This document shows positions 1 to 64,000 of a stretch of DNA of 64,000 nt, piece after piece (the stretch's first letter is position 1; every line of letters starts with the position of its first letter). The DNA comes from a virus. Its lineage: Duplodnaviria; Caudoviricetes. The stretch is from positions 1 through 64,000 of the IMG/VR virus record IMGVR_UViG_3300011678_000001. One strand, written 5' to 3'. The notes beneath the pieces were generated by a model. That model saw only the letters and a list, made by a program, of their open reading frames with translations. It had not been told where the DNA came from and did no database searches. The position numbers were made by a program, and so were the translations under genes.

Positions 1-1836
1 AACAAGGACAAAGTGGCCAGTCTACGTGATGTCCATGAAGGCTACCTGATCGCTCAGAAGCTGTTCTCGCCGTACGACAGCGATGAGTTGTCTAACCTGT
101 ACGTCTGGTTCCATCGTCGCTTCCTGCCTGCGTTCTTGGCGTTCTGTTCATCGGTCCGGCAACGGGCCAACATCGATGCGCAGGATGCTGCCAAACGCCT
201 TGACCCGCAACAACTGTTTGATATCCTGAAAGAAACCGCTGTCGCCACAGACGGCGCGGGCATCTCGGTGTGGGACATTGAGGAATCGCCTTGGAAGCAC
301 TACGTCCTTAACGACGACCCTGCCTCCATTGATAAACCCCTCGATGCACTGCAACTGAAGATCAAGGACAAACTGCTACAAGAACCGAAGACGGCCAACA
401 AAGGGATCGTGCGAGACAAAGATGGCAACGTCATCGTTGAGGACCCGAACCAAGTCAACCGTCCAGGTGCAACGGACTCACAAGGCCCGAACGGGAACGG
501 CGGTCTACCCGACCTGTCGGAAAAGAAAGAAGGCGTGATCTCAAGCATGTGGTCGGGCTTTAAGAGTGCGCTTGGGTTCGGTGATAAAGCCCCGCAACAA
601 GGTGGCCTAAACCAGCAAGGGCAATCGACAGCACCTGGTGGCGGTAGTATCGCAGGTGGCACACCTGTGGAACATCCAGGTGGTGGTACCGGCGGTAACA
701 TCAATGACATTCCAGTGCCGAAGGGTGATGGTTGGGAAGCCAACCGTGAAACCTTGATGGCGGCGGCAAACATGGTGGGGATCGACCCTACTCTGGCTGC
801 CAGTATCGCTGGGGTGGAATCTGGCTTCCGTCCGAATGCCCTGCCGTACCGCAATCCGAAGAACCCGGCAGCCGGTGTCCTGTCGTCAGCCGCCAGCTAC
901 TACCAGGTGATTAAAGGCACTTGGAAAGGCCTGATGGCTAAGTACGCACAGAAGTACGGGATCAACCCAGGCACCACGCAACACGATCCACGCGCCAACG
1001 CCCTGTTGGGTCTGGAGTACATCAAGGAAAACGTCGATACCATCAAGAAGGTTAAATCCAACGTGACGGACACCGATGTCTACTTGGCACACTTCCTAGG
1101 CCCAGGTGGTGCACGGCGGTTCCTGTCGGCTCCTCCGGGAGACCCAGCGACGAACCACGTGGGAGCGGATCAGGCCAAATCCAACCCAGCAATCTTCTAC
1201 TCGGCTAATGGACGTCCTCGGACGGTGGCTGAAGTGTACGGTGACTTCGACAAGAAATTGAAGAAGCACCGGAAAGGTGATGCATCCCAGATAGCGCAAA
1301 GCTTGAAGGGTGGGGCGGTCGAAGCCGTTGCAAGTTCCGAAGAAGGCAATGCTGCAGAACCGGCAGCGCGTGTAGAGGACACCACCTTCGCTCTGGCCGA
1401 TACGACGATGCCGTCGATGGTCCGTCCGATGGAAGCCCCTGCAAGCCCGACCAATACTGTGGTAGAAGCTTCGTCGTCACCCGAGACGTTGAACCTGACG
1501 GAACGGGCCAACACGCGTCAAACTCAGAACAGCACCGCTGGACTGATGATGGCAGCGCGCACGGCTGAAGTTCAAAGCTCGACCCAAGCCAAAGCGGCAT
1601 CCAACACCTACGGGGGTCTGGACCGCAACATGGAGCGTCTGGTAGGCGTGAACGAATCACAGCTTGAACAGCTGATCACGCTTGTTAGCCTGCTTCAGAA
1701 AGGCACTGCACTGCCAGGTCAAGGTAGCAAAGAGCAACAGCTCGTTGCCCAGGCCGGTAAGCAGACCACGCAGAACCCGGTGATCAATACCCCAAAAGCG
1801 GCAACGCGGGGTACAGTCTCGGTTGGGCGAGTCTAA
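1..1836 (+). CDS. Tail-associated lytic transglycosylase (phiKZ gp181-like), 5'-truncated
   Basis: Frame is open from position 1. SLT-like motifs IAGVESGFRPNA, SSAASYYQVIKGTW, YLAHFLGPGGA inside a long Gly/Ala-rich virion-type protein. Confidence 0.8.
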   Translation, partial: NKDKVASLRDVHEGYLIAQKLFSPYDSDELSNLYVWFHRRFLPAFLAFCSSVRQRANIDAQDAAKRLDPQQLFDILKETAVATDGAGISVWDIEESPWKHYVLNDDPASIDKPLDALQLKIKDKLLQEPKTANKGIVRDKDGNVIVEDPNQVNRPGATDSQGPNGNGGLPDLSEKKEGVISSMWSGFKSALGFGDKAPQQGGLNQQGQSTAPGGGSIAGGTPVEHPGGGTGGNINDIPVPKGDGWEANRETLMAAANMVGIDPTLAASIAGVESGFRPNALPYRNPKNPAAGVLSSAASYYQVIKGTWKGLMAKYAQKYGINPGTTQHDPRANALLGLEYIKENVDTIKKVKSNVTDTDVYLAHFLGPGGARRFLSAPPGDPATNHVGADQAKSNPAIFYSANGRPRTVAEVYGDFDKKLKKHRKGDASQIAQSLKGGAVEAVASSEEGNAAEPAARVEDTTFALADTTMPSMVRPMEAPASPTNTVVEASSSPETLNLTERANTRQTQNSTAGLMMAARTAEVQSSTQAKAASNTYGGLDRNMERLVGVNESQLEQLITLVSLLQKGTALPGQGSKEQQLVAQAGKQTTQNPVINTPKAATRGTVSVGRV

Positions 1837-1844
1837 GTTACGGT

Positions 1845-1877
1845 GTGAGGGGGAAACCCCTCACCCTATTTTCGTTT
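1845..1877 (+). terminator. Stem-loop terminator
   Basis: GTGAGGGG-GAAA-CCCCTCAC followed by a T-rich tail, just after the stop codon. Confidence 0.7.
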
Positions 1878-1887
1878 ATCAGAGGTC

Positions 1888-3972
1888 ATGTACATGGACA
1901 ACATCTTAGATGACAGCTGGGTGAAATCGGCATTCTTGTTGCCATCGGATGCCATTATTGGTGGCAACGAAGCGGTGGTCAATCGCATCTATTCAACCTC
2001 GATGCAAAAGGCAACCGACACCACCTTGGGTGGGAACTTCGTTATCAACCCGTTGCCTCAGTTCACCCGTTACGCGGACCTGAAACACAACGTCTACACC
2101 AGCTCGCATGCGCGGGGCAAGACGGTGTTGGTACCCGATGTCAGCCGCAACAATCAAACCAACTCCACCTCATCCAATGGCATGGGGCGGACGTACAGCG
2201 AAAAGATCGACGACAACATGCAGGTGGTCCATTTCCGTATGGGCTTTCCGAAGTTCAACAGCATGACGTCCTTCTACGCGAACTATTACTCCATCCCGGC
2301 GGCCAGTCTGGCCCGTACCGGCCGTGCCCCTGGGTTCTTCTACACCTTGGGTTGGACGCTGGGTTCGATTGCTACCATCCCCATGATGCCGTTCATCTTG
2401 GCGGGTAAAGCGATCAACTTCTTCCTCAATCGTCCGGCGAGTAAGTACTACTACTTGAAGCCGTCGATGTTGCCGTACTGGCAAGCCGTGTCCTCCATGG
2501 TCAACGGTGTCGCAGCGAACATGGGCATCATCCCTCGTCCGTTCTATGAAGGCGCCAAAGCGCTGCACAGTAAGGATGAGCAGGTCGACCGAACCGACGT
2601 TGAGAACTATGCGCGCCTGATTCCCTCGATCTACCGTAAAGACGGGGGTCTGGATGTCTTTGCCATTGCCAACCGTGGACAGCGTCTGGTGAACAACCGG
2701 CACAAGCTGCTCAATAACGAGTTGCAGGGATTGACGTCCAAGGAAGCCGTCAAGGCAGCGTTCAAGAAGCGTCTGTATGGCGAAGACTTGGGCGAGGTAT
2801 TCAACAGTGTGCGAAACAGCTCAGACACCACCCTACAGGCCTACGTGGACCTGTGGCGGAACAATGAGATGCTCGGCAAGATGGAAGTCTCAGAAGCCTT
2901 GGAAAACAAAGAGGTCGCTGAGAAGGAAGGGCGGTTGGAAGACGGGTATATCTCCCGTGCCAAAGATGCGTTCCTCTCTGAAGCCCGGATGGGTTCGGAG
3001 TTTCTGACCTTGCGGGTTGACCATACCGGCACCCAGAGTGAATCGTTTAACAACTCTGCCAAAGAAGCCTCGATTGGCCAGCAGATCAACTCGATCTCAG
3101 CCAGTGCTCGTGAGACGCGCTTTAGCATGTTTGACGGTAACCTTGAAGGCACCGGAATCATTGGGGCGTCCTACGATGCCTTGAAAGACTTCATGGCAGG
3201 CGCGACACAAGGGATCGGTATTCAAGGGCTGGCTCAGTTGGCAGGTTCTGCCTACGTTGACATCCCGAAGGTCTGGGAAAGCTCTAGCTGCGACTTTAAC
3301 AAGTTGTCGCTGAACATCCCGCTGCGTTCTCCCTATGGTGATCCGGTGTCTCGGCTTCAGAACCTGATTCTGCCGCTGTGCTGCATCTTTGCCATGTCGG
3401 TACCCTTGGCTACGGGTAAACAGTCGCACACCGCTCCGTTCTTGATTGAGTACTTCGCTCAAGGCCGGGCCCATTCTCGTTTGGCGATGGTGGATTCATT
3501 GACCATTACCCGTGGTGTTGGTGATGTGGGCTGGAACAACGTAGGCGGCTTTCTGGGCGTGGACATTCAGTTAGGTCTACTGGACTTGACCAATGCCATC
3601 AACATGCCGCTAAACCCCGCGTTCGAGTTCTCAGACCGCGTGATACAGGCTGCCGGTTACGGTATTGGTAAAGGGGTGAGCTTCCTGGCCCCGTCTGATG
3701 TCGACACTGCTAAGATCGGCGAACAAGCCGCCTCGGCACTGTTGGGTTCGACTTACGACGATGATAACAGCTACACGGACTACCTGGCAATTCTGGCAGG
3801 CATTCCCTTGGAGCAAGAGATCAACGGTCTGCGTAAGTGGGCTGTCCGCTTGGCACGTCAACGTGTGGCCTTCGACGACGCTCAGTCGCCAGATCGCGCC
3901 GTGATGTGGGCCATGTCGGGCGTGTTCGGTGACATGGCGAAAGCCATCGGCAATGCCACCGATCGTCAGTAA
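1888..3972 (+). CDS. Virion structural protein (phiKZ gp182-like)
   Basis: 694-aa ORF with GAGG RBS; follows the gp181-like gene as recalled for phiKZ-like phages. Confidence 0.6.
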   Translation: MYMDNILDDSWVKSAFLLPSDAIIGGNEAVVNRIYSTSMQKATDTTLGGNFVINPLPQFTRYADLKHNVYTSSHARGKTVLVPDVSRNNQTNSTSSNGMGRTYSEKIDDNMQVVHFRMGFPKFNSMTSFYANYYSIPAASLARTGRAPGFFYTLGWTLGSIATIPMMPFILAGKAINFFLNRPASKYYYLKPSMLPYWQAVSSMVNGVAANMGIIPRPFYEGAKALHSKDEQVDRTDVENYARLIPSIYRKDGGLDVFAIANRGQRLVNNRHKLLNNELQGLTSKEAVKAAFKKRLYGEDLGEVFNSVRNSSDTTLQAYVDLWRNNEMLGKMEVSEALENKEVAEKEGRLEDGYISRAKDAFLSEARMGSEFLTLRVDHTGTQSESFNNSAKEASIGQQINSISASARETRFSMFDGNLEGTGIIGASYDALKDFMAGATQGIGIQGLAQLAGSAYVDIPKVWESSSCDFNKLSLNIPLRSPYGDPVSRLQNLILPLCCIFAMSVPLATGKQSHTAPFLIEYFAQGRAHSRLAMVDSLTITRGVGDVGWNNVGGFLGVDIQLGLLDLTNAINMPLNPAFEFSDRVIQAAGYGIGKGVSFLAPSDVDTAKIGEQAASALLGSTYDDDNSYTDYLAILAGIPLEQEINGLRKWAVRLARQRVAFDDAQSPDRAVMWAMSGVFGDMAKAIGNATDRQ

Positions 3973-3979
3973 CATTCGT

Positions 3980-4016
3980 CATAGGGCCCAGGGCAGTTGC
4001 CCTGGGCCTTTATGCG
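3980..4016. terminator. Bidirectional hairpin (CATA-stem-TATGC type)
   Basis: CATA-GGGCCCAGGGC-AGTT-GCCCTGGGCC-TTTATGCG between convergent genes. Confidence 0.75.
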
Positions 4017-5021
4017 TCATGACAAGTTGGTGACCATCAACGGGTATTGCTCACGCAGCACTTCATCGGTGGTGACTTCTGGAAAGTACGGGGCGATCTG
4101 AATCAATGGTCCGATCACCGCATGATTATCCAGTGTTTGGATCGCATCGGTGGATGCCCCTGCCAAGGCAGACAGGTCATAGATGTCTTCACCGCCACGA
4201 CTGACCAGGTACCAACGTGGGTTCAATTGAGACAGAGTGTCCACCACGAGGTTGGCGTAAGTCGGGATGTCAGCTGGACGGGTCTCAGGCAGCTTAAAAC
4301 GCCCCAGGAAGACCTTTATGTAGTCTGGCTTATGGGTGATGACCGTTTCAGCGCCAAGCTCTGTGATGACGTGCTGTGTCGCTTCTAGGGACCCTGATGC
4401 AGCCACGACGGGTAGGCTGTAAATCATCGCCTGACGGTAGACTTCAGGATCGATGTACTGCTTGACGTCACGGGAGTAATCAAACGCCCCATAACCCGCC
4501 GCTTCTGTAAAGGCAGCACCCCAGACAGCGGACTCATACCCGATGTTGATCATCCGGGCAAATTCAGGATTGCCTGAGAGATCACCGACTAACCCAAGCA
4601 GGTTACCGTAGTTGGTGATGTCTGCGGGGTCGCCGTATTGCATCTGCCGCGCAACGGATTCGCCTGTGGTCTTGATCTTGTTGACCAAGCTGGGGTCCAT
4701 GTCAATGAACGCCCCTGCCTTGTCCAAGACCGTATCGCCCACGTTACGCAAGATACCAATGGTGCTGGTGTTGAACATCCCCAGACCACTTTCCAGCATT
4801 TGCCGGCCGGTTGCCCCTGAGGTCTTCAAGGACATCAGGTTGGTCAGGCCGTTGGCCAATCCACGCAACCCGCCTGCTCGGTCAATGGCTTGGTTAGCCA
4901 CGCCTTTGGATGCTTCGTAGATCTTGTTGATAGGCCGCGTGCTGGTGAGGTCATAGGCATCAGCCACCTCGAGTTTTTCGGTGTTGTTTGTACGAAACAA
5001 CGGAGTAGAGATCAGTGACAT
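4017..5021 (-). CDS. Hypothetical protein, probably virion structural
   Basis: Long ORF. Start moved to ATG 5021 (MSLISTP) with GGGG 6 nt upstream, because the upstream extension runs through a hairpin. Confidence 0.6.
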   Translation of the reverse strand: MSLISTPLFRTNNTEKLEVADAYDLTSTRPINKIYEASKGVANQAIDRAGGLRGLANGLTNLMSLKTSGATGRQMLESGLGMFNTSTIGILRNVGDTVLDKAGAFIDMDPSLVNKIKTTGESVARQMQYGDPADITNYGNLLGLVGDLSGNPEFARMINIGYESAVWGAAFTEAAGYGAFDYSRDVKQYIDPEVYRQAMIYSLPVVAASGSLEATQHVITELGAETVITHKPDYIKVFLGRFKLPETRPADIPTYANLVVDTLSQLNPRWYLVSRGGEDIYDLSALAGASTDAIQTLDNHAVIGPLIQIAPYFPEVTTDEVLREQYPLMVTNLS

Positions 5022-5056
5022 GACCATCCCCAACAAAGAAAAAAGAAAGTGTGAGT

Positions 5057-5080
5057 CATGAGGGACCGAAGTCCCCCATG
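5057..5080 (-). terminator. Stem-loop terminator
   Basis: Minus strand: GGGAC-TTCG-GTCCC hairpin flanked by CATG, followed by TTTCTTTTTTCTTTG. Confidence 0.6.
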
Positions 5081-5089
5081 CGGTCACCG

Positions 5090-5716
5090 TTACTGGTCGC
5101 CTGGCTCGCTCGAAGCGGCTTTATCCAGGTTGTCGAGCTGGTACTTGATGTCCTCGCTCAACTCGGCCCGAATGACATCCAACGAACCGGTGTTCTTCAG
5201 TGCCGTACGCAGCAGCATCCAATAATCGAGCTGCCACTGATGACGGTCCTGCATCATGATCTTCTTACCGTAGAGGTAGTAGTGGGCCAGTGGAAGTTCA
5301 TTGGCCAACAGATCGCGTTGCAGGGCTGGATTCTTCTCCAGCTTCTCCAGCATGCCCAGCTTGAACATCTTGCTGAACAGGGCGTAGTGGGCGGTGGGCA
5401 GTTTCTTACCCAGTTCCCGTGCGGCTACACCTTTGATGATGCGGAAGTTGTTGTCTTTGAAGCCGGTCTTCATGTAAAACCACAGTCCTTCCAGTGTGCG
5501 GAAGTGACCGAAATACGGGTGCTCAATGTTGCACTCGGACAGATTGCTCAGTGCACGACCCAATGAGGTGGCGCCACGCGAGTACACGTTGATGTGGGTC
5601 TTCCCATCTTCTTCCGGGTTGATTGCCGGGTTGGCCGAAGCCTTGGGGGTGCTGTCATTAGACATGGCTGCAAGGTTCCTGTTAAAACTGGGTGGACTAC
5701 TCTGGGTGTGGTTCAT
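5090..5716 (-). CDS. NADAR-like (T4 gp30.3-like) protein
   Basis: ALSNL...HFRTLEGLW..MK...KGVAARELG...KNPALQRDLL matches the recalled NADAR/gp30.3 pattern. Alternative start at 5665. Confidence 0.55.
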   Translation of the reverse strand: MNHTQSSPPSFNRNLAAMSNDSTPKASANPAINPEEDGKTHINVYSRGATSLGRALSNLSECNIEHPYFGHFRTLEGLWFYMKTGFKDNNFRIIKGVAARELGKKLPTAHYALFSKMFKLGMLEKLEKNPALQRDLLANELPLAHYYLYGKKIMMQDRHQWQLDYWMLLRTALKNTGSLDVIRAELSEDIKYQLDNLDKAASSEPGDQ

Positions 5717-6324
5717 TCCGTATCACCGATGTCCTTAGGGAGGTTGCGGTTAAGCACCTGATCGAGTCGGGTACGTTTACCAGGGTCAGGGCGTACCATG
5801 ACAGGACGGACATCCGGCGGTTCATGTGCATCGATCTGCTGGATGATCTTGTCCAACTCCGCATCGGTGACAGAGTCATCTTCGTCGTTGTAATCCACGA
5901 TGTCTGCGTCAGGGTCAAGACCCTTTCCGGAGACGACGGAGGACAGGTTATCAATCGCCGCATACGGGTTCTTGAACATGTCCGTGTTGACGGTGACCTC
6001 ACGGCCGTCGCGCATGACCATCGTAATGCTCATAGAATAGCGAACAGGGCCGAGAATCTGCACGGCTTTCTGAAACGTCTTGAAGGTGATCTGCTTTTTA
6101 GCGATCGCTCGGTTAAAGTTATTTCGCTCTTGACCGATGTCCTTAGCGTTCTTGGGAACACGGGATAACGGACTGGAGAGAAACGCGGTGAGTCGGCGGT
6201 TCCAAGGTTTGGCTTCAATGCCAAGTTCCCTGAGAATCTTCCGAAAGAGATGCGTCAATGGATTAGCAGCTTCACGAAGAAGCTTGTTTTCGTCATCCAT
6301 CATCCGACGTTGTTCTTTGCTCAT
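5713..6324 (-). CDS. Hypothetical protein
   Basis: 203-aa ORF; stop overlaps the next start (ATGA). Confidence 0.7.
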   Translation of the reverse strand: MSKEQRRMMDDENKLLREAANPLTHLFRKILRELGIEAKPWNRRLTAFLSSPLSRVPKNAKDIGQERNNFNRAIAKKQITFKTFQKAVQILGPVRYSMSITMVMRDGREVTVNTDMFKNPYAAIDNLSSVVSGKGLDPDADIVDYNDEDDSVTDAELDKIIQQIDAHEPPDVRPVMVRPDPGKRTRLDQVLNRNLPKDIGDTE

Positions 6325-6345
6325 GAGGGGTGATTCCTAGATGAA

Positions 6346-6825
6346 TTATCTCAGACAGGCACGACTGGCTTTAATCAGTTCGAGCACGTCTTCGACGACG
6401 AAGTTGCATTTGCGTTGGTAATACTCGCTATCAGCAGCATCCAGAGCTTGGAAGCCTTTAGCGAGCTTGAGGGTGTAGTGACGGTACTGAAGCAACCAAT
6501 CCAAAGGATGGATCAGGTCTTCACCGTCGGCAATGTATTCTTCCAGGCTGCGTTCACCAAACAAGATTGTCCGAGACTTCCACTTCTCAGGCAGGTATTG
6601 CTGTTTGCTGACGAACACTGAAGCCTCAATAATAAGCTTGCTCAACTCATCCAATCCAGATGATGCGACAGACAGGCTTACCACTCGGGCTTTTGAGGGT
6701 GAGAAGGTGCGTTTATTCAGTTCATCGAGTTCTCCTAGTTGCAAGATTAAGGTTTCATAAATCGAGGTGCCTTTCGGCGGTTCAGGCTCTTTTGGCTTAA
6801 GCCACGGGAATAGGTTTCTCAACAT
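6346..6825 (-). CDS. Hypothetical protein
   Basis: 159-aa ORF with GGGG RBS, co-oriented with neighbours. Confidence 0.65.
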   Translation of the reverse strand: MLRNLFPWLKPKEPEPPKGTSIYETLILQLGELDELNKRTFSPSKARVVSLSVASSGLDELSKLIIEASVFVSKQQYLPEKWKSRTILFGERSLEEYIADGEDLIHPLDWLLQYRHYTLKLAKGFQALDAADSEYYQRKCNFVVEDVLELIKASRACLR

Positions 6826-6883
6826 GTTGTTGCCCCAGCACGATCACTCTTCTCAATCCTATGAGTGACTTACTTTTTCGGAG

Positions 6884-7414
6884 ATGTACGCGATGTCAAG
6901 CATTAACCCCATTGAAGGCGAATTGATGCCTGTCGCTGATAATGAATACCTCGGCAATGCGCCGATGGACATAAATGATTCGGTCGACCCGTCTGACATC
7001 ATCAAGACCACCCAAGCGATTCGGGTGGCCATGGTGAAGAATGAACTCAAACACGGTGTCCCTAAGATCGATAAGGACGCAAACACGTTGCTTCAAGTCC
7101 TACGAGATATGGACCAGGCGGCCCTGACCACTCGGAAGATTGACGTGGAAGAACGCAACGTCAATGAATCGGAGCGGTTGGCGCAGGCACAGAATGAACT
7201 GCTCAGGATGCTGGGCGGCAAGAACCCGTTCGCTGTAGACCTGACAGCAGGCTCGGCACCGCCTGTGGCACACCGGGAACCCCCGAAGCTACCAGACGCT
7301 GTAGTGGTCCCGGATGTCACCACTCAAGGTACGCAGCCGGTGAACTACGAAGACTTCGTCTCGTCGGTCGAAGCGGCTGAACGTTCCTTGCTGGAAGAAT
7401 CAGACGAAGATTGA
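6884..7414 (+). CDS. Hypothetical protein
   Basis: 176-aa ORF preceded by AATCCTATG (late-promoter-like) and GGAG; start may be 6893. Confidence 0.7.
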   Translation: MYAMSSINPIEGELMPVADNEYLGNAPMDINDSVDPSDIIKTTQAIRVAMVKNELKHGVPKIDKDANTLLQVLRDMDQAALTTRKIDVEERNVNESERLAQAQNELLRMLGGKNPFAVDLTAGSAPPVAHREPPKLPDAVVVPDVTTQGTQPVNYEDFVSSVEAAERSLLEESDED

Positions 7415-8163
7415 TCCTCATCGTCTTCCGGCATGCGGTACGACCCTGGGACAATGAAGCAGAAGTCGACAACCGGCATGTGTTCGATGTGCAGGAAGTC
7501 TTGCATCACCAGCTCAAAGAGTCCGTGCTTATCGGCTTCACGGAACACCTCACCTTCGTTCGTTTCAAACGCCCCAGGCTCTTTTGAAAAGAGCTTGGGG
7601 ACTATGACCGACAGCCCGTTTAACGGCTTGCCTAACAGGGCATCGCCATGGACTTCTAACCAGCTGTGGATGTCGTATGTCACCCAACCGTTGTAGTACC
7701 GGTCGAAGAACTCAGGGTCCAGTTGCTGGCGTGAATAGCTGCCTACCCCCACCTGGACATAAGGCGGAAGCAGGTGCCGGAGACAGTTCTTGATTGATTC
7801 GAGGAACGGGCCTGGAATGACGTAGGGGTGAATGTTGATGTCGATGTTGATTGCCGACACATCCACCTTGCGGAACAGGCGTTCTTTCAGCCCTTCCACG
7901 TACGTGATCAAGACCGGGACCATCCCTGTGATCAAGCTCTTCTTCAGGACATCGAGGTCACGTTTGGCATAACGCGCGTTGAACGCCTCTGTGGTGATAT
8001 GGCCCTGAGTCAGAGCCGTGTAGTCATCCAAGAGACGTTCGCGGTACGCTTTACCCGACAGGTACGTGGTCACCTTAGGATCAAGGTCGATCAGCGTACC
8101 CATGCGGGTGTCAAACAGGCAATCGATATCCAATAACAGGTTGTACGCGCTGCTTTTATGCAC
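7345..8163 (-). CDS. Hypothetical protein (N-terminal LLLDIDCLFD, HAD-like DxD)
   Basis: Start moved to GTG 8163 with CAGGAG RBS. 3' end overlaps the convergent gene by about 70 nt. Confidence 0.65.
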   Translation of the reverse strand: MHKSSAYNLLLDIDCLFDTRMGTLIDLDPKVTTYLSGKAYRERLLDDYTALTQGHITTEAFNARYAKRDLDVLKKSLITGMVPVLITYVEGLKERLFRKVDVSAINIDINIHPYVIPGPFLESIKNCLRHLLPPYVQVGVGSYSRQQLDPEFFDRYYNGWVTYDIHSWLEVHGDALLGKPLNGLSVIVPKLFSKEPGAFETNEGEVFREADKHGLFELVMQDFLHIEHMPVVDFCFIVPGSYRMPEDDEDQSSSDSSSKERSAASTDETKSS

Positions 8164-8178
8164 AGCAGACTCCTGAAT

Positions 8179-8195
8179 ATAATGTATTGCTGAAA
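8179..8195 (-). promoter_or_regulatory. Putative phage early promoter (TTTCAGCAATACATTAT)
   Basis: Related motif recurs at 41692, 44408 and 62653, always intergenic on the minus strand; resembles the phiKZ early TATATTAC element. Confidence 0.5.
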
Positions 8196-8198
8196 GAT

Positions 8199-8684
8199 TT
8201 ACTGGTCGAATTGTCCAAGCGAGATCAGCATGAGGAAGATCAGCCAATGGTTGTTCTTCATCAACTCTGCCATCTGCTCACTGGACGCCACGTGCTCACG
8301 GGTTTCTGCTGGAATCGCCGAGGCACGGGACGGCCAGGACAAGCTCGCAGCCAGATGGGCGATGAACCCTTCGTAATGACCAGACGGAATGGGATTGTTC
8401 AACCACACGAACGTTGAGCCATTCATGTAAAAGTCAAACATGGTCTGCTTGGCTTCACCTTCAAGCTCTTCGTTATCCACATACCGCAACCAGAGACCTT
8501 GTGCTTCAACCATGTCACGGATGCTGTACCAGCGAATCCGGCGCAGTTGAGGCAGGTCCTGTTCGTAAAACTGTTCTTTCAGCCCGAGTGCCAGGTTGAC
8601 CTTGTTGTCGAAGAACCCAGAGAGCCACACGTCGGTGGATTTCATGAGCCCATCGAGAATACGTTTGTCGATGTCCGCTGACAT
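8199..8684 (-). CDS. Hypothetical protein
   Basis: 161-aa ORF starting 3 nt after the upstream stop. Confidence 0.7.
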   Translation of the reverse strand: MSADIDKRILDGLMKSTDVWLSGFFDNKVNLALGLKEQFYEQDLPQLRRIRWYSIRDMVEAQGLWLRYVDNEELEGEAKQTMFDFYMNGSTFVWLNNPIPSGHYEGFIAHLAASLSWPSRASAIPAETREHVASSEQMAELMKNNHWLIFLMLISLGQFDQ

Positions 8685-8687
8685 GGA

Positions 8688-9389
8688 TTAGACCTCGTCC
8701 AAGTTGTTGTCAATCATCATGCCCCGGTAAAGGGTCGCGACTGTAGAAGTTGAACTGGTGACACCACCGCCTTCGGTGACGTCTTCGATGCTGGCCTCGC
8801 CGTTCTCGATCAACTGACGATCGAACTCGACTTGGGCTGTCCGGTCACCACCGCGAATCTTGATCTCTTCGATCAAGGTCTGTTCAAGGCCTTGGGCGAG
8901 CTGGGACTGCAGTTCCGGGAAGGAGATCTTCGACCCCTTGGATTTACCGGTAACCTGCCCCGACATCTCGTCCACGTGCCGAGCGTTCTCGGGGATGGAG
9001 GACTTCTTGGTGAGCATCTGCGCCTGACGCCGTACGGTCATGTCAAGCACAAGGTATTTTTGCGGTGTCAGGAACACAACACCTGTCTGCGGGTCGGTGA
9101 GCCAGAGACGCTCAAAGAACGGATGTCCGATCTTCTCCGCCACTACCATCAAAGAATCCATGGTGATCCGTGGGTCTTTAAGGTTCGGCGAATAAAATGG
9201 CAGGATTTCCTGCGTGGTCCGGCCTTCTTCAGTGGCAGGTTTTGCCAATGCGCGCATGTACTCATCGAACTCGGTATCCGACATGGCATCCAGGCGTTGC
9301 TTGGTCAGCTCACCATTATAGGTGTCACCCGGAATAATTCCGTTGATGGCATCAACGATGAACGCTGTAACCTCTTGACGACTGGCCAT
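8688..9389 (-). CDS. Virion RNA polymerase beta-subunit C-terminal fragment (phiKZ gp149-like)
   Basis: RRQAQMLTKK...SGQVTGKSKGSKISFPELQSQLAQGLEQTLIEEIKIRGGD parallels the RpoB C-terminus ([41 protein letters not shown]); lies near UvsX. Confidence 0.75.
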   Translation of the reverse strand: MASRQEVTAFIVDAINGIIPGDTYNGELTKQRLDAMSDTEFDEYMRALAKPATEEGRTTQEILPFYSPNLKDPRITMDSLMVVAEKIGHPFFERLWLTDPQTGVVFLTPQKYLVLDMTVRRQAQMLTKKSSIPENARHVDEMSGQVTGKSKGSKISFPELQSQLAQGLEQTLIEEIKIRGGDRTAQVEFDRQLIENGEASIEDVTEGGGVTSSTSTVATLYRGMMIDNNLDEV

Positions 9390-9399
9390 AGTAGATACC

Positions 9400-9684
9400 T
9401 TAGTGCTGAGTCGGCAAGTTGTGGGAGACGATGGTTGGCAGGACCAGGGTGCGGAAGTGACGCAACCAGTCTTGCGGCGCGATGTCGTCTACCAGGCATG
9501 TACGGGCCGAGATGGTGGAGGTGTGCAGGGCAGCCAACTCATTGCGCCAGAACCGATTCAGTTCACGGATCTCAGCACTTTCGTTGTCAGCATTGCAGTG
9601 GAAGGCACGGGCAAAGCGCGTGGCCGCATTAGGATTCTGACCGGCGAGCAAATCGGCGACGGCAGTGGCAATCCGAGTAGTCAT
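9400..9684 (-). CDS. Hypothetical protein
   Basis: 94-aa ORF with GGAGA RBS. Confidence 0.65.
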   Translation of the reverse strand: MTTRIATAVADLLAGQNPNAATRFARAFHCNADNESAEIRELNRFWRNELAALHTSTISARTCLVDDIAPQDWLRHFRTLVLPTIVSHNLPTQH

Positions 9685-9743
9685 GGAAGTCTCTCCAGTG
9701 GGACGGAATGGCCGGTGGCAACGCGCACACCGGCCTCAGATTA

Positions 9744-11306
9744 TTAGGTTGCTTTCTCCGCCTGACGATCCTTGATCTTCATGATCAGGTCAGCGGCGGT
9801 AACTGGCTTCTTGACTTCAGTACCGGCTTCGGCTTCAGAGACTTTAGCAATGGCGGCCATCGCTTTCTCTTTGGCTTTAAGCGCAGCATCGTACCAGTAC
9901 GGACGGTAAGTCCCGGCACGCATGTTGAGCAGGTCCATGGTCGACAGGAATGGGATGTCTGCGTAGGTCCCTTTCTCTTCCAGCGGGAGCCAGAAGCCAC
10001 GGGTGTCCAACAGCAGGTCCCAATCATACCCAGCCGCTACGATGTCATCGTACAGCTCCTTGGGTGTGCACATCAGGCCTTCTGGCAGGTCGTGCCACAG
10101 GTTGCGCATCATGCACATTTCAGCCGTGATGTTCATGGCACGCTTCAGACGCTGATCGTTCTCCATCAGCATGCGAACCGACTTACGGGTCAGGTTGACC
10201 GACGGGTACAGGTCCAGGCGGAAGTTTGGTTTGCCTTTGGCCTTGTTGCCGTCTTTGTCACTGATACCGAAGTAGTCGTAGCCTTTGCAATAGACGAACT
10301 CGGTCAGCTCAGGCTTCAAGCCTTCGGACTGAGACACCACCACTTCGAACGGGATACCGGACGGGCCCGACTTACCCCGCAGGTTGACCATGGTGATCAG
10401 GATCAGGTCGGTGTCGCCCTTCAGATCGTCCTCATCATCACGTGGGAACTCAGGCAGCTTGTCGGCATCGAGCAGCGGCGAGAGGGACACGCAGTACCAG
10501 CAATTGGCGGTGAGGAAGCTGAAGTTCTCTGGCACCTTCTTGAGCTTGAGGTCCCCTTTAAGGAACTTCAACCGCTTGATGTTCGGCTTGTACATGTCGA
10601 GCTGGTATTCCTGCCCAACGTGTGCCGTCATCAGGATGTTCAGACCCGAACCACCGGTCACCGAGGTGACTTGGTCGATCAGCTGGCTCTTGGCACCGGC
10701 CGCCTTCATGGCCACCATGTTCAGCTCTTTGTTACCGATGTCGCCCTTGTCGTACATGTTCATGACGCCTTCGGTCTGAAGACCGGACAGGGAGTCAAGG
10801 AAGCACAGGGTGGGCGACGGGATCTTGATCAGCTCACCGGTGGACTCATCAACGAACGGGGTGGTGATCAAGATCGACTTGTCTTTACGGCGGCTCTCGG
10901 CGTATTCGCGCATGGCGTTCCACCATTCGTTCCCGTTATACACGGTCGCGTCGGTGAACAACAGGCGGCCTGATTCGACCAGATCGATGCCGAACAGTTC
11001 AGGGAACTGACGGAACACGTTCATGATACGGCCGGGAGACAGCGTATTCTCTGAGTCATGGGCCATCATAATGGCCAATGAGATTCTGTTCATGACGGAC
11101 CCTTGTTGGAACAAGGAGATCACGGTTTTGAACATGTTGGGCAGGCCGGCTACGCCTGTGAAATGGTTCAGGCCACCACAGAGGATAGATTCCCCGTGCT
11201 TGCCCTTGTAGTACTTACCGGTCTGGATGTCGAAGAGCGCGCCGATATTCCACATCGGGCGAATCGACGGAGCCTTCTTGAACATGGCAAATGGGTTGTT
11301 AGACAT
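9744..11306 (-). CDS. uvsX: UvsX/RecA-like recombinase (phiKZ gp152-like)
   Basis: Walker A-like GVAGLPNMFKT, HDSENT, Walker B-like LCFLDSLS, ILMTAH. Confidence 0.8.
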   Translation of the reverse strand: MSNNPFAMFKKAPSIRPMWNIGALFDIQTGKYYKGKHGESILCGGLNHFTGVAGLPNMFKTVISLFQQGSVMNRISLAIMMAHDSENTLSPGRIMNVFRQFPELFGIDLVESGRLLFTDATVYNGNEWWNAMREYAESRRKDKSILITTPFVDESTGELIKIPSPTLCFLDSLSGLQTEGVMNMYDKGDIGNKELNMVAMKAAGAKSQLIDQVTSVTGGSGLNILMTAHVGQEYQLDMYKPNIKRLKFLKGDLKLKKVPENFSFLTANCWYCVSLSPLLDADKLPEFPRDDEDDLKGDTDLILITMVNLRGKSGPSGIPFEVVVSQSEGLKPELTEFVYCKGYDYFGISDKDGNKAKGKPNFRLDLYPSVNLTRKSVRMLMENDQRLKRAMNITAEMCMMRNLWHDLPEGLMCTPKELYDDIVAAGYDWDLLLDTRGFWLPLEEKGTYADIPFLSTMDLLNMRAGTYRPYWYDAALKAKEKAMAAIAKVSEAEAGTEVKKPVTAADLIMKIKDRQAEKAT

Positions 11307-11391
11307 GGTACTTCAGATTCCATTTAAGATGGGATACGGTTGTGCGCAAACGATATGAAAAACTACTTTCTTTTAACACGGAGTCATACCG

Positions 11392-12249
11392 ATGAATTTT
11401 GACGACATCTACGGCGCTATGGATCAACAGGTCTCGATGGAAGACCTTGAGCGCCTGGCTACTAACATCTCCTTGGAAGCGGCATTGGGTGGTCTACAGC
11501 AACGTACAGCCCCACGCGTTATGCAGTTCTTCCGCAGTGCGTCTGGGTTCTTTACTAAGATCAAGTTCACGGCCATCAACGTGGCAGGGCTGACCGCCCG
11601 TGACTTGAATGGGTACGTGGGTGCAGTGGGTTACGTAAACGCATCCAACAAGAATGTCATCGTGCCGGAAAGCTTCACTGGCCAGTGGGTCCCTTACAGC
11701 GCTGCGCTGAAAGAAGCCATGACCAAAGCCATCCAGATCGAAGGGATGATCCTGAGCTTCAACCAAGCCCTTGGTCGCATCATCAACGATCCAGCCGCCC
11801 TGACGTCGCTGTCAGGCATTGGCTACACTGGACCGCGCTCGTTGGGCCTCACAGCCGACATGGTTGCCATTGGTAAGACCTACTTCGATCCACGCAGCAA
11901 TCACATCACCCGTGCGCTAGGCTCGGTGATCGAACGCCCTGTGGACATCGACACTACCGTGGCTAACGTCAACGCTGCAGCGTCATTGGACAAGGCGCAC
12001 CCGCCTGCCAAAGCCCTGAAGGCGGTGAGCCGGACCATGGAGATGGCTGACACCCTGATGGCAACTGTGAAGCTGCTGACCGAGAACAAGAGCCTCTCTC
12101 ATCAAGAGGTCCTGGACGTTGCGTTGCAGGAATTGGTTGACCTGACTCTCAGCATCGCCAAGGAAATGGAGTCGTACGGCACGCTTCTGTACCGTATCCG
12201 CCAGTTCTCCGAAGCGCTGAAAGACAGCCTGAAAGAGATCAAAAAGTAA
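11392..12249 (+). CDS. Virion head protein with S-x-E processing motifs
   Basis: GGAG RBS and upstream TATG. N-terminal VSME and ISLE match the phiKZ prohead protease S/A/G-x-E cleavage motif. Confidence 0.6.
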   Translation: MNFDDIYGAMDQQVSMEDLERLATNISLEAALGGLQQRTAPRVMQFFRSASGFFTKIKFTAINVAGLTARDLNGYVGAVGYVNASNKNVIVPESFTGQWVPYSAALKEAMTKAIQIEGMILSFNQALGRIINDPAALTSLSGIGYTGPRSLGLTADMVAIGKTYFDPRSNHITRALGSVIERPVDIDTTVANVNAAASLDKAHPPAKALKAVSRTMEMADTLMATVKLLTENKSLSHQEVLDVALQELVDLTLSIAKEMESYGTLLYRIRQFSEALKDSLKEIKK

Positions 12250-12257
12250 GCCACGCT

Positions 12258-12298
12258 GCATAAACCGATGGGAGGGCACCAGTCCCTCCCATCTATGC
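12258..12298. terminator. Bidirectional hairpin (CATA-stem-TATGC type)
   Basis: GCATA..GATGGGAGGG-loop-CCCTCCCATC-TATGC between convergent genes. Confidence 0.7.
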
Positions 12299-12302
12299 TG
12301 CC

Positions 12303-12683
12303 TCAGGCCAACTTTTCGAGATGTTGCGATTGCCGAAGCACGCTTTCCACATCGCGCAACATGGTTTCACGATCCAGGTAACGCAGCCAACGTGGCATGC
12401 GTCCGTAGACCAACTCGACAGCCTGTTTGAAATCACCTTGCTCACAACAAGACACCACCTGATCGACCACCGGGCCTTTCCACAGCACCCCAGCCGTCAT
12501 GGCGGGGAAGGACAGGGACCTTGGGTCATTGACCAGGTAAAATAACTTGTTGAACTCCGCAAGCAGTGAATCATCGGGGTCGTAATTCCGGATCATCCGA
12601 AAGTACAAACTGACCATGAACACTGTACGCTTAGCTGAAGTCCAAAATCCATGTGATTGGTTCATCGCAACAGATCGGTACAT
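12303..12683 (-). CDS. Hypothetical protein
   Basis: 126-aa ORF downstream of RNase H. Confidence 0.6.
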   Translation of the reverse strand: MYRSVAMNQSHGFWTSAKRTVFMVSLYFRMIRNYDPDDSLLAEFNKLFYLVNDPRSLSFPAMTAGVLWKGPVVDQVVSCCEQGDFKQAVELVYGRMPRWLRYLDRETMLRDVESVLRQSQHLEKLA

Positions 12684-12693
12684 AGCGAGCCCG

Positions 12694-14232
12694 TTATTTC
12701 ACTAATTTGAAGTTGCCGAACGGATTAGCCCAAATACCAATGTCGTCAGTCGTCTCGATCACCGTTGCATAACGGATAACCGTGTCAGACTCACGCCAGG
12801 TCAAGGCCACCACTCGCTGAACATTCTCAGCAAGCGCCGACAGCGCATTCCGACCAATGATGTCAGAGCCAACGATGAGTCGGACTTTCGTCTTCGCCAC
12901 CGGGACTTCCGGCATCGCCCTAAGCTCGCGAGCAAAGGCGGTGTTGAAGTTCACGGTCACATCCAGGTGCTTCACCGCACTGGTGATCTCCTTACGAAGC
13001 TTCCGCGTCACCTTACCTTTCTTCTCAACGGCTTCATATAGTAGGTCTGTCAAATCGGTTGAAATGACTGACTTGTCCCCGTCCATGAACTGGTCAAGGA
13101 TTTTCGCCAGACCACTCAGGTTATCCACGTTGTAATACGACAGCCCCGTCGGTGTGACGTGGTTGACGACCGGTACGCGCTTTTCAGTCTGCAAGCTCAT
13201 ATTCGCCTTGTTTCGGCGGAACACTGACATGCCAAACTTGATAATGTCCTCCGATACGTTAGCGTTCAGGATGTTACGGAGCGCGCCTACAAAAAGGTGC
13301 CCGACCTGAGTGCTGTCTTGCTGAATGAAATGTTCCCGTACTTTCTCAAGGACAGTAAGCTGTTCCTTAACGTAGAGAACCGCGTTGCTGGAGTCAGACT
13401 GCGGCTTGGAGATGTCTTCATCATCGCCGTGCTGGCCTGTCCAGTAAATGAACCGCCCGTCTTTAGCTGTCCGACACTCAGTGGCGTCAGAGCTGAAGTA
13501 CCATTTTGGCTGATCCATCATCCGGTTGTGATTGATCACGGATTTCCAGTAACCCTCCGGTTGTTGTTCCAGTTTATAGGTCAGGTTATAACCGTTCATT
13601 CCGATACAGTTACCCTTACCTGCCCACTGGTCGGCCATTTCATTCCCCGTGTGGCCGGCGTGTCCCTTGATCCAGGCGAGCGTGACCTGGTTATTTGAAT
13701 CGCGGAACTTGTTAAGCAGTGAATCTACTTCCAGCCAGTCTTCCTTGTTGGCGACATCGTCCCCATTACGATTGCGCCATCCGGTCTGCTTCCATCGGTC
13801 GAGATACTTGTTGATCCCTTCAACGACGTACTGAGAGTCAGAATAGATGATGGTGTGGTGCAAGCCCTTTTCCAGGGCGTAGTTGAGTGCCTGCTTAGTG
13901 GCAATCAGCTCAGTGTGATTGTTGCTGGTGGCCTTAGGCACACCGCCGAATGTATCGATGTAATTGAGGATATTGACTGCTTGGTCTTCATCTTTGGTGT
14001 CGCTGTAGCCTTTAGCAGTCGGTGTCGACTTGGATAAACCGCTTCCTTTAACCGGTAGGCTATCCGCAGTATAGACATACCCGTGGACTCCCCAACCTCC
14101 GGCCTTCTCAGAATTATAAAACCCACCATCCGAGTACAACACCCCTTTGTACAAGGGTATGGTGGATTGCTCCTTAGTTTCCGTCATTACTGAACCTTCG
14201 GCAGACATAGTTGGCGTGACGGTCATGCTCAT
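12694..14232 (-). CDS. rnhA: Ribonuclease HI with long C-terminal extension (phiKZ gp155-like)
   Basis: LYSDGG, SNNHTELIA, IYSDSQYV, WKQTGW...VANKEDW, WIKGHAGHTGNEMADQWA are all RNase HI motifs. Start moved to 14232. Confidence 0.9.
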   Translation of the reverse strand: MSMTVTPTMSAEGSVMTETKEQSTIPLYKGVLYSDGGFYNSEKAGGWGVHGYVYTADSLPVKGSGLSKSTPTAKGYSDTKDEDQAVNILNYIDTFGGVPKATSNNHTELIATKQALNYALEKGLHHTIIYSDSQYVVEGINKYLDRWKQTGWRNRNGDDVANKEDWLEVDSLLNKFRDSNNQVTLAWIKGHAGHTGNEMADQWAGKGNCIGMNGYNLTYKLEQQPEGYWKSVINHNRMMDQPKWYFSSDATECRTAKDGRFIYWTGQHGDDEDISKPQSDSSNAVLYVKEQLTVLEKVREHFIQQDSTQVGHLFVGALRNILNANVSEDIIKFGMSVFRRNKANMSLQTEKRVPVVNHVTPTGLSYYNVDNLSGLAKILDQFMDGDKSVISTDLTDLLYEAVEKKGKVTRKLRKEITSAVKHLDVTVNFNTAFARELRAMPEVPVAKTKVRLIVGSDIIGRNALSALAENVQRVVALTWRESDTVIRYATVIETTDDIGIWANPFGNFKLVK

Positions 14233-14233
14233 G

Positions 14234-14638
14234 TTATATCCCAGATCCTTTCTGAAAAACATCACTTGAACTTGACTGACAATTCTGGCGATGCTGGAGT
14301 ATGTCTTCTTGCAAAAACCGTTCTTCATCATCGATGTATTGCTTCAACCGCTCGGCGTAACTGAGCAGCACTTCTGTGCGCATGGCATCATCGAGGCGAC
14401 TGATGTCTATCTTAGGTGCGTGTGGTCTGACATGCCCCAGGCGGGGCGCGCGTTGGAAGGCTGGGCAATGCTGATGGGCCAGCGGAGCGGCTTCAGCCAG
14501 CACTGGAGACAGGGTGTACGTGATATTGGTGGCAGTGGTGTGGTTCACGGTTTCGACATACGCACAAGAACCGAGGGACACCGCGAGCCAAAAGATGGAG
14601 GCTATACGGGTCCCTCGAAATGCTTTGGGTATCATCAT
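14234..14638 (-). CDS. Putative lipoprotein (o-spanin-like)
   Basis: Basic N-terminus, hydrophobic stretch and lipobox-like LGSC. Confidence 0.45.
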   Translation of the reverse strand: MMIPKAFRGTRIASIFWLAVSLGSCAYVETVNHTTATNITYTLSPVLAEAAPLAHQHCPAFQRAPRLGHVRPHAPKIDISRLDDAMRTEVLLSYAERLKQYIDDEERFLQEDILQHRQNCQSSSSDVFQKGSGI

Positions 14639-14647
14639 GGGTTATTC

Positions 14648-15100
14648 CTATTCGCTGAGGCGTCTCCACCGTTCAGCCAGTTCGGTTGACGGTGGGCGGA
14701 CAGGTACGGGTTTTTCAACAGGGTGCTTGGGTCTCGGGTGCGTAGGGGGTTTAGGTTCCGGTTTGGGTGTTGAGGGCTGTAAGGTTTCCAGGTGCGCCTT
14801 GAGTTCCAAGTAGCGGGCCTGGTATAACTCTGCGCGTTCGGTTAACAGGGGGATCTGCGTGTCGAGTTCCTTTTGCAGACGAGCATGCTGCCGTTCATGA
14901 CGGCCCAACATGACTTCTTGTTCTTTGGCCAGCCTGAACACATGCACGAAAAGCAGGGTCATGATGACGAAGCCAACAGAGGTCACGATGAGGGCGAGAT
15001 TCTGGCGAACAAACTGTCTAAAGGTCCGGTCACGCAACCAGAGCTCTTTGATAAAGAGCGCCAGTGCCCTGACAAGTTTAGCCAGTGCCATAAAGTACAT
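14648..15100 (-). CDS. Membrane protein with coiled coil and Pro-rich tail (i-spanin-like)
   Basis: TM helix LALIVTSVGFVIMTLLFVHVF, heptad region, PKPEPKPP tail. Start ATG 15100 with AGGGA RBS. Confidence 0.5.
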   Translation of the reverse strand: MYFMALAKLVRALALFIKELWLRDRTFRQFVRQNLALIVTSVGFVIMTLLFVHVFRLAKEQEVMLGRHERQHARLQKELDTQIPLLTERAELYQARYLELKAHLETLQPSTPKPEPKPPTHPRPKHPVEKPVPVRPPSTELAERWRRLSE

Positions 15101-15183
15101 CGTATTCCCTAAAATGGTATGGACGTTCAACGTTATTTTTAACGACTGTCATAAGTTACGTGGCCATCTGCCCGGAGAACGAC

Positions 15184-16542
15184 ATGTACAAACTGAAGGC
15201 GTTTAGCCTTATCTCTGCTTTGATTGATAACACGCGGACGGTGGTCGCTCCGATTGGCGAATTGTCGCCGCGTGCTTTGACCTATGCTCGCGAGAAAGAG
15301 TACCTTAACTCTGCCGCAGCACCGGGTCATACCCTGGTGGTCTTCTCTAACACCCGTGACGGTGTCATTGAGCAGACTGATCCTGTATTGGCCAGCAAAC
15401 TCCTGCTGATCAATAAGTGGATGTACGAACAAGCCCTTGCCGGTAAGTTCAACACCAGCATCGAATCGTTCCGCACGGCGTTCATTCAGCAGTTCGGTTC
15501 GCAATACGCCATCTGGTCCATCGGTGCCATGGTAGAAGCACAATCGAACGTCTGGTTGCCAGGCGTGATCGAAGTGCGTGACATCACCAGCGATGACATC
15601 CAGTTCAAACTGTGGTACGCCACGGAAGTCTTCGAGCAACAATTCGACGAGTACCAGATCGTCGTGGTCCCACCGGTGGATGACCTTGACGTCTTCTTCC
15701 TGGGCAGTGCACAGGTCAAGTCGGCATTGGCCGCCCGTACACACGACCTCACCATGGAAGCGATTCAGGAGGCCAAAGAAGGCTACCCGGAGACGTTCGT
15801 CAGCGGTGAGATGTACGAGTGGTTCGATCCGATCAACCCGCTTGACAAGACTCGGCGCATCGCCACCTACTGGACCCCAGTGATCTACGGTATCGCAGGC
15901 CGTAACGTCGATTCCATCAAGGAAGCGATTCGTGAATACATCCTGGAGAACAGCACCCACACCAAAGAAGAGTGGGCCACGATCTTCCCGGAGATTTTCA
16001 CCTCCACTGAGTTCCTGTTTGTGCCTCTGTGGGGGAATTACTCCATCACCAACCGTGAACTGGAAGCCGGTCTCTATAGTTCAGTGACCAATGTCCTGCA
16101 GAGCTTGGTGCATCTGAAGCGTCTGGTGCGGGGTGAGGGTTACACCGAAGACTACATCCAGAACAATGCTGAAGTGTTCGGGGCGTCTCACAAGGCCATT
16201 ACGATCACCGTGACCGGTGGTCCGTATAACCGTGATGGCGTGACCTCCTTCGTGCAGCGTTACAGCGACTACATCAACGTCGACCCGACTGGCATGGACT
16301 TTGGGCGCATGGGTCCTGAGACCCGTCGGATGGTCTTGGCGTTGGCTGAGATGTTGGCAGTGGCAGAATCGATGACTCCAGATTCAGCTGTGCCGGTCAA
16401 GTTCACCCGTCTGATCCGTGACGGTGTGCTCTACGTGGCCTACACCCTGGATCGTTTCCAGTTGATCGTCACCAGTAAGTACTCGTACAACGACGAAACC
16501 CTGGCGGGCGGTACTGATGCAGGCGAGCCTGTGTTGGAATAA
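15184..16542 (+). CDS. Virion structural protein
   Basis: 452-aa ORF with GGAG RBS before ATG 15184; phiKZ-like structural context. Confidence 0.6.
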   Translation: MYKLKAFSLISALIDNTRTVVAPIGELSPRALTYAREKEYLNSAAAPGHTLVVFSNTRDGVIEQTDPVLASKLLLINKWMYEQALAGKFNTSIESFRTAFIQQFGSQYAIWSIGAMVEAQSNVWLPGVIEVRDITSDDIQFKLWYATEVFEQQFDEYQIVVVPPVDDLDVFFLGSAQVKSALAARTHDLTMEAIQEAKEGYPETFVSGEMYEWFDPINPLDKTRRIATYWTPVIYGIAGRNVDSIKEAIREYILENSTHTKEEWATIFPEIFTSTEFLFVPLWGNYSITNRELEAGLYSSVTNVLQSLVHLKRLVRGEGYTEDYIQNNAEVFGASHKAITITVTGGPYNRDGVTSFVQRYSDYINVDPTGMDFGRMGPETRRMVLALAEMLAVAESMTPDSAVPVKFTRLIRDGVLYVAYTLDRFQLIVTSKYSYNDETLAGGTDAGEPVLE

Positions 16543-16550
16543 CGATCCGA

Positions 16551-16584
16551 CATAGCGAGGGGGTGACCCCTCGCTTGTTATTTA
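16551..16584 (+). terminator. Stem-loop terminator
   Basis: CAT-AGCGAGGGG-GTGA-CCCCTCGCT-TGTTATTT. Confidence 0.7.
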
Positions 16585-16599
16585 CTTGACGAGGCATAC

Positions 16600-17310
16600 A
16601 TGAACCCGTTAATGATGGCAGCAGCAGAACGACGTAAATTAGGGCGAGGCCTATCCAGTTTGTTAGGTCGTAACCTGATAGCTGGAAACAGTGACCTCGG
16701 TTATTACGGGGTGTTCACTTCGTCAGAAGTAATCCGAGGTGACCAACTGGCCAGTCTTGTAGGCGTCTCCCAAGGTGCATCGATCTTTGCCGATGCAGGT
16801 TGGCTAGGGTTCTCATTAGACGGCAAAAGACTCTTGGTTGCAAAGAAACCGATTCGACACACCCTCAGCTGGGATCATCTGAATGCAGCCGGCGTGGCCC
16901 TCGGTAAAGACGTAACCATTAAGAATACGACAATGAAGGTGAGGCTGCTTCGAGGAGCCGCTTATTCCCCGGCACGGGACAACGAGCCATTTGCATTCGA
17001 TGACGATTCCGACATGACCAAGGGTTCGGAATGGAACCGTACGCTGTATCATGTCTCTAAGCGCATTCGCTCAAATGGCAGCTTGTCGACAGAAGGTATC
17101 GCTACAGGTGATTTCGCCCAGTTCCTTGAAGACGAACTAGGCATCTCGGGTAGCGCTAACTGGCGTGCCAACTGGACTCAGGAAAAACTACTCAACAATA
17201 GCGGCAAACGGATCTACCGAGGCAACAACATTGTATCGGATGTAGACGGCATCGAGTCATGGCAGTCTGGCGGTCTTTCATGGCGACCAGTGCTGGAACT
17301 GATTGTCTGA
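16600..17310 (+). CDS. Tail-associated virion protein (phiKZ gp131-like family domain)
   Basis: GYYG..TSSE, GWLGFSLDGKRLLVAKKPIRHTLSWDHL, VRLLRG, GSEWNR and terminal WRPVLELI. Confidence 0.65.
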   Translation: MNPLMMAAAERRKLGRGLSSLLGRNLIAGNSDLGYYGVFTSSEVIRGDQLASLVGVSQGASIFADAGWLGFSLDGKRLLVAKKPIRHTLSWDHLNAAGVALGKDVTIKNTTMKVRLLRGAAYSPARDNEPFAFDDDSDMTKGSEWNRTLYHVSKRIRSNGSLSTEGIATGDFAQFLEDELGISGSANWRANWTQEKLLNNSGKRIYRGNNIVSDVDGIESWQSGGLSWRPVLELIV

Positions 17311-17313
17311 CAA

Positions 17314-17349
17314 CATAAGGGGAGGGGCAGCTGCCCCTCCCTGTTATGC
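17314..17349. terminator. Bidirectional hairpin (CATA-stem-TATGC type)
   Basis: CATAAG-GGGAGGGGCAGCTGCCCCTCCC-TGTTATGC. Confidence 0.75.
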
Positions 17350-17359
17350 GGTTTTCATT

Positions 17360-17779
17360 TTAGTACCAGCCTTTATCCCGTTTGAGGGGTGGGACTTGGA
17401 CTTCAGCAGGCTTTGCCGGTGTGGCAGGCACGACAGCAGGCGGACACCCCAGCATGTCCAAGACTTCATCTTTGGTCGTGGACAGGTACATGGATTGGCC
17501 ATGCTGCAACATCTCAAGGACAGTTTCCTCACTGACGCTTTCAATCAGTTCCTTGACAGACAGGAGGTACGTCTTTCCGTCGTCTTGGGATTGCGCGCTG
17601 AACAACCCGAACTTTCGCCACGTCTCAAGGTCAGGGTCCAATGAGCACTGGTAGTTTAACCTGTACCGAACTTCGTACAGCAGGGGCAAGTCACGCCCCG
17701 GCCATGTCCATTTGTTCGGCCCGTTGCCAGTGGTAGCAGCGCCCAGGTAGAAACACGCTGTGGGGGCAATCAGGTTCAT
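17360..17779 (-). CDS. Hypothetical protein
   Basis: 139-aa ORF with GAGGA RBS, downstream of SbcC. Confidence 0.65.
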   Translation of the reverse strand: MNLIAPTACFYLGAATTGNGPNKWTWPGRDLPLLYEVRYRLNYQCSLDPDLETWRKFGLFSAQSQDDGKTYLLSVKELIESVSEETVLEMLQHGQSMYLSTTKDEVLDMLGCPPAVVPATPAKPAEVQVPPLKRDKGWY

Positions 17780-17788
17780 GCAATGTCC

Positions 17789-20257
17789 TCAGATAATGAT
17801 TACGTGTTCGTTGTAGGCCCGCTTCAAACTCACGTGCGAATCATCGATCACCGCAATCTGACTGTTGGGGTAGCTGTTCTGACTTTCAAACGAGTGGCTG
17901 ATGAAGAACACTTGCGAGTAGGTCTCATCATCCATCAGGTCCTTGAGCGCCAAGGTGAGGTTCAGGCGATGCACTTCATCGAAGGTCCGACCCAATTCAT
18001 CCAAGTAGAGCGGGTACCCTTCAAGCCCCAGGAACTTGTACACCACCAACCGGAATGCCTGGTTAACAATGTCAACCTGACTGTCTGAACCAAACTCAAT
18101 GTCTGGGATCATGTTGTCCGAATTGTGCACGTACATCGGGAACTTGTAGTTAAGCTCCCCGTCCTCGAGGTTACAGGTGTCCAGTGCCAGGTTGTAGCCC
18201 CACACTTTGGCAATCACTTCGTTGATGCTGGAGATGAAGGTGTTGATGAACACCATGATCTGCTCGGCAATGATACCGTCCCGAGGGGAGAGGATCTTTT
18301 CCAGCATGATCAAGGCTTTCTCTTCAGCCTTGGCTTGTTCCAACGAGCGATTGAGGTCATTGACGATCCCCATCTGCACTTCGGCTTCGGCCAGTGATTG
18401 CTCAAGCATCCCAAGCTGCACCTGATGACGCTTGACCTGAGACTGAATCTCCTCGACAGCAATGAACTTGACCATCTGATCCATCAGCTCATTGAGCCGA
18501 TCCAGGCTGCGCTGAACCGTATCGCCAATTTCACGGGCTTCGATCATGCGGTCGTAGAACTGGTCCACTTCTTTCAAGGTGGTCCGGGTATCAGTCAGGT
18601 GGTTTTTCAGGTCCACGACCCGCTCACTCAACGACAGGGCCACATCCCGTAGGCTGCTGGACTTGTCCAACTGCTTTAAGGCATTGAGACGGTCTACCAA
18701 CGGCGCGATCTCATGATCCAGCTGGTTGATCGCAAGCTTGGTCTTCACGTCACTGATGAAATCCACGCACACCGGTACCAGCTGACGCCCTAACCCAAAG
18801 CCGCCTGCGGTTTGCAGCAGTTGCCACAGCTCGATCAGGTCAGGGTTATGGTCCCGTAACCGATGCAAGGTGTGAATCACATCGCCTGCCTGATGGGCTT
18901 CTTGCAACCACTCACGAACGGCCCGAATCCGGTCTTCCATGGTGCGCTTAAAGCGCGTGCCCTTCTCCAACAGGTCTTTGATATTGCCTTCCTCGTCACC
19001 TGAGATCCCTTCTTTGAAGTTATGGTGACATGCTGGGCATTGAATCGTCGAACTGTTGTGGATGTGATCCAGGCGATACTCCAGTTCCCCAATCTTTGAG
19101 GTCCCGGCCATCATCTTTTCCTGCAACTCACTCAGTTCCCGTTGCTTGGTCTGAATGGTGTTGCGATCTAAGTAGGCAGCATCCACGGCGTTGACACCAT
19201 GCAGGGTCTCGATGGTCTCCTGAATGACGGCAAAGCAGTATTCGTGACTGGGCAGACGACTTGGATCGGCTTTAGTCTTAAACTGCTGACTTAATCGTTC
19301 CTTCTCGGCACCCAATTGCGTCAACCGCTCTTGCAATTCGACCGGATCGATCTCTTCAAGCTCTGCGATGCTGTGCAGCTGCTTGTCGATCTCCTGATGA
19401 CGCTCTGAGACCTCGTGTAAGGCCGCCTCAAGCATTTGCGCTCGAGACCTGAGGCTTTCCTTGAGTTGTAGAACCGCGTCGTCCTGAGTGCTCTTAACGG
19501 CCTTAGGGATCGACACCCGTAAATACTTAGCACGGGACAGCAGCGCATCAACATCAGCGGCTAACTGGTGGTACTGACGACTGTAAAACTCGAAGTTATC
19601 GGCAACCCCATCCCGGCGAGAGTGCTGGTGAAGGCGAATGAGCTTCTCAGTGATCTCTTGGGACTGTCTGCGCAAGGTGTTGAACGTGGCATCGTCAATC
19701 TTCTTGGCGGTCTCCGATACCAGACGCCCGGACTGATGCTTAATGACCGCACTGGTGTCTCGTACAGCCCGTTTGACCCGACCGTGCAGTTTGATGACAT
19801 AGTCAAAGTCTGCCGAGGATAACAAGGTGATCCAGTGACGACGCTCCAAGGTGCTCATCTTGGTGAACAAGAGCTGACCGGACAGCACTTCGTGCAGTTC
19901 GTTGGTCATGCCAAAGTGTTCACGGACAAGTTCTTTCTGGACAGCGCCGGTATGGCCTTCGTTCAGTTCCTCGCCATCACAGATAAAACTGTGGACAGGT
20001 GACTTACCTGAGATGTCAGTGCGCAGGACGTAGGTCTTGCCATTGTTCATGACGTTGACTAGCTTGTAACCACCGGCTTCAAAGTCGCTCTTCTCACCGG
20101 GTAGAACTGTAAAGCCCATCTTAAGCAAACTTGATTTACCCGAGCCATTGGTGCCCAGTACGATCTGGGTTTTCATGGTCGGGTTGATCTCAAAGGTCTC
20201 AATGCCTTTAAGATAGAACCGTCTGCATTTATGCAAAACGAGTTTGGTGATAAACAT
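17789..20257 (-). CDS. sbcC: SbcC/Rad50-like SMC ATPase (phiKZ gp165-like)
   Basis: Walker A GTNGSGKSS, long coiled coils, central CPAC zinc hook, GSDSQ signature, Walker B LYLDELG, FFISH. Confidence 0.9.
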   Translation of the reverse strand: MFITKLVLHKCRRFYLKGIETFEINPTMKTQIVLGTNGSGKSSLLKMGFTVLPGEKSDFEAGGYKLVNVMNNGKTYVLRTDISGKSPVHSFICDGEELNEGHTGAVQKELVREHFGMTNELHEVLSGQLLFTKMSTLERRHWITLLSSADFDYVIKLHGRVKRAVRDTSAVIKHQSGRLVSETAKKIDDATFNTLRRQSQEITEKLIRLHQHSRRDGVADNFEFYSRQYHQLAADVDALLSRAKYLRVSIPKAVKSTQDDAVLQLKESLRSRAQMLEAALHEVSERHQEIDKQLHSIAELEEIDPVELQERLTQLGAEKERLSQQFKTKADPSRLPSHEYCFAVIQETIETLHGVNAVDAAYLDRNTIQTKQRELSELQEKMMAGTSKIGELEYRLDHIHNSSTIQCPACHHNFKEGISGDEEGNIKDLLEKGTRFKRTMEDRIRAVREWLQEAHQAGDVIHTLHRLRDHNPDLIELWQLLQTAGGFGLGRQLVPVCVDFISDVKTKLAINQLDHEIAPLVDRLNALKQLDKSSSLRDVALSLSERVVDLKNHLTDTRTTLKEVDQFYDRMIEAREIGDTVQRSLDRLNELMDQMVKFIAVEEIQSQVKRHQVQLGMLEQSLAEAEVQMGIVNDLNRSLEQAKAEEKALIMLEKILSPRDGIIAEQIMVFINTFISSINEVIAKVWGYNLALDTCNLEDGELNYKFPMYVHNSDNMIPDIEFGSDSQVDIVNQAFRLVVYKFLGLEGYPLYLDELGRTFDEVHRLNLTLALKDLMDDETYSQVFFISHSFESQNSYPNSQIAVIDDSHVSLKRAYNEHVIII

Positions 20258-20322
20258 TGGGTACTACCCTCCCCTAATTCTGTAGGATAGGTCTTGTAAG
20301 TTTCATTTTAATAGAGGTGGCT

Positions 20323-21120
20323 ATGTTCGATAACACCATCAGCATGTTCCGTCGGGTGATGATCGGCGTAGCGGCTGAGAACAAGAAACTCGGGTCGGAT
20401 CAACTGGTCATTACGTCCCATGAAAAGCTTGGGTTCATCGATGGCGAGATCGTCGATCGGGTAGACGCACTGGAATACGAAACAACCAACAGTGACGGTA
20501 AGGCCGTCGCGGGTACCGCGTTCGTCTCCAACAACATCACGGCCAAATGGCTCCCCAGTACAAACCGCCGGACACCCCCTGACGTGCAACGCGGTGAGTT
20601 CGTCGAGGTGTACCAGTACGGCAGCAATGATGAGTACTTCTGGCGCAGCATGGGCAAGGATGACAAACTCCGAAGACTGGAGACCGTGGTCATTGGGATT
20701 GCAGCCAACCCTAACATGGACCAGGATGGCTTGGACCTGGACAACATGTACTTTCTGGAGGTCAGCAGTCACCAGAAGACCATCACCCTGTCCACCAGTC
20801 AAAAGAACGGCGAGTTCTGCACCTACGACTTCCAGTTTGATCTAGGGAACGGCAAGGTGGTCCTGCAAGACAACTTGGGTAACTTCGGGTTCTTGGACTC
20901 AAAGAACAAACACATCAAGTTGCAGAATCAGTTGGGCACCTACTTTGAACTGAACAAGCAAGACATCAAGGGTTATGCGCCTCGAGACATTAAACTGACG
21001 GCAGTCAACAATGTCGATGTCAAAGCCAAGAAGATCACCTTGGACGGTGGCGGCAGTGTGTTCACCTTACAAGCCGGTGGTACCACACTGAAGACCCCAA
21101 GCTTCAAAGGGAGCAGCTGA
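20323..21120 (+). CDS. Baseplate central spike-like protein
   Basis: N-terminal AKWLP...TPPDVQRGEFVEV, beta-rich C-terminus; stop overlaps the PAAR start. Confidence 0.6.
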   Translation: MFDNTISMFRRVMIGVAAENKKLGSDQLVITSHEKLGFIDGEIVDRVDALEYETTNSDGKAVAGTAFVSNNITAKWLPSTNRRTPPDVQRGEFVEVYQYGSNDEYFWRSMGKDDKLRRLETVVIGIAANPNMDQDGLDLDNMYFLEVSSHQKTITLSTSQKNGEFCTYDFQFDLGNGKVVLQDNLGNFGFLDSKNKHIKLQNQLGTYFELNKQDIKGYAPRDIKLTAVNNVDVKAKKITLDGGGSVFTLQAGGTTLKTPSFKGSS

Positions 21121-21383
21121 TGGGCATTGTATCGTTAGTCGGTGCAGATAGCGCCGGAGCCACCATTGTTGGACCGGGGGCCTCTAACTGGACGTGGAAC
21201 GGGAAACCGCTTTCATTGTTAGGTGACGCCGTAGCAGGCCACGGTAAATCGCCTCACGCCGCACCTACCATTGCCACAGCCAGTCCATGGATGACCATCG
21301 ATGGGATTCCAGTGACACGAGTCGGTTCAGTGGCAACGTGCGGACATGGGACCACAGGTTCCAGTGACATGGACATTCCGTAA
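21120..21383 (+). CDS. PAAR-like spike tip protein
   Basis: NGKPLSLLGDAVAGH...IDGIPVTRVGSVATCGH: PAAR/gp5.4 pattern with metal-binding His/Cys. Confidence 0.85.
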   Translation: MGIVSLVGADSAGATIVGPGASNWTWNGKPLSLLGDAVAGHGKSPHAAPTIATASPWMTIDGIPVTRVGSVATCGHGTTGSSDMDIP

Positions 21384-21420
21384 CGGCATAAAGAGGAGGG
21401 CAGCTGCCCTCCTCCTATGT
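21384..21420. terminator. Bidirectional hairpin (CATA-stem-TATG type)
   Basis: CGGCATAAA-GAGGAGGGCAGCTGCCCTCCTC-CTATGT. Confidence 0.75.
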
Positions 21421-21422
21421 TG

Positions 21423-22679
21423 TCAGCCAATGGTTACAGCACTGTGTGACCACTTGATGAACTCACCCCGGCTAAAGGTTTCAGGTTGATGGGAAACGCG
21501 CTTCTCGTCGACCTTAGGATTCCAGCGGAAGTTGTACGTGTCCATGAAGCGGTGTTGTTGCAGGTTGTTATCGATTCGAATGACCCAGATGCCATTCTCT
21601 TCTTCAGAGAGATATGACGGCAGCAGGCCCAGTTGGGTGCGCAGTGGCCACAAGGGACGTTCGTCAAAGTAGAACCGGCCCGGCAGGTGAGTGCGGGTGG
21701 TATGAACGATGTCGGTGGTCAGATGATCGACTTCAATACCCACGATGAACGATTGGCTCAAGGTAAGCAGCTCAAGCATGCATTCGTTGCTGTAGAAGTT
21801 CTGCAGGTCATAGTCCTTTTCATTGGACGCACTGACTTCATGGAAACGCTCCATGGAACTCTGATCGATCAGGTAACGTGAGACCATATACCGCTCAAGG
21901 AACGGGATGCGCTTCATGTCCACCTTGAGGGCGTTCTTACCAATGACCTTAAGGTCTTGGGTCGCCAGATGCAAGTATCCCCCAATCACCACGCCCATGA
22001 CCTTGTTCGTGGTATCGAACGGCACCTTCAGGTAGAAGGTATCGGCGTACAACTTCGTGGGGTCTGGGTTATAGATCATCTCAGGGGTGATGCTGGCAGT
22101 GTGAACCCGGCCGATGTTCTTGAAACTGATAAGGCCGGTCAGGGCGCGCTCAGTCTTGCGGAACGTAATCCCACCGTCTTTGATGTACACGCCATCACGG
22201 TCCGCATCCAGACGGTGAACAAGACCATTGATGGTGGCCAGGCAGTGCCGTTGCACATCGACGTAATCGGTCTCAGGGCGCGTCAGCCAGATGTCGGTCT
22301 TGTCGTAATCGGTGGCATCGTTAAACGGCGAGCCTTTCGGCACGCAGAGGTCCACTTTGAACCCTGCCTGCCACGCATCTCGAGCCAAAGCGCTGTTCAC
22401 GGTGACCTTAGGAACACCGGTCAGAGTGGGCAGGGTGTTATTGCCGTTCGCGACCAGCCATTCGGCCACGGTGGTGCCTTCCAAGACAGCTGTCAGGATC
22501 GCTGCAGCGTCTGATAACCGCAGGGTCAACTTACCCGCCACACTGGGATGGGTCAGGACCAGATAGGTCTCGGCATAATCTCGCTGGAGAGCCTTGACGC
22601 TCCGCTGACGCACGTCCAATTCCTCATAACGGACATTCGGCAACCGGTGTCTAACCAGCGCGCGTTCGTATTGGTACAT
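21423..22679 (-). CDS. Virion structural protein
   Basis: 418-aa ORF with GGAGAG RBS; structural context. Confidence 0.6.
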   Translation of the reverse strand: MYQYERALVRHRLPNVRYEELDVRQRSVKALQRDYAETYLVLTHPSVAGKLTLRLSDAAAILTAVLEGTTVAEWLVANGNNTLPTLTGVPKVTVNSALARDAWQAGFKVDLCVPKGSPFNDATDYDKTDIWLTRPETDYVDVQRHCLATINGLVHRLDADRDGVYIKDGGITFRKTERALTGLISFKNIGRVHTASITPEMIYNPDPTKLYADTFYLKVPFDTTNKVMGVVIGGYLHLATQDLKVIGKNALKVDMKRIPFLERYMVSRYLIDQSSMERFHEVSASNEKDYDLQNFYSNECMLELLTLSQSFIVGIEVDHLTTDIVHTTRTHLPGRFYFDERPLWPLRTQLGLLPSYLSEEENGIWVIRIDNNLQQHRFMDTYNFRWNPKVDEKRVSHQPETFSRGEFIKWSHSAVTIG

Positions 22680-22819
22680 TTATCGACTCTCCCACGATAA
22701 TGGTATGTCAGTTGTTTGATAATCGGCATTAACCAAGTTTATTTTTCGAAAACGATTCAAGATTCCCGGCTCCGTATATCGGTGCCAGAACCGATGGAGA
22801 TCCCCAACGGAGAGCTACA

Positions 22820-25219
22820 ATGAGTACTGTACTTCCACAATACCCTTTCGATCCGACGGGGCTCGCGGTATCGAACAAGGTGACCGAAACTCAGGCGATT
22901 GAATCGCGTGGGATGTTCGATCACTATTACATCATCCCGCGCAGCGGCCCGTTCTATGCTGAGAGCGTAAGGCTTCGGTTGTATCCGGTTGGCGCTAACG
23001 TCAATAACCCGGCAGGCGGCACCCCTCTTGAAGAAGGTGTGCATTTTAACTTCGGGTACCATTTCGCCCACGCATCACATACCATTGGAAAGCCCGTCTA
23101 CGGGGCGATCTCCTTTTATGACCGGGACTTGGTTGGTCAGCTGCGGATGGAATACCAGAGCCTAGGTGGCGACTGGGTCCTTGACAACCAGAAGATGTCT
23201 GAGTTGCTGTTGAACGTGGCCTACAACCCACGTATCGCAACATGGGAACAGGTTGTTGAACTGCCGCATCAATTCCCGGTGGTCAACCATGACTTCAACA
23301 TCGACGATTTCGTCGGCATGGGTGAAGTGGTCGATACGCTCGAAGACATCACCAAGGCCATCGAAGAGAAAACCGCCGGTGGTCAGGCTGATCACGTCAA
23401 TAATAAGAACAACCCACACGAGGTCACAAAAGACCAAGTCGGGTTGGGCTTGGTGGACAACTTCCCCACAGCCGCCGTTGCCGAAGCCATTGGTGGAACC
23501 GCCAACAACCGGTTCATGACGCCTCTTCGGACCAAGCAGCTGATTGACGCGGTGGCTACGGTCGCCCTCAATGCTCACGTTGCAGATAAGACCAACCCTC
23601 ACGAAGTGACCAAAGCTCAGGTCGGTCTGGGTAACGTGCAGAACTATGCACTGCCTTCTCAAGCGGAAGCGGAAGCTGGGGCCAGTAACGCTCGTTATAT
23701 GACGCCGTTGCGCACCCGTGAAGCCATTGAAGCCATTGTTGGGGTAGCGTTTGCTGCACACGCCAACAACCGGACGAACCCTCACGGGGTGACGAAGGCT
23801 CAAGTAGGTCTGGGTAACGTTCCGAACATTGGTGTTGCTACCGATGCCTCGGCGCTGCAAGGTATTGCCGATGACGGGATCATCACGCCACGTCTGCTTA
23901 GCATGGTGTTGTCTGAAACCGTAGGTGAAGGGGTTACCGATCACATCGCCAATGCGAGCAACCCTCACGGGGTGACGAAGGCGCAGGTTGGATTGGGCAG
24001 TGTGCAGAACTACGGGATTGCCAGTGAGGCTGAAGCCCGTGATGCCACGTCGAACCTCAAGTACATGACGCCGTTGGCCGTTCGGTACGCGGTGGCAGCA
24101 TTGGTTGGTGAAGGCGGCGTGGGTGATCACATCACCAACTTCGAAAACCCACACCACGTCACAGCCGCTCAAGTCGGTACCTACACCGCTGAAGAGTTGG
24201 ACGTCATCCTGGCTGACAAACTCGATGATACAGCTGCGGCGGCCGACGCCCTGGCTATCTTCGGCATGTCGCAAGGTGAAGTTGAAACCTGGATCGGTGG
24301 CCTACGGTCGGGTAACAGCGCCCTGTTCGACGGTAACACCTACGCCCAAGCCAAAGCAGACATCCTGGCCGGTAAGGCAGCCGATTCGGCTAAGCTTGAC
24401 GGGAAGAGCTACGCTGAAATTGCAGCGGCCATTGGCTCGGCAGTAGAAAGCGGTAACTTCCAGCACACCGTCCCACCGATCACCCCGGTGGCCGATGAGA
24501 TGGGTAATATCGGTGAAGCACCTGAGCACTGGCTCAAGATTGGTAAGTACCTGCAGCCGCTGGATTACCAATACGGGGACATGACGCTGCTGATCACCGG
24601 TGGTCGTGACGAGGACTCGGAAACCGAACGGCACCATACCGTACTGTTCGAGATGTCCACCACCAACGACTACCCGATCGATGGCATGGACTACATGCCG
24701 TTGTTGGTTCGCGGGCCGCGGGTCAAGCACATGACGCCTGCGGAAGATCGAATCGAGCTGGGTTACGTCATCACCGACGGTGCGGATGTCACTCGACCAT
24801 TCATTGACATTTACATCCGTACCCGCGGTCAGCGGACAGGGTGGACGGTCACTGAACTGTCGAACAAGTACTTCGTGCCAGAAGTGTTCGGGATCATTGA
24901 TGAGGTTGAAGACCTGATCACCGTGGAACCGGCTGGTATCGTGTACCCGCCTGTCATCACCGACGGCTCAGAAGAGATCAAGGCGCTGCAGACCTTTGCA
25001 GCCCGCACAGACAACCCGCATCAGGTCACCAAGGCCCAAGTCGGACTGGGGTCTGTTCCCAACTACCCAGCGGCGTCTTCTGCTGAAGCATTGAGTGGCA
25101 GTGCCACCAACCGCTTGATGACTCCTGCCACCACTCAAGCCAACGTCAATCAAGCCATTGATGCGCTGTGCAATGAGTTGTCCGGTGTCATCGACACTGC
25201 AATGCCGCTGTTCGCTTAA
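22820..25219 (+). CDS. Tail fibre protein with H..NPH.VTKAQVGLG.V.N repeats
   Basis: Six copies of the repeat; N-terminus YPFDPTG...IIPRSGPFYAES; GGAG RBS. Confidence 0.8.
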   Translation: MSTVLPQYPFDPTGLAVSNKVTETQAIESRGMFDHYYIIPRSGPFYAESVRLRLYPVGANVNNPAGGTPLEEGVHFNFGYHFAHASHTIGKPVYGAISFYDRDLVGQLRMEYQSLGGDWVLDNQKMSELLLNVAYNPRIATWEQVVELPHQFPVVNHDFNIDDFVGMGEVVDTLEDITKAIEEKTAGGQADHVNNKNNPHEVTKDQVGLGLVDNFPTAAVAEAIGGTANNRFMTPLRTKQLIDAVATVALNAHVADKTNPHEVTKAQVGLGNVQNYALPSQAEAEAGASNARYMTPLRTREAIEAIVGVAFAAHANNRTNPHGVTKAQVGLGNVPNIGVATDASALQGIADDGIITPRLLSMVLSETVGEGVTDHIANASNPHGVTKAQVGLGSVQNYGIASEAEARDATSNLKYMTPLAVRYAVAALVGEGGVGDHITNFENPHHVTAAQVGTYTAEELDVILADKLDDTAAAADALAIFGMSQGEVETWIGGLRSGNSALFDGNTYAQAKADILAGKAADSAKLDGKSYAEIAAAIGSAVESGNFQHTVPPITPVADEMGNIGEAPEHWLKIGKYLQPLDYQYGDMTLLITGGRDEDSETERHHTVLFEMSTTNDYPIDGMDYMPLLVRGPRVKHMTPAEDRIELGYVITDGADVTRPFIDIYIRTRGQRTGWTVTELSNKYFVPEVFGIIDEVEDLITVEPAGIVYPPVITDGSEEIKALQTFAARTDNPHQVTKAQVGLGSVPNYPAASSAEALSGSATNRLMTPATTQANVNQAIDALCNELSGVIDTAMPLFA

Positions 25220-25225
25220 GCACTT

Positions 25226-25260
25226 AGCCCACTGCGCTCCGGTGCAGTGGGTTCGTGTTT
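25226..25260 (+). terminator. Stem-loop between the tail fibre genes
   Basis: CCCACTGCGC-TCCG-GTGCAGTGGG then TTCGTGTTT. Confidence 0.55.
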
Positions 25261-25288
25261 GAATTACTTTTGACGATGGAGCAGATCC

Positions 25289-26860
25289 ATGAGTGTACCA
25301 CCAATTATCCAGTATCCGCTTGATCTGGTCGGAACGTCCCCTACGAACAAAATCGTAGGTGAGCGCCGCGAGATCAACACCGGTGCTGAGCGTGTATTCG
25401 TACCTAAAGCAGGTCCGTTCTACACCGAGAGCTTTGTCATCTATAATGACGAGACAGGCGAACCGCTGCGCCCCGTCGACGACTACCTCTTGGTACAACC
25501 TTTCGCACAAGCGGCACTGCGAAGCGGTAAAGATGTTCAATCGGCTATTGTGCTGAAGATCCCTGCCCCGGTGATTGTCCGACTGGATTATCAGGTCGTG
25601 GGCGGTGAGTATTCCTGGAACCTCGGGGCCTTGGCAGATCTGATCGCTGAGCTTAACCTCGATGAGCGGGCGGTCAAGTGGGGGTCGATCATTGGTCGTC
25701 CGATCATGTATCCGGCTGCGCCGCACATCCACGACATCGGTGACACCTACGGTTGGGAATACGTGGTGTGGCAGTTGGAGCGGGTCAGCAACGCCATCCT
25801 GGTGGGTGACGAGGCGTCTCACGAAGAACTGCGTCAGCAGATGCTCTACCTTGATGAACAGCAGCAACTGAAGATCGACGCGGTCGAAGACAAGGTTGTT
25901 GAACACATCGAGGACATGGGTAACCCGCATCAAACCACCAAAGCACAGGTGGGTCTGGGTTCGGTGGATAACTTCCCGACCGCTACGGATGTGGAGGCCA
26001 ACGCGGGCACTGCATTGAACCGTTTCATGGTGCCGGGCACGACCACGGTGCTGGCCAGCCGGATTGCCAACGAAGCAGTCAATGTTCACGAAGCCAAGAA
26101 GACCAACCCGCACGGTGTGACCAAAGCGCAAGTGGGTTTGGGGAACGTCGACAACTTCCTGACGGCTACCCAAGCACAAGGCGAATCGTCCACCGTCAAC
26201 GACAAGTTCATGACGCCGCTTCGGACGTACCAAGCAATCATGGTCCATGCCGGTACACTGTTGAACACGCACGTGAACAACAAGAACAACCCGCATGAAG
26301 TCACTAAGGCACAAGTAGGCCTTGGGTCGGTGGATAACTTCCAAACCGCCAGTCGTACTGAAGCGGTCGAAGGCACTTCCAATGCACGCTTCATGACCCC
26401 GCTGCGGACCAAAGAAGCGATTGATGCCATTGCCGGTAACCTGCTGAATGCTCACGTTCAAAACCTGAGCAATCCACACCAGGTGACCAAGGCGCAGGTA
26501 GGGCTCAGCGTTATTCCGAACTCTATCACCCGTAGCCGGACGTCTAACACAGACGCGTCGCTGCTGACAGCAGGCGGAATGTATGATCACGTCAACTCGG
26601 CTGACCATGACAACCGCTATGTACGCCTGAATACGACCACCAACACCAGTCTGCGGATCGTGAGCAACAAACTGCAGTGCTACATCAGTGGTGCTTGGCG
26701 TCAAATCTGGCCCGCGACCTGGACCGGACATGCGGCTGAAGGCGCAGCGGACCCATCGAACACCGGGCAAGAGATTCAGCTGCTGGTAGCCGGGGGTCGT
26801 CTGTATGCAACCGTGGCTGGCGCTTGGCAACAGGTATGGCCGGCGCAGTGGACGGATTAA
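25289..26860 (+). CDS. Tail fibre protein, paralogue of the previous gene
   Basis: Homologous N-terminus (YPLDLVG...FVPKAGPFYTES), four NPH-VTKAQVGL repeats, duplicated Trp-rich C-terminal motif. Confidence 0.8.
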   Translation: MSVPPIIQYPLDLVGTSPTNKIVGERREINTGAERVFVPKAGPFYTESFVIYNDETGEPLRPVDDYLLVQPFAQAALRSGKDVQSAIVLKIPAPVIVRLDYQVVGGEYSWNLGALADLIAELNLDERAVKWGSIIGRPIMYPAAPHIHDIGDTYGWEYVVWQLERVSNAILVGDEASHEELRQQMLYLDEQQQLKIDAVEDKVVEHIEDMGNPHQTTKAQVGLGSVDNFPTATDVEANAGTALNRFMVPGTTTVLASRIANEAVNVHEAKKTNPHGVTKAQVGLGNVDNFLTATQAQGESSTVNDKFMTPLRTYQAIMVHAGTLLNTHVNNKNNPHEVTKAQVGLGSVDNFQTASRTEAVEGTSNARFMTPLRTKEAIDAIAGNLLNAHVQNLSNPHQVTKAQVGLSVIPNSITRSRTSNTDASLLTAGGMYDHVNSADHDNRYVRLNTTTNTSLRIVSNKLQCYISGAWRQIWPATWTGHAAEGAADPSNTGQEIQLLVAGGRLYATVAGAWQQVWPAQWTD

Positions 26861-26900
26861 TTGCAGACATTTTATAACTAACAGTCAAGGGGCTTTTCAG

Positions 26901-27410
26901 ATGTTACAGAAAATCGATTTTCAGTTCCAAGGCATTACCGAAGAACTGCTGATGGTGGACGAGTTTCTGTCAAGCCCCCACCCTTACGAACAAGGGCTGG
27001 TCAAGTACGTGTACAAGGATGCCTCCTTTGGGCTTAACAGCCCCATGGAGTATCTGGAGCACTGCGATGACAAGCCCATCAAGGTTGAAGGCTATGAACG
27101 CCTGAATGCCACGATGTTCCGCGAGTGTCAACGGCTGGCAGACTACTTTGGCCACATCGGCTACGTGTCCTGTCACCTGTTCATCTCGCCTAAGGGTTCA
27201 TCCAGTTTCTCGATGCACACCGATCCAGATGACGTGGTGGTCCATGTCATCACCGGTGGCAAAGATTTCGAATCCATCGGTCAACGTGAGTCGCTTAAGG
27301 CAGGCGAAGTCCTGTACATCCCGCGCAACCACCCACACCGTGCCATCAACACTGACAGTTCCCTCATGCTGAGTTTTGGCTTGGAGCTGTTCCTGGAGCA
27401 AAAGCTTTGA
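26901..27410 (+). CDS. JmjC/cupin-type Fe(II)/2OG oxygenase
   Basis: HTDPDDV (HxD)...GGK...LKAGEVLYIPRNHPHRA. Start ATG 26901. Confidence 0.8.
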   Translation: MLQKIDFQFQGITEELLMVDEFLSSPHPYEQGLVKYVYKDASFGLNSPMEYLEHCDDKPIKVEGYERLNATMFRECQRLADYFGHIGYVSCHLFISPKGSSSFSMHTDPDDVVVHVITGGKDFESIGQRESLKAGEVLYIPRNHPHRAINTDSSLMLSFGLELFLEQKL

Positions 27411-27412
27411 GC

Positions 27413-28447
27413 ATGAACAAAACCATCTACGTCAAAACCACCGGGACCTGTAACCTGGATTGTCATCACTGCTTCACCAATGGCAAGAACGGGGACAAGA
27501 CCCAGTTCGACCCAGACGAGACAGCCGAGTGGGTCCGGTCGTTCATGGCCAAATACCCCAAGGACACCCACTACCACATGGAGTTCCATGGTGGCGAGCC
27601 TTTCTTGGTACCGGTGGAAAAGCTCAAACGCTATGCGGATCAGTTCATCGATCATCCGCATGTGACCATGTGTGCCAACAGCAACCTGACCTTCAAGTTG
27701 ACCGACGCGCACATTGCGTTCATTCAGGATTACTTTGGCGGTTTCATTGGGACCAGTTGGGACCATTGGATTCGTTGGGGTAACGACAAGCAGTTCCAGT
27801 TGTGGAAACGCAATCTGGAAACGTTGAAGAGTCATGATGTGGGGATTGCCCTCAAGGTGTCGGTGAGTCGGCAACTGTTGACCATGACGCCTGACTGGTT
27901 CTTGGACCAGATGGAAAGCCTGGCCGTGGACGAAGTGTCCTTGGAACGGTTGACCATGGACGGCAGTGCGCAATGTAACGTGGGCATCTTCCCGGACAAT
28001 GAAGAACAGGACAACTGGTACCTGGCGCTCTATCACCGTTATAAAGCCCGCAATGGGCGGGTGAAGATCAAGACGCTGGACATCATTGAGGAGAAGCTTA
28101 AGACCAACCGAGTCAAGGTCGACACCAACTGCCGCAACTGTGAGCAGAACCTGGTGACGATCAACTCGGACGGTTCGCTCTCCGGCTGCCCGAACGCGGC
28201 AGCTTCTCTGCACCATGCCCGTCTTGAAGACGGTGTGGATGCATTCTTGACCTCAGAAGGGTTGCTCAAGGAAATCACCGAAGAGCTGACCTGGAATGAT
28301 CCCTGTCTTTCGTGCGATGTGTTCGACCTGTGTGGTGGCGATTGCCATCGACTGCCTTGGCAGAATGGACGCTGTGGGGGTCTGAAGAACACCCTGCGTT
28401 ACCTGTCTGGTCGTAATCAGCAATCCAATTTGATTTTAAAGGTGTAA
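27413..28447 (+). CDS. Radical SAM protein 1 with SPASM-like C-terminus
   Basis: CNLDCHHC, FHGGEP, C-terminal CRNC..GCPN..CLSCDVFDLCGGDC..RC. Confidence 0.9.
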   Translation: MNKTIYVKTTGTCNLDCHHCFTNGKNGDKTQFDPDETAEWVRSFMAKYPKDTHYHMEFHGGEPFLVPVEKLKRYADQFIDHPHVTMCANSNLTFKLTDAHIAFIQDYFGGFIGTSWDHWIRWGNDKQFQLWKRNLETLKSHDVGIALKVSVSRQLLTMTPDWFLDQMESLAVDEVSLERLTMDGSAQCNVGIFPDNEEQDNWYLALYHRYKARNGRVKIKTLDIIEEKLKTNRVKVDTNCRNCEQNLVTINSDGSLSGCPNAAASLHHARLEDGVDAFLTSEGLLKEITEELTWNDPCLSCDVFDLCGGDCHRLPWQNGRCGGLKNTLRYLSGRNQQSNLILKV

Positions 28448-28448
28448 C

Positions 28449-29000
28449 ATGACTGAACAGATTACCCGTCAACGGTTGGCCAACGAAGGCAACTGGCGTA
28501 TTCGGGATCGCTGTAACAGCGGTATCAGTTGGGGAACCAACAACTATCCAGCCAACTCTGATCCGGGTTGGTTTGGCGGCACCACCGGCGGCTTTGGTCA
28601 CACGCTCAGCCGAGGCAATTTCGCGGCCGGTGAACCCAATGTAGCCCAGACAGTGGCGGCTCTGAGAGCCTTTGCCAACAACTGGGGTGGTGTTCGTCTC
28701 ACGCGCATCCTGATTTACCGGACCAAGTCCGGCTACTCCAGCGGTAACGGTGACATCCTGGAATACGATGGGACCGCCGTGGCAAACACCGCGTACGGTG
28801 TCGGTAACTTTGCAGCGTCAGCGGCGATGTCGACCATGCGCGATGGCGTGGACATGGATCTGGCCGGTCTTCAGACCGCTCTGGACGATCTGTGGAACAC
28901 CTACGTTGCCTATGCCCGTAACAACACAGCCACCCTGTCCCGCGTCATCTGCCACACCAGCTGCCACAGTAACTGTCACTGCGCCCGCGGTCGGCGGTAA
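28449..29000 (+). CDS. Candidate substrate/precursor protein with C-terminal CHxx repeats
   Basis: 183 aa, Gly/Asn/Ala-rich, ends VICHTSCHSNCHCARGRR; starts 1 nt after the rSAM1 stop. Confidence 0.7.
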   Translation: MTEQITRQRLANEGNWRIRDRCNSGISWGTNNYPANSDPGWFGGTTGGFGHTLSRGNFAAGEPNVAQTVAALRAFANNWGGVRLTRILIYRTKSGYSSGNGDILEYDGTAVANTAYGVGNFAASAAMSTMRDGVDMDLAGLQTALDDLWNTYVAYARNNTATLSRVICHTSCHSNCHCARGRR

Positions 29001-29024
29001 CACCCATGACCTGTCATGCAACCA

Positions 29025-29046
29025 GGAGCTGGCGTGCGCCAGCTCC
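29025..29046 (+). other. Strong hairpin downstream of the candidate precursor gene
   Basis: GGAGCTGGC-GTGC-GCCAGCTCC with no U tract. Confidence 0.6.
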
Positions 29047-29065
29047 ATCAACCGAGAGCCTCACC

Positions 29066-29821
29066 ATGAGCGAACAGCCAATCGCCCCCATTCAGATTCG
29101 TACCACTGCGCCGATTCCGGCTGCAGACCTCAAGCGTAAGTTCACAGAAGACATCCAGTTTGTCATCGACGTTGATAACAGTCGACTGAAGGGTCGGGCC
29201 TTTCTGACCTACCTGTCGAACCTGAACATCAACTGCAAGTTGGAGTTCCAGTCAAACGATGCATTGTTTGCCCTGCTGGGTGAATACTTGGCATCGACGC
29301 TGCTGGTCAAGGTACCGGATTTGGAAGACCTGGCCATGAACGTGATGTTGGCCGCTTCAGGCCGTCAGCATGTGTTGGCGTTCGATCCGTCTGAGTTCAT
29401 CGATACCCACGCCGATGCCATTAACACCTGGCTCAAGCGTCTGTGCTCCCTCCCGTTGTTTGCCCTGTACTGCCAACCACAGTTCAAGGAGGAGATCGAG
29501 CAGAGCTTCCCAGAAGACACTGATGAATCCACGGTGGGGATCAACTTCGTTCGGTTGATCGAGCATGACTTCTTCCCGTTGATGATGGCGGGGATTGATG
29601 AGTCAGAGTACAGCTGGAACAAGACCTTCTTCAACGAATACATCTTCGCCGGTGACAACCTGTTCAAGTTCTTTGCGAGCATGAACAATCCCTTCTTTGT
29701 AGGGATCTTGGGCAGCCAGTGCCCGGATGAATTCCAAGCCATCCTGCCGCCGATGCAAAGCGTGCTGGAAAAGACTTCCCTGATCGTGAAGGAAATCGAA
29801 CATGTATCATCTTCGCAGTAA
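29066..29821 (+). CDS. Hypothetical protein in the rSAM cluster
   Basis: 251-aa ORF from ATG 29066 (MSEQPIAP); overlaps the next gene. Confidence 0.7.
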   Translation: MSEQPIAPIQIRTTAPIPAADLKRKFTEDIQFVIDVDNSRLKGRAFLTYLSNLNINCKLEFQSNDALFALLGEYLASTLLVKVPDLEDLAMNVMLAASGRQHVLAFDPSEFIDTHADAINTWLKRLCSLPLFALYCQPQFKEEIEQSFPEDTDESTVGINFVRLIEHDFFPLMMAGIDESEYSWNKTFFNEYIFAGDNLFKFFASMNNPFFVGILGSQCPDEFQAILPPMQSVLEKTSLIVKEIEHVSSSQ

Positions 29822-30857
29822 AGCCTACGTCGAGATCGACTCGCGTATCACCCGTGAACACCCGTATGTAGCCTTCGGTCAGCATGTGGGTTACGAGCAC
29901 TGCCCGGTGGAAAACGAAATCGCTGCGACCCAGTTGGGTTACGCTGATTCGCTGGACACCATGAAGCCTGAAGCCTTCGCTAAAGTGATGGCTGAAGCCT
30001 TCGCCAGCAAGGACAAGGTGTTCATCTTTGCCGATGGCAAGACGTACCTGCGTTTGTACGCCATGGCGGTCAAAGCCCTGCTGCCGTCAGTGACCCTCGA
30101 TGTGTTCCGCTGGATCTTCCTGTGCAAGAAGGCGACTTTCAACGTCTCCTTGCTGAACATCCGCAAGCCCGCGTCGAACATCCTGGCCGAAGTCGAAATC
30201 AACGCCAAGACCATCGAGGCGCTGTACAAGTTCAACGATCCGCTTCAGGACGTCATGACTGAGCTGATGTGCGCCGCCCCTGACGAAGTGTCGTTGGAAT
30301 GGCGCATCCTGCGTCTACTCACCGATGACCGCGTGGGTAAACTGCCCAAGGTCCTGCGTAACATCCTGCGCCGCATTGCATTGGCCAACACCCATGATGC
30401 CCTCGATGTTTGGGGTCGCATGATTGCTGACCCTGGCATGTGGGAGTTCGCCGGCTGCGACATGGACACCCTGATGAACGGCAACAGTGTCTTTGAAGGC
30501 ACGTTGAACTTCCACTACCTGAACAACCCCATGTTCTTGCAGCCGGGTGTGTTCGAGAACGAACCGACCCGTGACTGGGTACTGGGGCTGCTCCGTGAGT
30601 TAATCAAGGTGCTGGAGTTCTGTGACGAAGGTCCGACCGCCGGTCGTACACGTTTGATTCTGGAGTTGATGACCTCAGACACGAACATCTACACCCCTGA
30701 AGCCTTGAAAGAACGCGTCATGGTCATGTTCAAAGGCGCTAAGCGCCTGGCCCTGCCGAACGCTGATTCGGGCAAGTACGATGAGAACCTCATCCGCTAC
30801 GTGCTGCACGAGGACGTTGATGTCCTGCGTCAGTGCGTCCAAGGAGCGAAATGGTAA
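29802..30857 (+). CDS. Hypothetical protein in the rSAM cluster
   Basis: 351-aa ORF with AAGGA RBS; TAATG coupling to rSAM2. Confidence 0.75.
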   Translation: MYHLRSKAYVEIDSRITREHPYVAFGQHVGYEHCPVENEIAATQLGYADSLDTMKPEAFAKVMAEAFASKDKVFIFADGKTYLRLYAMAVKALLPSVTLDVFRWIFLCKKATFNVSLLNIRKPASNILAEVEINAKTIEALYKFNDPLQDVMTELMCAAPDEVSLEWRILRLLTDDRVGKLPKVLRNILRRIALANTHDALDVWGRMIADPGMWEFAGCDMDTLMNGNSVFEGTLNFHYLNNPMFLQPGVFENEPTRDWVLGLLRELIKVLEFCDEGPTAGRTRLILELMTSDTNIYTPEALKERVMVMFKGAKRLALPNADSGKYDENLIRYVLHEDVDVLRQCVQGAKW

Positions 30858-31852
30858 TGGACCTGATTCCCGTAGTGAACATCCTCCAAGAGAAGAAAGG
30901 TAAGTGGAAAGAAGCGCACCTGATTCTGTTTGAGTACTGTAATCTACGGTGTTCGTTCTGCCATCAAGACCACGACTCCAAGGTGGGGTTTGACAGCATC
31001 GCTGAGAAAGTCGAGACGCTCATTGCCAGTACCGATCCACGTCAACCGTACGTGGTGAACATGACCGGCGGTGAGCTGTTCCTCGATGAGTTCCCGGATG
31101 AACTGTTCGAGCAATATTACCAGGCTGGCAAGCGGATCTTCGAGCACTTCGAGAACGCCTTGCTGGTCCTGGGTACCAACCTGGTCTATCATAAGGTCGA
31201 GCGTCTGGTTGAACTTGTCAAGCGCCTTCAAGCCCATGGCAAGGTCCAGATTGCAACGTCCTATGATCCCGCTGGCCGGTTTGACCGGGTGGGGCGGATG
31301 CTGTTCTTCCATAACCTGCACAAGGTGAAAGAATACGTCAGGACCGTCAACGTTGTGATCACCAAGCAGAACATCGAGGCCTTCCTAAGTGAAAACGAAG
31401 GATACGAAGTGGCCTGGATGTGCGAACACTTCGATGTGTACTTCGACCATTACATCCCCAGTCAGATGTACGAGTACATCCAGCCGGATGAAGACCTGAT
31501 CAGTCAGCTGTACCTGAAACTCAATGAGCGCTACCCGAACTCCTATCCAATCAAGGACTGGAAACAGAATGCGTTCAATGAGACCACCTGCCGCTCTACG
31601 AAGATCGTCAACAAAGATGGGATCGTGAGCACCTGTTGGTCAGAAGCCGGCAAGAACGCCATCCTCGATGAAGCCGAAGGTCTCAAAGCCAAGGACGAAG
31701 CGGAGATGCGGTTTGTCGAGAAGTACGACTGTTTCTCCTGTGAGTATTACTCGCGGTGCGGCATGCGGTGCTTCCTCCATCACTCGTTCATCGAGGATGG
31801 AAATTCGACCTGCCAGATCAAAGAGATGTTCTCTAAGATTATCGAAGCGTGA
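30857..31852 (+). CDS. Radical SAM protein 2
   Basis: CNLRCSFC, MTGGEL, C-terminal CFSCEYYSRCGMRC...C. Confidence 0.9.
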   Translation: MDLIPVVNILQEKKGKWKEAHLILFEYCNLRCSFCHQDHDSKVGFDSIAEKVETLIASTDPRQPYVVNMTGGELFLDEFPDELFEQYYQAGKRIFEHFENALLVLGTNLVYHKVERLVELVKRLQAHGKVQIATSYDPAGRFDRVGRMLFFHNLHKVKEYVRTVNVVITKQNIEAFLSENEGYEVAWMCEHFDVYFDHYIPSQMYEYIQPDEDLISQLYLKLNERYPNSYPIKDWKQNAFNETTCRSTKIVNKDGIVSTCWSEAGKNAILDEAEGLKAKDEAEMRFVEKYDCFSCEYYSRCGMRCFLHHSFIEDGNSTCQIKEMFSKIIEA

Positions 31853-31903
31853 CATACGGGCTCCGGGCAACCGGAGCCTATATGCCGTTTGTATTTATTT
31901 TTA
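31853..31903 (+). terminator. Hairpin terminator (CATA-stem-TATGCCG type)
   Basis: CATAC-GGGCTCCGG-GCAA-CCGGAGCC-TATATGCCGTTTGTATTTATTTTT. Confidence 0.75.
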
Positions 31904-32020
31904 TACTTAAGTCAGCTCGTATGAATTTTAGTTAATAGGAATTCATCTGCATTCCCATGGTATGACCTAGACAGCAAGGTGCTGTCCTCCCTTGCTGCAT
32001 TTCTTACCGAGACCCTCCTC

Positions 32021-32185
32021 ATGAACGTACAAGAATTCCCCCTGACGCCGGAAGGCTACCAACAAGCCATGCAGTGGCTGCGTGATGAAGGCCTCGATCC
32101 AATCGAGTACGCCAACCGCGAACTGTCCACCGATGGCTACACCATCGTCAACATGGTCAACCACCTGCGTCAGCGTAATGCATAA
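32021..32185 (+). CDS. Small hypothetical protein
   Basis: MNVQEFPLTPEG...LRQRNA (54 aa), first gene after the internal terminator and a TATG site. Confidence 0.55.
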   Translation: MNVQEFPLTPEGYQQAMQWLRDEGLDPIEYANRELSTDGYTIVNMVNHLRQRNA

Positions 32186-32209
32186 CAGGTAGCCTAAGGA
32201 GTATTCATC

Positions 32210-33298
32210 ATCGACGTTATCCTGAAACCGACTGCGAGATGCAACTTCAAGTGTACGTTCTGCTCTAGCACGTACCTGAGCGATGATAATAAAGAAATCG
32301 TCGAACTCACGCAGGTCGAACGGTTTATCCAGCGATTCCCTGAGACCCGGACGGTCATCGTAAACGGCGGCGATCCGTTGATGATGCCGCCTCAGTATTA
32401 CTGGGATCTGATCGCCATCCTGGATCGATTAGAGTCAAAGGCCAGTATTTCGTTTACCACCAACCTCTGGCCCTTCTACAAGAAGCCTGAGCTGTGGGAA
32501 GAGTTGTTCCGGCATCCTCGTGTCGGCGTGACCACCTCGTTCCAATACGGGGATGGGCGCTTGAAAGGCGATGGTACGCCATTGACCGAAGCTGAGTTCA
32601 TCGCCATGAGCGATCTGTTCTTGGAACGCATCGGTTATCGGCCTGACTTCATTGCGGTGATTGACAAGGACAATGAACACACTGTGCTTGACACCGTACG
32701 CCTTGCCCAGCGACTCGGGGTAGAGGCTAAAGTCAATTATGCTGTCGCCTCGGGCCCTGTGGTGGTCAACAAAGGCATCGCCATGGGGCATGCGGAAAGC
32801 ATGTACACCCAAGCGGACATGTACAAAGCCTACATCGAGATTTACGATGCAGGGCTCATGCAGTGGGAGTTCAACACCAAGCAGATGGTCAAGCGCATCA
32901 AGACGCAGAACACCATCTGCCCCTTGTCCCGTGAGTGTGACAGCGGGATTCGCAGCATCCAACCGGGTGGTGGGTATTTCTCCTGTGGCGCGTTCGGTGA
33001 TGACCTCAAATACCCCATCGACTTTGAAAAAGAGATGAATGGGGAGTTCTTCCAGCCGTTGAGCAATCAGGAAGAGTTGTGGTCGATGAAGGAGGCGTGC
33101 AATGAATGCCCGATGTTCCTCATCTGCAACGGGTGCCGCAAGACCATCACCGACACCAAACGGTTAGGCTTGGCTGAGCATCACTGCCAGACCATGAAGA
33201 GCATTGCCCCACGGCTCATCGAACTGAACGGGATGCAGGATTACCTGACCCCCACCCCTTACGTGGACGAATCGGTCCAGATCATCGCCCGAGGTTAA
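32210..33298 (+). CDS. Radical SAM protein 3 (non-canonical ATC start or mutated start)
   Basis: The frame extends upstream of the ORF-track start: IDVILKPTARCNFKCTFCSS...NGGDP. In-frame TAA at 32195; TAAGGAG lies 8 nt before ATC 32210. C-terminal CNECPMFLICNGC...HHC. Confidence 0.8.
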   Translation: MDVILKPTARCNFKCTFCSSTYLSDDNKEIVELTQVERFIQRFPETRTVIVNGGDPLMMPPQYYWDLIAILDRLESKASISFTTNLWPFYKKPELWEELFRHPRVGVTTSFQYGDGRLKGDGTPLTEAEFIAMSDLFLERIGYRPDFIAVIDKDNEHTVLDTVRLAQRLGVEAKVNYAVASGPVVVNKGIAMGHAESMYTQADMYKAYIEIYDAGLMQWEFNTKQMVKRIKTQNTICPLSRECDSGIRSIQPGGGYFSCGAFGDDLKYPIDFEKEMNGEFFQPLSNQEELWSMKEACNECPMFLICNGCRKTITDTKRLGLAEHHCQTMKSIAPRLIELNGMQDYLTPTPYVDESVQIIARG

Positions 33299-33299
33299 C

Positions 33300-33494
33300 A
33301 TGGCTATTCTCACCCACGAAACCCTGCTGATCAATCTCAAACAAGCACTGGAGCGCGAGGCTGACACCATTGTCCGTCAACTGATGGCCCGTGGCCAAAG
33401 TATGACAACCATTGGGTTTGCAGACTTCGAGCTGGCCATGCGCGATGCGCTTATGGACCTTGCCAAGCAACACGCCAAGACCCATCGAGATTAA
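33300..33494 (+). CDS. Small hypothetical protein
   Basis: 64 aa, GAGG RBS, tightly coupled to neighbours. Confidence 0.6.
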   Translation: MAILTHETLLINLKQALEREADTIVRQLMARGQSMTTIGFADFELAMRDALMDLAKQHAKTHRD

Positions 33495-33498
33495 CAAC

Positions 33499-33729
33499 AT
33501 GGCTTACATCGATCCTTTCGCTGAACCTGCCGACCCCGTCGTCGCCGAGTCAGCCCGTATCAACCGTGAACTCAAAGCCCTCTTTAACCGTGAGGCTGAG
33601 TACTTCGAACGACAACTGGCCAAGCGAAGCCTGATGCTCAATGATCGCGGCCTGGCTCAAACTGAGACCAATTTGCGGGAGTTCATCGATAAAGCCATCG
33701 CTGACATCGATCGCAGTCTTAAGGGGTAG
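33499..33729 (+). CDS. Small hypothetical helical protein
   Basis: MAYIDPFAEPADP... 76 aa from ATG 33499. Confidence 0.6.
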   Translation: MAYIDPFAEPADPVVAESARINRELKALFNREAEYFERQLAKRSLMLNDRGLAQTETNLREFIDKAIADIDRSLKG

Positions 33730-33789
33730 TGCTATGTTGATGAACAACCTGGTGCTGGCGATCCGTGTGGCCATTCTTGAGGGGGCGTC

Positions 33790-34794
33790 ATGTCGCGACC
33801 GCAAATAAACCTCAGCATCAATCCATCGTACTACTGCAACTTGCGGTGCGAGTTCTGTTATTTGACTCCTGAGCAATTGGGGGACCGGACGCGTCTGGAG
33901 TTGGACAAGTTCGAAGAGGTGTTGCTCGACGTCATGCAGCATTATGACATCGGTCATGTCGACATCTATGGGGGCGAAGTCCTGTTGTTGCCGCCCGAGT
34001 ACTTGCAAGGGATGAAAGACATCCTGCTCACGTACGGCATTGATGACATTGTTCTGGTGACCAACCTCACCCTGACCAATGAGATCACCGACGATCTGGA
34101 TTTCGAACTCTCGGTCTCCTACGACTTCGGAGCACGGGAGATGCATGAGCGGGTGTTCAACAACCTGCTGATGCTCCCGCGCCCGTACACCATCCTGACC
34201 TTGGCCAGTCGGAAGTTCTTGGACACCGTGAGTGTGGATGAATTCGTCCAGACCATGAACATGCTGAGCAATGCCAAGGACGTCGAGATCAAGCCGTACA
34301 GCTCCAATCAAGCCAATGCCCACCCAGTGTACTACGATGAGTTCGAACGCTTCGTATGGGCGGTTATAGAGCACCCTGAGCGCACGTTCTACTTCGAGAA
34401 TGAGCGGCAGGTAAAGGAAGCGGCTGAAGGGCTTCGAAATGCCTTCAGTGACGACCACCTGTACATCACCCCGACCGGTCAATTGGCCGTGTTGGAGTTC
34501 GATGCCAATGACAATGAGTTCTTCCTGCCCGTTGATGGGGTAGAAGGTTACCTTGCGTGGTGTGCAAAAGAAAAGCAGGCCGTGACCACCAATGGTCATT
34601 GCGGGACCTGCACCTACATGGGACATTGCCTTTCCGAGCACTTGCGGGAGGTCACCGACTTGTCCCGTTCCTGTAACGGTTTTAAGGGGTTACTCGACCT
34701 ATGGACAACCCACACCTCGTCCAACACCGACAGCGCTTGGAGATCACGCTTGATCTATTCCGAGGCTGCCAGCACCACTGCTCCGGATGCATGA
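33790..34794 (+). CDS. Radical SAM protein 4
   Basis: CNLRCEFC, IYGGEV, C-terminal CGTCTYMGHC...SC; GAGGGGG RBS. Confidence 0.9.
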   Translation: MSRPQINLSINPSYYCNLRCEFCYLTPEQLGDRTRLELDKFEEVLLDVMQHYDIGHVDIYGGEVLLLPPEYLQGMKDILLTYGIDDIVLVTNLTLTNEITDDLDFELSVSYDFGAREMHERVFNNLLMLPRPYTILTLASRKFLDTVSVDEFVQTMNMLSNAKDVEIKPYSSNQANAHPVYYDEFERFVWAVIEHPERTFYFENERQVKEAAEGLRNAFSDDHLYITPTGQLAVLEFDANDNEFFLPVDGVEGYLAWCAKEKQAVTTNGHCGTCTYMGHCLSEHLREVTDLSRSCNGFKGLLDLWTTHTSSNTDSAWRSRLIYSEAASTTAPDA

Positions 34795-35729
34795 TCGACC
34801 GCACCATGGGTGGGGACGTTAATGACCTGCCTGAGCTGCAAGCCCTCATTGAAGAAATGGTGGGCGTCGGGTACGTGGCGTTTGATTTGGGCATTGGCCC
34901 AACGGACTACATGAGTGCCGACAACAAAGATGAAGTCATGGAGCACCCGATCTTCCAGTCCATGGCGCAACTGTTTCATCAGGTGACCTTCAACGCGGCC
35001 TTCCTGGAGAAGGACCTGAAGAAGTACACCGCCATGTGTCAGGAGATTGATGTCTGTGTGCCGGGTAAACCGATTCGCTTCTTGATTCCGGCGGCCCCAC
35101 ACTTCTTCAAGACCAATAAGTTCAGTGATATGATCAACATGAAGCTGAACCACATCAAAGACAACCTGCACAACGCCTTCTTGAATGAAGCAGGCTTTGT
35201 GGTCAACTGCACCAAGGACACCGTCGATGACGAGTTCGAGGAGATGCTGATCAAAGGCTTTGATGTGGAGTTCCCGGTCGACAAGGATGACATCTTAAAC
35301 ATCCCGTACGGGCGCGCTCCAATCAAGGACTTGCAAGTGGCGCAACAGATCCAGCGCATGAGCTATCGGATCAGTTCGTACTACAAGCAGTTGAATGGGA
35401 CTGATGAACGGCGCAAGAACCCGGACCTGTGCCTGAACACCGGGACCATGATGAACCTGCTGTACACCGACGGCAAGCTGTACTGGGTGCCCTTCTTGAA
35501 AGACGACTGTCCGTTCCTAGAAGACGCCTTTACCGTGCCCAAGCCCTGGACTATGGATAACTTGCTAGCAACTCGTCAGCAGGCCTTGGACGCGTCTTTA
35601 GAGTACCTGAAAGACACGCCGTGCATGGAGTGCCCGTACGTCTCCAGTTGTTCGGAGAAGGGCATCACCAGCATCATGAAATTCATGGGCATCAAAGACT
35701 GCTTGGTAGGGCTTGAGTATGCACAGTGA
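34701..35729 (+). CDS. Divergent radical SAM-like protein 5
   Basis: CQHHCSGC, GIGPTD in place of GGE, C-terminal CMECPYVSSC...C. Confidence 0.75.
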   Translation: MDNPHLVQHRQRLEITLDLFRGCQHHCSGCMIDRTMGGDVNDLPELQALIEEMVGVGYVAFDLGIGPTDYMSADNKDEVMEHPIFQSMAQLFHQVTFNAAFLEKDLKKYTAMCQEIDVCVPGKPIRFLIPAAPHFFKTNKFSDMINMKLNHIKDNLHNAFLNEAGFVVNCTKDTVDDEFEEMLIKGFDVEFPVDKDDILNIPYGRAPIKDLQVAQQIQRMSYRISSYYKQLNGTDERRKNPDLCLNTGTMMNLLYTDGKLYWVPFLKDDCPFLEDAFTVPKPWTMDNLLATRQQALDASLEYLKDTPCMECPYVSSCSEKGITSIMKFMGIKDCLVGLEYAQ

Positions 35730-36759
35730 ACGTGTCTCACAAACCTTCAACTTAGGGTTGGAGGTGTTGAAAGGGTGTGGCTACAGTTGTTCAGGCTGCA
35801 CCGTGGATAAGAACTTTGCGGATTTTGAAGTCCCTGAAGAAGATGCCCGCGCCCTGCTAGCGCTACTCGAGGACCTCAAGCAGCAAGACTGGCGGATGTT
35901 GGAGCTGAAGATTGGCCCCACTGACATCACCAGTTCGGACAATGGCTTTGCGGTGTTGCAACACCCGGTGATCAAACAGATTGCCTCGTACTACAAAGTC
36001 TTGACCTTGAACGCTGCGATGCTGCATGACCGTAACCTGCCTGAACTCGCGGCGCTGTGCGATGAGCTGATGCCGGGCAAGTACGTCAACATCGGCACCC
36101 CTTTTACGTTGAAGAACGTGGCCAACGAAAAGTACATGGCGATGATGAAGGAGCGGCTGGCGTATTTCCAAAGCCTGCTGAAGAAAGCCTCCTTCACCCG
36201 TCTGTACGCCACAATCAACATCGAGGAGGAAAACCTCAAGCAGTTCAATGCCGAATCCTTCAGCCTGATCCGTAACTACGATTTCGGCTCCGGGATTGAC
36301 AAGGTCATTGAGTTCCCGTTTGTCAATGCCCGTCAAGGGTTTGATAACCTGCTCAACGCCGAGCGGTTTAAACGGGACATCAAGCAGTTTGCCGACTTCT
36401 CCAAGACGCGGGTCAACACGCATGAATTCATCCCGTTGATCCCAGGCGTCAAGGAAGGGTACGAGTACACCTACCGCACGGGTAAGCTCTATTCCACCAT
36501 CGTGTTGGTGGAGAACCTCACCCTGTACAAAGACAAGTACGAACTGGCCCGCCCTTGGACGGGTGCACGGTTGCTCGAGCACCGTGAAAATGCGTACATC
36601 AACAACCTGATCAAGTACAGCGAACACCCAGAATGTGGGGACTGCTGTTTCTTGGACCACTGTGCCCGGTGTGATGTGCAGCATCTGATGGAGGAGACCG
36701 GGTCTGACCGGTGCCTGATCGAGATGAAGAACCGCTGGGACCTCATGGGAGAACACTGA
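35719..36759 (+). CDS. Divergent radical SAM-like protein 6
   Basis: CGYSCSGC, KIGPTD, C-terminal CGDCCFLDHCARC...C; paralogous to protein 5. Confidence 0.75.
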   Translation: MHSERVSQTFNLGLEVLKGCGYSCSGCTVDKNFADFEVPEEDARALLALLEDLKQQDWRMLELKIGPTDITSSDNGFAVLQHPVIKQIASYYKVLTLNAAMLHDRNLPELAALCDELMPGKYVNIGTPFTLKNVANEKYMAMMKERLAYFQSLLKKASFTRLYATINIEEENLKQFNAESFSLIRNYDFGSGIDKVIEFPFVNARQGFDNLLNAERFKRDIKQFADFSKTRVNTHEFIPLIPGVKEGYEYTYRTGKLYSTIVLVENLTLYKDKYELARPWTGARLLEHRENAYINNLIKYSEHPECGDCCFLDHCARCDVQHLMEETGSDRCLIEMKNRWDLMGEH

Positions 36760-37190
36760 TGGATCACCTGCCGTATAAACCCTTCCAACGCCTTTATGAC
36801 GAATTGGTGCAAGAGCACAGCGATGCTTTTGAACTGATGGAGTTCGTGGAGGACGAGGAGTTGGTGGATAACGCCTTGAAGTATTTCGAGTCGGCTACCT
36901 TCCCGTTGATCTACCCGGCCAAGAGTTACGCCGTGGCGATCATCTACGCCTTCAAGCTCAAGGAACTCTACGGTCTGGACATCTACACAGTGCTGGACGA
37001 TGCCGACCTGTTCTTGGGTCAGGATGAGTACTTCGTTCCGTACAGTCAAGACCCGGCCACCTATGACGCCATCATCGAGAAACTCGAGAAGGTGGATAAC
37101 TGGTTGGAGAAGGGCTGGGCACCGAAGTCTGTGCAGTACTGCCTGCTCGAGTGCACGGAAGCCGGTATCACGTCATTGACGGAGGTGTGA
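36759..37190 (+). CDS. Hypothetical acidic protein in the rSAM cluster
   Basis: TGATG coupling; 143 aa MDHLPYKPF... Confidence 0.7.
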   Translation: MDHLPYKPFQRLYDELVQEHSDAFELMEFVEDEELVDNALKYFESATFPLIYPAKSYAVAIIYAFKLKELYGLDIYTVLDDADLFLGQDEYFVPYSQDPATYDAIIEKLEKVDNWLEKGWAPKSVQYCLLECTEAGITSLTEV

Positions 37191-37191
37191 G

Positions 37192-37749
37192 ATGGAAACC
37201 ATCAGTCTATGGGCTACCCCATTGGCAAAGATCAACGTGGCCGATCAGTTCGATATGGCTGCCTACGCCGATGAAGTCTTCACCCTGTTCAGCATGACCA
37301 ACGGAGAAGACGACCGTCAGCGTTGCATCGATGAAGAATTGTTTCCAATCATCCTCACCATGCGTGATGAGGTGATCACCCCAGCGGTGCAAGCGTACTG
37401 CCAAGAACACTTTGGCGAAGCCATGTTTCCCTTCTACGTGGAAACCAATGGTAAATGGATCGAAAATGGGGAAGGTCTGTACCCACATCTGCATCCAGGC
37501 AGTATCGTTTCAGCGATCTGCTATCCGGGCGATTCCACCAACGCCTTGACCATGTTTGATCCCAGGATGAATGCGATGCGTGGCTACCCCAAGCGCATGC
37601 GTAACCATCACTTCCCCAACTTCAAGATCAGTCCGAAGCAAGGGGATGTGTGGATCTTCCCCAGCTATGTGCAACACAGCGTCAGCCATGTGACTGAAGA
37701 CATGCGCCTGTCCTTGCTGCACGAATACTACCAAACCAAGGACCTGTAA
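37192..37749 (+). CDS. Putative 2OG-Fe(II) oxygenase (TIGR02466-like)
   Basis: PHLHPGSIVSAICYP...FDPR...PKQGDVWIFPSYVQHSV...RLSL. Confidence 0.8.
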   Translation: METISLWATPLAKINVADQFDMAAYADEVFTLFSMTNGEDDRQRCIDEELFPIILTMRDEVITPAVQAYCQEHFGEAMFPFYVETNGKWIENGEGLYPHLHPGSIVSAICYPGDSTNALTMFDPRMNAMRGYPKRMRNHHFPNFKISPKQGDVWIFPSYVQHSVSHVTEDMRLSLLHEYYQTKDL

Positions 37750-37750
37750 C

Positions 37751-38308
37751 ATGGAACTGATTCGCCCCTGGGTGACCACGATTGGAAAGTTCAATGTCAG
37801 CGATCAATGCGACCTTGATGAGATCTGTGGGGCCTTGTTAGCCAGCAGCTGCAAGGTCAATGGAAGCTTCCCACCAATGGATGACAGTGATCCGGCTGTC
37901 CAACCGTTGGTGCGACTGCGTGACGATGTGATTACTCCTGTGGTTATTGAGTACATCGCCACTCAATTTGGGATGCGCCTTGAACGCACGGAGTTGGACA
38001 TTCTGACACAATGCGTGGTGATCCCGCCTGGAGGCGATCTAGAGACGCACATCCATGCAATGAGCAGTGTGACCGTGGTCATGTACCCCGTGGAGTCAGC
38101 TGCTCGAATGATCGTCCTTGATCCTCGCACCACGGCGTGTCGAGGGTATCCACGTGACATCGTGACCTCGCACTTTGGTAACCTGCGTATTGAACCGGCA
38201 CCGGGCGATGTGTACATCCTGCCCAGCTATTTACAGCATTCGGTCAATACCGTTGGGGATGAACTGCGATTATCCTTTGTCAACGACTACTTCATTGCCT
38301 CTGAATAA
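37751..38308 (+). CDS. Putative 2OG-Fe(II) oxygenase (TIGR02466-like), paralogue
   Basis: THIHAMSSVTVVMYP...LDPR...PAPGDVYILPSYLQHSV...RLSF. Confidence 0.8.
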   Translation: MELIRPWVTTIGKFNVSDQCDLDEICGALLASSCKVNGSFPPMDDSDPAVQPLVRLRDDVITPVVIEYIATQFGMRLERTELDILTQCVVIPPGGDLETHIHAMSSVTVVMYPVESAARMIVLDPRTTACRGYPRDIVTSHFGNLRIEPAPGDVYILPSYLQHSVNTVGDELRLSFVNDYFIASE

Positions 38309-38320
38309 CGGAACCTTTCC

Positions 38321-38977
38321 ATGTCTGAAGAATTCGAACTCTATACCGGCGCTGACCGCGGCCAATTCCGGGTGATGCGCCTGCTGGACAATGCTGGTGT
38401 TCAATTACGTGCCACTGCCCGTATCAAAGATGCGGTGGTGTTCAATTTCCTCTCTGCATTGCAGTACGCCATCATCGGCTACGGCCTGGAATGGTGGAAA
38501 GACGGCGACCCTGCGCCTCAGGACGGGGGTGAGCCTCATCCGTACATCCCTAAGGGTCGTCCTAACGTCAACAAGCTGTACTTCCGAGGCAAGACCAGTC
38601 TGACGCCCAAGATGCTGCACTTGGAAGACGCCATCATCAACGACTTCCTGAACAACAAAGCGTTGGCAGATCCTATGACCCTGTTGTCGTACACACAGGA
38701 GTCTGCGGAGCAAGTGGCCAGTGCGGCTGAGTGGCGCCCTCTCATGAACAGTGCGTACTCCATCGCCAATGCCGTTCACATCACCCGACTGTCGACCACC
38801 CCGTCAACGCCGTTGACCATTGACAGCGAAGGGCTGCGCTTTGAGTACCGTCGTAACACGGACGAGAACCAGGTCTTCACGGGGATGCTAAAGGACTACA
38901 AATTCGAGAAACTCCGAGACTGCTATCCGGCAATGCTCGATCTGATTGAGAGTGAACAAAATGGCAGCAACAGTTAA
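38321..38977 (+). CDS. Hypothetical protein
   Basis: 218-aa ORF at the end of the cluster; overlaps the endolysin start. Confidence 0.7.
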   Translation: MSEEFELYTGADRGQFRVMRLLDNAGVQLRATARIKDAVVFNFLSALQYAIIGYGLEWWKDGDPAPQDGGEPHPYIPKGRPNVNKLYFRGKTSLTPKMLHLEDAIINDFLNNKALADPMTLLSYTQESAEQVASAAEWRPLMNSAYSIANAVHITRLSTTPSTPLTIDSEGLRFEYRRNTDENQVFTGMLKDYKFEKLRDCYPAMLDLIESEQNGSNS

Positions 38978-39680
38978 TCAGTTAAAAGCCCTGCAGCGTG
39001 GCATGAAAGCCATGGGGCTGTACACCGGTGCCATCGATGGTGCTTGGGGTCCTCTGAGTCACGGGTCGTTCATGAACGCCCGCCGTATGACCGAAGCTGT
39101 GCGTAAGAAAGCGGTGGCCGAACATGGCCTTGATCCGATCTTCTTAGCCTACTGCAACGCCACAGCATGGTCGGAAAAGGTCAGTGATGAGTTCGTCAAG
39201 ATCGTCAAGCACATTGCTGAAAGCTTGGCCATGCCCAATAACGGCCCGGACGACCTGATGGCCTGCATGGCGTTTGAGACAGGTGAAACCTTCTCTCCGA
39301 CCATCCGCAATGGCGCCGGTGCTCCGTACTTTGGTCTGATCCAGTTCGGTGCAGCCGCTGCCAAAGACATCGGTACCACCACCGGTGCGCTGATCAAGCT
39401 GACTGCTGAAGAGCAGCTCTTCTACGTGCAGAAGTTCTTCGCGCCGTACAAAGGCAAGTTGAAGAACCTGGGTGACGTCTATCTCAGAATACTCTGGCCC
39501 GCCGGTGTGGGTAAACCAGACGACTACGTTCTGTGGGACGAGAAGACCCGACCAACGACCTACGTGCAGAACAAGGGTCTGGACATCAACAAGGATGGGA
39601 AGATCACCAAAGCTGAGTGCTGCGCCAAGATCACCCAGAAGTTGGTTGCAGGTCTTCATCCGAAGAACCTCAAGGTCTGA
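38961..39680 (+). CDS. Modular endolysin (peptidoglycan-binding domain + lysozyme-like transglycosylase)
   Basis: LQRGMKAMGLYTGAIDGAWGPLS (PG-binding), MACMAFETGETFSP, GLIQF, YVQNKGLDINKDGKITKAE. Confidence 0.85.
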   Translation: MAATVNQLKALQRGMKAMGLYTGAIDGAWGPLSHGSFMNARRMTEAVRKKAVAEHGLDPIFLAYCNATAWSEKVSDEFVKIVKHIAESLAMPNNGPDDLMACMAFETGETFSPTIRNGAGAPYFGLIQFGAAAAKDIGTTTGALIKLTAEEQLFYVQKFFAPYKGKLKNLGDVYLRILWPAGVGKPDDYVLWDEKTRPTTYVQNKGLDINKDGKITKAECCAKITQKLVAGLHPKNLKV

Positions 39681-39681
39681 A

Positions 39682-39738
39682 CAAAGAAAAAAGAAAGCAG
39701 CAGACAGGAGGAGGGCTATAGCCCTCCTCCCTATGCCG
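39682..39738. terminator. Bidirectional terminator
   Basis: GGAGGAGGGC-TATA-GCCCTCCTCC with TATGCCG on + and TTTCTTTTTTCTTTG on -. Confidence 0.75.
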
Positions 39739-39876
39739 TTAGTCTTTTTGCTTGCGCACGAAGGTCCGACCGAAGACCGTGAAACGATCCGGCAGGCCCT
39801 TAACTAGCTTGTAGCCAATAACCGAACCTGCAACAGCAGCGCCCACAGCGATAGCAGCGAATGTAGTATTGGTCAT
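39739..39876 (-). CDS. 45-aa putative membrane peptide (not in ORF track)
   Basis: MTNTTFAAIAVGAAVAGSVIGYKLVKGLPDRFTVFGRTFVRKQKD; AGGA RBS. Confidence 0.6.
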   Translation of the reverse strand: MTNTTFAAIAVGAAVAGSVIGYKLVKGLPDRFTVFGRTFVRKQKD

Positions 39877-39902
39877 GAGGGTAGTCCTATTGTAGGGTGG
39901 TC

Positions 39903-40067
39903 TTAGTTTGCCAGTGCGGCTTCAAGGGTGGCGATCTTAGCTTCGTAGGCCAGGGCCTGAGTGCTGAGGACACCATAAACACGCATGGCATGGGCGAACA
40001 TATGGGTGGCATGAGCCAATTCCGCCTGAAGGGCGCGAGTGTCAGTGCCGAACAATTTGCTGAACAT
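39903..40067 (-). CDS. 54-aa hypothetical protein (not in ORF track)
   Basis: MFSKLFGTDTRALQAELAHATH...LEAALAN; GGAGG RBS. Confidence 0.65.
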   Translation of the reverse strand: MFSKLFGTDTRALQAELAHATHMFAHAMRVYGVLSTQALAYEAKIATLEAALAN

Positions 40068-40096
40068 GATGCGCCCTCCATTGGGCTAGGGTTGAG

Positions 40097-40609
40097 TTAA
40101 CTGCGTTTCTTGCCAGCACCTAATGCCAGCAGACCCAGGCCCAGAATCAGGGCGCCGAGTCCGGTGTCGCTTTCTTGTTTGACTTCTTTACGGTGACCAC
40201 TGATGCCATGGGCTTGAGCACCCTTCCAACGGGACTCGTGACGCACAGGTTCTTCGATCTCCAGTTCCAAGGTACGAGTCGGTTCACTGCGAACCGGTTC
40301 ACGTTCCATGACCACCAGCTCCTTGTTGACGAAGAAGCATTTCAACCGCAGGTGCAGCGCCGCCGCCAGTGCCAGACGACGATGGTCCTTAGGCAGCTCT
40401 TTCCACTCGGTGCTCATCCAGACGCGCTCACGGTCGCCATCGCAACGAACCACTTCCAGCTCGAAGCGTTCGCCATGGATCTTGAACTCCACTTCATTGT
40501 GGTAGTCCTGCCAACGGACGATGACGCCACGGGTGGTCTTGGTGTGGATTTTAGCGGCGCTTGCCAGGGCGTCGTGAATGGATTTAACTTGGACTTCGAT
40601 AACTTTCAT
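40097..40609 (-). CDS. Hypothetical protein with C-terminal membrane anchor
   Basis: AGGAGG RBS; ends GLGALILGLGLLALGAGKKRS. Confidence 0.75.
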   Translation of the reverse strand: MKVIEVQVKSIHDALASAAKIHTKTTRGVIVRWQDYHNEVEFKIHGERFELEVVRCDGDRERVWMSTEWKELPKDHRRLALAAALHLRLKCFFVNKELVVMEREPVRSEPTRTLELEIEEPVRHESRWKGAQAHGISGHRKEVKQESDTGLGALILGLGLLALGAGKKRS

Positions 40610-40652
40610 GGTGACCTCCTAAGGTCTGGGTAAGGGGTGTTGCAAAGGGTTG

Positions 40653-40949
40653 TTAAGCCGCGTTGCCCAGATGGGTCAGCAGGGCGTTTTCAATCAGGAT
40701 GTGCATCTGCGAATCCGGCTCGACCACCTTGACAGGGATGTAGTCGTGCTTGCCGTCTACACGGCGGTAGCGGTAGTAACCTTCGCGGCGAATCAGGCCG
40801 ATGGCTTCTTGATCAGGCACCCCAGAACTGAACCGCGCCAGTTCCCAGTGGATACCGTATCGGGTTTGACGCCGGAAGAAGAAGGCACCATCCGCATCGT
40901 GCAGATCGTCAGCGGTTTGTTCAGCGGTGTAACGATGGGCGATTTTCAT
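40653..40949 (-). CDS. Hypothetical protein
   Basis: MKIAHRY... from ATG 40949 with AGGAG RBS. Confidence 0.65.
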   Translation of the reverse strand: MKIAHRYTAEQTADDLHDADGAFFFRRQTRYGIHWELARFSSGVPDQEAIGLIRREGYYRYRRVDGKHDYIPVKVVEPDSQMHILIENALLTHLGNAA

Positions 40950-40974
40950 GGGACACTCCTGGTAGGTGTCTGGG

Positions 40975-41226
40975 TTAACCGAGGTGGGCGAACATGTCGG
41001 CATGGAACTGTTCGTTCAATTCCGGGTGACGCTGGGTGACTGCCTTGCATTTAATAAACGTACCTTGCGGGGTACGGTAGTAGAAATCTTGCAAGAAGGT
41101 GATCACAGGGATCTTCTTCAGGTTGAGGATCTCAGCCGAGGCGTAGATCTTCTCACCGTCAATGGTGATCTGGGTGTAGAAGGGAAACGACGTTGCGCCA
41201 ACGGCGCTGGCAAGTGCAGGGGTCAT
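40975..41226 (-). CDS. Hypothetical protein
   Basis: MTPALAS... from ATG 41226 with AAGGAG RBS. Confidence 0.65.
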   Translation of the reverse strand: MTPALASAVGATSFPFYTQITIDGEKIYASAEILNLKKIPVITFLQDFYYRTPQGTFIKCKAVTQRHPELNEQFHADMFAHLG

Positions 41227-41243
41227 GTCAGTGCTCCTTGGCA

Positions 41244-41282
41244 CAAAGAGAAAGAAACACAGGGACCCAATGCGGGTCCCTG
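41244..41282 (-). terminator. Stem-loop with U-rich tail
   Basis: Minus strand: CAGGGACCC-GCATT-GGGTCCCTG-TGTTTCTTTCTCTTTG. Confidence 0.65.
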
Positions 41283-41292
41283 CACGGTACAC

Positions 41293-41394
41293 TTACAGGT
41301 TGTGGATCTTACGACGCAGATCCGAGTGCTGGTACTTGTCCAGGATGATCGAGGACACTACGACAACCGCAACAGCAATGGCGAAACCTTTCAT
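41293..41394 (-). CDS. 33-aa putative membrane peptide (not in ORF track)
   Basis: MKGFAIAVAVVVVSSIILDKYQHSDLRRKIHNL; TAGGAG RBS. Confidence 0.65.
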   Translation of the reverse strand: MKGFAIAVAVVVVSSIILDKYQHSDLRRKIHNL

Positions 41395-41435
41395 GACAGT
41401 CTCCTAAGACGTATAAGGGTAGGGTGTTGCAGAGG

Positions 41436-41636
41436 TTACTGGGCGTCTGCCGTTTTGGCGTTGGCCATGACCTCTTCCATGAACTTACGGCCCGCTTCGG
41501 TCTTACCGAACTCGGTGACCATTTCTTTGACCGACTTGTTCAACTTACGGTCACGATAGCGCTTGGCAATGAAGCCACCACCAACAACAGCAACCAGACC
41601 GACAGCCGATGCAACCAGAGTAGTAGTAGAAGCCAT
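41436..41636 (-). CDS. Small single-pass membrane protein
   Basis: LVASAVGLVAVVGGGFIA then KRYRDRK; TAAGGAG RBS. Confidence 0.75.
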   Translation of the reverse strand: MASTTTLVASAVGLVAVVGGGFIAKRYRDRKLNKSVKEMVTEFGKTEAGRKFMEEVMANAKTADAQ

Positions 41637-41691
41637 GGTGTTTCTCCTTAAGAACAGGGTACGAGTAGAAGACTATTCTCCTTACTCAACT

Positions 41692-41730
41692 GTACTATGT
41701 ATGGTTGAAAAAAGTTCGAATCAAATCGAG
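41692..41730 (-). promoter_or_regulatory. Putative early promoter
   Basis: Minus strand GATTCGAACTTTTTTCAACCATACATAGTAC, related to the motif at 8179, 44408 and 62653. Confidence 0.45.
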
Positions 41731-41790
41731 CCGGCAAAAAAGCCCTCCTCCAAGAGAGCCCGTTCTGAGGAGGCTCTCTTGGAGGGGCTG
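41731..41790 (-). terminator. Long intrinsic terminator
   Basis: Minus strand: AGCCCCTCCAAGAGAGCC...GGCTCTCTTGGAGGAGGGCT-TTTTT. Confidence 0.75.
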
Positions 41791-41852
41791 ACAAGGTCAG
41801 CAACGGCTAAGGGGAGGGAGATTCCCGGTGCTACACTAAATCATCAACATCA

Positions 41853-42035
41853 TCAACGCTTGACAGGATCGTTCAATACCCAGTGGGCATCGAGCGTGGG
41901 ATAAGGGGGCGGGGCCGCGGCGTCGGTCAGACACCGCTGGAGTATGGGCGGGAGGCTGCGAAAATGCCTCGCCGCTTCGACCTCCGTTTCAGACTGATCA
42001 GGATCGACCGGTAACGGTGCGTCAGTGTCAATCAT
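41853..42035 (-). CDS. Small hypothetical protein
   Basis: MIDTDAPLPVDP... 60 aa; GGAAGGA RBS. Confidence 0.55.
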   Translation of the reverse strand: MIDTDAPLPVDPDQSETEVEAARHFRSLPPILQRCLTDAAAPPPYPTLDAHWVLNDPVKR

Positions 42036-42051
42036 GGCGATTCCTTCCAAG

Positions 42052-42132
42052 CGGAATAGTGGTCAGCCAGGGGCGATGGCCATTGCCTATCGCGCTCCTG
42101 AAGCTGTCCCAGGAGATTTGGTACCTTCTCCT
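42052..42132 (-). ncRNA. Putative structured small RNA, copy A
   Basis: AGGAGA-AGGUACCAAA-UCUCCU hairpin, then CAGC..CAGG..GCGAU-A-GGC-AAUG-GCC-AUCGC..CCUG-GCUG. AAAAAATAAC box 18 nt upstream; CTATTCCG downstream. Confidence 0.65.
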
Positions 42133-42158
42133 ATAATAGTATCCAAGTTTGTTATTTT

Positions 42159-42575
42159 TTACGATTTACGAGGGGGTTGTAATACGTACTTGCCAAACCA
42201 CCATGATAAAGTTGGAGGAAAAACCCGTGCGCTGACGTGGCGTTCAGGATCATAGGGCATCAACGAACCCACCTCTGACTCGTCCACCTCTAGCTGATGC
42301 AGGAGGCTTTGCCACGTCAAGGGCATGGTCAAGGGGGTGACAATAGGGGAGCGGTTCTCAGTCCGACGTCCCGCGCCTTGTTCATTGATGTACGCCATGT
42401 AGATGTCGGTATCTGGCTCTACTTCGGTTAAGGGGGTCAGCATCACGAGCACCATGTGGGTGGCTTCGTTAAAGGTGCTATTGGTGTACTGATCCGTGAT
42501 CACCCCAACCAGGGTATGATTCGGGTTGCGCAAGTCCTTGCCTGTGTAGATCCGGTGTTCGGCTCCGATGGTCAT
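42159..42575 (-). CDS. Hypothetical protein
   Basis: ORF with start at 42575 (GAAGG RBS) or 42608. Confidence 0.65.
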   Translation of the reverse strand: MTIGAEHRIYTGKDLRNPNHTLVGVITDQYTNSTFNEATHMVLVMLTPLTEVEPDTDIYMAYINEQGAGRRTENRSPIVTPLTMPLTWQSLLHQLEVDESEVGSLMPYDPERHVSARVFPPTLSWWFGKYVLQPPRKS

Positions 42576-42602
42576 AAGGCGGCCTTCGCTAAAACGGTAA
42601 GA

Positions 42603-42686
42603 CGGCATAGATGGCAGCTGGAGGCGATGACGAATGTGTCTATCGCTACTCCAGGGCTGCCCAGGGAAGAGTGGTACCTGTTCCCT
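42603..42686 (-). ncRNA. Putative structured small RNA, copy C
   Basis: AGGGAA-CAGGUACCACUC-UUCCCU, then GGCAGC..UGGAG..GCGAU-A-GAC-ACAUUC-GUC-AUCGC-CUCCA-GCUGCC. AAAAAATAAC 18 nt upstream; CTATGCCG downstream. Confidence 0.65.
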
Positions 42687-42712
42687 ACATCATAGTCTAG
42701 CTTAGTTATTTT

Positions 42713-43423
42713 TTACCCTTTTACCACTTTCCCCTTCATCGCATAGGTCGGGAAGGTGTAGGTAGTACCTGCGTGTCCGATCTCTAACCGACTGTCCGTA
42801 AAGAGGTTGAGGTTCATAAACAGGTACCGGGACTGGTCTTCCATCAAGACCCGACGGTCCATCATGGGCCGAAGGACCCTGATCATCCGTTCCTCGTCAC
42901 TTAAGCTCCAGGGCTGCCCAGGCACTAACGGATGCACCTGCATCACCCGCACACTGCCTTTGTCTGATTGGAATGCCAACCGACCTAATCCATAGCGCAC
43001 CATCAAGTCAGCAAAATTCTCAATCGTCTCGCACAACTCGGGACGTGGGGTCTGATAGCGAATGGTATCGTTGAGTTTACTGGGGTAACGGTAGTAGGTC
43101 TCAATTTGTTCCGTTGACAGGTCCAACAAGCTCCTCAGTGCTCCGATCGAGACGAGCCCTACCTGTGTGACCACTTCAAATTTAGCGACCATGGCAGGGT
43201 CGGCATGCGGGCTGACGACCATCCTGACCAAATGCACATTGAGGGTATCCCAGAACTCCTGATCGGGCTCGATAAACTTGTGTGGCTCCAAGTACCCTAT
43301 CAAACAGATGTACCCTGCCCCGGTCGAATACACCGCTACGCAGGAGAAGTGACTCTGAATCTTCTCATCACGTAAGACGTGGGCAAAGTGCAAGCTGTTA
43401 GTGGTCAGGTTAGGGTGCGTCAT
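42713..43423 (-). CDS. Hypothetical protein (paralogue of 43472..44188)
   Basis: 236 aa, GAGGA RBS; shares FA...I.SHF...G.I..GYLEP with its neighbour. Confidence 0.75.
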   Translation of the reverse strand: MTHPNLTTNSLHFAHVLRDEKIQSHFSCVAVYSTGAGYICLIGYLEPHKFIEPDQEFWDTLNVHLVRMVVSPHADPAMVAKFEVVTQVGLVSIGALRSLLDLSTEQIETYYRYPSKLNDTIRYQTPRPELCETIENFADLMVRYGLGRLAFQSDKGSVRVMQVHPLVPGQPWSLSDEERMIRVLRPMMDRRVLMEDQSRYLFMNLNLFTDSRLEIGHAGTTYTFPTYAMKGKVVKG

Positions 43424-43471
43424 GCAGAATCGATCCTCATGCAGGCAAAGAAAAAAGAAACAGCGGCTCTG

Positions 43472-44188
43472 TTATCCTCGCGGAGCCAGCGCGTACAACG
43501 GGATAATGTATTCGCGGTCAATCTCAGGGCTCAAACCTGTGCCAAAGGCGACATGGGCTTTACCGTATAACGAGAGCTTGATCGTGACGTGTTGATCGCC
43601 TTCAACGACTAACTCAGGGCGTTGAAGTAAGGGGGTCAGGAACTTGACCATACGCCGTAGATCACGCGGCTGGGGTTCGGTTAACCGAGGACGGGCATAG
43701 CGCAAGTCCATCAGGTGTACCTGTTCACCGATGTGTTGCAAGGTGACATCGGTGATGTCCCAGACTGCCAGCATGTTGGCCACATCGACCACGGTCCCGG
43801 TCAGGAATTCATCCGCCGGTAAGGCTTGTGCTTCTGCTTGCGCCACCGTAACCAAGGCTTCGTCGGCCATGGTCATGATCATGATGTCATCGTCGCGTCG
43901 CAGGGCCATGAGGTCCCGCACCGCCTTGACCTTGACTGTGCCTTGCTTACGCAGCTCCCTGAAGGCCGCTTCTTTCTCCGGCTCCACCTGATCGGATACA
44001 CTGACCCGTGTAATAAACAAGGTCGCTTCATTCAGGTGACTGATGTCTTCAGGACGGATTTCCCATCCCGGCTCCAAGTACCCTACAAAGACAATTTGAC
44101 CGTACTCTGTCTCGTCGGTCCCGATGGCCACAAAGTGACTGTCTATCCCGACATCCGGGTTAATCTTGGCAAACATAAGTTGCGCCAT
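43472..44188 (-). CDS. Hypothetical protein (paralogue of 42713..43423)
   Basis: 238 aa, AAGGA RBS. Confidence 0.75.
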   Translation of the reverse strand: MAQLMFAKINPDVGIDSHFVAIGTDETEYGQIVFVGYLEPGWEIRPEDISHLNEATLFITRVSVSDQVEPEKEAAFRELRKQGTVKVKAVRDLMALRRDDDIMIMTMADEALVTVAQAEAQALPADEFLTGTVVDVANMLAVWDITDVTLQHIGEQVHLMDLRYARPRLTEPQPRDLRRMVKFLTPLLQRPELVVEGDQHVTIKLSLYGKAHVAFGTGLSPEIDREYIIPLYALAPRG

Positions 44189-44231
44189 GGCAGCGTCATC
44201 CTTTGGCTACAGGTGAGTGAAACTATCCAGC

Positions 44232-44312
44232 AAACATAGGTCCATAGCCGAGGGCGATGGCTATTGCCTATCGCTCACTCGGGCTATGCAAGGGCTGCGG
44301 TACCTGTCCCTT
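44232..44312 (-). ncRNA. Putative structured small RNA, copy B
   Basis: AAGGG-ACAGGUACCGCAG-CCCUU, then CAUAGCC..GAG..GCGAU-A-GGC-AAUA-GCC-AUCGC..CUC-GGCUAUG. AAAAGAATAC box 18 nt upstream; CTATGTTT downstream. Confidence 0.65.
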
Positions 44313-44407
44313 ATACCATTGATCGTTCCAGTATTCTTTTACGATTTGCATCCGTGCCGGCTAGCAAGTAGCGACAATCAAGGGTTAGAAGAGACCCCTT
44401 CACTTAA

Positions 44408-44440
44408 GTGATGTATTGCCAAAGTTGATTCGAATCGAAT
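44408..44440 (-). promoter_or_regulatory. Putative early promoter
   Basis: Minus strand GATTCGAATCAACTTTGGCAATACATCAC. Confidence 0.45.
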
Positions 44441-44455
44441 TTCTATCCCTGTCCC

Positions 44456-44881
44456 TCAGAGGGTCAGTTCAAAGGCCTTGGACGCCTTTAAGGTCGTCTT
44501 CAGGTACTCCCGAGCCTCCTGCTCACCGCTGGCCGAGGTATAGACCTCGATCAGGTCCAAGCCACCCTCTGGGGCGACACTCAATTCGTGGATGGTCCAT
44601 GCTCCGTTGAGCACCATGTACAGATGCTCATGGTCATCCGAGACCACTACTTCATAGACCCATCCGGTGTCCTGATTACCTTCCTTGGCCAGGATGTTGA
44701 GCGTGAGGAGATCACGCTCACAGTTTTGTACAAAGCGTAGGATCGAGTCCACAGCAGTGGGGTGTGCTATACCGGCCCACTGGTTGGCATCGTACGAGAG
44801 TTTTACGGTGTCCACTCCTTGTCCCTCATCGTCATCGGTACTGCGCTTGGGTACCAGAGCACTTACCCTGGTCACATCCAT
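44456..44881 (-). CDS. Hypothetical acidic protein
   Basis: 141-aa ORF. Confidence 0.6.
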   Translation of the reverse strand: MDVTRVSALVPKRSTDDDEGQGVDTVKLSYDANQWAGIAHPTAVDSILRFVQNCERDLLTLNILAKEGNQDTGWVYEVVVSDDHEHLYMVLNGAWTIHELSVAPEGGLDLIEVYTSASGEQEAREYLKTTLKASKAFELTL

Positions 44882-44964
44882 ATACGGGTTTAGTATTTAT
44901 TGACGGTTTCGCTTGACGAATCCTATGTAGGGTTCTTTCTATTCATTAACATCGGTGATGCCTA

Positions 44965-45606
44965 ATGCTACACAGTATGATCATGGCCGCTGCACAGCGC
45001 CGTAAGTTACATCGGAAACTGCCTACTGGACAGGCGTTCTTTCAATCAAATGGCAGTTACAAATGGAAGTGTCCAGAAGGCGTAACCAAGGTTTCTGTTG
45101 CGTTGGTTGGTTCAGGGGGTGCGGGGTATTGGGAAAACCGTCAAGTCGGCGCAGGGGCTAACGTACGTTGGATCAACGATGTCGACGTCGTACCGGGCAC
45201 GGAATACACGGTCTTTATCCCGACCCAACGCCAAGCCCGTAACCTACAGGCCGATAATGGCACCTCTGCATTTGGGTACACGGCCGCCTCAGCCCTGTCC
45301 GATAAAGTCAAGGGGGCCAATGGCAGTCCCTCGATCCAGACCCTCAACAACCAATACCGCGCCGGTGGGTCAGTCGGCTATGTCAACACCGGGACTACCG
45401 GTCAAGGCATTGACCTTAAGACCTTCACCGCTGTAGCGCCAGGTGACTCATCCCGGTTTCATGGCGGTTGGGCGGGTGGTGGTGGTGGTTACGGTGCCTC
45501 GGCCTCAGGGTTAGGTGGCGTGGGGGCTGTCCGCATCATCTGGGGTAAAGACCGGGCGTTCCCTAATCAGAACATCGGTGACATGGCGGACCTGAGTACT
45601 CCTTGA
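44965..45606 (+). CDS. Glycine-rich-domain protein, probably virion/tail-associated
   Basis: WKCPEGVTKVSVALVGSGGAG...VVPGTEYTV...GGGGG...GAVRIIWG is a Gly-rich phage domain pattern; AATCCTATG upstream. Confidence 0.7.
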   Translation: MLHSMIMAAAQRRKLHRKLPTGQAFFQSNGSYKWKCPEGVTKVSVALVGSGGAGYWENRQVGAGANVRWINDVDVVPGTEYTVFIPTQRQARNLQADNGTSAFGYTAASALSDKVKGANGSPSIQTLNNQYRAGGSVGYVNTGTTGQGIDLKTFTAVAPGDSSRFHGGWAGGGGGYGASASGLGGVGAVRIIWGKDRAFPNQNIGDMADLSTP

Positions 45607-45677
45607 TCTACCTCACCGGGGAGTCTAACCTCCCGCTCACCGGGTCGGTGGAACTGTACATCGCCTAGTGACACCCA

Positions 45678-45715
45678 GCATAACAGGAGGAGCCACTGGC
45701 TCCTCCCTTATGTCG
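45678..45715. terminator. Bidirectional hairpin (CATA-stem-TATG type)
   Basis: GCATAACA-GGAGGAGCC-ACT-GGCTCCTCC-CTTATGTCG. Confidence 0.7.
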
Positions 45716-45717
45716 TC

Positions 45718-46191
45718 TCACCGCATGTGCACAATGACCACGTCATCCCGAATGACCCCAGCGTGCCGGATCACGGTGAACTCACTGGCGCGGTTCGCAC
45801 TGACGTCATCCAACAGGATCACCTTGGCCTGACTCAACTGCTCAATCAGGATCTCGGTGTCCACCGTCTCCATGACCGGTTCCCAGATACGCCCTACCGC
45901 CTCCGGATTGCCCCGCTGTAAGCTCAACGCGGCTGTCTCCTTAGCCATCCCTGCTGGGACCAACAACACCGCGGTAGGCTCCTTGTGCAGCTGTTCTACC
46001 AACCAGGTGGTCTTGCCACTCTGCCGGCCCCCACCCATGTACACAGTGCGGTAGTTGTACAGGTAGGTGTACGCCAAGGCTTTCAGCGTGGGTTTCAAGG
46101 GTTCACGCAGATGAGCCGGTGGTAGAAGACTCACCGCTTTCTCAAAGATCTCATCACGGGTCTGCAAGCGATCATCCATGGACAGGGTCAT
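45718..46191 (-). CDS. Small P-loop NTPase-like protein
   Basis: VYMGGGRQSGKTT (Walker A) and VILLDD (Walker B). Confidence 0.65.
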   Translation of the reverse strand: MTLSMDDRLQTRDEIFEKAVSLLPPAHLREPLKPTLKALAYTYLYNYRTVYMGGGRQSGKTTWLVEQLHKEPTAVLLVPAGMAKETAALSLQRGNPEAVGRIWEPVMETVDTEILIEQLSQAKVILLDDVSANRASEFTVIRHAGVIRDDVVIVHMR

Positions 46192-46412
46192 GATCCATAT
46201 TCCTCAATCCTACGTAGTTTGGCATTGATCCCAGCTTTACGGATACTCAAGGTCCTTAAAGCGGCTTTAAGGTCATGGCTTAAATAATCCGGATGATCCA
46301 GGTTCAGTTCATGTTGACGTTCTAGTACTGCTTGTTCTATTGATGAGGTGACCTGGTCTATGAATTTCAGGTCAGCTAGGAGTTTGGTTTTCTCAGGGAG
46401 TAGAGTAGTCAC
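46188..46412 (-). CDS. Hypothetical protein
   Basis: 74 aa; ATGA overlap with the next gene. Confidence 0.55.
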   Translation of the reverse strand: MTTLLPEKTKLLADLKFIDQVTSSIEQAVLERQHELNLDHPDYLSHDLKAALRTLSIRKAGINAKLRRIEEYGS

Positions 46413-46571
46413 GTATTCGCGGTGCTCACAGAAAAGAAAAGAAGAAGTCGGAGCTTCGCTCCTCCGCTAGCGCATTGTCTCCAGTCCCTTCCGACAATGC
46501 TTTTTATAGCATTTCGAATTTATTCAGAGAATTGGTTAGAGAAGGATTAATTTACGAACCACATCAAGACA

Positions 46572-46598
46572 GCATAAAGGAGAGCCCGAAGGCTCTCC
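46572..46598 (-). terminator. Hairpin terminator after portal
   Basis: Minus strand GGAGAGCC-TTCG-GGCTCTCC-TTTATGC. Confidence 0.75.
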
Positions 46599-46605
46599 CC
46601 TACAC

Positions 46606-49600
46606 TTAGAGCTTCGGCAGATCGATGTCTGGGAGTTCCAGGTCATCATGTGCGTCTTCAATTTCCTTCTTCTGCTTAGCCGCCTCTTTCTCAGCAGCGG
46701 TTACTTCCTTGTCCCCTTCTTCAGGGGCTTTCTCTTCTTCCTCTTCAACCGGAGCATCAGTCTCAGGTTCTTCTTCGGTAGCTGGAGTTTCCTCCTCTTC
46801 TACTTCAGCTTCTTCCTCGACCACTTCCTCTTCAGCGTTCACGTCAGGCTCTTCAACCTCAGAGACGGGCTCTTCGACTTCAGGTTCCTCAGTGACTGCC
46901 TCTTCAGGTGCATCCAGCTCTACTTCAGCAACCTCTTCCTCTGCTGCCTCGGCCTCAACTTCAGGTTCTTCAACTTCAACCTCAGCGTCAGGGACTTCTT
47001 CCTCTTCCACATCGATCTCAGCCTCAGCCGGAATCTCTACGTCAGCGGGTTCAGGCTCTGCAGTCGCCGGTTCGGCGTCTACCTGAGGTTCATCATCGTC
47101 CAGCGGGATGTCCGCCAAGTCGATGCTAGGTTCTGTCGGAGGAGGACCTTCAGCGTCCGGTTCTTCAGCAGTGTCATCCTTAGGTGCTTCAGCGTCTGGC
47201 TCAGCCTCTACATCCGGTTCAGCAGCCGCGTCATCATCAACCGAGGCGATGTCAAAGGTGTCTTCGGCATCTGTGGTCACGTCAGCTGTTTCTCCAGCAT
47301 CGGTACCTTCAGCGGCTTCCACGTCGCCCTCTACTGCCTCTGCGTCATCAGCCGGTGCATCAGCGCCTTCTACCTCACCACCGAAGTCATCGAGTCCATC
47401 GCCTTCAGCGTCACCGGGTTCGGCATCTGGGTTGTCCAGATCATCCCCTGCAGCTTCTGCAAACGGATCAGCTTCAGTGTCTGTGGTATCCAACTCGCCA
47501 CCGTCGTCCGGTAGGCTGCTGTCATCGGCTACGCCACCTGCTGCGTTCTTCGCCTCTTCAAGCTCCTGCTTACCTTGAGCGACCTTCTCTAAGACCTTGG
47601 CCCGCTTCTTGGCTGCTCTGACCACCTTCTTGATGTAATCGGACAGGGCGTTGTTAAGGCCGTCCAAATGATCGCCAGCAGTCTCCAGCAGGTCAAAGGC
47701 AGGGCTGCCATCTTCCTCGTTAACCGTGGTGAACACATCCAGCTCAGGCAGGACATTGTTGTTACGCAGCCAGCGACGCTGGAACTCGGCCTTGACCACT
47801 GCCTTGATATTCGGGATGATCTCCTCCATACCCAGGGCGGTGTCGGTTGCAAACATCTCCTCGTTCATGTAGGCGTCGATTACCTTGTCCAGCGCATCGC
47901 TGTAGGCTTCGAAATCTTCCATGGACTTCTTGATGTCGCCGATCTCCGGTGACGGCAGACCTGCGTGCAGGGCTTCGATGAACTGGAACAAGAAGGTGTC
48001 GATCTTCTCGGCTTCACTGAAGTCGGCAGCCGTGCGAATGTCTTCAGGGAGGAACTTGCTGTTCTCCTGAACCAACGCGCGCATCTCGGTCAGGAAGATC
48101 CCTGAGTTCAAGATGTACCGACGAATGATGTCCGTCAGGAAGGGTTCGAACTTCTCCTGGTTCTGGATCACGCGCTTGAGCAGCATCAGGTTGTTCTGCA
48201 CGACCGTGGTCGCAAAGTCAGTCTGATTGATACCCTCCATCATTTCCGGGCTCAGGCCGAACATCTGGATGTGACGCTTGCGCATCATCTCTTCGAGGTC
48301 GGTGTCCACCGGCTTGCTGGTGCCATCGCGTTGGCCCACGTTGAACTTGGTCTCAGGATAACGGCTGTTACCGGACACCACGACGTTGACGCCATGGTTC
48401 TGGATCTGGTCAGCCAAGCCCAATGGATGGGTCGACCCCACGATACGGCTGAAGCCCTGAGAGTTGACCTTGGCGTGTTCCGAGAGCATGAACTCTACAG
48501 TCTCCACCGGGTTCTCATCGTCCGGGTCCAGTTCGATCTCGATGGTCTTACCGCCGACGGCATTGTTGATCGTAGCCAGGGTGTTCGCCAACATCAACGA
48601 CGCCCGGATCGAGCCCAGGATCTTACCGTCTTCCAGCACCGACTTGCCCACACCGTATTCGTTGTAGTCAAAGGCGATGTAAGTCATCAGCTCTGGCGGC
48701 ACGAACAACATCATGGTCTTCTGACCCTTCAGGTGACGGGCCAGCATGATGCGGTTGATGTTCTCGGTCTTACCCAGCTCGTAATGCCCAGACAAAGCCC
48801 CGGAGCGCAAACGCGCCAACAGGTCCGCTTCCACGGCATCGGAGTGGATCTTACCCATCTCATCGATGATCTCGTTGTTCAGGCCACCCATGCCTTCAAA
48901 GCCACGACGGGCCTGAGAGATGATCTGGCTGGCATAGCCGTCAACGTTGTTCATCTGCGATTTGATGTCATCGTAATACGACGACTGACTGGCCACGTTG
49001 ATGGGGTTACCATCGATGTCCAGCATGACGTAGTAGCCGACGTGCTCAGAGGGATTGCCCGGCACGTGAATCGGGATCACCGACTCCGATGGCAGATGGA
49101 TCACCAACGGATGCCCGTAGGTTTCAGTGCCCGTCTGGGCATGGGTCATGACCGGCTGAACCGGGACGTGCGCATAGCGACGTTTACTGTAGAGGCTCTT
49201 CTCCACGGCATTGAGGTTACGCTTGGCATCCAGATCGCCAGACTGTGCCCGTGACTCCAACGAGGCCCGTTGATGCAACCGACCGCCGTAGATACGGCGC
49301 ACCGCGATCTTACGACGCGTCTCGACCACCATGGGGCGCTTCAGAATGTTGAGGTTGTCAATGACCTCAATGGTCTTGCCTTTCTCAATGATCTTGGACT
49401 GAATGGCCTTGGACATCTCAGCCAGCTTGGTGTGAGCGACCTTGTTTTCCTCAGTGTTGGGAACCATCGATTCCAGACTGATTTTAAAGTTGCTGACATC
49501 CACGCCACGGTTGTAGACGTTGCCCCGGTCAAAGTGCATGCTTTCGAACGACACGCCTGTGTAGGAGTCGGTCTTCTTCGGATCAGTCACCGGATTGCCC

Positions 49601-50190
49601 AAGATCCCCCACGGCAGGTAATTGCCCTGACCATCGGTTTCCTCACGCAGGTGATTGTCCAGCACGCCAATTGCCGATTCCATCGACACGCCTGCATAGT
49701 TCTCGCCATTGATGATTCGGTCAATGGAAGACTCAGGCATAATGAGCACCGGGTAGGACCCGGTCTCGAACATAACGTCGTTCAGGATAGGATGCAGCAG
49801 CGTCCTAATCCTATAGGAATTATCGAAGAACTCCTGGACCTTCCTAAGCAAGGGCCCGGTGAGGTTGCTATCCAGTGAGTCGTCCTTGATCGAGTACAGC
49901 ACTTTGCTGTCGGTCAGGTCACCTGGGGAAATGGTCGCCGAGATGATGATCTGCCGAGCATAGTCCATGTCTGGCAAGACTTGGAACAGGTTACGGGCAT
50001 CTTGAATATTGCCGATGGTGGTGTTGGCTACTTGAGCCAGGACGCGACCATCGGGCAACCTCATGTTTGTGCGTTGGTGGCCTGACCCGTGCGGATCAGC
50101 GCCCAGTTTCGCGATCGCTGCCTTGACGTCGTTCGGAATAGAACGTTGCGACAAGAAGCGCGGAAACCGCCTAGTCGTTTGCTCACTCAT
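46606..50190 (-). CDS. Portal protein (phiKZ gp129-like) with long acidic C-terminal extension
   Basis: LFQVLPDMDYARQIIISATISP, HLPSESVIPIHVPGNP.EHVGYY, YIAFDY..YGVGKS resemble the jumbo-phage portal; divergent from a baseplate gene block. Confidence 0.7.
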   Translation of the reverse strand: MSEQTTRRFPRFLSQRSIPNDVKAAIAKLGADPHGSGHQRTNMRLPDGRVLAQVANTTIGNIQDARNLFQVLPDMDYARQIIISATISPGDLTDSKVLYSIKDDSLDSNLTGPLLRKVQEFFDNSYRIRTLLHPILNDVMFETGSYPVLIMPESSIDRIINGENYAGVSMESAIGVLDNHLREETDGQGNYLPWGILGNPVTDPKKTDSYTGVSFESMHFDRGNVYNRGVDVSNFKISLESMVPNTEENKVAHTKLAEMSKAIQSKIIEKGKTIEVIDNLNILKRPMVVETRRKIAVRRIYGGRLHQRASLESRAQSGDLDAKRNLNAVEKSLYSKRRYAHVPVQPVMTHAQTGTETYGHPLVIHLPSESVIPIHVPGNPSEHVGYYVMLDIDGNPINVASQSSYYDDIKSQMNNVDGYASQIISQARRGFEGMGGLNNEIIDEMGKIHSDAVEADLLARLRSGALSGHYELGKTENINRIMLARHLKGQKTMMLFVPPELMTYIAFDYNEYGVGKSVLEDGKILGSIRASLMLANTLATINNAVGGKTIEIELDPDDENPVETVEFMLSEHAKVNSQGFSRIVGSTHPLGLADQIQNHGVNVVVSGNSRYPETKFNVGQRDGTSKPVDTDLEEMMRKRHIQMFGLSPEMMEGINQTDFATTVVQNNLMLLKRVIQNQEKFEPFLTDIIRRYILNSGIFLTEMRALVQENSKFLPEDIRTAADFSEAEKIDTFLFQFIEALHAGLPSPEIGDIKKSMEDFEAYSDALDKVIDAYMNEEMFATDTALGMEEIIPNIKAVVKAEFQRRWLRNNNVLPELDVFTTVNEEDGSPAFDLLETAGDHLDGLNNALSDYIKKVVRAAKKRAKVLEKVAQGKQELEEAKNAAGGVADDSSLPDDGGELDTTDTEADPFAEAAGDDLDNPDAEPGDAEGDGLDDFGGEVEGADAPADDAEAVEGDVEAAEGTDAGETADVTTDAEDTFDIASVDDDAAAEPDVEAEPDAEAPKDDTAEEPDAEGPPPTEPSIDLADIPLDDDEPQVDAEPATAEPEPADVEIPAEAEIDVEEEEVPDAEVEVEEPEVEAEAAEEEVAEVELDAPEEAVTEEPEVEEPVSEVEEPDVNAEEEVVEEEAEVEEEETPATEEEPETDAPVEEEEEKAPEEGDKEVTAAEKEAAKQKKEIEDAHDDLELPDIDLPKL

Positions 50191-50224
50191 GCGTTACCTC
50201 ATTATCCGTTTGGAACTTTAAAAG

Positions 50225-52414
50225 ATGATTACTCTTTATCAAATCTATCACGAGTCGGTGGTGAAGTTAGCCGCTACGCTGGTGGTAAAAGATGAGGCGA
50301 CTTGCGAGGTCATCAACAGCTGGCTATCGCAGCTGGGCTATGAAGTCCTCGCTGACCGCCCAGAGACCTGGAAGTACTACCTCAACTTGTCAGGTCGTTA
50401 CCACCCCACAGACACCCGGATGAAAGTCACCTCCATGGACACCCATGAGGAAATCGACTTCACCCGTGAGAACATGGACATCCACCGAGCCACATGGCGT
50501 GAGTACCGGTACGGTTCTCGCTACTATAAAGAACTCATTGCGCGTTACCCCAACCAGGACATGTTGATCCATGGGATCTTGAACCCGGTTGAGTTGGCAA
50601 CGGCCATCGCCGCGCCTGATCATAGTATTCTGTATTATGATGCATCTCTGGTCGAAAGCCGGGAAAGCAACCTGATACCGGAGTTGCAGCACTGGATCAC
50701 GGCCCAGTTTGTCCGCTGGGCGAATGATGATTACCACATCAACAACAGCCTGTTTATTGCGGCACGTTTGGTTTTGCTCTTTATGTCTCTGCCGGCTGCG
50801 ATCAAAAGCATCCGTCTGGGTAACTGCCGAACCAACCGGGCACACAGCTACCACATCCGTCGGTACCTGGCCTCCTTTGGCCCGCTGGACCGGTACTACA
50901 ATGAGATGAACGAAGCGCAGCGGTTGTACTTCTACCGCAACATTCGCTACCTCATGCGCAACAACGGTAAGACTGAAATCTTCAAGGAGCTGGTGGAACA
51001 TGTAATGACGCAGCGGAACTTCCCGCTGGCGCAATACACCATGCAGCAGAACGACCTGAACCTCACAGACACGTTCGACCCTGAGATCCAATACCTGCGC
51101 GAAAGCATCAACGGGATTGCCTCGGCTCTGGGCGATGACATCAAGAACACCGAACAGTTGCTGGAGTTGCAGCGTCCATTGGCACGGTCTAACGACAGTG
51201 AGAACAACGACGCGATCCAGTACATCCCGGCCCTGATGGATCGAAGCCTCAATGCCTTGGTCGACACCAAGACGCTGGAATCGAACGTCCTGGACCTTAA
51301 AGAGTCAGAACCCTACACCCTGTCTGAAGTCCTGTTGAACCAATGGATGTATCTGGCAGACACAGGCTACTACCGCTCGGTCCTGACCCTGCAGATGCCC
51401 AACGGGGGTGATGCCTTTAAGCTGTCGATGCGTGAAGCCTACATCGTCTACCAATACCTCTTTATGCTGAGGCTGGGTGTGGACATGGTGGAGATTCCAC
51501 GCCTGATGGCCAAACGGGTCCGTCGCATGCCGTTGCCAACCTTCAATGAGTTGCGCAGTATCACGACGCCTAAGGTCACCTCCGATGCCTTCATCAGAGA
51601 AGCGTTGCGGGATAACATCACCATCACCAACTACGTGTCGGTCGATGCCTTCCTTAAAGCGTGTCAGCAGATCCAGACGCGCATGTTGTTGCACCGCGAC
51701 CTGTATGTGTACCGTGAGGACCTGTTTCAGTTTGCCGAAATCAAATTGATGACCGATCGCCTCTATGCTGACATCCCATTGGACTTGGACCACGGCCAGC
51801 AGTACGCCGGATGGTTACGGGACCGAGGGTTGACCTTTGAAGGCTACACCCCTGCTCAGCTCGATGAGATCATGTTGTCGATCCTGAATCAGGCCACGGG
51901 CTTGGAGCTTCGGACTTCGCAGAGCCTTAAAGACGTTCAACGAGCCATGTTGGACATCATGGGTCAGCTGTCCAGTTACAGCGTGCACTTCATTCAACAG
52001 ATCAACGAAGATGCGGTCGTCATGTTCGACTGGCCTCACCTGCGATGGCATTATCCAGGCGGTAAAGCGGCGCATCAGATGCGCTTGCCTGCCGTCCAAG
52101 GGTTGCCCATCGATCTGTATGGTAGAGCCAAGCTCAAGCCTAAGCTCGACCTGCCTGCGGTGACGATAGCGGCGTTCGATTACACCGCCGAACATGCCAT
52201 GGGTATGGACATGGCACTCGAGATGGAACTCTCCGGACTGAACCAGTACCTGGAGCGGGGCTTGGTCCTTGGGGCCATGATGGGGACACTGATCCAGCCT
52301 GCGGTCGACTTGGCGCAACTGAACGGTACCCGTCTGACCATCCCAAGCCTTGAATCCAAATCGATTGCTGACCTATTTGACAGGACAGAGAGTAATGACT
52401 TCACAAACCCTTAA
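50225..52414 (+). CDS. Virion structural/baseplate protein (phiKZ gp128-like)
   Basis: 729 aa with PETWKYYLNLSGRYHPTD and YFYRNIRYLMRNNGK motifs. Confidence 0.65.
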   Translation: MITLYQIYHESVVKLAATLVVKDEATCEVINSWLSQLGYEVLADRPETWKYYLNLSGRYHPTDTRMKVTSMDTHEEIDFTRENMDIHRATWREYRYGSRYYKELIARYPNQDMLIHGILNPVELATAIAAPDHSILYYDASLVESRESNLIPELQHWITAQFVRWANDDYHINNSLFIAARLVLLFMSLPAAIKSIRLGNCRTNRAHSYHIRRYLASFGPLDRYYNEMNEAQRLYFYRNIRYLMRNNGKTEIFKELVEHVMTQRNFPLAQYTMQQNDLNLTDTFDPEIQYLRESINGIASALGDDIKNTEQLLELQRPLARSNDSENNDAIQYIPALMDRSLNALVDTKTLESNVLDLKESEPYTLSEVLLNQWMYLADTGYYRSVLTLQMPNGGDAFKLSMREAYIVYQYLFMLRLGVDMVEIPRLMAKRVRRMPLPTFNELRSITTPKVTSDAFIREALRDNITITNYVSVDAFLKACQQIQTRMLLHRDLYVYREDLFQFAEIKLMTDRLYADIPLDLDHGQQYAGWLRDRGLTFEGYTPAQLDEIMLSILNQATGLELRTSQSLKDVQRAMLDIMGQLSSYSVHFIQQINEDAVVMFDWPHLRWHYPGGKAAHQMRLPAVQGLPIDLYGRAKLKPKLDLPAVTIAAFDYTAEHAMGMDMALEMELSGLNQYLERGLVLGAMMGTLIQPAVDLAQLNGTRLTIPSLESKSIADLFDRTESNDFTNP

Positions 52415-53381
52415 CGGCCCTGCGTTAACCGCAGCTGCACTTAAGGAATCTGACCAGGAGGCGTTTCATCGCCTCTTGGCCGGCATGCTCCAAGGCGGGG
52501 TCAACCCTAGCAGCTTTGAGCATGGGCCGGTTACGGTCACTCCCGACAGTGCAGACCATGCGACCATTGAGGTCGCTGTGGCCCGCAGCAAAGCCCACAT
52601 CAGCTTGTGGGGGTATCAGGACAGCATCACCCTGCGTTACCGACGCGTCAGCCTTGAAGCCCTCAAAAGCCGATACGGTAGCGTCATCCGTGCAGACGTC
52701 CCGATCTCCAAGAAAGACCTGATGGCCATCTACTTCCATGAGAACCAGCTTCATGATCGGTCAGAACAGATCGTTGATGAGCCAGTGGAAAGCTTAGGGT
52801 CAGTGACGCTTGCCATGCAGCCGGATCAGTTCTTGTTGCACGGTCAAACCAGTTTCACGGTCAAGCCGTTCCAACGTCAGTTGTCTGCCGTGATTGCTAA
52901 TCCGGTGGTGCCGGGCTTCCGCACCCTGAGCGACTTTGATGCCGAACCAATTGAGCTGTTGGTTAATCAATTGGGGACCGTCAATGCCGACACCCTCCCT
53001 TACCCCTTGCAACCTGACCTGCTGGTCTTCAGTGCCCCTACCTTAAAGGGAGGCTACGCCCTGGATAACACCAGCATCACGGTCACAGGCTTTGGGGACG
53101 GCTACTACCTCGGCAGTCGGGAACTGACGTACACCCGGCATGATTTTGGTTGGTCCACTGGTGGCAACCAGCATTATGTAGAGGGGCCGTCACAACCGCT
53201 GACCTCGTACATGGTTGAGCGTGTCAATGCTTTGACAGGTTTCCCCATTACGCTCGATGACGTGGTGATTGAGTCGTACGACGTCGTACCAACGGGTGAG
53301 CTGATGACCTTGACCATCTTCTTCAAACCTGACTGCCTGCGCTATGCAGGTGAGTTGACCATTGACTACAGAGCGATCTAA
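52395..53381 (+). CDS. Virion structural protein
   Basis: ATG 52395; repeated ...YRR/YTR beta modules; structural operon. Confidence 0.6.
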   Translation: MTSQTLNGPALTAAALKESDQEAFHRLLAGMLQGGVNPSSFEHGPVTVTPDSADHATIEVAVARSKAHISLWGYQDSITLRYRRVSLEALKSRYGSVIRADVPISKKDLMAIYFHENQLHDRSEQIVDEPVESLGSVTLAMQPDQFLLHGQTSFTVKPFQRQLSAVIANPVVPGFRTLSDFDAEPIELLVNQLGTVNADTLPYPLQPDLLVFSAPTLKGGYALDNTSITVTGFGDGYYLGSRELTYTRHDFGWSTGGNQHYVEGPSQPLTSYMVERVNALTGFPITLDDVVIESYDVVPTGELMTLTIFFKPDCLRYAGELTIDYRAI

Positions 53382-53383
53382 TC

Positions 53384-53827
53384 ATGGCAAACTTCAGTCT
53401 GGAACAGTTGTTGCAATACCCGCCGTTAGAGGCTTTGATGATCTCGTATAACGAGGTGTTCGGCACACAGCTGAATCCACGCTACGTTGAATTGGTGCAT
53501 GTGATCCCCGGTGAAGCCGGACAGTGCACGGTGAAACTCAAAGCGCGGGACGTCCTGCCCAATAAGGACGAACAACGGTTCTTCAACACCGGCGAATTCG
53601 CCCTTCAGCGGTTGAACCTGGGCGAGGTGTTTGCCGAAGAGTTTTCCATTGAACACGTTGGCGAAATTGTCAGCCATGACGTGGGCCGCATCATCACCCA
53701 GAAGACGGGTGTGGTGTTTGATGCCTCAGACTTTGTCTCGGAAGTATTGACTCCTGAGAACAACGTCCTGAAAGCCGCCCCCGAGTCGTTGCGCTGGTAC
53801 GGTTCGCTGACCATTACCCGGTCTTAG
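53384..53827 (+). CDS. Virion structural protein
   Basis: 147 aa ending LKAAPESLRWYGSLTI; same operon. Confidence 0.6.
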   Translation: MANFSLEQLLQYPPLEALMISYNEVFGTQLNPRYVELVHVIPGEAGQCTVKLKARDVLPNKDEQRFFNTGEFALQRLNLGEVFAEEFSIEHVGEIVSHDVGRIITQKTGVVFDASDFVSEVLTPENNVLKAAPESLRWYGSLTITRS

Positions 53828-53835
53828 AGGTCGCC

Positions 53836-54846
53836 ATGTACGTACGCCCCCTGCGATATAACAAGCCTACAAACCAGCAACTGCTGGACATCTTCAACTT
53901 CACCAACAAGTCTGCCGTCGAACCTTGGCAGGTGACGTTTGGTGCGCCGTATCCCGTTGCGGATAATGGCATGCAGATCACCGCTGCCCATGTCAACGAC
54001 TACAACCAACAGCGTCCCACTCAGGGTACGTTGACCCGGATCGAAGTCATCCCGACGCCTGAGTCAGGGTGGACCAAGACCTTGCAACTGACGTATCGCC
54101 GTCAGGTGATCCAGGATCACTTCGTCAGTGTGCCTTTTGTAATCTACGCGACCGAGAACACGCCGGAGGTTATTTTAAAAGGACTTCACGAACAATATGG
54201 TCTTTATCTCGACCAAGAACTTGTGGACATCACGTTCCAACAAGTCGACTTGGCCGACGTGCTGTTCCATACCCACATGGGCAGTATCCTGGAAACAGAT
54301 TTCTGCAGCGATTACGTTCCTCCGGCTTCGTACAACGCCCTCGTCAAAATCAAGCCCAACCATCCGATCTGGACAGGTGAGCTGAATGTCTACATCCGTG
54401 AAGCGGTCAAGTTCTTGGACCGCAGTGTGAAGACGACGTTGGAAGTACACCGTTACTTGGGTCCTGGCGATCACAACAAGATGCCAGCCGAAATGATTCT
54501 GCCCAACAACCGGTTCGTGGATTACGACTATTACATGAAAGGCTTGAAGGTCGGTGACCTGCTCGAGTCCTGGATTGTTGATACCGCCCGCGAAGTCACT
54601 GGGGACAACTGGGTCTTCACCCAGAATGCCAATCCGTTCAACCTGTACGCATCGCGTGTCGTCTATAATGGTTTGAACACCGGCGAAGTCTACATCAACG
54701 ACCCGAAGGTTAGTAATGTTTTGATCATTCAGTTCTCTGATGAGCATTGCACCAACATTCGGGGTCAGTGGGTGATCGGCTATTACAACCGGGACACATG
54801 GCAGCGCCGCGAACGGATTGACTACTTGCCCATTCAGGACCAGTAA
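53836..54846 (+). CDS. Virion structural protein
   Basis: 336 aa, GAGG RBS, HPIWTGEL module. Confidence 0.6.
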   Translation: MYVRPLRYNKPTNQQLLDIFNFTNKSAVEPWQVTFGAPYPVADNGMQITAAHVNDYNQQRPTQGTLTRIEVIPTPESGWTKTLQLTYRRQVIQDHFVSVPFVIYATENTPEVILKGLHEQYGLYLDQELVDITFQQVDLADVLFHTHMGSILETDFCSDYVPPASYNALVKIKPNHPIWTGELNVYIREAVKFLDRSVKTTLEVHRYLGPGDHNKMPAEMILPNNRFVDYDYYMKGLKVGDLLESWIVDTAREVTGDNWVFTQNANPFNLYASRVVYNGLNTGEVYINDPKVSNVLIIQFSDEHCTNIRGQWVIGYYNRDTWQRRERIDYLPIQDQ

Positions 54847-54892
54847 CCAATCGTATGTACTGTTTTCTTTCTGACCGATAAAGGCCAACCAA

Positions 54893-55765
54893 ATGCAAAA
54901 GATTGTTCCGACGCAGCTGTCGAACTTCCTCCAGGTCGCTAACTTCCTGGGCACCGGATTTGAACAGCACCCCAACACCACACTGAACCAGAAGTTTGAC
55001 ATTCAGGCCAGTGCGGTGGTCCAGCCAAACATGAAGCCTGCGCTGAAGTTCTACACCATCGGTTACGGTGGTCATGGATACACCATGGGCGCGAACAACA
55101 TCCCACTGTCCTCGGTGATCGATCACAGTTCAGGGGATGCGGGTCTGTACGAGCACCTGCCCTTTGTCATTCGTCCGATCAATGACGACCTGACAGCCGG
55201 TGAGCGGTCCAAGTACTGCCTGCGTAAGACCATCTCCGTCGATGGCGTGAACTACTACGCCTACTACGGTAAGCGTCTGGACATGACCGGTGTTAAGCCA
55301 CGCATGACCAAGCGCAGCATCGTTGACGGCCAGACCGTGATCGAGGAATACGTCTACACTGAGAAGAACCTCAGCCCGACGCCTCCAGAAGTGCCGAACA
55401 CAGGCGCTGTCACCACCAGTAACGCCTACCTCGCCACGAGCGCCATCGTCCCGATGCCGTTCACCGAGAAAGACGTCGCTGAGCTGTACAACGTCGCCGA
55501 GATCCTCTTCGGTGATCGCCGCATGGCCATCATCAGTGAGTTCGGTTTCTGCACCGCTGTCGATGCTGACGTGTCGATCAACACCACGTCTGGCGCAGTG
55601 AACTTCAAAGAAGTCATCGGCGCTCAGATTGCTGCCATCATCAGCGGTCACTACGAGCTGATCTTCAACAGCAAAGGCTTTGACTTCAGCCTTGAAGTCG
55701 GCGCTTCCCAGCCGCTGCTGGGTACCAATCAAATCCCGACCGTAACGGTGGCGATGACTAAGTGA
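54893..55765 (+). CDS. Virion structural protein (phiKZ gp139-like)
   Basis: NTTLNQKF, YYAYYGKRLD, AIISEFGFC; strong codon bias; AATCGTATG upstream. Confidence 0.65.
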   Translation: MQKIVPTQLSNFLQVANFLGTGFEQHPNTTLNQKFDIQASAVVQPNMKPALKFYTIGYGGHGYTMGANNIPLSSVIDHSSGDAGLYEHLPFVIRPINDDLTAGERSKYCLRKTISVDGVNYYAYYGKRLDMTGVKPRMTKRSIVDGQTVIEEYVYTEKNLSPTPPEVPNTGAVTTSNAYLATSAIVPMPFTEKDVAELYNVAEILFGDRRMAIISEFGFCTAVDADVSINTTSGAVNFKEVIGAQIAAIISGHYELIFNSKGFDFSLEVGASQPLLGTNQIPTVTVAMTK

Positions 55766-55789
55766 AACTTATCCGCCTAAGGTGACTTT

Positions 55790-56380
55790 ATGAACTTCTC
55801 AGATGAATCATTCATCTACCGCATCATGGCGATTGACAATGGGTCCTCGTCATTGGGGATGGTGATCGCCGACTTGGACCTTAGGCAGGATACCTACCAC
55901 ATTCAGTACGCCAACACATTCCTTGCTGAAAAGCTCATCGATGATCGGGCCGGTCAATTGATCAGTCATGGTCCGCGTTGGGCAAGGCAGAATACCCTGC
56001 GTGATCACATCGCGCAGGAGTTGCGGTTTCACAACCCGCATGCCGTTGCTGTCGAGACCCCGTTTTTCATGCCGAGGAGGGTGCAAAGCTTCGAGACCCT
56101 GACAGAGATGATGATCTTCATCCGCCAAGCGGTGGAAGAATACAATCCCATCGCTGACATCTACCGGGTGACCCCTGGCGAAGCTAAGCGCGCAGTGCAA
56201 CCCTCGAAAGACTTCAGCATGAAAAAGGCCGTAATCAAAGATTGCGTCCTGAAATTGGAAAATATAACGTATAAAGATGGAATCCGTAAAGACGCCCTGT
56301 CGGAGCATGAGTACGATGCGATCGCTGTAGCCAGGGCTCATGGCCAAGCGATTCGTAAGGCAACCGGCTTCGCGAGGTGA
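55790..56380 (+). CDS. ruvC: RuvC-like Holliday junction resolvase
   Basis: IMAIDNGSSSLG, VAVETPF, TPGEAKRAV, SEHEYDAIAVA give the D/E/D catalytic pattern. Confidence 0.8.
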   Translation: MNFSDESFIYRIMAIDNGSSSLGMVIADLDLRQDTYHIQYANTFLAEKLIDDRAGQLISHGPRWARQNTLRDHIAQELRFHNPHAVAVETPFFMPRRVQSFETLTEMMIFIRQAVEEYNPIADIYRVTPGEAKRAVQPSKDFSMKKAVIKDCVLKLENITYKDGIRKDALSEHEYDAIAVARAHGQAIRKATGFAR

Positions 56381-56402
56381 CAGCCTGCGAGGAAAAAGCG
56401 TC

Positions 56403-56867
56403 ATGCTAATGTCTGACGTGATAAAGGTGCTGGGGACTGAACCCTTGAATGAGTTCCCGTGGGGAGTGTGGGTAAAAGACACAGTGAACCTGTTTGTCGA
56501 TGAGAACGCAAGACTTATGGACGAGTCTACTGGGGAAGACGTTCTCGCCTCCCTGAACACGCTGCCTGAAGAACAGCGTGAGCTTATCCTGCGTGCGCAG
56601 CTCGATCCTGCCCATCATTGTGTCGTCTCGCCGGTCGGCGGTGGCATGGTGCTTGAGATCGATGAGCAGCCACTGGAACCAGCCGCTGAAGTTAAGGCTC
56701 TGGTCACCGCCATGCAGACACCACAGTTCTTGGTGTCATCGACCATGGTCGGACTGGTGGTCTTGGCATCGCTCTGGATGGTATCGACTTTGTCGGTGCA
56801 TGATGACGTCCATATCCTGGAAGCTATCGTGGCATTCGTTAAGGTCTTCGGCTTGGCTATTCCGTAG
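56403..56867 (+). CDS. Membrane protein
   Basis: C-terminal hydrophobic helices; GAGGA RBS. Confidence 0.6.
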   Translation: MLMSDVIKVLGTEPLNEFPWGVWVKDTVNLFVDENARLMDESTGEDVLASLNTLPEEQRELILRAQLDPAHHCVVSPVGGGMVLEIDEQPLEPAAEVKALVTAMQTPQFLVSSTMVGLVVLASLWMVSTLSVHDDVHILEAIVAFVKVFGLAIP

Positions 56868-56876
56868 AGGTGCGCA

Positions 56877-57080
56877 ATGGAACAGGAAATGCTTGACACA
56901 ACGCCAAAGAAAAAGTGGGGCATCAAAGCGTATCTGATGTTGATGACTCTGGCAGTCATGTCCACAACGTTTGTGGTGGAGATGGTAGCGGCTGTGAAAG
57001 AGGGCAGAGGCATGAATATGGAGCTCGTCAACAAGCTCCTAGACACGCTTCTGACGCTACTTACTGCGACACCGGTGTAA
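56877..57080 (+). CDS. Small membrane protein
   Basis: KKKWG followed by a hydrophobic helix; GAGGT RBS. Confidence 0.65.
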   Translation: MEQEMLDTTPKKKWGIKAYLMLMTLAVMSTTFVVEMVAAVKEGRGMNMELVNKLLDTLLTLLTATPV

Positions 57081-57087
57081 TGCCATA

Positions 57088-57134
57088 CATAGACCCCCTA
57101 CAACGCCGTCACAAGCGTTGTAGGGGGTCTATGC
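57088..57134. terminator. Bidirectional long hairpin (CATA-stem-TATGC type)
   Basis: CATAGACCCCCTACAACGC-loop-GCGTTGTAGGGGGTCTATG, a perfect 19-bp stem. Confidence 0.75.
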
Positions 57135-57140
57135 TGGATG

Positions 57141-57764
57141 TTAGTCTTTCTTGCTGTACTCGGGGTTCGGTTGTTCGTATTTAGTACTGAACAGGGTCCG
57201 AACAAACTCCAAGTCTTCCGGGGATTTCTTGCCCGGCTTGATCACTCGTACGTTGTCCAACTTGAAGGGAATGACCACCTGACTGATGTCCACGCCTTCG
57301 GGCACTTCCAGGTCGATCTTCACGTCATGGATGACCTGATGGTCGAGGGTTTGGAACACGTCAACTTCCAAGGTCAACTTGCTGTTAGGCACCGGGAAGA
57401 AGTAGCGGTTCTTGATCAGACCGAACTGGACCAGGCGCTTGAAGATCTTGAAGGTGTCTTCCGAGACTTTCATCTCGTTCTCTTCATTGCCGTCAGCCGC
57501 TTTGATCTTGATGGTCTGGGTGAAGGTGTCAGGGCCTTCATCGTCAGGCTTGGTGTGCCGAACCCGAATGCTACCGGTGTTGGTTGGCAAGCCCCATTGG
57601 GATTGGAACTCACGACGCTCAGCCCCGTCCAGAACAGAAAGGTCCGAGATGGTGCCGTAGATTTCATACTCACGTTCAAGCTCAGTGCTGCCATCGGCTA
57701 CAAGGCTTTCCAGCGAAACAAGGGCGTCTGTTTGAAAGGCGCTCAACAGAATGTGTTTGGTCAT
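57141..57764 (-). CDS. CYTH-like (triphosphate tunnel) protein
   Basis: ELEREYE, SIRVR, TIKIK, ENE, IKNRYFF, LEVDVF, KIDLEV. Confidence 0.7.
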   Translation of the reverse strand: MTKHILLSAFQTDALVSLESLVADGSTELEREYEIYGTISDLSVLDGAERREFQSQWGLPTNTGSIRVRHTKPDDEGPDTFTQTIKIKAADGNEENEMKVSEDTFKIFKRLVQFGLIKNRYFFPVPNSKLTLEVDVFQTLDHQVIHDVKIDLEVPEGVDISQVVIPFKLDNVRVIKPGKKSPEDLEFVRTLFSTKYEQPNPEYSKKD

Positions 57765-57849
57765 GGTGCATAGCCCAAAGAAAAGAAAAAAGGAACTGTG
57801 TCATAATAGATGGGAGCCCGAAGGCCCCCACCCACTATGACCGGAGTCC

Positions 57850-59778
57850 TTACGCCATCCGAATGCCTACGATGTTGCGAGCACCGCTGATCGGTACCAG
57901 CTCAAAGCAGACATTGTCAGCCGTAACCATGTAGACGTGGCCAGCACCTGCAGTCTTGCGACCAATGGCGTACAAGCCAGTCAGGACGTCAGCCATTTCT
58001 GGATCGGCCCCTTCGCCTTGACGCTGAGGAGTGCGCACATCGCTGGTGACCAGACCGAACTTGTCAGAGTCGATCTTGACGTGCAGCGTTGCCATCGGAC
58101 GGAACAGGACGACAACGTTTTCACGGAACTGCTTGTACGCTTCGGGATCTTCCTCGGCGATCGGCAGGATGTCACTGCATTCCAGGAACTCAGCCCGCTC
58201 TTCGCTGTCGGTGATGTAATGCAAGCCCAGCAGCAGCACCTTGGTCCGGCTGAGGAACTGGGTCACATACGCCTGACCGAACGTCTTGAATGACTTGCAG
58301 TTGAGCAGGTCGGCAAAGTCTTCGATGAAGCTGTCGATGGACAGGCCGGTTTGACCGAACTGATCACGCAGTACCGAGTTGACTTCCTTGGTGTAATGCT
58401 TGTCCAGGAAGGTCAGGACGTTTTCAGCCATGGTGCCACGCAGCGACTGGAGACGCTTCTGAAGCATCTGCAGGTCCGCATCACCTGCACCAAGCGACTT
58501 GATAGATTCCAAGCCTTTGATGGTTTCAGGATCAGCTGCCAGTTGTACCGAATCGATGGCATTGATGGAGGTAACATCACTTTCAGTCTTGGTCGCAGTA
58601 CCGGCAACGCGCAGCGCCGCTTCTTCCAGACCCGAGATCGCCAGTGCAGACTGATGAATCGTTGGGTTGGACAGGTCAAGCTCAGACAGCAACTCCTTAC
58701 GAGCAGAGACGATGGTGTTGTTCAGGGCGTCCAGATCCACGGCGTCGATGTCGTCGCCTTCAAAGATCGGGTCGTTGTCCTGACGTTCCAGGGTAGTACG
58801 GGGACGGTTAGGGCGAACCTGCTTGCGGATCTCGTGCGCAGTTTCGACCAGGTCATCTGTCATAGCAATGAACTCCTCTCTGATGGTGCCGTCTTTGCCC
58901 TTGACCAGGAAGCACACCTCTTGGTCGATGTCATAGGCACGGCGGGTTTGTTGTTTGGGGCTCCATTTCCACTGCCAGTTGGACTTGTGAGCCAGCTGCC
59001 AGTGTTCACCTTCGACCCAGAAGTCATCGTAAGGGCGTTCCTTGCTCATGTCCGGACCATCCTGTGGTGGCAATGCTTCTTCGACTGGAGCTTCAGGAGC
59101 GGGACGCGAGAGCGGCGACTCTTGCATCGGAGCGGCGTAGCTGCCACGTGCCGTCTGACCGAACCCAGAGCTGCGCGGTGCAGCCGCAGTCGGACGGTCA
59201 AAGAACGACGATGAAGCAGCAGCGGCTGGGGCACCCGGACGCCCACCGAATGGACTGTTGGTTGCCCGCGTCTGCTGAGGCTCTTCCCGGTCAAACACAT
59301 TCCGACGCCCACCGAACACACCGGTGTCACGGCTGCCGAATACGTTACGACCACCACCTGCACCACCGCCAAAGCCTACACGCCCACCGCTCAGACCCGC
59401 TGGGCGACGTGCGCCACCCCGGACGCGGTTAAGCATCTCTTCCCACTTGGCCGCTGCACGGCCCAGGGCCGAATACATGTCGTCTGGCACTGCATCCGCG
59501 ATGCGACGGTCAGACATGGCAAAGGCGCCGACGTTGGCATCCACCGCCGCAATGATGATGTCACGGATCACCGCTTCCGCTTCACTGTCACTGCGGGTGT
59601 TGGGCAGTTCATTCTCAACGAACGCCATGATCACATCCACCAGCGAGGCCATGTCGTTGTTGTTGTACTGCCCCTGAGACATGTAGCGGTCGTACTCGTC
59701 GCGGACAGGGTTGTCTTTGACGCGGTTCTGCATGTAGTCGATGGTACGGTCGTATACGTAAGTGCCGATTTCGCTCAT
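57850..59778 (-). CDS. Hypothetical protein with FG/Arg-Gly-rich disordered region
   Basis: 642 aa, GGAG RBS; directly downstream of the nvRNAP subunit. Confidence 0.75.
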   Translation of the reverse strand: MSEIGTYVYDRTIDYMQNRVKDNPVRDEYDRYMSQGQYNNNDMASLVDVIMAFVENELPNTRSDSEAEAVIRDIIIAAVDANVGAFAMSDRRIADAVPDDMYSALGRAAAKWEEMLNRVRGGARRPAGLSGGRVGFGGGAGGGRNVFGSRDTGVFGGRRNVFDREEPQQTRATNSPFGGRPGAPAAAASSSFFDRPTAAAPRSSGFGQTARGSYAAPMQESPLSRPAPEAPVEEALPPQDGPDMSKERPYDDFWVEGEHWQLAHKSNWQWKWSPKQQTRRAYDIDQEVCFLVKGKDGTIREEFIAMTDDLVETAHEIRKQVRPNRPRTTLERQDNDPIFEGDDIDAVDLDALNNTIVSARKELLSELDLSNPTIHQSALAISGLEEAALRVAGTATKTESDVTSINAIDSVQLAADPETIKGLESIKSLGAGDADLQMLQKRLQSLRGTMAENVLTFLDKHYTKEVNSVLRDQFGQTGLSIDSFIEDFADLLNCKSFKTFGQAYVTQFLSRTKVLLLGLHYITDSEERAEFLECSDILPIAEEDPEAYKQFRENVVVLFRPMATLHVKIDSDKFGLVTSDVRTPQRQGEGADPEMADVLTGLYAIGRKTAGAGHVYMVTADNVCFELVPISGARNIVGIRMA

Positions 59779-59798
59779 GATAACTCCAGCTGGATAAA

Positions 59799-61451
59799 TT
59801 AGGTGCGTTGGATCAGACGTTGTACACCGTCAAGGAGATCCTTGTGCTCAAGGGGTTCGAGCGTGGTATGCTTGTCCCCTAAGCGAATGCACGGATTGAA
59901 TCGATTGTTACCAATCGGTGTCGACTTGGGCAAGACCCCGAAACCGGCAATCGCCGCAAACGAGGAGTCCAAGTACATGGTGGGGCCGATCGGCTTGGCA
60001 TCCTGAGATTTCCCGCGACCATGGGTGTCGTTCTGTTGAACGATCACGCTCGTGATCTTGAAGAACATGTTGTCGCTCGGGTTGGAGACCGAGGAGACTT
60101 CGGGATGCTCAGCTGCAGAGCTGATGCCATGAATCAACCAAGGGGTGAAATACTTCCGAAGGATTTCCTCGTACTCCTTGCTGGTGAGGACTTTCTTCGT
60201 GTTGCCTGTGATCTTGAAGAGAAACTCGAACATGTTGTTGTTGATGTTTCGAAGCAGATACCGCAACACCTCGAGACGCTTGTTGTACAGACAGGCTTCT
60301 TTGCCTCGGTTACTGTCCAACATGTTTTGCATCTCGCGCATGATGTGCGCCATCAGATCGAACAGATCAGCACAATACACCTGCACCTCTTGCAAAGTCT
60401 TGACCGTTTCCTGGTCAACATAACTGTCAAGCGATTTCAGGTGGATTTCGACGTCATCGACAAGACGACCGTGGTTGTTGCCTTCGCCCCACAGCACAAA
60501 GGCCATGAAGACGCACCACTTCCAGGTGTCCTCGAGATCTTTGGGATCTTCGACGTACTCTGGGAAGTGATCAATGACGTAGAAGAAGCCGGTCGCGAAA
60601 CTCCTCGTCAAATCGGTCCAATTGCCCCGGTCAACCAGCATGACCAAATCCGTTGCCAGGTTCACTTCGTAACCATTGGCACGGCGGGGGTTCAGACCTG
60701 TAGGCGCTTTCCCAAGAGAAGTCACCTTGACCCAATGATCCGGCGGAAACTGAACAGGGTCGTAATCCTGCTCACGCATGATGATCGGGCGGGTACCGCA
60801 GTATTTCTCAAACGCGCCGTACAGTCCATGTCGGCAGAACAGGTAGTGAGGCAGTGAGCTGTGCACCCAACCCAGACGGATCAGGTCACTGCGGTTACGG
60901 CTCTTCTTCCCACCCTTGTTGTGCAAAGGCGAGTAGATCACATGTTCCTTGACCCGCACGCCGTCAATGACCACCGTGTAGTTCTCACGGTTGAAACTGA
61001 TCGGGGCACGAGGAATCCGGATGAACACGCTGTTCTCTTCAATCTCGAACGCAATGTCGCCCATCACAGGCGCCACGGCAAACTGCTTGCCCGAGATATA
61101 AAGCATACCAGCCTGCCGAACAAACGGCAGGTACATGAACATTGGGGACAGTTCCTTGCCCTCAAACCGGAACCGGTATTTCACCAGGTACACATCGCTG
61201 CGTGCAATGTCGTAGACTCGGTTGTTACCCGAGCGTGCACGCGTAATGACGTTGTACTCCTCCAGCGGACTGCAGCGCTCACTACCGATGTATTCGAATC
61301 CCTCGGGGTACTGCGATTCACCGCACCGGATGATGTTGTCTACATACGCCTTGGCAAATGGAACGTCTTTGCAGGCAATGCCTTTGACAACATCGGTGTT
61401 GATCACCGGCGAACGCTTACGGTGTGAATAGTCGAATAGACTGACATCCAT
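59799..61451 (-). CDS. Non-virion RNA polymerase beta-like subunit (phiKZ gp123-like)
   Basis: YDIARSDVYLVKYRFRF...MYLPFVRQAGMLYISGKQF, C-terminal LPKSTPIGNNRFNP; two genes from the capsid gene, as recalled for phiKZ. Confidence 0.7.
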   Translation of the reverse strand: MDVSLFDYSHRKRSPVINTDVVKGIACKDVPFAKAYVDNIIRCGESQYPEGFEYIGSERCSPLEEYNVITRARSGNNRVYDIARSDVYLVKYRFRFEGKELSPMFMYLPFVRQAGMLYISGKQFAVAPVMGDIAFEIEENSVFIRIPRAPISFNRENYTVVIDGVRVKEHVIYSPLHNKGGKKSRNRSDLIRLGWVHSSLPHYLFCRHGLYGAFEKYCGTRPIIMREQDYDPVQFPPDHWVKVTSLGKAPTGLNPRRANGYEVNLATDLVMLVDRGNWTDLTRSFATGFFYVIDHFPEYVEDPKDLEDTWKWCVFMAFVLWGEGNNHGRLVDDVEIHLKSLDSYVDQETVKTLQEVQVYCADLFDLMAHIMREMQNMLDSNRGKEACLYNKRLEVLRYLLRNINNNMFEFLFKITGNTKKVLTSKEYEEILRKYFTPWLIHGISSAAEHPEVSSVSNPSDNMFFKITSVIVQQNDTHGRGKSQDAKPIGPTMYLDSSFAAIAGFGVLPKSTPIGNNRFNPCIRLGDKHTTLEPLEHKDLLDGVQRLIQRT

Positions 61452-61463
61452 CGGTTAAGGCCT

Positions 61464-62615
61464 TTAGCTTGATTTCAACTTCGACAGTATCCCATAAACA
61501 GTTACCATCGCCCCTAATACAGCAACACCAGTCTTAGCCCACTCAGCATAATTCCGCCTGAGGGCGGCTTCTTTTTCTTGTTGGGCTTTAAGCGACGCTG
61601 CCTCATTTCGCAGGCGTTGAAGTTCTTCCTCCTCCTTCAATTGCCCACTGCGCATCTTGGCTTCGCCGAACCGTCGTTCCGTGGTCTCGCGCTCAATGAG
61701 CAGTTTTGCCATGGCATCCAGCGGGCCACCATTGATGGCGTCTTCGATGCTCTTGTGCAGACCAAACTTTTCATCGGCCTCCTCAAAGGTATAGCTTCGG
61801 TGAATGACGTCTGAGACGGCTTCACCATTTTGAAGAGGCGTACGACTCACCACATGTATACCCGTAGAATATTTTAAATCACGTTCTACAGGCACCATGA
61901 ACACATCCCCACCTAAGTTGATGTATCGCGTGGCGCGTTGTACTTGATGCGCATTGTCCACTGCCTTGATCATGAACATACAGGTCGCTTCCCCGATGCC
62001 AGGCACCAGGTCTTTGACCATCGCTTCATCGCGCTTGATCTTGTCAAACGGATGAACCGATCCGTGGTCTGCCAGCCACTCGACCAACAGGTCGACATCC
62101 GGCATATAGCAACGCCCACCGGCGTCACAGATGTCACGGTATTGGATCACGTACTCGACACTGGCTGCCAACGAGTTGTGCGTGTTGTTATACAGCGCAT
62201 CGTCGTAAGCCTTGATCCAGTAATAAGTCTCACGTTCTTCAACGTTAGCCCGGTTCCGGAGTGCGTCAAGTGCACGTTCCATTGAGGAACGACTCATGGA
62301 GTGGGTCACACAGACAATCAGATCATCCGCCGCATAGTTGCCTAGCGGCTCCACCACCACAGCGCTTCCATCGCGCGTAGTGATGAGAATGTCCCGGTCC
62401 ATGTAATTGTAGTACGAGACAGTAACAACTGGTGCACCTTTGACGCCGTTCTCATGTTGGCGACTAGCTCCCCGAATCCGGGTAGCCGAACGTTGCTGAA
62501 ACGGGAGGGAGGTTCTTGCATAGTGTTGCGAGGTGTTTATGCGGTGTGGCTGATTTGAACTATCGATACGTGAGAACTCGTCCATAGGGGTTGGCTCATA
62601 TTTTAAATTTAACAC
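61464..62615 (-). CDS. Hypothetical protein (phiKZ gp122-like)
   Basis: About 380 aa with C-terminal coiled coil and hydrophobic tail; start may be ATG 62585. Confidence 0.65.
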   Translation of the reverse strand: MLNLKYEPTPMDEFSRIDSSNQPHRINTSQHYARTSLPFQQRSATRIRGASRQHENGVKGAPVVTVSYYNYMDRDILITTRDGSAVVVEPLGNYAADDLIVCVTHSMSRSSMERALDALRNRANVEERETYYWIKAYDDALYNNTHNSLAASVEYVIQYRDICDAGGRCYMPDVDLLVEWLADHGSVHPFDKIKRDEAMVKDLVPGIGEATCMFMIKAVDNAHQVQRATRYINLGGDVFMVPVERDLKYSTGIHVVSRTPLQNGEAVSDVIHRSYTFEEADEKFGLHKSIEDAINGGPLDAMAKLLIERETTERRFGEAKMRSGQLKEEEELQRLRNEAASLKAQQEKEAALRRNYAEWAKTGVAVLGAMVTVYGILSKLKSS

Positions 62616-62652
62616 GAATAGTTATTCTACTTGCCGTGTTCTGTACAAATTA

Positions 62653-62671
62653 ATAATGTACTGCTGTAAAA
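62653..62671 (-). promoter_or_regulatory. Putative early promoter (TTTTACAGCAGTACATTAT)
   Basis: Near-identical to the motif at 8179; upstream of the operon containing the nvRNAP subunit. Confidence 0.5.
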
Positions 62672-62702
62672 CATTAGAGTCAACTTCCAGAAAACGGGCA
62701 GA

Positions 62703-62742
62703 CGGAATAGATGGGGGCCGAAGCCCCCATCTATCAATGCCG
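62703..62742 (-). terminator. Capsid-gene terminator
   Basis: Minus strand ATAGATGGGGGC-TTCG-GCCCCCATCTAT-TCCG. Confidence 0.75.
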
Positions 62743-62760
62743 CTCGCTAACCCTTACGGA

Positions 62761-63999
62761 TTAACCTGCAGTTCCAGTGCCGGTATCAGATCCGGTAGCA
62801 GGAGCTGTAGTGCCACCTTCGGCTGGGGCTTCGGCGGTGCTACCGGGAAATGTAGACACCGGAATGCTCCAACCCTCCGACAGCACTTCGTCCAGACCAA
62901 TCACGTTGATCTTGCCCATGATCGGCAGGTGGTTGATGTGGCGGTTACGCGGCTGCACCATGGCTTCGCGAATCTGGGTCTCGTCACGGGAAACGTTCAC
63001 GTGGGAGATCAGTTCCGGAATCCAGAAGTGAGTACCGCAGTTCAGCGGATCGAGGCCTTCGGTCTTGCGCTTGAAGGTCCAGAAGATCTGCTTGCGTACG
63101 CGCTGATCGACAGTGGTAACTTTCTCGAAGTCGATGTCGTCGCCCAGGGTGCGGCTGTCGCCGTCCTTCAGGATGAACGATGCGGTCTTCGGATCGGAAC
63201 CGATCAGGACGCAGACTTTCTCACCGACGTAGCCAGTGTAGGCATCCAGCGCAGTGCGGTAGTTCGACTCGAGGATCGCGTCCTGGATGTCGTTACGCAG
63301 TACGTTGCCGATGGCAGCTTGGATGTCCTGTACGCGCTCGTAGGAACGCAGGCTGCGAACCAGAGTACGCAGGTCGAGGTTGCGCTCGCGGAACCATGGG
63401 CGAACCAGGAAGCGGGCGATACCTTCGACTTCCGGCAGGAGGTCGTCGGAAGCAACGCTGTCACTCAGGAACTTCCAACGGCTCAGGCCGTCAGTGAAGC
63501 GCAGCAGAGTGGTGATGGCGTTGTTGTCGTTACGCAGACGAGCAGCAGTAACCAGCAGATCGATGTCTGCCATGCCACGGCTTTCAGCCAGCGGGCTCGG
63601 GATGGACAGCGGGCTGCCCAGCATTACTGGGTAACGCTCGGTGTACTCGGAGCTGTTCAGCTGCAGACCGCGCAGACGACGGTTGGCGTTGGACAGGCGA
63701 GCGTTCGGCTCCCAGCCGATGATCGACAGAGCTTCCAGACCACGGGCGATGTCGCGACCCGGACCAGCAGCAGTCAGGGACAGGCTTTCACCGGCAGCGT
63801 TGATCACTTTCTCGACTACGACAGGCGCAGCGTTGACAGTGGCGTTGGCTTTCTCGGTGTCGACGTTACCGGTGACGATCAGGCTCAGAGTAACGGTGTA
63901 ACCACCGTCAACGATCTGCTTCAGAACCGGGTTGACCAGAGCGTTGCCAGCGTAGTCGGTCGACTTGCCGTTGATCTGGATGGAGCTGGTACGGAAGTT
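62761..63999 (-). CDS. Major capsid protein (phiKZ gp120-like), 5'-truncated
   Basis: Frame open to the window end. ARLSNANRRLRG, VLIGSDP, QPRNRHINHLPIMGKINVIGL; extreme codon bias of a highly expressed gene. Confidence 0.75.
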   Translation of the reverse strand, partial: NFRTSSIQINGKSTDYAGNALVNPVLKQIVDGGYTVTLSLIVTGNVDTEKANATVNAAPVVVEKVINAAGESLSLTAAGPGRDIARGLEALSIIGWEPNARLSNANRRLRGLQLNSSEYTERYPVMLGSPLSIPSPLAESRGMADIDLLVTAARLRNDNNAITTLLRFTDGLSRWKFLSDSVASDDLLPEVEGIARFLVRPWFRERNLDLRTLVRSLRSYERVQDIQAAIGNVLRNDIQDAILESNYRTALDAYTGYVGEKVCVLIGSDPKTASFILKDGDSRTLGDDIDFEKVTTVDQRVRKQIFWTFKRKTEGLDPLNCGTHFWIPELISHVNVSRDETQIREAMVQPRNRHINHLPIMGKINVIGLDEVLSEGWSIPVSTFPGSTAEAPAEGGTTAPATGSDTGTGTAG

Positions 64000-64000
64000 C

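Follow-up and report, generated by a model that had tools for sequence, protein, structure and literature searches.

The radical SAM/SPASM enzyme QhpD installs thioether cross-links at Cys residues of the quinohemoprotein amine dehydrogenase gamma subunit (QhpC), and anSME converts Cys or Ser to formylglycine in sulfatases, whose motif is C-x-P-x-R. T4 gp38 and the Tfa-type adhesins and chaperones are accessory proteins of tail fibres, with genes that follow the fibre genes, and none is known to require a radical SAM enzyme. The HXS antiphage system consists of HxsA, the radical SAM enzymes HxsB and HxsC, and HxsD; HxsB and HxsC mature the HxS-repeat protein HxsA, shifting the mass of SHRSS by +8 Da (Li et al., Nat Commun 2026, PMC13128918). 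The triceptide (three-residue cyclophane) and ranthipeptide maturases include YhhB, FxsB, AmcB, ChlB and HtkB/HaaB, and PapB/CteB; HtkB is reported to join His C2 to Lys C-beta (PMC11499958). By analogy, the locus described here, at positions 26901-38977 of a 64,000-nucleotide stretch of jumbo-phage DNA (the window), may work like the HXS, QhpD and anSME maturases, with scores below the membership cut-off of each, and we think it somewhat probable that its enzymes modify the tail of a virion protein belonging to the fibre module.

All genes of the block were confirmed in place on the + strand (Table 1). They encode six CxxxCxxC proteins, a small cupin, two PF13759 oxygenases, four family-less proteins and a 183-residue protein with a Cys-His tail (the CH-tail protein), flanked by two tail-fibre paralogues upstream and a lytic transglycosylase downstream. 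A preliminary description had seen here about 12 kb of co-oriented, often coupled genes between a fibre pair and an endolysin; the junctions, mostly overlapping or 1-12 nt apart, bear out this organization, and PHROG fibre matches and PDB 9udh confirm the borders. Two gaps interrupt the block: 354 nt, with a strong hairpin, behind rSAM2, and ~490 nt behind rSAM3. The hairpin after rSAM2, with the AT-rich spacer that follows it, is a probable transcription-unit boundary, and hairpins of -15 kcal/mol or stronger follow rSAM2 in 34% of related loci. The hairpin after the CH-tail gene is local and not conserved (median -6.3 kcal/mol across 69 relatives).

Table 1. Features of the cassette and its borders, in window coordinates.
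Feature	Coordinates	Strand	Description	Evidence
fibA	22820..25219	+	Tail-fibre/virion structural protein, 799 aa, fibB paralogue	PHROG 2163 (2e-130), 13857 tail protein
fibB	25289..26860	+	Tail-fibre protein, 523 aa, directly upstream of cassette	fibA paralogue
Cupin	26901..27410	+	Small cupin, about 169 aa, HxD...H metal triad, putative accessory oxygenase	PF08007, Cupin_2
rSAM1	27407..28447	+	Radical SAM/SPASM, precedes CH-tail gene	CxxxCxxC, GGEP, 8 invariant C-terminal Cys
CH-tail protein	28449..29000	+	183 aa, folded body and C-terminal tail	79 homologues
Tail	28950..28997	+	Residues 168-183, CHTSCHSNCHCARGRR, proposed modification site	Invariant residues
Hairpin after CH-tail gene	29025..29046	+	9 bp, GC-rich	-22.4 kcal/mol, 60 nt after stop
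unkA	29066..29821	+	Core protein, 251 aa from ATG 29066	PHROG 20767
unkB	29802..30857	+	351 aa	44% identity with DT01 homologue
rSAM2	30857..31852	+	Radical SAM, Cys-rich C-terminus	PF04055 29.2 bits; orthologues in all lineages
Hairpin after rSAM2	31859..31878	+	Strong hairpin, then AT-rich spacer	-23.4 kcal/mol, 60 nt after stop
Small ORF	31979..32185	+	Conserved, at most 68 aa	tblastn matches in 8 related loci
rSAM3	32210..33298	+	Radical SAM/SPASM, ATC start codon	PF04055 45.4 bits
rSAM4	33790..34794	+	Radical SAM	PF04055 33.7 bits; orthologues in all lineages
rSAM5	34701..35729	+	CxxxCxxC protein, rSAM6 paralogue	Motif only
rSAM6	35713..36759	+	CxxxCxxC protein	Motif only
unkC	36759..37190	+	Core protein, 143 aa; ATG overlaps rSAM6 stop	PHROG 20737
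oxy1	37192..37749	+	PF13759 2OG-Fe(II)-type oxygenase, putatively accessory	PDB 2rg4, 3bvc (both uncharacterised)
oxy2	37751..38308	+	PF13759 oxygenase, oxy1 paralogue (36% identity)	PF13759
unkD	38321..38977	+	218 aa	Close relatives only
Lytic transglycosylase	38946..39680	+	Endolysin or tail lysin, downstream border	PDB 9udh 5.3e-42; PHROG 4928, 196

The six CxxxCxxC proteins had been described as radical SAM enzymes with SPASM-like, Cys-rich C-termini. All six are present, but HMM support for the radical SAM assignment extends to four: rSAM3 and rSAM4 exceed the PF04055 cut-off of 29.5 bits, and rSAM1 (29.1 bits) and rSAM2 lie just under it with E values of about 1e-6. The paralogues rSAM5 and rSAM6 (24% identity) gave no match in HMM searches and no PDB profile match, which counts against tail modification; they are putative radical SAM enzymes by their motifs only, including the invariant C22, C26 and C29 of rSAM5. 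The Cys-rich C-termini are real, with eight invariant Cys each in rSAM1 and rSAM3 and four each in rSAM5 and rSAM6, but only rSAM1 passes the TIGR04085 (SPASM) cut-off (28.6 versus 27 bits). Of the cassette's enzymes, rSAM3 is the most conserved (53-72% identity across lineages), and because its CxxxCxxC motif lies upstream of every ATG, GTG and TTG, it must start at the ATC at 32210, behind AAGGAG. In profile comparisons against the PDB, rSAM1 matches anSME best (4.5e-11), with further matches to 8vpo, CteB, ChlB and YydG, and the best NCBIfam matches of the enzymes are to the anSME, cyclophane, ranthipeptide, QhpD and HxsB families. This places the rSAM1 profile closest to protein and peptide maturases. 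None of the block's enzymes reaches the NCBIfam cut-off of a characterised RiPP or maturase family, which counts against tail modification and does not sustain the earlier label of typical RiPP maturases.

Among the remaining proteins, the 'JmjC oxygenase' of the preliminary description proved to be a cupin, but a minimal one, in which the PF08007 match (39.5 bits) spans only 35 residues; Cupin_2 scores 33.7 bits, and the PDB matches are weak and to small cupins. It has orthologues in DT01, RSL2, S13 and Atu_ph07 (gp172), and is absent from the Bdellovibrionota loci. The two oxygenases called TIGR02466-like pass the PF13759 cut-off of 27 bits (48.6 for oxy1 and 32.9 for oxy2) but miss that of TIGR02466 (33.6 and 21.7 versus 62.5 bits). 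Oxygenases are absent from the Bdellovibrionota cassettes and PF13759 from the Atu_ph07 locus, which does not support a place for the oxygenases in the core. unkA is also found in Atu_ph07 (gp169) and the Bdellovibrionota, and its AF2 model (pLDDT 95.3) has a best PDB Z of 4.4; family searches with unkB gave no match, and unkC has orthologues in RSL2, S13 and the Bdellovibrionota.

The Cys/His-tailed protein noticed earlier was confirmed and forms a separate family, for which a search with the AF2 model found no solved structural relative. The body is modelled confidently (pLDDT 88.7) and the tail as disordered (about 50), from which we propose that the tail is exposed and accessible. The 16 C-terminal residues comprise three Cys-His repeats and Arg-Gly-Arg-Arg, with the pattern [IV]-(C-H-x-x)3-R-G-R-R in the window and (CHxx)3-R-x-RR across the family. 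C168, H169, C172, H173, C176, H177, R180, R182 and R183 are invariant in 40 aligned homologues (32% mean column identity), the bodies of which share 31-73% identity with the window's protein and carry variable insertions; the last residue of each repeat may be S, N, A, Q, D or R. Exactly three repeats are present in 145 of 151 distinct CH-tail proteins and the R-x-R-R ending in 149; rare tails have 2, 4, 13 or 14 repeats, and some loci carry tandem duplicates of the gene. Varying repeat number and gene duplication are the behaviour of repeated substrate cores rather than of fixed ligand sets, and sit oddly with an alternative that we consider unlikely, in which the tail is a metal or Fe-S motif, the protein a scaffold, metallochaperone or electron carrier, and the enzymes act on the fibres, another virion protein or a small molecule. 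This alternative draws on Cys and His being the only invariant side chains besides Arg, on the i, i+4 spacing that would put ligands on one helix face, and on the many Fe-dependent enzymes of the cassette; against it, the block has no genes for small-molecule biosynthesis or transport. Three Cys and three His so spaced could simply form a metal site, an observation that runs against tail modification.

Sequence comparisons indicate that the block is a conserved cassette rather than an isolated case. The core (rSAM1, the CH-tail protein, unkA, rSAM2, rSAM3, rSAM4 and usually the cupin) recurs in the DT01- and RSL2-type jumbo phages (DT01, RSL2 and S13), the unrelated 490-kb Agrobacterium phage Atu_ph07, 332 IMG/VR stretches and the chromosomes of 11 of 301 sampled Bdellovibrionota. 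In a sample of 80 IMG/VR loci selected by rSAM3 alone, the CH-tail gene lies directly 3' of rSAM1 in 61 of 67 cases, and unkA, rSAM2 and rSAM4 are present at nearly every locus with enough flank. The synteny comparison suggested in the preliminary description is therefore positive, extending across unrelated phage lineages and the Bdellovibrionota, and radical SAM homologues independent of the CH-tail protein and tail genes, which were to refute the proposal, are essentially not seen. The one clear exception, locus L053, has the enzymes and no CH-tail gene within reach, and counts against tail modification. The tight coupling to the CH-tail gene also speaks against a reading that we hold most improbable, in which the enzymes act on nucleotides or phage DNA with the CH-tail protein unrelated to them. 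Base-modification pathways do include radical SAM enzymes and 2OG oxygenases, and there are weak N-terminal matches to QueE and MoaA models, but these reflect the generic radical-SAM core and fall far under cut-off. The block lacks nucleotide-binding, transferase and kinase genes, and hypermodification remains unlikely; the cassette, moreover, also lies beside fibre genes in Bdellovibrionota chromosomes.

The cassette adjoins fibre genes nearly always. The upstream neighbours are fibA/fibB-type fibres in this window and a phrog_22593/19602-type fibre in 9 of 10 other IMG/VR loci, as is Atu_ph07 gp176. Each of the three Bdellovibrionota genomes examined has three tandem Peptidase_S74 fibre genes within about 10 kb, which in two of them are three of the genome's four. 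fibA is 63% identical to its DT01 homologue, with homologues also in RSL2 and S13, and fibB has NPHxVTKAQVGLG repeats and a C-terminal WRQIWPAxW motif. Although adjacent fibres are obvious alternative substrates for the enzymes, they have three unrelated C-terminal types with no conserved motif shared by all, and would make a poor single conserved substrate. The same diversity provides no common docking domain in support of a physical link between the CH-tail protein and the fibres.

Published virion proteomics of Atu_ph07 (ESI-MS/MS, Table S5) detected the CH-tail homologue gp170 with 8 unique peptides and 35% coverage, listed at 31.89 kDa, the mass we compute for it. The upstream neighbours gp176 and gp177 are also listed, and the cupin, radical SAM proteins and gp169 (unkA) were not detected in this proteome; finding the homologue in virions and not the enzymes argues against the metal-motif alternative and supports the virion-substrate branch of the preliminary description. 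The virions were only PEG-purified, and the list includes a few non-structural proteins (RNR, terminase and SSB-like) at low counts. The gp170 signal is strongest in the uppermost slice of the gel (slice 1), which also contains proteins of 76-139 kDa, and since the described loading buffer names no reducing agent, this migration could be plain disulfide linkage. Recovery of the whole protein from particles also bears on whether this is a true RiPP, with the 165-residue body as a long leader and the 16-residue tail modified and then cleaved off to give a free bioactive peptide or metallophore. A repeated C-terminal core, repeat expansion as in multi-core precursors, and adjoining rSAM/SPASM enzymes closest to peptide maturases fit such a system, but the body is conserved with a confidently predicted fold, the neighbours scanned include no recognisable protease, exporter or immunity gene, and the fibre link holds in the Bdellovibrionota too. 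We regard a released product, which had been suggested earlier, as quite improbable.

The cassette resembles HXS in pairing more than one dedicated radical SAM enzyme, and small helpers, with a protein-sized substrate whose short tandem repeats contain His, and in a modification that would complete a functional protein rather than release a peptide. However, HXS is a bacterial defence with a periplasmic, peptidoglycan-anchored effector bearing a signal peptide; its HxS repeats lack Cys, oxygenases are missing, and it has two enzymes versus four to six here. With the HxsB and HxsC models, which have cut-offs of 268-370 bits, the window's enzymes reach 19-27 bits, and the HxsA and HxsD models matched none of its proteins. 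QhpD and anSME are likewise SPASM enzymes acting on a folded or foldable protein retained in a larger assembly, and rSAM1 has anSME as its top match in both the PDB and NCBIfam. Together with Arg, the last repeat (C-H-x-[AS]-R) matches the C...R spacing of the sulfatase motif, but the Pro/Ala of that motif is not conserved in the CH-tail; scores are far under the family cut-offs, 47 versus 349 bits (anSME) and 27 versus 453 (QhpD), and both are single-enzyme systems, neither viral nor fibre-linked. rSAM1 matches triceptide and ranthipeptide models at 1e-11 to 1e-12 and the ChlB and CteB structures at 1e-7. The tail is Cys-rich, as are ranthipeptide precursors, and its His-x-x units could form His-to-C-beta cyclophanes. 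The window's enzymes nonetheless reach no cut-off of these families, and no RRE-type leader-recognition domain was recognised in them, the radical SAM core beginning near residue 10; the substrate would be a 183-aa folded virion protein, and protease and exporter are absent. Like gp38 and Tfa, the CH-tail protein is small (about 180 aa), its gene closely follows fibre genes, its body has variable insertions and, in one studied phage, a homologue is present in the particle; no sequence or fold similarity to these proteins was found.

The comparative evidence supports the earlier proposal that the block acts as a single cassette for protein modification, linked to the CH-tail protein and to fibre genes. 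We infer that the block would be a dedicated maturation cassette for one fibre-module protein, with the CH-tail as substrate. rSAM1-rSAM4 (rSAM1 and rSAM3 being SPASM-type) would perform 5'-deoxyadenosyl radical chemistry on the Cys/His repeats, candidate reactions being thioether or His-cyclophane cross-links or Cys oxidation. Accessory steps in this phage may come from rSAM5, rSAM6, the cupin and the two PF13759 oxygenases, with unkA, unkB and unkC as likely helpers without catalytic activity. The cassette is widespread yet unstudied, and the finished CH-tail protein would enter the virion, probably together with the products of the adjacent upstream fibre genes, where it may serve in attachment or envelope penetration.

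The cassette, a block of + strand genes (26901-38977) between the tail-fibre gene fibB and a lytic transglycosylase gene, is real and conserved, and its predicted products suggest a role in radical-SAM protein maturation. All of the genes from fibA to the lytic transglycosylase gene (22.8-39.7 kb) are on the + strand, the majority of junctions in the block either overlap or are spaced by 1-12 nt, and the G+C content is continuous across the cassette, without a break. A scan for sigma-70 promoters and terminators gave fewer sites than in shuffled sequences.

Coordinates of genes and other features in and around the cassette
Feature	Coordinates	Strand	Remarks
fibA, fibre gene	22820-25219	+	paralogue of fibB
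fibB, fibre gene	25289-26860	+	paralogue of fibA
small cupin	26901-27410	+	
rSAM1, CxxxCxxC protein	27407-28447	+	
CH-tail protein	28449-29000	+	183 aa; C-terminus CHTSCHSNCHCARGRR
unkA	29066-29821	+	
unkB	29802-30857	+	
rSAM2	30857-31852	+	
hairpin directly 3' of rSAM2	31859-31878		approximately -23 kcal/mol
small ORF, rSAM2-rSAM3 gap	31979-32185		at most 68 aa
rSAM3	32210-33298	+	
rSAM3-rSAM4 gap	33299-33789		
two ORFs in rSAM3-rSAM4 gap	33300-33494, 33412-33729		
rSAM4, rSAM5, rSAM6	after rSAM3, ending 36759	+	
rSAM4-rSAM5 overlap	34701-34794		94 nt
unkC, two PF13759 oxygenases, unkD	after rSAM6	+	
lytic transglycosylase	38946-39680	+	matches solved lytic transglycosylase, 5e-42

Because the strong hairpin after rSAM2 is followed by an AT-rich spacer within a 354-nt gap before rSAM3, the 'operon' probably comprises at least two transcription units; a hairpin is present at this junction in about one-third of related loci. 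The small ORF in the same gap is conserved in eight related loci by tblastn and has no match to any known family. The gap between rSAM3 and rSAM4 is 182 nt in Pseudomonas phage pPa_SNUABM_DT01 (DT01), the nearest public genome and one with the same gene order, compared to approximately 490 nt in the window, where it contains only two short overlapping ORFs, both without a family match. The rSAM4 protein has a C-terminal extension of approximately 25 residues relative to DT01, and it is this extension that overlaps the rSAM5 start, by 94 nt. Since there is no ATG, GTG, or TTG between an in-frame TAA at 32195 and the CxxxCxxC motif, rSAM3 must start at the ATC at 32210, 8 nt past an AAGGAG; ATC is also found at this position in two related IMG/VR phage types (L015 and L018/L019), and the other relatives have ATG, GTG, or TTG. 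A hairpin after the CH-tail gene was considered as the mark of a precursor gene and rejected, as it is strong in the window and absent in relatives.

A CxxxCxxC motif is present near the N-terminus of all six proteins for which the preliminary description had reported it, and does not vary within the rSAM1, rSAM3, and rSAM5/6 family alignments. Assignment to known families is more qualified. With the suggested PF04055 model (gathering cut-off 29.5 bits), rSAM3 (45.4 bits) and rSAM4 (33.7 bits) are matched and rSAM1 (29.1 bits) and rSAM2 (29.2 bits) narrowly miss the cut-off; rSAM5 and rSAM6 have no match in PF04055, NCBIfam, or PDB profile searches, and hhalign compares the rSAM5/6 profile with rSAM1 at a probability of 4.7%. 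SPASM/twitch-like C-termini had been noted for all six, and the criterion used for SPASM/twitch was a C-terminal 7-8 Cys motif (CxxCx5Cx2-3C plus flanking Cys) together with an HMM match. Only rSAM1 passes the TIGR04085 cut-off of 27 (28.6 bits), with rSAM2 at 17.7 bits, and PF13186, also suggested, gave no match; the family alignments contain eight invariant C-terminal Cys in rSAM1, eight in rSAM3, and four in rSAM5/6. The structures nearest to the rSAM1 profile are anSME (4.5e-11), the unnamed radical SAM protein 8vpo, CteB, ChlB, and YydG, and the best NCBIfam matches are anSME and families of cyclophane and ranthipeptide maturases, QhpD, and HxsB. That the cassette enzymes modify nucleotides is highly improbable. 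With these qualifiers on family support, the original observation of the block is confirmed.

The product originally called a JmjC oxygenase passes cupin/DSBH models, with 39.5 bits to PF08007 (cut-off 22, over 35 residues only) and 33.7 bits to Cupin_2 (PF07883; cut-off 27.2), and an H-T-D plus a later H of the HxD/E...H metal triad are visible in its sequence; it is a minimal cupin, in which no JmjC substrate-binding domains were seen. The two oxygenases described as TIGR02466-like score 48.6 and 32.9 bits against PF13759 (cut-off 27), but only 33.6 and 21.7 against TIGR02466 itself (cut-off 62.5), and their nearest structures, 2rg4 and 3bvc, are both uncharacterised.

The window shares fibA/fibB, the cupin, rSAM1-4, the CH-tail protein, unkA, a gene of the rSAM5/6 type, two oxygenases, and unkC with both Ralstonia phage RSL2 and Burkholderia phage S13. 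The rSAM1 and rSAM3 genes occur in exactly the same 15 phage records, including Sinorhizobium phage Phosso and Agrobacterium phage Atu_ph07, whose genomes are 470-490 kb; Atu_ph07 was classed as Rak2-like by its authors (PMC6102473). The order in Atu_ph07 is cupin (gp172), rSAM1 (gp171), CH-tail protein (gp170), unkA (gp169), rSAM2 (gp168), rSAM3 (gp165), and rSAM4 (gp164), and rSAM5/6 and PF13759 genes are both absent from this locus. The gene content of the DT01, RSL2, S13, and Atu_ph07 loci thus gives a cassette core of rSAM1-4, the CH-tail protein, and unkA, to which the cupin usually belongs; the remainder is accessory. Insertions in the rSAM3 genes of relatives, hinted at by long match ranges, are not real, as the DNA alignments are colinear. 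In PhiRP12/RP31, fibres of the YomR type are followed by another set of rSAM genes, for which no link to the CH-tail family was found.

A 4.3-kb contig in a Dysosmobacter segnis isolate assembly (L009; NZ_JACOQI010000054.1) encodes cassette proteins 48-71% identical to those of the window (71% for rSAM3); it looks like Pseudomonas-type jumbo phage DNA in a Firmicute assembly, and is likely contamination. A 208-kb contig (L010), assigned by binning to an uncultured Gemella sp., has a diverged cassette with a CH-tail end of ...CHSSCHSNCHHR, without RGRR, and may derive from a jumbo phage of a Gram-positive host.

The proposed co-occurrence of the rSAM and CH-tail genes is borne out in a comparison anchored on rSAM3, independently of the CH-tail protein, using 332 related IMG/VR stretches from which 80 loci were fetched. 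The CH-tail gene is directly 3' of rSAM1 in 61 of the 67 cases with enough downstream sequence, and the exceptions are either rSAM1 paralogues or rearranged loci with the CH-tail gene elsewhere. Two loci with the full 10 kb upstream have no visible CH-tail gene: L061 begins inside unkA, and the CH-tail gene would fall past its edge; L053 has a methyltransferase-like gene in its place. With L053 as the one clear exception, rSAM genes are thus essentially never found without a CH-tail gene. Genes of the fibA/fibB type precede the cassette in the lineages of the window, DT01, and RSL2. In nine of ten IMG/VR loci without such fibres, the cupin gene is directly preceded by a gene that has matches to tail-fibre PHROGs and shares the C-terminal domain phrog_22593/19602, which also forms the C-terminus of Atu_ph07 gp176. 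The three fibre C-terminal types found next to the cassette (WRxVWPxQW, phrog_22593 type, and Peptidase_S74) are unrelated, and the cassette is thus linked to fibre genes generally and not to one docking domain.

Screening of 5.8 billion proteins gave 79 relatives of the CH-tail protein, most of them encoded on metagenomic contigs 200-275 kb in length. Forty of the relatives were aligned, with a mean column identity of 32%; residues C168, H169, C172, H173, C176, H177, R180, R182, and R183 are invariant in this alignment and an N-terminal motif, GISWGTNNYP, is nearly so. A CH..CH pattern search yielded 154 distinct sequences, and removal of three rSAM1 C-termini left 151 CH-tail proteins, of which 145 have exactly three repeats and 149 end in R-x-R-R; the exceptional tails have 2, 4, 13, or 14 repeats. 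Those with 13-14 Cys-His repeats, in blocks parted by NV(P)V, are encoded at L026:6488-7186, L037:6006-6716, and L009:3-362, and two tandem CH-tail genes are present at four loci (L083, L086, L087, and L090). The fourth position of the repeat can be occupied by S, N, A, Q, D, or R, such that Cys and His are the constants and there is no strict H-x-S. In an AF2 model, confidence is high for the alpha/beta body (pLDDT 88.7) and low for the tail, and the body has no relative among solved structures (best E in Foldseek PDB, 0.15; best Z in VIA wide, 4.0). A BFVD search returned its own family and three 504-660-aa proteins of one uncultured myovirus, Myoviridae sp. ctijX18 (A0A8S5USJ7, A0A8S5USJ8, and A0A8S5USV2), in which one domain is similar to the body of the CH-tail protein (Foldseek E 1e-4 to 8e-4); these may be longer or fused relatives. 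A search for longer, fused CH-tail forms of 411-2000 aa gave none, as weak evidence. The unkA model (pLDDT 95.3) gave nothing usable in Foldseek PDB, a best VIA Z of 4.4 over 55 residues, and an atlas TM of at most 0.32 by query.

Published ESI-MS/MS of Atu_ph07 particles covered 13 gel slices, and the CH-tail homologue gp170 is listed in Table S5 at 31.89 kDa with eight unique peptides and 35% coverage in slices 1-9, with top abundance in slice 1 (PMC6102473). The computed masses of the CH-tail homologue (31.89 kDa), gp176 (66.07 kDa), and gp177 (21.66 kDa) agree with that table, showing that the gp numbering matches. Other proteins peaking in slice 1 are 76-139 kDa, except two with only 1-2 peptides; because the loading buffer as described is without reducing agent (PMC6102473), the high-mass form of gp170 may be disulfide-linked and not an enzymatic cross-link. 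The cupin, the rSAM proteins, and gp169 are absent from the virion protein list. The preparation was PEG-purified only, with a few replication proteins at low counts in the list (PMC6102473), and the CH-tail protein is provisionally a putative virion component on the evidence of gp170 of this one phage. Overall, maturation by the cassette of the tail of a fibre-module virion protein fits the evidence and is the most probable reading. The CH-tail protein could alternatively be a metal-binding accessory, with the enzymes acting on another substrate, but this is unlikely given that the CH repeat number varies, the CH-tail homologue is found in virions without the enzymes, and the neighbouring fibres are without any conserved motif.

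When species-representative genomes were searched with the CH-tail alignment, matches were obtained on four Bdellovibrionota MAG contigs and on three phage-like contigs in other bins. The Bdellovibrionota loci contain rSAM1, the CH-tail protein, an rSAM1 paralogue, unkA, rSAM5/6, rSAM2, rSAM3, rSAM4, and unkC, with no cupin and no PF13759 gene, and their CH tails end in ...SCHG[AS]RGRR. One 110-kb contig is chromosomal and has further genes for AcrB, cytochrome oxidase subunit I, and an aminoacyl-tRNA synthetase of class I (Glu/Gln type; PF00749); three Peptidase_S74 fibre genes are directly upstream of its cassette. Three tandem S74 genes on the same strand within approximately 10 kb of the cassette are present in all three Bdellovibrionota genomes examined, and in two of these they are three of the genome's four S74 genes. 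A strong rSAM3 orthologue is present in 11 of 301 sampled Bdellovibrionota genomes (approximately 4%), several on megabase contigs.

Candidate reactions on the tail would be formation of Cys thioether links, His-to-C-beta cyclophanes, or oxidation of Cys to formylglycine at a C-H-x-[AS]-R unit. The closest precedent is HXS, in which two radical SAM enzymes mature an HxS-repeat protein, with +8 Da on SHRSS (PMC13128918). Among the HXS models (HxsA-D, TIGR03976-03979), the enzymes score 27.1 bits with HxsB (cut-off 370) and 27.2 and 19.3 with HxsC (cut-off 268), and neither the CH-tail protein nor unkA-D matches HxsA or HxsD. Scores are 47 bits with the anaerobic sulfatase maturase model TIGR03942 (cut-off 349) and 45-46 bits with triceptide/cyclophane maturases (NF041707, TIGR04269, NF041718, and TIGR04261; cut-offs 370-445). 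The sulfatase motif is C/S-x-P/A-x-R, whereas C-H-x-[AS]-R of the CH tail has no conserved Pro or Ala at +2; the triceptide substrate motif is aromatic-x-x, and H-x-x units are present in the tail. All of the scores are far below the family cut-offs, and the enzymes thus would work like characterised maturase families without membership in them. A RiPP pathway, as in one branch of the preliminary description, would comprise a leader-core precursor, a leader-recognition element, and a protease and/or exporter for release of a peptide. The CH-tail protein has a repeated C-terminal core, its body is a conserved folded domain, and no protease or exporter was recognised among the neighbours scanned. 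With the whole protein also recovered from particles (Atu_ph07 gp170), a released RiPP derived from the CH-tail protein is very unlikely.

No study of the cassette came up in targeted literature searches; the 332-Vera, PhiRP12/RP31, and S13 papers only list the genes or note them in passing as "highly unusual", and the cassette is not discussed in the comparison of jumbo phages by Iyer et al. It is common, being present in 332 IMG/VR stretches, in cultured phages of Pseudomonas, Ralstonia, Burkholderia, Agrobacterium, and Sinorhizobium, and in approximately 4% of sampled Bdellovibrionota. We raise as a tentative possibility a device common to unrelated phage lineages and predatory Bdellovibrionota, in which the (Cys-His)3 tail of a small fibre-associated protein would be turned by at least four radical SAM enzymes into a new protein-derived group, cross-linked or metal-binding, needed for recognition or breach of the host or prey envelope. 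Radical SAM maturation is known for ribosomal peptides and a few proteins, and our literature search found no paper on a virus finishing its own particle component with such enzymes; if true, the proposed device would be the first case of a virion protein matured by radical SAM enzymes. The cultured carriers DT01, RSL2, S13, and Atu_ph07 open the cassette to direct testing. If the tail is modified, the enzyme chemistry on its Cys-His repeat would be new, virion assembly would gain a further, new step, and phages and predatory bacteria would have an attachment or invasion component in common, bearing on host range.

What the first reader, a model, noticed from the sequence alone, without database searches (positions are those of the whole stretch)
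28449..29046. Candidate substrate: 183-aa protein ending in a (CHxx)3 cassette plus GRR
Seen: C-terminus VI-CHTS-CHSN-CHCA-RGRR, with 4-residue periodic Cys-His, on an otherwise nearly Cys-free Gly/Asn-rich body. The gene is 1 nt after rSAM1 and is followed by a 9-bp GC hairpin without a U-tract, which could stabilise this part of the mRNA as in RiPP precursor genes. Known: ranthipeptide/SCIFF precursors have Cys-rich C-terminal cores, and His-Xaa-Ser repeat peptides are rSAM-associated. Inference: the tail is the modified core (thioether or His crosslinks, hydroxylation) or a metal-binding tip. The long body suggests a structural carrier protein rather than a classical leader.
Basis: partly seen in the sequence, partly recalled or inferred. 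Interest (0 to 1): 0.85.

Follow-up and report, generated by a model that had tools for sequence, protein, structure and literature searches.

The report
Radical-SAM-linked Cys-His tail on phage fibre protein
A jumbo phage encodes a small, probably trimeric particle protein whose last 16 residues, (Cys-His-x-Ser)x3 plus Arg-Gly-Arg-Arg, are almost unchanged in hundreds of phages and always lie directly after the same radical-SAM enzyme gene, so the tail is most likely finished chemically by an undescribed protein-maturation pathway.

Summary
ORF 28449-29000 (+) encodes 183 aa ending VI-CHTS-CHSN-CHCA-RGRR. It starts 1 nt after a SPASM radical-SAM gene and is followed by a 9-bp hairpin.

The tail is the hallmark of a large unnamed family. 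Of 267 distinct sequences, 243 end CHx[S]-CHx[S/N]-CHx[S/A/N]-RxRR, while the bodies share only about 20% column identity.

In 92 loci the gene order cupin, rSAM1, CH protein, unkA, unkB, rSAM2-4 is nearly fixed. rSAM1 lies directly upstream in 88. The tail keeps this position even on an unrelated 587-aa body. Loci without RxRR also lack rSAM2, rSAM4, the cupin and an acidic protein.

The body is a confidently modelled alpha/beta domain with no PDB match, and the tail is disordered. Some relatives carry a Peptidase_S74 trimer-chaperone domain after the CH block. The Atu_ph07 homologue gp170 is a virion protein found mainly in the top gel slice.

Best reading, about 0.6: a trimeric fibre-cluster virion protein whose tail is matured by rSAM enzymes, with the chemistry unknown. 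Main rival: an unmodified metal-binding knot.

The closest known system is the bacterial HXS system, but it is not a member. An earlier agent of this scan reached a similar reading on other DNA. I found no paper describing the family.

The parts
28449..29000 (+). CH-tail protein gene (183 aa): an alpha/beta body (residues 1-168) followed by the tail
   Evidence: Translation. The AF2 model has pLDDT 92.4, with tail pLDDT 56-59. The family was defined.
28950..28997 (+). Codons for the invariant tail C168-R183 (CHTS-CHSN-CHCA-RGRR), the proposed maturation site
   Evidence: Tail logo over 243 canonical sequences: Cys, His, R-4, R-2 and R-1 are invariant, and the first unit's fourth residue is Ser in 230 of 243.
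27407..28447 (+). rSAM1: a radical SAM enzyme with a full SPASM domain, translationally coupled to the CH gene
   Evidence: It has CNLDCHHC plus 8 invariant C-terminal Cys. TIGR04085 SPASM scores 28.6 bits against a cut-off of 27. It is directly upstream of CH in 88 of 92 loci.
26901..27410 (+). Cupin/JmjC-type oxygenase, the first gene of the module
   Evidence: Pfam JmjC_2 4.9e-10 and Cupin_2 2.9e-8. It is two genes upstream of CH in 76 of 92 loci.
29025..29046 (+). 9-bp GC-rich hairpin with a GUGC loop in the 65-nt spacer after the CH gene
   Evidence: It is shared only with L013.
29066..29821 (+). unkA (251 aa), a conserved partner of unknown fold. The start is placed at the ATG after the hairpin.
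   Evidence: It is directly downstream of CH in 89 of 92 loci. It matches phrog_20767. The AF2 model has pLDDT 94 and no PDB match. The ATGAGCGAACA start is conserved in L013-L015.
29802..30857 (+). unkB (351 aa), a conserved partner with no family
   Evidence: It is the next gene in 80 of 92 loci. No Pfam or PDB sequence hit.
30833..31852 (+). rSAM2 (start uncertain). It co-occurs with the RxRR end of the tail.
   Evidence: Pfam Radical_SAM and phrog_1802. Present in 69 of 69 RxRR loci and 0 of 7 non-RxRR loci.
32210..33298 (+). rSAM3, with a probable ATC start. Together with rSAM1 it is kept in every module variant.
   Evidence: CNFKCTFC lies upstream of the first canonical start. The ATC aligns with the ATG of the L018 orthologue. 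Present in 68 of 69 RxRR loci and 7 of 7 non-RxRR loci.
33790..34794 (+). rSAM4
   Evidence: Pfam Radical_SAM 5e-8. Present in 66 of 69 RxRR loci and 0 of 7 non-RxRR loci.
34701..36759 (+). rSAM5 and rSAM6, a tandem pair of divergent CxxxCxGC paralogues found only in the jumbo-phage clade
   Evidence: Present in 27 and 13 of 69 RxRR loci respectively.
36711..38308 (+). An acidic protein (pI 4.2) followed by two 2OG-Fe(II) oxygenases (PF13759)
   Evidence: The acidic protein is present in 40 of 69 RxRR loci and 0 of 7 non-RxRR loci.
22820..26860 (+). Two tail-fibre genes (799 and 523 aa) directly upstream of the module
   Evidence: They match tail/virion PHROGs (phrog_2163, phrog_13857) with E values down to 1e-130. 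Modules in other lineages are also preceded by fibre or giant structural proteins.

Best explanation
The gene encodes a virion protein of the tail-fibre cluster, probably a homotrimer. It has a compact alpha/beta body of unrecognised fold and a flexible 16-residue C-terminal tail, (C-H-x-S)x3-R-G-R-R. The tail is the recognition and maturation site for the phage's own radical SAM/SPASM enzymes. rSAM1 is universal and coupled to the gene; rSAM3 is also universal; rSAM2 and rSAM4 are tied to the RxRR end. The protein would therefore be a protein-sized, RiPP-like substrate.

The most likely products are radical-installed crosslinks. One option acts on the His-x-Ser units, giving a His-to-C-beta cyclophane as in triceptides or an HxsA-type modification. 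The other is a Cys thioether as in ranthipeptides or QhpC. Either would lock the three chains together or build a metal-binding or reactive knot at the end of a fibre accessory.

Shown: motif conservation, synteny, the tail's independence from the body, covariation with the enzyme set, trimer-chaperone fusions in relatives, and virion presence of one homologue.

Inferred: that the tail is modified at all, the chemistry, which enzyme does what, and the trimer.
For: 1. Conservation. 243 of 267 distinct sequences end CHxS-CHx[SN]-CHx[SAN]-RxRR with Cys, His and Arg invariant. The body has about 20% mean column identity, while rSAM1 has 55%.

2. Synteny. rSAM1 is directly upstream in 88 of 92 loci, unkA is directly downstream in 89, unkB is next in 80, and the cupin is two genes upstream in 76. 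Gaps are mostly -28 to +4 nt.

3. The tail is portable. Proteins of 374-612 aa, including an unrelated coiled-coil body, end in the same tail. In L098 the 587-aa form still overlaps the end of rSAM1.

4. Covariation. All 69 RxRR loci have rSAM2 and 66 have rSAM4. The 7 non-RxRR loci have neither, and also lack the cupin and the acidic protein, but they keep rSAM1, unkA, unkB and rSAM3. The non-RxRR forms sit at two separate places on the rSAM1 tree.

5. The tail is disordered in a confident model: body pLDDT above 90, tail 56-59.

6. rSAM1 has CxxxCxxC plus a full SPASM domain. All 44 orthologues hit peptide or protein maturases: PapB 44, anSME 43, YhhB 40, HxsB 33 and the CXXX-repeat-target rSAM 11.

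7. Unit number varies from 2 to 13, as in repeat-type rSAM substrates.

8. Precedents. HxS repeats of the 214-aa HxsA protein are matured by rSAM enzymes, with a +8 Da change on SHRSS (PMC13128918). His-C2 to C-beta crosslinks form on Hxx motifs (PMC11499958).

9. Structural role. P0129 and P0192 carry PF13884 (Peptidase_S74) directly after the CH block. Atu_ph07 gp170 (31.89 kDa) is in the virion with 8 peptides and 35% coverage and is most abundant in the top gel fragment. Its neighbours gp168, 169, 171 and 172 are not listed as virion proteins.
Against: No data show any mass change on the tail.

Three Cys plus three His per chain in a trimer is also what a self-assembling metal site would look like, and the Peptidase_S74 fusions show that the region can fold with a built-in chaperone.

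rSAM1 scores far below every curated family cut-off (45-47 bits against 340-445), so no chemistry can be assigned.

The covariation rests on only about two independent lineages. In one of them (L085) a 317-aa ORF without CxxxCxxC sits at rSAM2's place and a 630-aa CxxxCxxC protein is present.

The Atu_ph07 gel buffer lists no reductant, so disulfides could explain the high-mass migration of gp170.

Four to six rSAM enzymes and three oxygenases are more than one 16-residue tail would seem to need, so some of them may act on the fibres, unkA, unkB or a small molecule.
Confidence: 0.58

Rival explanations
1. The tail is an unmodified metal-binding trimerisation knot. Three chains contribute Cys/His layers that chelate Zn or Fe on the three-fold axis, as the HxH motifs of the T4 gp37 tip bind iron. 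The neighbouring rSAM enzymes and oxygenases act on something else, such as the fibres, unkA, unkB or a small molecule.
For: Cys and His are invariant at a fixed 4-residue period. Relatives carry a Peptidase_S74 trimer chaperone directly after the CH block, and sister forms without that domain end about where its cleavage would leave them. The protein is structural in Atu_ph07 and runs at high apparent mass. The module always follows fibre genes. The T4 gp37 comparison is from my own knowledge.
Against: This reading does not explain several observations. The tail, not the body, stays glued to rSAM1, even on an unrelated body. Loss of RxRR goes together with loss of rSAM2, rSAM4, the cupin and the acidic protein. 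The residue two positions after each His is held to Ser, Asn or Ala. The fibres themselves are not conserved across the modules: fib1/fib2 appear in about 30 of 92 loci, while the CH protein is universal.
Confidence: 0.27
2. The CH protein is a scaffold on which a small molecule or cofactor is built from its C-terminus and then released, in the manner of PqqA/PQQ or MftA/mycofactocin. That would explain the many rSAM and oxygenase genes.
For: The island holds 4-6 rSAM enzymes, 3 oxygenases and two unknown conserved proteins. The C-terminal position of the motif resembles those precursors (comparison from my own knowledge).
Against: No protease is recognisable in the module. The protein is a virion component in Atu_ph07. 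Some relatives carry a fibre-type chaperone domain after the motif. The body diverges quickly and takes insertions, as exposed structural proteins do.
Confidence: 0.06
3. The CH protein is an Fe-S or electron-transfer helper, or an assembly chaperone, for the rSAM enzymes. The Cys/His tail would bind a cluster.
For: It is rich in Cys and His, is encoded among six Fe-S enzymes and is coupled to rSAM1.
Against: CxxxCxxxC with an invariant His and Ser is not a known cluster motif (my own knowledge). The protein is in the virion while the enzymes are not. Some relatives are fused to Peptidase_S74. The body varies far more than the enzymes do.
Confidence: 0.04

Closest known systems
HXS antiphage system: HxsA with rSAM enzymes HxsB/HxsC and HxsD (TIGR03976-03979; PMC13128918)
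   Same: In both, a full-size protein rather than a short peptide carries tandem His-x-Ser units in a basic context. Both are encoded with two or more radical SAM enzymes and small unknown partners. In HxsA an S-H-R-S-S unit gains +8 Da and is essential.
   Different: HXS is bacterial, periplasmic and defensive, and HxsA has a peptidoglycan-binding domain. Here each unit begins with an invariant Cys, the motif is at the extreme C-terminus and ends in RGRR, and the protein is a phage particle protein. The module also adds oxygenases, unkA and unkB. The CH protein does not hit the HxsA model, no module protein tested hits HxsD, and the rSAM enzymes hit HxsB/HxsC only at 19-27 bits against cut-offs of 268-370.
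Triceptides: three-residue cyclophane RiPPs made by 3-CyFE rSAM/SPASM enzymes (HaaB, HtkB, YhhB; PMC11499958)
   Same: Both have repeated aromatic-X-X units with His as the aromatic residue and a small residue at position 3. rSAM1 orthologues hit the YhhB, FxsB and AmcB models.
   Different: Triceptide precursors are short peptides with leaders, made in bacteria. Here the substrate would be a 183-aa folded virion protein with a Cys before every unit. The enzyme hits are far below the cut-offs, and no crosslink has been shown.
Ranthipeptide/SCIFF precursors with PapB/CteB, and QhpC with QhpD
   Same: These are C-terminal Cys arrays with 4-residue spacing, modified by SPASM rSAM enzymes. PapB is the most consistent hit of rSAM1 orthologues (44 of 44). 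QhpC is a precedent for thioether crosslinking of a protein subunit (my own knowledge).
   Different: SCIFF is about 45 aa, has no His, and occurs in Clostridia. No SCIFF or CXXX-repeat precursor model hits the CH protein. The invariant His and Ser are unexplained by thioether chemistry alone.
Trimeric phage fibres and spikes with a Peptidase_S74 intramolecular chaperone (endosialidase, T5 pb1), and the metal-binding tip of T4 gp37
   Same: Relatives P0129 and P0192 carry PF13884 directly after the CH block. The gene lies in the fibre cluster and the homologue is a virion protein.
   Different: The window's protein has no chaperone domain. The body is a globular alpha/beta domain with no fibre repeats. 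No known fibre has a (CHxS)n end or dedicated rSAM genes.

Membership tests
HXS system (HxsA/B/C/D) | Effector matches the HxsA model (TIGR03979) | tested here: not met
   No NCBIfam hit for the CH protein at E <= 0.01.
HXS system (HxsA/B/C/D) | Tandem His-x-Ser units in the effector | tested here: met
   The window's units are H-T-S, H-S-N and H-C-A. In the family, position His+2 is Ser in 230 of 243 sequences (unit 1), Ser or Asn in 237 of 243 (unit 2), and Ser, Ala or Asn in 243 of 243 (unit 3).
HXS system (HxsA/B/C/D) | Paired rSAM enzymes are HxsB and HxsC equivalogs, plus HxsD | tested here: not met
   rSAM1 against HxsB scores 27 bits (cut-off 370). rSAM2 and rSAM3 against HxsC score 19 and 27 bits (cut-off 268). 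unkA, unkB, the acidic protein and the small ORFs give no HxsD hit.
Triceptide (3-CyFE) pathway | Repeated aromatic-X-X motifs in the substrate | tested here: met
   Three H-x-[S/N/A] units. The motif definition is from PMC11499958.
Triceptide (3-CyFE) pathway | Maturase belongs to a 3-CyFE family (YhhB, FxsB, AmcB, GrrM) | tested here: inconclusive
   The hits are 45 bits against cut-offs of 370-445. They are no better than the hits to anSME or PapB.
Triceptide (3-CyFE) pathway | Aromatic-to-C-beta crosslink (-2 Da per unit) | not testable with these tools
   This needs MS or NMR of the tail.
SCIFF/ranthipeptide precursors | Short leader-plus-core peptide that matches the precursor model | tested here: not met
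   The protein is 183 aa with a folded 168-residue body. No NCBIfam precursor hit.
SCIFF/ranthipeptide precursors | Adjacent SPASM-type radical SAM maturase | tested here: met
   rSAM1 has CxxxCxxC and SPASM (TIGR04085, 28.6 bits against a cut-off of 27). It ends 1 nt before the CH gene.
Sulfatase/anSME formylglycine system | C/S-x-P/A-x-R target motif and an anSME equivalog | tested here: not met
   The last unit is C-H-x-[S/A/N]-R. Its third position is Gly, Ser, Cys or Asn; Pro never occurs there and Ala occurs in 7 of 243. rSAM1 scores 47 bits against anSME, cut-off 349.
Peptidase_S74 (intramolecular chaperone) trimeric fibres | PF13884 domain at the C-terminus | tested here: not met
   The window's protein has no Pfam hit. 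Relatives P0129 and P0192 do have it, at E 1e-9 and 1.5e-11.
CH-tail family (phrog_35144 and relatives, unnamed) | C-terminal (CHxS)2-13 block, usually RxRR-COOH, encoded directly after the rSAM1 orthologue | tested here: met
   phrog_35144 matches the tails of long variants.

The most novel reading that the evidence does not exclude
Phages, and some Bdellovibrio-like predators, use their own radical SAM enzymes to weld the ends of a trimeric host-contact protein. The welds would be radical-installed His-carbon and/or Cys-thioether links between or within chains at the (CHxS)n tail. This would be the first enzyme-made radical crosslink in a virus particle, produced by an eight-gene maturation pathway that includes two proteins of unrecognised fold.
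Probability: 0.3. Interest if true: 0.9.

Novelty: new variant of a known kind. Interest (0 to 1): 0.8.

Why it matters
Radical SAM maturation is known for peptides and for a few cellular proteins. It is not known for virus particle proteins.

This module is widespread. The IMG/VR scan confirmed 176 relatives. Cultured hosts include Pseudomonas, Ralstonia, Burkholderia, Agrobacterium and Sinorhizobium phages. It also sits in a Bdellovibrio-like chromosome, next to proteins with pilin-type N-termini and chaperone-like C-termini.

The module has so far been mentioned only as an "unusual" set of rSAM genes. If the tail is modified, this would define a new substrate class and possibly new chemistry. 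It would explain a conserved block in many jumbo phage genomes. It would also point to a way of hardening or arming host-contact structures.

The idea can be tested directly by co-expression and mass spectrometry.

Tried and rejected
- **Complex prediction.** I ran rSAM1 (alignment A5) with three 4Fe-4S clusters, SAM and the CH protein (alignment A2). The score was ipSAE 0.01 and the tool's verdict was 'no answer'. This is not evidence either way.
- **Fold searches of the CH body.** Foldseek against PDB gave nothing at E <= 0.001. The VIA wide search gave a best Z of 5.5, to a designed protein. The ESM Atlas search by shape gave TM below 0.4. BFVD returned only family members.
- **unkA.** The AF2 model is good (pLDDT 94). 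Foldseek found no match, and the best VIA hit was Z 4.4 over 55 residues. The Atlas look-up gave nothing usable.
- **unkB.** Atlas feature hits were 0.85 or lower, which is a lead at most. Pfam and PDB sequence searches of the unkA and unkB alignments were empty.
- **Family libraries.** The CH protein has no hit in Pfam, NCBIfam or PHROGs.
- **Isolate phages.** tblastn of the window protein found only pPa_SNUABM_DT01. Two distant family members found no isolate phage. The unkA protein was needed to reach RSL2, Atu_ph07 and the other isolates.
- **Formylglycine reading.** Considered and set aside, because the motif test failed.
- **Hairpin as a family feature.** Rejected.
- **P0122 (775 aa).** This is a spurious repeat hit, not a family member.
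- **Literature.** Searches for phage rSAM virion modification found only passing mentions.
- **Careful maximum-likelihood tree.** It did not finish in time, so the quick tree was used.

Full report
**What is there.** The window is part of a 269,790-bp jumbo phage genome. It is syntenic with Pseudomonas phage pPa_SNUABM_DT01, whose closest relatives a published paper places in the chimallin-encoding Chimallinviridae (PMC12390700).

ORF 28449-29000 (+) encodes 183 aa ending VI-CHTS-CHSN-CHCA-RGRR. It begins 1 nt after the stop of a radical SAM gene. Outside the tail the body has one Cys and one His. A 9-bp hairpin lies at 29025-29046.

From the phage's own composition, about 1e-5 such (CHxx)3 runs are expected. 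The genome has exactly one, and all six of its CxxxCxxC proteins lie in this island.

The hairpin is shared only with the closest relative and is absent from the others. It is therefore a local feature. The next gene, unkA, starts at ATG 29066.

**A large family defined by its tail.** A word-indexed search gave 79 relatives. An exhaustive HMMER search gave 138 cluster representatives. A scan of IMG/VR gave 176 confirmed relatives.

Of 267 distinct sequences, 243 end [V/I]-C-H-x-S-C-H-x-[S/N]-C-H-x-[S/A/N]-R-[G]-R-R-COOH. Every Cys and His, and three Arg, are invariant. The bodies average only about 20% column identity.

Variants have 2 to 13 CH units. Some end in CHGSI/CHGSL or in CH-GDGPGxGGG instead of RxRR. 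No Pfam or NCBIfam model covers the family, and the window's protein misses the family's PHROG, phrog_35144.

**The body.** With a 136-row alignment, AlphaFold2 gives a confident compact alpha/beta domain: pLDDT 92.4 and pTM 0.85 for residues 1-168. The tail scores only 56-59, so it is flexible in a monomer.

Foldseek against PDB, a full VIA scan of 48,161 chains (best Z 5.5, a designed protein) and the ESM Atlas gave no convincing fold match. I report this as 'no recognised relative', not as proof of a new fold.

**The module.** I called ORFs in 92 loci and classified them with HMMs built from the window's proteins. The order cupin/oxygenase, rSAM1, CH, unkA, unkB, rSAM2, rSAM3, rSAM4 is nearly universal, and an acidic protein and 2OG oxygenases often follow.
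- rSAM1 is the gene directly before CH in 88 of 92 loci. The rest are contig edges or start-calling problems.
- unkA is the gene directly after CH in 89 of 92 loci.
- unkB is next in 80 of 92 loci.
- The cupin is two genes upstream in 76 of 92 loci.

Intergenic gaps are mostly -28 to +4 nt.

rSAM1 is highly conserved, with 55% mean column identity. Its CxxxCxHC motif and eight further Cys are invariant, which makes a complete SPASM domain. All 44 orthologues tested hit peptide or protein maturase models, always far below the curated cut-offs: PapB 44, anSME 43, DynA 43, YhhB 40, HxsB 33 and the 'CXXX-repeat target' rSAM 11. rSAM1 is therefore a generic SPASM protein/peptide maturase of no named family.

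unkA gives an AF2 model of pLDDT 94. Neither unkA nor unkB has a recognisable family or fold match.

**Evidence that the tail is what the enzymes care about.**

First, the tail is portable. Proteins of 374-612 aa end in the same VCHSSCHSxCHGSRGRR. Some have Gly-rich insertions and one group has an unrelated coiled-coil N-terminus. In L098 that 587-aa protein still overlaps the end of the cupin-rSAM1 pair.

Second, tail type and enzyme set change together.

| Component | RxRR loci (n=69) | Non-RxRR loci (n=7) |
|---|---|---|
| rSAM1 (directly upstream of CH) | nearly all (88 of 92 loci overall) | kept |
| unkA | 69 | 7 |
| unkB | 62 | 7 |
| rSAM2 | 69 | 0 |
| rSAM3 | 68 | 7 |
| rSAM4 | 66 | 0 |
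| Cupin (upstream) | 65 | 0 |
| Acidic protein | 40 | 0 |

These counts cover loci with at least 7.9 kb of sequence downstream (the rSAM1 row is). On a quick rSAM1 tree the non-RxRR forms sit in two separate places. One of these, L085, is a long branch. It has a 317-aa ORF in rSAM2's position and an extra 630-aa CxxxCxxC protein. I therefore count this as suggestive, not strong.

The universal core is rSAM1, CH, unkA, unkB and rSAM3.

**Evidence that the protein is structural and trimeric.** In one subclade, on a 241-kb TARA contig and on freshwater contigs, the CH block is followed by GDGPGDG and then a Peptidase_S74 domain. This is PF13884, E 1e-9 and 1.5e-11, above its cut-off. Its SDxRLK motif begins directly after the linker. 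As far as I know, this domain occurs only at the C-terminus of homotrimeric phage fibres and spikes, where it drives trimer folding and then cuts itself off.

Sister proteins without the domain end about where that cut would fall.

The module is always preceded by fibre or giant structural genes.

The published virion proteome of Agrobacterium phage Atu_ph07 lists Gp170 at 31.89 kDa. That is exactly the mass of the CH homologue, which ends FCHSSCHASCHNSRSRR. It was found with 8 unique peptides and 35% coverage in gel fragments 1-9, and was most abundant in fragment 1. The other proteins listed as most abundant in fragment 1 are 87-127 kDa (PMC6102473 Table S5). The neighbouring cupin, rSAM1, unkA and rSAM (gp172, 171, 169, 168) are not in that list.

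A 32-kDa protein running mainly at the top of an SDS gel fits a trimer or a conjugate that survives boiling in SDS. The stated loading buffer has no reductant, however, so disulfides cannot be excluded.

**Comparison with known systems.** This is the bacterial HXS antiphage system. HxsA is a 214-aa protein with five His-x-Ser repeats. It is matured by the rSAM enzymes HxsB and HxsC together with HxsD, and an essential S-H-R-S-S unit gains +8 Da (PMC13128918).

Triceptide synthases make His-C2 to C-beta links on H-x-x motifs (PMC11499958). Ranthipeptide/SCIFF cores show the same 4-residue Cys spacing (my own knowledge).

The phage tail combines both signatures: C at a period of 4, and H-x-S in every unit. 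It is not a member of any of these families. The CH protein does not hit the HxsA or precursor models, no module protein tested hits HxsD, and the enzyme scores are a tenth of the cut-offs. The sulfatase motif C-x-P/A-x-R is not met.

**Distribution.** Isolates carrying the module include DT01, Ralstonia phages RSL2, RSF1, RsoM3USA and FLC4, Burkholderia phages FLC6, FLC8 and SURPRISE13, Agrobacterium phage Atu_ph07 and Sinorhizobium phage Phosso. Published papers only remark on the unusual number of rSAM genes.

Among 185,579 species genomes only four loci appeared, three of them in Bdellovibrionaceae MAGs. There the module is rearranged but complete.

One 110-kb contig carries SecA, cytochrome oxidase subunit I, FabH and histidine kinases on both sides of the module. 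The three MAGs gave no portal, terminase or sheath hits. This copy therefore looks chromosomal.

Directly upstream of its rSAM1 are three paralogues. By eye they have prepilin-type N-termini (GFTLIE) and chaperone-like C-termini.

**Verdict.** The motif, its conservation and its linkage to rSAM genes are solid. The structural, probably trimeric, virion role is well supported.

That the tail is an rSAM substrate is the best explanation (about 0.6) but is unproven. An unmodified metal-binding knot is the main rival (about 0.27). The chemistry is open: His-x-Ser crosslink, Cys thioether, or both.

The complex prediction gave no answer and is not used as evidence.

Noticed in passing
32195-32380: rSAM3 has no ATG, GTG or TTG before its essential CNFKCTFC motif. 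The ATC at 32210, 8 nt after TAAGGAG, aligns with the ATG of the L018 orthologue (I-D-V-I-L-K-P against M-D-L-I-L-K-P). The likely causes are a near-cognate start or a recent ATG>ATC change.
   Followed up: partly
28449-29000 and family (P0002-P0207): The CH family is strongly depleted in lysine. The median is 1.1% Lys against 6.6% Arg, and 91 of 161 canonical members have two or fewer Lys. The window's protein has 1 Lys and 16 Arg. This is unexplained; possibilities include protease resistance or avoidance of a reactive group.
   Followed up: partly
L101 1-6300; L104, L105 (Bdellovibrio-like MAG contig): A rearranged but complete CH/rSAM module lies in a contig flanked by SecA, COX1, FabH and histidine kinases. 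Directly upstream of its rSAM1 are three paralogues with prepilin-type N-termini (GFTLIE) and C-termini that resemble the Peptidase_S74 chaperone (SDRRFKSDI...GFIAQDVE).
   Followed up: partly
L098 9001-10764; P0216-P0219: A 587-612 aa protein with a coiled-coil N-terminus unrelated to the usual body ends in the canonical tail and sits directly after cupin-rSAM1. In this locus unkA and unkB are moved and a second rSAM1-like gene is present.
   Followed up: partly
L011 10001-10684 (P0086): One close relative of the jumbo-phage clade has 13 CH units (CHxSCHxSCHSNV... repeated) before RGRR, with the same enzyme set as the window.
   Followed up: no
34701-36759: rSAM5 and rSAM6 are a tandem pair with CxxxCxGC, with no Pfam Radical_SAM hit at the E 0.01 limit used. 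They occur only in the jumbo-phage clade (27 and 13 of 69 loci).
   Followed up: no
L002 13338-15149; L059 11223-13001; L085 12026-13918: Many non-jumbo modules carry an extra protein of about 600 aa with CxxxCxxC near residue 210-235. One such protein in the Bdellovibrio-like contig has B12-binding and Radical_SAM domains (L104 9985-11859). This is another enzyme class in the module.
   Followed up: no

Follow-up and report, generated by a model that had tools for sequence, protein, structure and literature searches.

Three copies of a covarying two-hairpin RNA cassette with candidate promoter and terminator elements in a phiKZ-type jumbo phage

The first 64 kb of the 269.8-kb (269,790-bp) genome of a phiKZ-type jumbo phage, the window analysed here, contain three cassettes of ~110 bp, all on the minus strand, that are predicted to encode a new family of two-hairpin RNA. 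The nearest cultured relative of this phage is Pseudomonas phage pPa_SNUABM_DT01 (DT01), and phiKZ-type RNA polymerase genes are present in it (PMC8541153). On balance, we believe that the cassette is a short unit giving rise to an RNA of ~80 nt by partial termination and to the leader of an accessory gene by read-through. Each cassette would be transcribed as an independent unit by the multisubunit RNA polymerase that the phage itself encodes, starting from a phiKZ middle-type promoter, with a GTAAA(A/T)AA(A/C)TA(A)C box about 24 nt upstream, at the G/A directly after T(A/G)TA, such that the first transcribed base would be the first base of hairpin 1. In the folded RNA, hairpin 1, whose stem varies and whose AGGUACC loop is invariant, would be joined by a single unpaired base to hairpin 2, which is long and bulged and keeps its apex. 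Hairpin 2 together with the following YUAU(G/U)YYG would form a phiKZ-type intrinsic terminator. Partial, possibly regulated, termination at hairpin 2 would release an RNA of about 80 nt, and read-through would make the two-hairpin structure the 5' leader of the variable accessory gene downstream, with the hairpin 2 site as a fixed or regulated attenuator. A single shared trans factor, most probably a protein, might recognise the conserved loop and apex.

An initial annotation of this DNA had reported three minus-strand copies (here A, B and C), and all the features it described are present there. The elements of the three copies, together with an upstream motif and the DT01 copy, are:

44331..44342, minus strand: copy A box GTAAAAGAATAC, candidate promoter element of the phiKZ middle type, spanning roughly -30 to -19 relative to the predicted start
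44312-44310, minus strand: copy A predicted transcription start, at AG after TATA
44290..44311, minus strand: copy A hairpin 1, stem AAGGG/CCCUU, AGGUACC in the loop
44243..44288, minus strand: copy A hairpin 2, lower stem CAUAGCC..GGCUAUG, apex GCGAU-A-GGC-AAUA-GCC-AUCGC
44231..44240, minus strand: copy A tail CCUAUGUUUG, putative phiKZ-type terminator tail (PMC10914365)
42705..42716, minus strand: copy B box GTAAAAAATAAC, overlapping the TAA stop of the upstream 236-aa ORF
42686-42685, minus strand: copy B predicted start, at G after TGTA
42663..42686, minus strand: copy B hairpin 1, stem AGGGAA/UUCCCU, AGGUACC loop
42613..42661, minus strand: copy B hairpin 2, lower stem GGCAGC..GCUGCC, apex GCGAU-A-GAC-ACAUUC-GUC-AUCGC
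42603..42612, minus strand: copy B tail AUCUAUGCCG, putative terminator tail
42151..42162, minus strand: copy C box GTAAAAAATAAC, overlapping the TAA stop of the 138-aa ORF
42132-42131, minus strand: copy C predicted start, at G after TATA
42111..42132, minus strand: copy C hairpin 1, stem AGGAGA/UCUCCU, AGGUACC loop
42062..42109, minus strand: copy C hairpin 2, lower stem GGGACAGC..GCUGACC, apex GCGAU-A-GGC-AAUG-GCC-AUCGC
42052..42061, minus strand: copy C tail ACUAUUCCG, in which UUCC could pair with GGAA of the downstream ribosome-binding site
44409..44439, minus strand: motif TTCGATTCGAAT-N-ATACATCA, resembling an early-type promoter and lying some 70 nt before the copy A box
DT01 (MW735835), single copy: predicted start at ~41,394-41,396, at the G/A of ATGTA|GGGG; predicted 3' end at ~41,470-41,480, within CUAUGCCG or shortly past it; the next gene downstream encodes 65 aa (PA10_00042)

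As first described, the hairpin 1 stems differ among the copies and the loop carries AGGUACC in all three. One unpaired base separates hairpin 1 from hairpin 2, which spans about 48 nt and about 20 bp with bulges or internal loops and has, in the three copies here, a GCGAU/AUCGC helix, a bulged A, an upper stem of either GGC/GCC or GAC/GUC and lower stems that differ in sequence and keep their pairing. Compensatory (both-sided) changes occurred at 16 of 24 pairs in an alignment of 16 sequences and at 17 of 24 in one of 21 sequences, and 96% of the paired cells were able to pair (versus 29-44% with the partners slid), bearing out the claim of covarying stems; because the sequences (alignment A4, fitted to the model) are paralogues and close relatives, independent compensatory events are far fewer than these cell counts suggest. 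The whole unit of copy B scored z = -4.6. To judge from these substitutions, the RNA structure is real and under selection. Fixed across paralogues and clades are the 7-nt loop of hairpin 1 and the ~20-nt apex of hairpin 2. The GCGAU/AUCGC helix had been called invariant, which holds for the three copies here but not for most single-copy phages, since DT01 and four other single-copy phages of the alignment carry GCGGU/ACCGC instead. Likewise, the bulge is an A only in the three-copy clade and is UA, C, CU or a split A..C in single-copy phages, at odds with the proposed likeness to an MS2-type operator.

Several other accounts of the conserved region were weighed against an RNA structure. Coding is ruled out because the loop indels are 1-2 nt long and the changes compensatory, and the overlapping plus-strand ORFs at 44217-44411, 42456-42695 and 42025-42255 were rejected on the same grounds. 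It is highly improbable that hairpin 2 is cut by a double-strand-specific ribonuclease (RNase III type) to process a polycistronic early transcript, in the manner of the T7 early region, or that a dimeric regulator uses the palindromes as operators in the DNA: a hairpin of about 20 bp with internal loops, an early-type promoter upstream and the palindromic nature of GGTACC and GCGAT..ATCGC as DNA would suit one or the other, but the conserved tail and box would be left unexplained. Moreover, the half-sites GCGAT and ATCGC stand at variable distances of 11 to 13 bp and the bulge lies on one side, which an RNA hairpin tolerates and a DNA operator generally does not, and G-U pairs occur on the cassette strand only. 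The RNA had been described as unannotated, and this description stands: Rfam 15 gave 0 matches over the whole window at gathering thresholds, and the cassette region searched at E up to 10 returned only weak chance matches, such as Polynucleobacter-1 (23 bits versus a threshold of 37) upstream of copy A. ARAGORN found no tRNA or tmRNA in 41500-44800.

A covariance model located only these three copies in the whole 269,790-bp genome, and the pattern AGGTACC-N15-40-GCGATAG-N5-15-CATCGC occurred 3 times in the window and 0 times in 100 dinucleotide-preserving shuffles. With the covariance model, exactly 3 copies were likewise recovered in each of three close relatives and a single copy in DT01 and about ten related metagenomic phages, a single-copy set that includes five genomes at 80-83% RNA-polymerase identity and further metagenome contigs. 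The model (R1) had no match in phiKZ or 201phi2-1, nothing significant in Noxifer (best E = 3.8) and no match in four IMG/VR phages whose RNA polymerases are 28-32% identical. When the 2.8-kb region was compared with the public phage collection, megablast returned no match and sensitive blastn matched the DT01 cassette alone, conservation of the cassette exceeding that of every flanking gene. All cassette-bearing phages other than DT01 are metagenomic, and pattern scans were cleared of chance matches (8/14 in viral_contigs and 34/41 in metagenomes discarded). Judged by these searches, the cassette is restricted to one genomic place and one phage clade.

The 5' end of the cassette is marked by a box, GTAAAA(A/G)A(A/T)(A/T)AC, in all three copies. 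The initial annotation had noted a spacer of exactly 18 nt between this box and hairpin 1; the spacer is present in the three copies, and the position of the box relative to hairpin 1 is kept in each of the 20 homologues for which upstream sequence exists. The phiKZ middle-promoter motif is AAanTTACc, centred near -24 from the start (PMC4666361), and the cassette versions AAAATAACa, AAGAATACt and AAAACTACc agree with it at 6-7 of 9 positions, with a centre near -24 if transcription starts at the G of T(A/G)TAG. The resemblance that had been pointed out extends to an A-rich box ending in (T/A)AC at a conserved distance from hairpin 1; a promoter is likely here, with the box as its candidate element. 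It differs from phiKZ in that even the best match is 7/9, the start motif is TATG in phiKZ versus the predicted T(A/G)TA(G/A) here, and the box is rare, with only about 5 sites in the whole 270-kb genome. A role as genome-wide promoter motif was therefore rejected, regex scans giving essentially the cassettes plus 214283(-) and 244770(+). The start-like motif T(A/G)TAGG(G/A) is intergenic at 21 of 51 sites, compared with 8% expected, and often lies 15-50 nt ahead of gene starts. There is no sigma-70-type promoter in 41800-44600, and a sigma-70 reading of the box was dropped as its -35 position would be AAAAAA. In most related phages an early-type motif is found in a comparable relative position, at an upstream distance of about 70-110 nt. 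The hairpins could then be just part of a longer early leader.

The 3' end carries a tail, CTATGTTTG, CTATGCCG or CTATTCCG, after hairpin 2. In phiKZ, 61 intrinsic terminators have been mapped with the motif BCCYCCCCHWWDGGGRRGGBYTTATKYYGT (PMC10914365), and the CTATGCCG tail fits this combination of hairpin and TTATKYYGT. The tails CTATGCCGT, CTATTCCGC and CTATGTTTG agree with TTATKYYGT at 6-8 of 9 positions, and the tail fits the terminator motif in 27 of 27 family members. In the phage itself TATGCCG occurs at 47 sites, 26 of them intergenic (8% expected) and nearly all directly after a GC-rich hairpin, in keeping with the earlier remark that the cassettes end like this phage's terminators; genome-wide the tail follows GC hairpins, also on both strands between convergent genes. 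We found no canonical U-run terminator in 41800-44600. Hairpin 2 with its tail is likely a terminator, and with such a tail at the 3' end an ~80-nt RNA or a leader is the natural reading. Typical terminators are short GC hairpins, and the ordinary ones of this genome are short, perfect GC hairpins of free sequence, whereas hairpin 2 is long and bulged and has a sequence-conserved apex; TAT(G/U) lies 2-4 nt past hairpin 2 in all cassette copies, compared with 0-1 nt at the usual terminators of this phage. TATG is also the core of the phiKZ late promoter (PMC4666361), so the tail could start a downstream mRNA instead of ending a small RNA; the TATT in the tail of copy C speaks against this for that copy.

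The cassettes precede small genes of variable content, arranged on the minus strand as follows:

43472..44188, minus strand: 238-aa ORF, predicted to be served by copy A; no known family
42713..43423, minus strand: 236-aa ORF, paralogue of the 238-aa ORF (25% identical), without its own cassette
42159..42575, minus strand: 138-aa ORF, predicted to be served by copy B
41853..42035, minus strand: 60-aa ORF, predicted to be served by copy C, with ribosome-binding site GGAAGG ahead of its ATG

After most copies a ribosome-binding site and an ORF come within 15-55 nt, and no further promoter lies in between. The flanking proteins had no match in Pfam, PHROGs or the protein Atlas. It is precisely at the cassette borders that gene content changes. 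Only in this phage do B and C enclose the 138-aa ORF; five related genomes lack it, and any copy B among them runs into a terminator instead. Between A and B there are two paralogues here, compared with one ~230-aa gene plus a possible 50-aa ORF in relatives, and different clades have unrelated ORFs after the cassette. Such borders are what one would expect if the cassette were portable promoter-plus-terminator punctuation akin to the PeSLs of T4-type phages, composite promoter/terminator repeats that have been implicated in such indels (PMC2839356, PMC4122927), with repeats that mark the borders of shuffled accessory genes or create them by homologous recombination and hairpins that serve only termination and mRNA stability. 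We regard this as improbable, since a plain terminator needs neither a fixed 7-nt loop nor a ~20-nt apex, as the free sequence of this genome's usual terminators illustrates, and repeat-mediated recombination with the cassette is impossible in single-copy genomes.

In two lineages the cassette occurs without an ORF (copy B in L007, L016 and L017; the sole copy in L055 and L098), and behind these ORF-less copies, at a distance of about 10-35 nt, comes a terminator made of a hairpin and a U-run, then the next promoter. The presence of this second, canonical terminator implies that hairpin 2 on its own lets some polymerases through. From their arrangement, the ORF-less copies favour an RNA product. 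In an alternative we consider unlikely, though less so than punctuation, the released RNA would be the real product, a small RNA acting in trans as protein sponge, decoy or riboregulator, whose place before genes is incidental and whose three same-loop paralogues raise the dose or avoid recombination. That separately terminated copies persist without an ORF, that the stems diverge through compensatory substitutions around unchanging loops and apex, and that of the 2.8-kb region the cassette alone is recognisable in the public phage collection, in DT01, would all agree with such a role; against it stand the promoterless spacing between most copies and the next ORF, the variable bulge, the occurrence of the apical hairpin at no other genome site and the failure to find a target or partner, GGTACC not being enriched (78 sites in 270 kb). 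With similarly low probability, the two-hairpin RNA may be a dedicated regulatory RNA, either a switch, worked by a bound phage or host factor, that turns termination by the phage RNA polymerase on and off, or a multi-copy decoy, possibly dimerised loop to loop, that titrates a host protein via its apical stem and invariant AGGUACC loop. One version of the decoy idea, a CRISPR-repeat mimic, found no support: a scan of 185,579 species genomes, a set that may not include the true host, gave 5 single, unrelated apical-hairpin matches, no arrays and no cassette, the best match being a plain palindrome in a Gemmatimonas MAG.

The strong terminator directly behind ORF-less copies, together with two stem-loops set one unpaired base apart immediately after a promoter-like element, also brings to mind a processive antiterminator like HK022 put, in which the hairpins bind the transcribing polymerase and carry it past downstream terminators. 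This is very doubtful: no Rfam match appeared at E up to 10, hairpin 2 itself bears a terminator tail, and antitermination would be purposeless where a terminator follows without a gene between; put also targets beta' of the bacterial enzyme, and the polymerase expected here is a divergent one of the phage. We retain a short unit with partial termination and read-through as the preferred reading. The initial proposal of three small RNAs or leaders of ~75-85 nt with their own promoters agrees with it as regards structure, promoter and terminator motifs and ORF-less copies; its starts and 3' ends are predictions.

To our knowledge, the short RNAs of phiKZ and 201phi2-1 have been assigned no function, no family model exists for any of them and none is supported by covariation. 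The cassette offers a clean test case, with a compact, well-defined structure, fixed loops against freely changing stems, and natural variants with three copies, one copy or no ORF, one of them in a cultured P. aeruginosa phage (DT01). It could reveal how jumbo-phage polymerases start, stop and perhaps regulate transcription, might serve as a compact promoter-terminator part for engineering jumbo phages, and provides a model (R1) that could seed an Rfam family. If a termination switch were true, it would be the first riboregulator described for the non-canonical polymerase of a nucleus-forming-type jumbo phage.

Among known systems, the MS2/PP7 operators share a bulge on the 5' side, 3 bp beneath a loop of 4-6 nt, but there is no homology, the identity of the cassette bulge varies and no coat-like protein or known partner is present; an operator of this type was rejected because the bulged A is not invariant and the neighbouring proteins have no known family. 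HK022 put likewise has two adjacent stem-loops after a promoter, yet is not homologous (Rfam) and acts on bacterial RNA polymerase. The PeSLs are short repeated promoter-plus-stem-loop units that flank variable small ORFs of an accessory region, with indels between relatives at their borders; they consist of a terminator stem-loop and a host-type early promoter with no conserved loops described, whereas in the cassette the promoter comes first and the loops are conserved (PMC2839356, PMC4122927). The cassettes too are repeated units at indel borders, a resemblance that is functional and not one of homology.

The closest parallel lies in the short RNAs of phiKZ and 201phi2-1, jumbo phages that also have their own multisubunit RNA polymerases. 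In phiKZ, abundant short RNAs arise by premature termination in 5'UTRs, with 17 candidates, among them a ~71-nt RNA before PHIKZ221 for which >90% of transcripts are terminated, as confirmed by northern blot (PMC10914365); 201phi2-1 has 11 sRNAs (PMC10914365, PMC11512511). The PHIKZ221 5'UTR contains TTATGTTGT. As in these RNAs, a start, short hairpins and a hairpin with a TTATKYYGT-type tail are followed by a co-directional gene about 20-55 nt on, and in our case too the hairpin and TTATKYYGT-type terminator lie between the predicted start and the gene. Our literature search found no transcriptome of the cassette-bearing clade, and expression of the cassette is predicted, whereas that of the phiKZ and 201phi2-1 RNAs is observed. 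There is no sequence or structure homology between them, and the cassette is distinct in its three diverged copies per genome, its fixed loops, its covariation support and its occurrence with and without a downstream ORF. By analogy, the cassette RNA would be of the same kind as the short RNAs for which phiKZ-like phages are already known.

Three minus-strand stretches of the window share one order of elements: a box, a spacer, hairpin 1, a single unpaired base, hairpin 2 and a tail.

Copy A, ~44231-44342, minus strand
Copy B, ~42603-42716, minus strand
Copy C, ~42052-42162, minus strand

The box reads GTAAAA(A/G)A(A/T)(A/T)AC, the spacer to hairpin 1 is exactly 18 nt long in 3/3 copies and ends in T(A/G)TA, and the tails read CTATGTTTG, CTATGCCG or CTATTCCG. 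The hairpin 1 stems are unlike each other (AAGGG/CCCUU, AGGGAA/UUCCCU, AGGAGA/UCUCCU) and carry AGGUACC in the loop of every copy; the long hairpin 2 has differing lower stems and a shared apex, GCGAU-A-G(G/A)C-loop-G(C/U)C-AUCGC. Each copy is predicted to fold into two hairpins (-32 to -37 kcal/mol). Every detail of the three-copy cassette as first described was present in the sequence, and a composite pattern matched 3 times in the window versus 0 in 100 shuffles.

We then asked how far the stems covary. RNAalifold predicted both hairpins, with 24 pairs, on the alignment of 16 copies that is the source of our covariance model (R1), and 16 of these pairs were changed on both sides. Paired cells amounted to 96%, versus 29-44% when the partners were slid by 1-3 columns, and the observed covariation was reached by 0 of 500 shuffles. 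The covarying stems of the initial annotation were borne out in an enlarged alignment, fitted to the model and including five more complete genomes found via the polymerase gene: 17 of the 24 pairs changed on both sides, albeit among paralogues and close relatives, and hence through few independent events. U-G pairs were confined to the cassette strand. The GCGAU/AUCGC helix previously called invariant is not, being replaced by the compensated GCGGU/ACCGC in Pseudomonas phage pPa_SNUABM_DT01 (DT01) and four other single-copy phages of the alignment. Coding constraint from overlapping plus-strand ORFs was ruled out as an explanation for the conservation because the loops differ in length by 1-2 nt.

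The record (IMG/VR; 269,790 bp, judged complete, the window being its bases 1-64000) encodes a fragment of a multisubunit RNA polymerase beta subunit. DT01 is its nearest named relative (85% amino-acid identity), followed at ~38-43% by phiKZ, 201phi2-1, Psa21 and the Ralstonia RP phages. Six IMG/VR contigs retrieved by a pattern scan (L006, L007, L010, L013, L016 and L017) carry true homologues, and a sensitive blastn search of cultured phages with the region as query returned a single segment, namely the DT01 cassette. R1, whose E-values are rough, found exactly three copies in the present genome, three each in three related genomes (G001, G002, G003), two in a fragment (G004), one in DT01, one in each of five genomes with 80-83% polymerase identity, and copies in seven metagenome contigs (one identical with the G008 contig). 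No match was obtained in four phages at 28-32% identity, phiKZ, 201phi2-1 or Noxifer, which confines the family to the DT01-like clade. Copies of one genome always share one locus, and the family proved absent from Rfam, in keeping with the novelty first proposed.

Neither a sigma-70-type promoter nor a U-run terminator was found in the cassette region. DT01 has polymerase genes of both the virion and the non-virion set, and its transcription is thought to be host-independent, as in phiKZ (PMC8541153). Middle promoters of phiKZ carry the motif AAanTTACc centred near -24 (PMC4666361), to which the box had been likened. The placement of the box is compatible with this likeness: it occupies the same alignment columns in 20/20 homologues having upstream sequence, and AAAATAACa plus 18 nt would centre it near -24 if transcription starts at the G/A after T(A/G)TA, where hairpin 1 begins. 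The predicted starts and ends of the cassette RNAs are all placed by such motifs. T(A/G)TAGG(G/A) shows a five-fold enrichment in intergenic regions (21/51 sites; genes in this and the other genome-wide counts are crude longest-ORF calls), frequently 15-50 nt ahead of a gene start. This suggests that it plays the part of the phiKZ TATG start motif in the present phage, as a candidate start site for the non-virion polymerase. Examples in the window are:

20281, plus strand
39891, plus strand
44926, plus strand
46604, minus strand
57102, minus strand, with 57119, plus strand

The box is rare; outside the cassettes it occurs in the whole genome (G000) at ~214283 (minus) and 244770 (plus). Further promoter-like features are:

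G000:C1 ~214150-214300, outside the window, minus strand: box-bearing fourth unit (box GTAAAAAAGAAC, 19 nt, TATAGGAC)
44409-44439, minus strand: early-promoter-like motif TTCGATTCGAAT-N-ATACATCA, ~70 nt upstream of box A
231479, 253308, 96311, 100340 and 235010 of G000, all minus strand: early-type motif elsewhere

In the fourth unit the box is followed by a small hairpin, CCCUUG-UCUU-CAAGGG, a terminator-like tail, GUAUUUCCUUUUCUU, a second box-like CGTAAAAATAAAC, an early-type promoter and a minus-strand gene. The unit does not match R1 and may specify another short RNA with a promoter of the cassette class. The early-type motif recurs as TTCGATTCGAAT-N10-12-(A/T)ACAT(C/G)A(T/C) after terminators and before small genes, and most of the related phages examined have it ahead of the cassette as well; it is probably the early (virion polymerase) promoter consensus of the clade.

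On the 3' side, ONT-cappable-seq of phiKZ mapped 133 termination regions, with a GC hairpin plus TTATKYYGT common to 61 intrinsic terminators (PMC10914365). The terminators of the present phage follow the same grammar, with YTATG(C/T)(C/T)G in place of the U-run directly after a GC-rich hairpin, in the window at:

12294, plus strand
17317, minus strand
21390, minus strand, with 21416, plus strand
31881, plus strand
39732, plus strand
45682, minus strand, with 45709, plus strand
46576, minus strand
57130, plus strand
62709, minus strand

TATGCCG is intergenic at 26/47 sites (8% expected), with a GC hairpin directly before nearly all, and a strong hairpin precedes 45% of all TAT(G/T)YYG sites versus 15% of random sites. 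Where genes converge, the two strands each carry the motif, giving the perfect palindrome CGGCATA-hairpin-TATGCCG; a promoter there would have no purpose. The resemblance of the cassette tail to the tail after the phage's own terminators thus extends to a motif found genome-wide behind GC hairpins. On the basis of this grammar and of the TAT(G/U) kept 2-4 nt past hairpin 2 in all copies, hairpin 2 and its tail look like a terminator, unusually long and with conserved sequence. Since TATG is also the core of phiKZ late promoters, its G being +1 (PMC4666361), the tail might conceivably double as a late-type promoter start; the TATT of copy C agrees with the terminator motif and not with the phiKZ late promoter. 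That the hairpins instead form an antiterminator like the put RNA of HK022 strikes us as very improbable.

The ribosome-binding site of an ORF lies 15-55 nt past each tail:

42713-44188, minus strand: 238-aa ORF after copy A, then its tandem 236-aa paralogue without cassette (25% identity, E = 4e-15)
42159-42575, minus strand: 138-aa ORF after copy B
after copy C: 60-aa ORF

The flanking proteins had no match in Pfam, PHROGs or the protein Atlas. The boxes of copies B and C overlap stop codons of the preceding ORFs. In a close relative (L016), one ~230-aa gene and a possible 50-aa ORF occupy the interval of the paralogues. The 138-aa ORF fills exactly the gap from the tail of copy B to the box of copy C and is without a homologue in five related complete genomes; it is an accessory gene whose gain or loss respects the cassette borders exactly. 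In L007, L016 and L017, a hairpin and U-run lie within ~35 nt of copy B and are immediately followed by the box of copy C, with 165 nt from start to start and no plus-strand ORF of at least 40 aa in between; two other contigs (L055 and L098) have a single copy, a long hairpin with U-run and an early-type promoter. These ORF-less copies and the exact fit of the 138-aa ORF argue that the RNA unit persists without a gene to serve, and that its borders are where accessory genes are gained and lost. A punctuation and recombination cassette resembling the promoter/stem-loop cassettes of T4-type phages (PMC2839356, PMC4122927), devoid of specific RNA function, seems improbable to us.

We somewhat favour a self-contained short transcription unit with partial termination: a phage middle-type promoter would start transcription, a ~80-nt RNA with two hairpins would be produced, a phage-type terminator would end it, and partial read-through would turn the same RNA into a leader for the varying accessory genes. 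Constancy of the AGGUACC loop and of the apex points to a single partner shared by all copies, most likely a protein, which could set the ratio of termination to read-through or be the target of the free RNA. A mainly trans-acting RNA is the less likely reading. GGUACC is self-complementary, as is its sole variant, GGUGCC (L055), via G-U pairs, and the near relative L098 has GGUACC; this variation is compatible, very weakly, with the proposed kissing loops. Of the proposed MS2-type operator, the 5' bulge is kept but varies in sequence (A, UA, C, CU), which makes an adenine-specific contact unlikely across the whole family. We give very little credence to RNase III cleavage or to DNA-operator function, even taken jointly. 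A CRISPR decoy found no support among 185,579 reference genomes, none of which has the apical hairpin as an array repeat. A long perfect palindrome with GCGATAGGCAATGGGCCATCGCC in a Gemmatimonas MAG (L063 5417-5495) was dismissed as a chance likeness to the apical hairpin, because neither the GGUACC hairpin nor the box accompanies it.

As a short transcription unit, the cassette would be of a kind already found experimentally in phiKZ, where 42 terminators lie in 5'UTRs, 17 candidate 5'UTR-derived RNAs were reported, and a ~71-nt RNA before PHIKZ221, >90% prematurely terminated, was confirmed by northern blot (PMC10914365); 201phi2-1 has 11 such sRNAs (PMC11512511). The PHIKZ221 5'UTR (L109 28850-28953; phiKZ NC_004629 ~223,850-223,952) has TATGTAG, a possible 5'-terminal hairpin, GUAGUA..UAUUAC, and TTATGTTGT ~45 nt upstream of the start codon, a layout like that of the cassettes without homology. 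New relative to these known short RNAs are a defined family with covariation support, invariant loops alongside diverging stems, a triplicated unit, and its occurrence both with and without an ORF.
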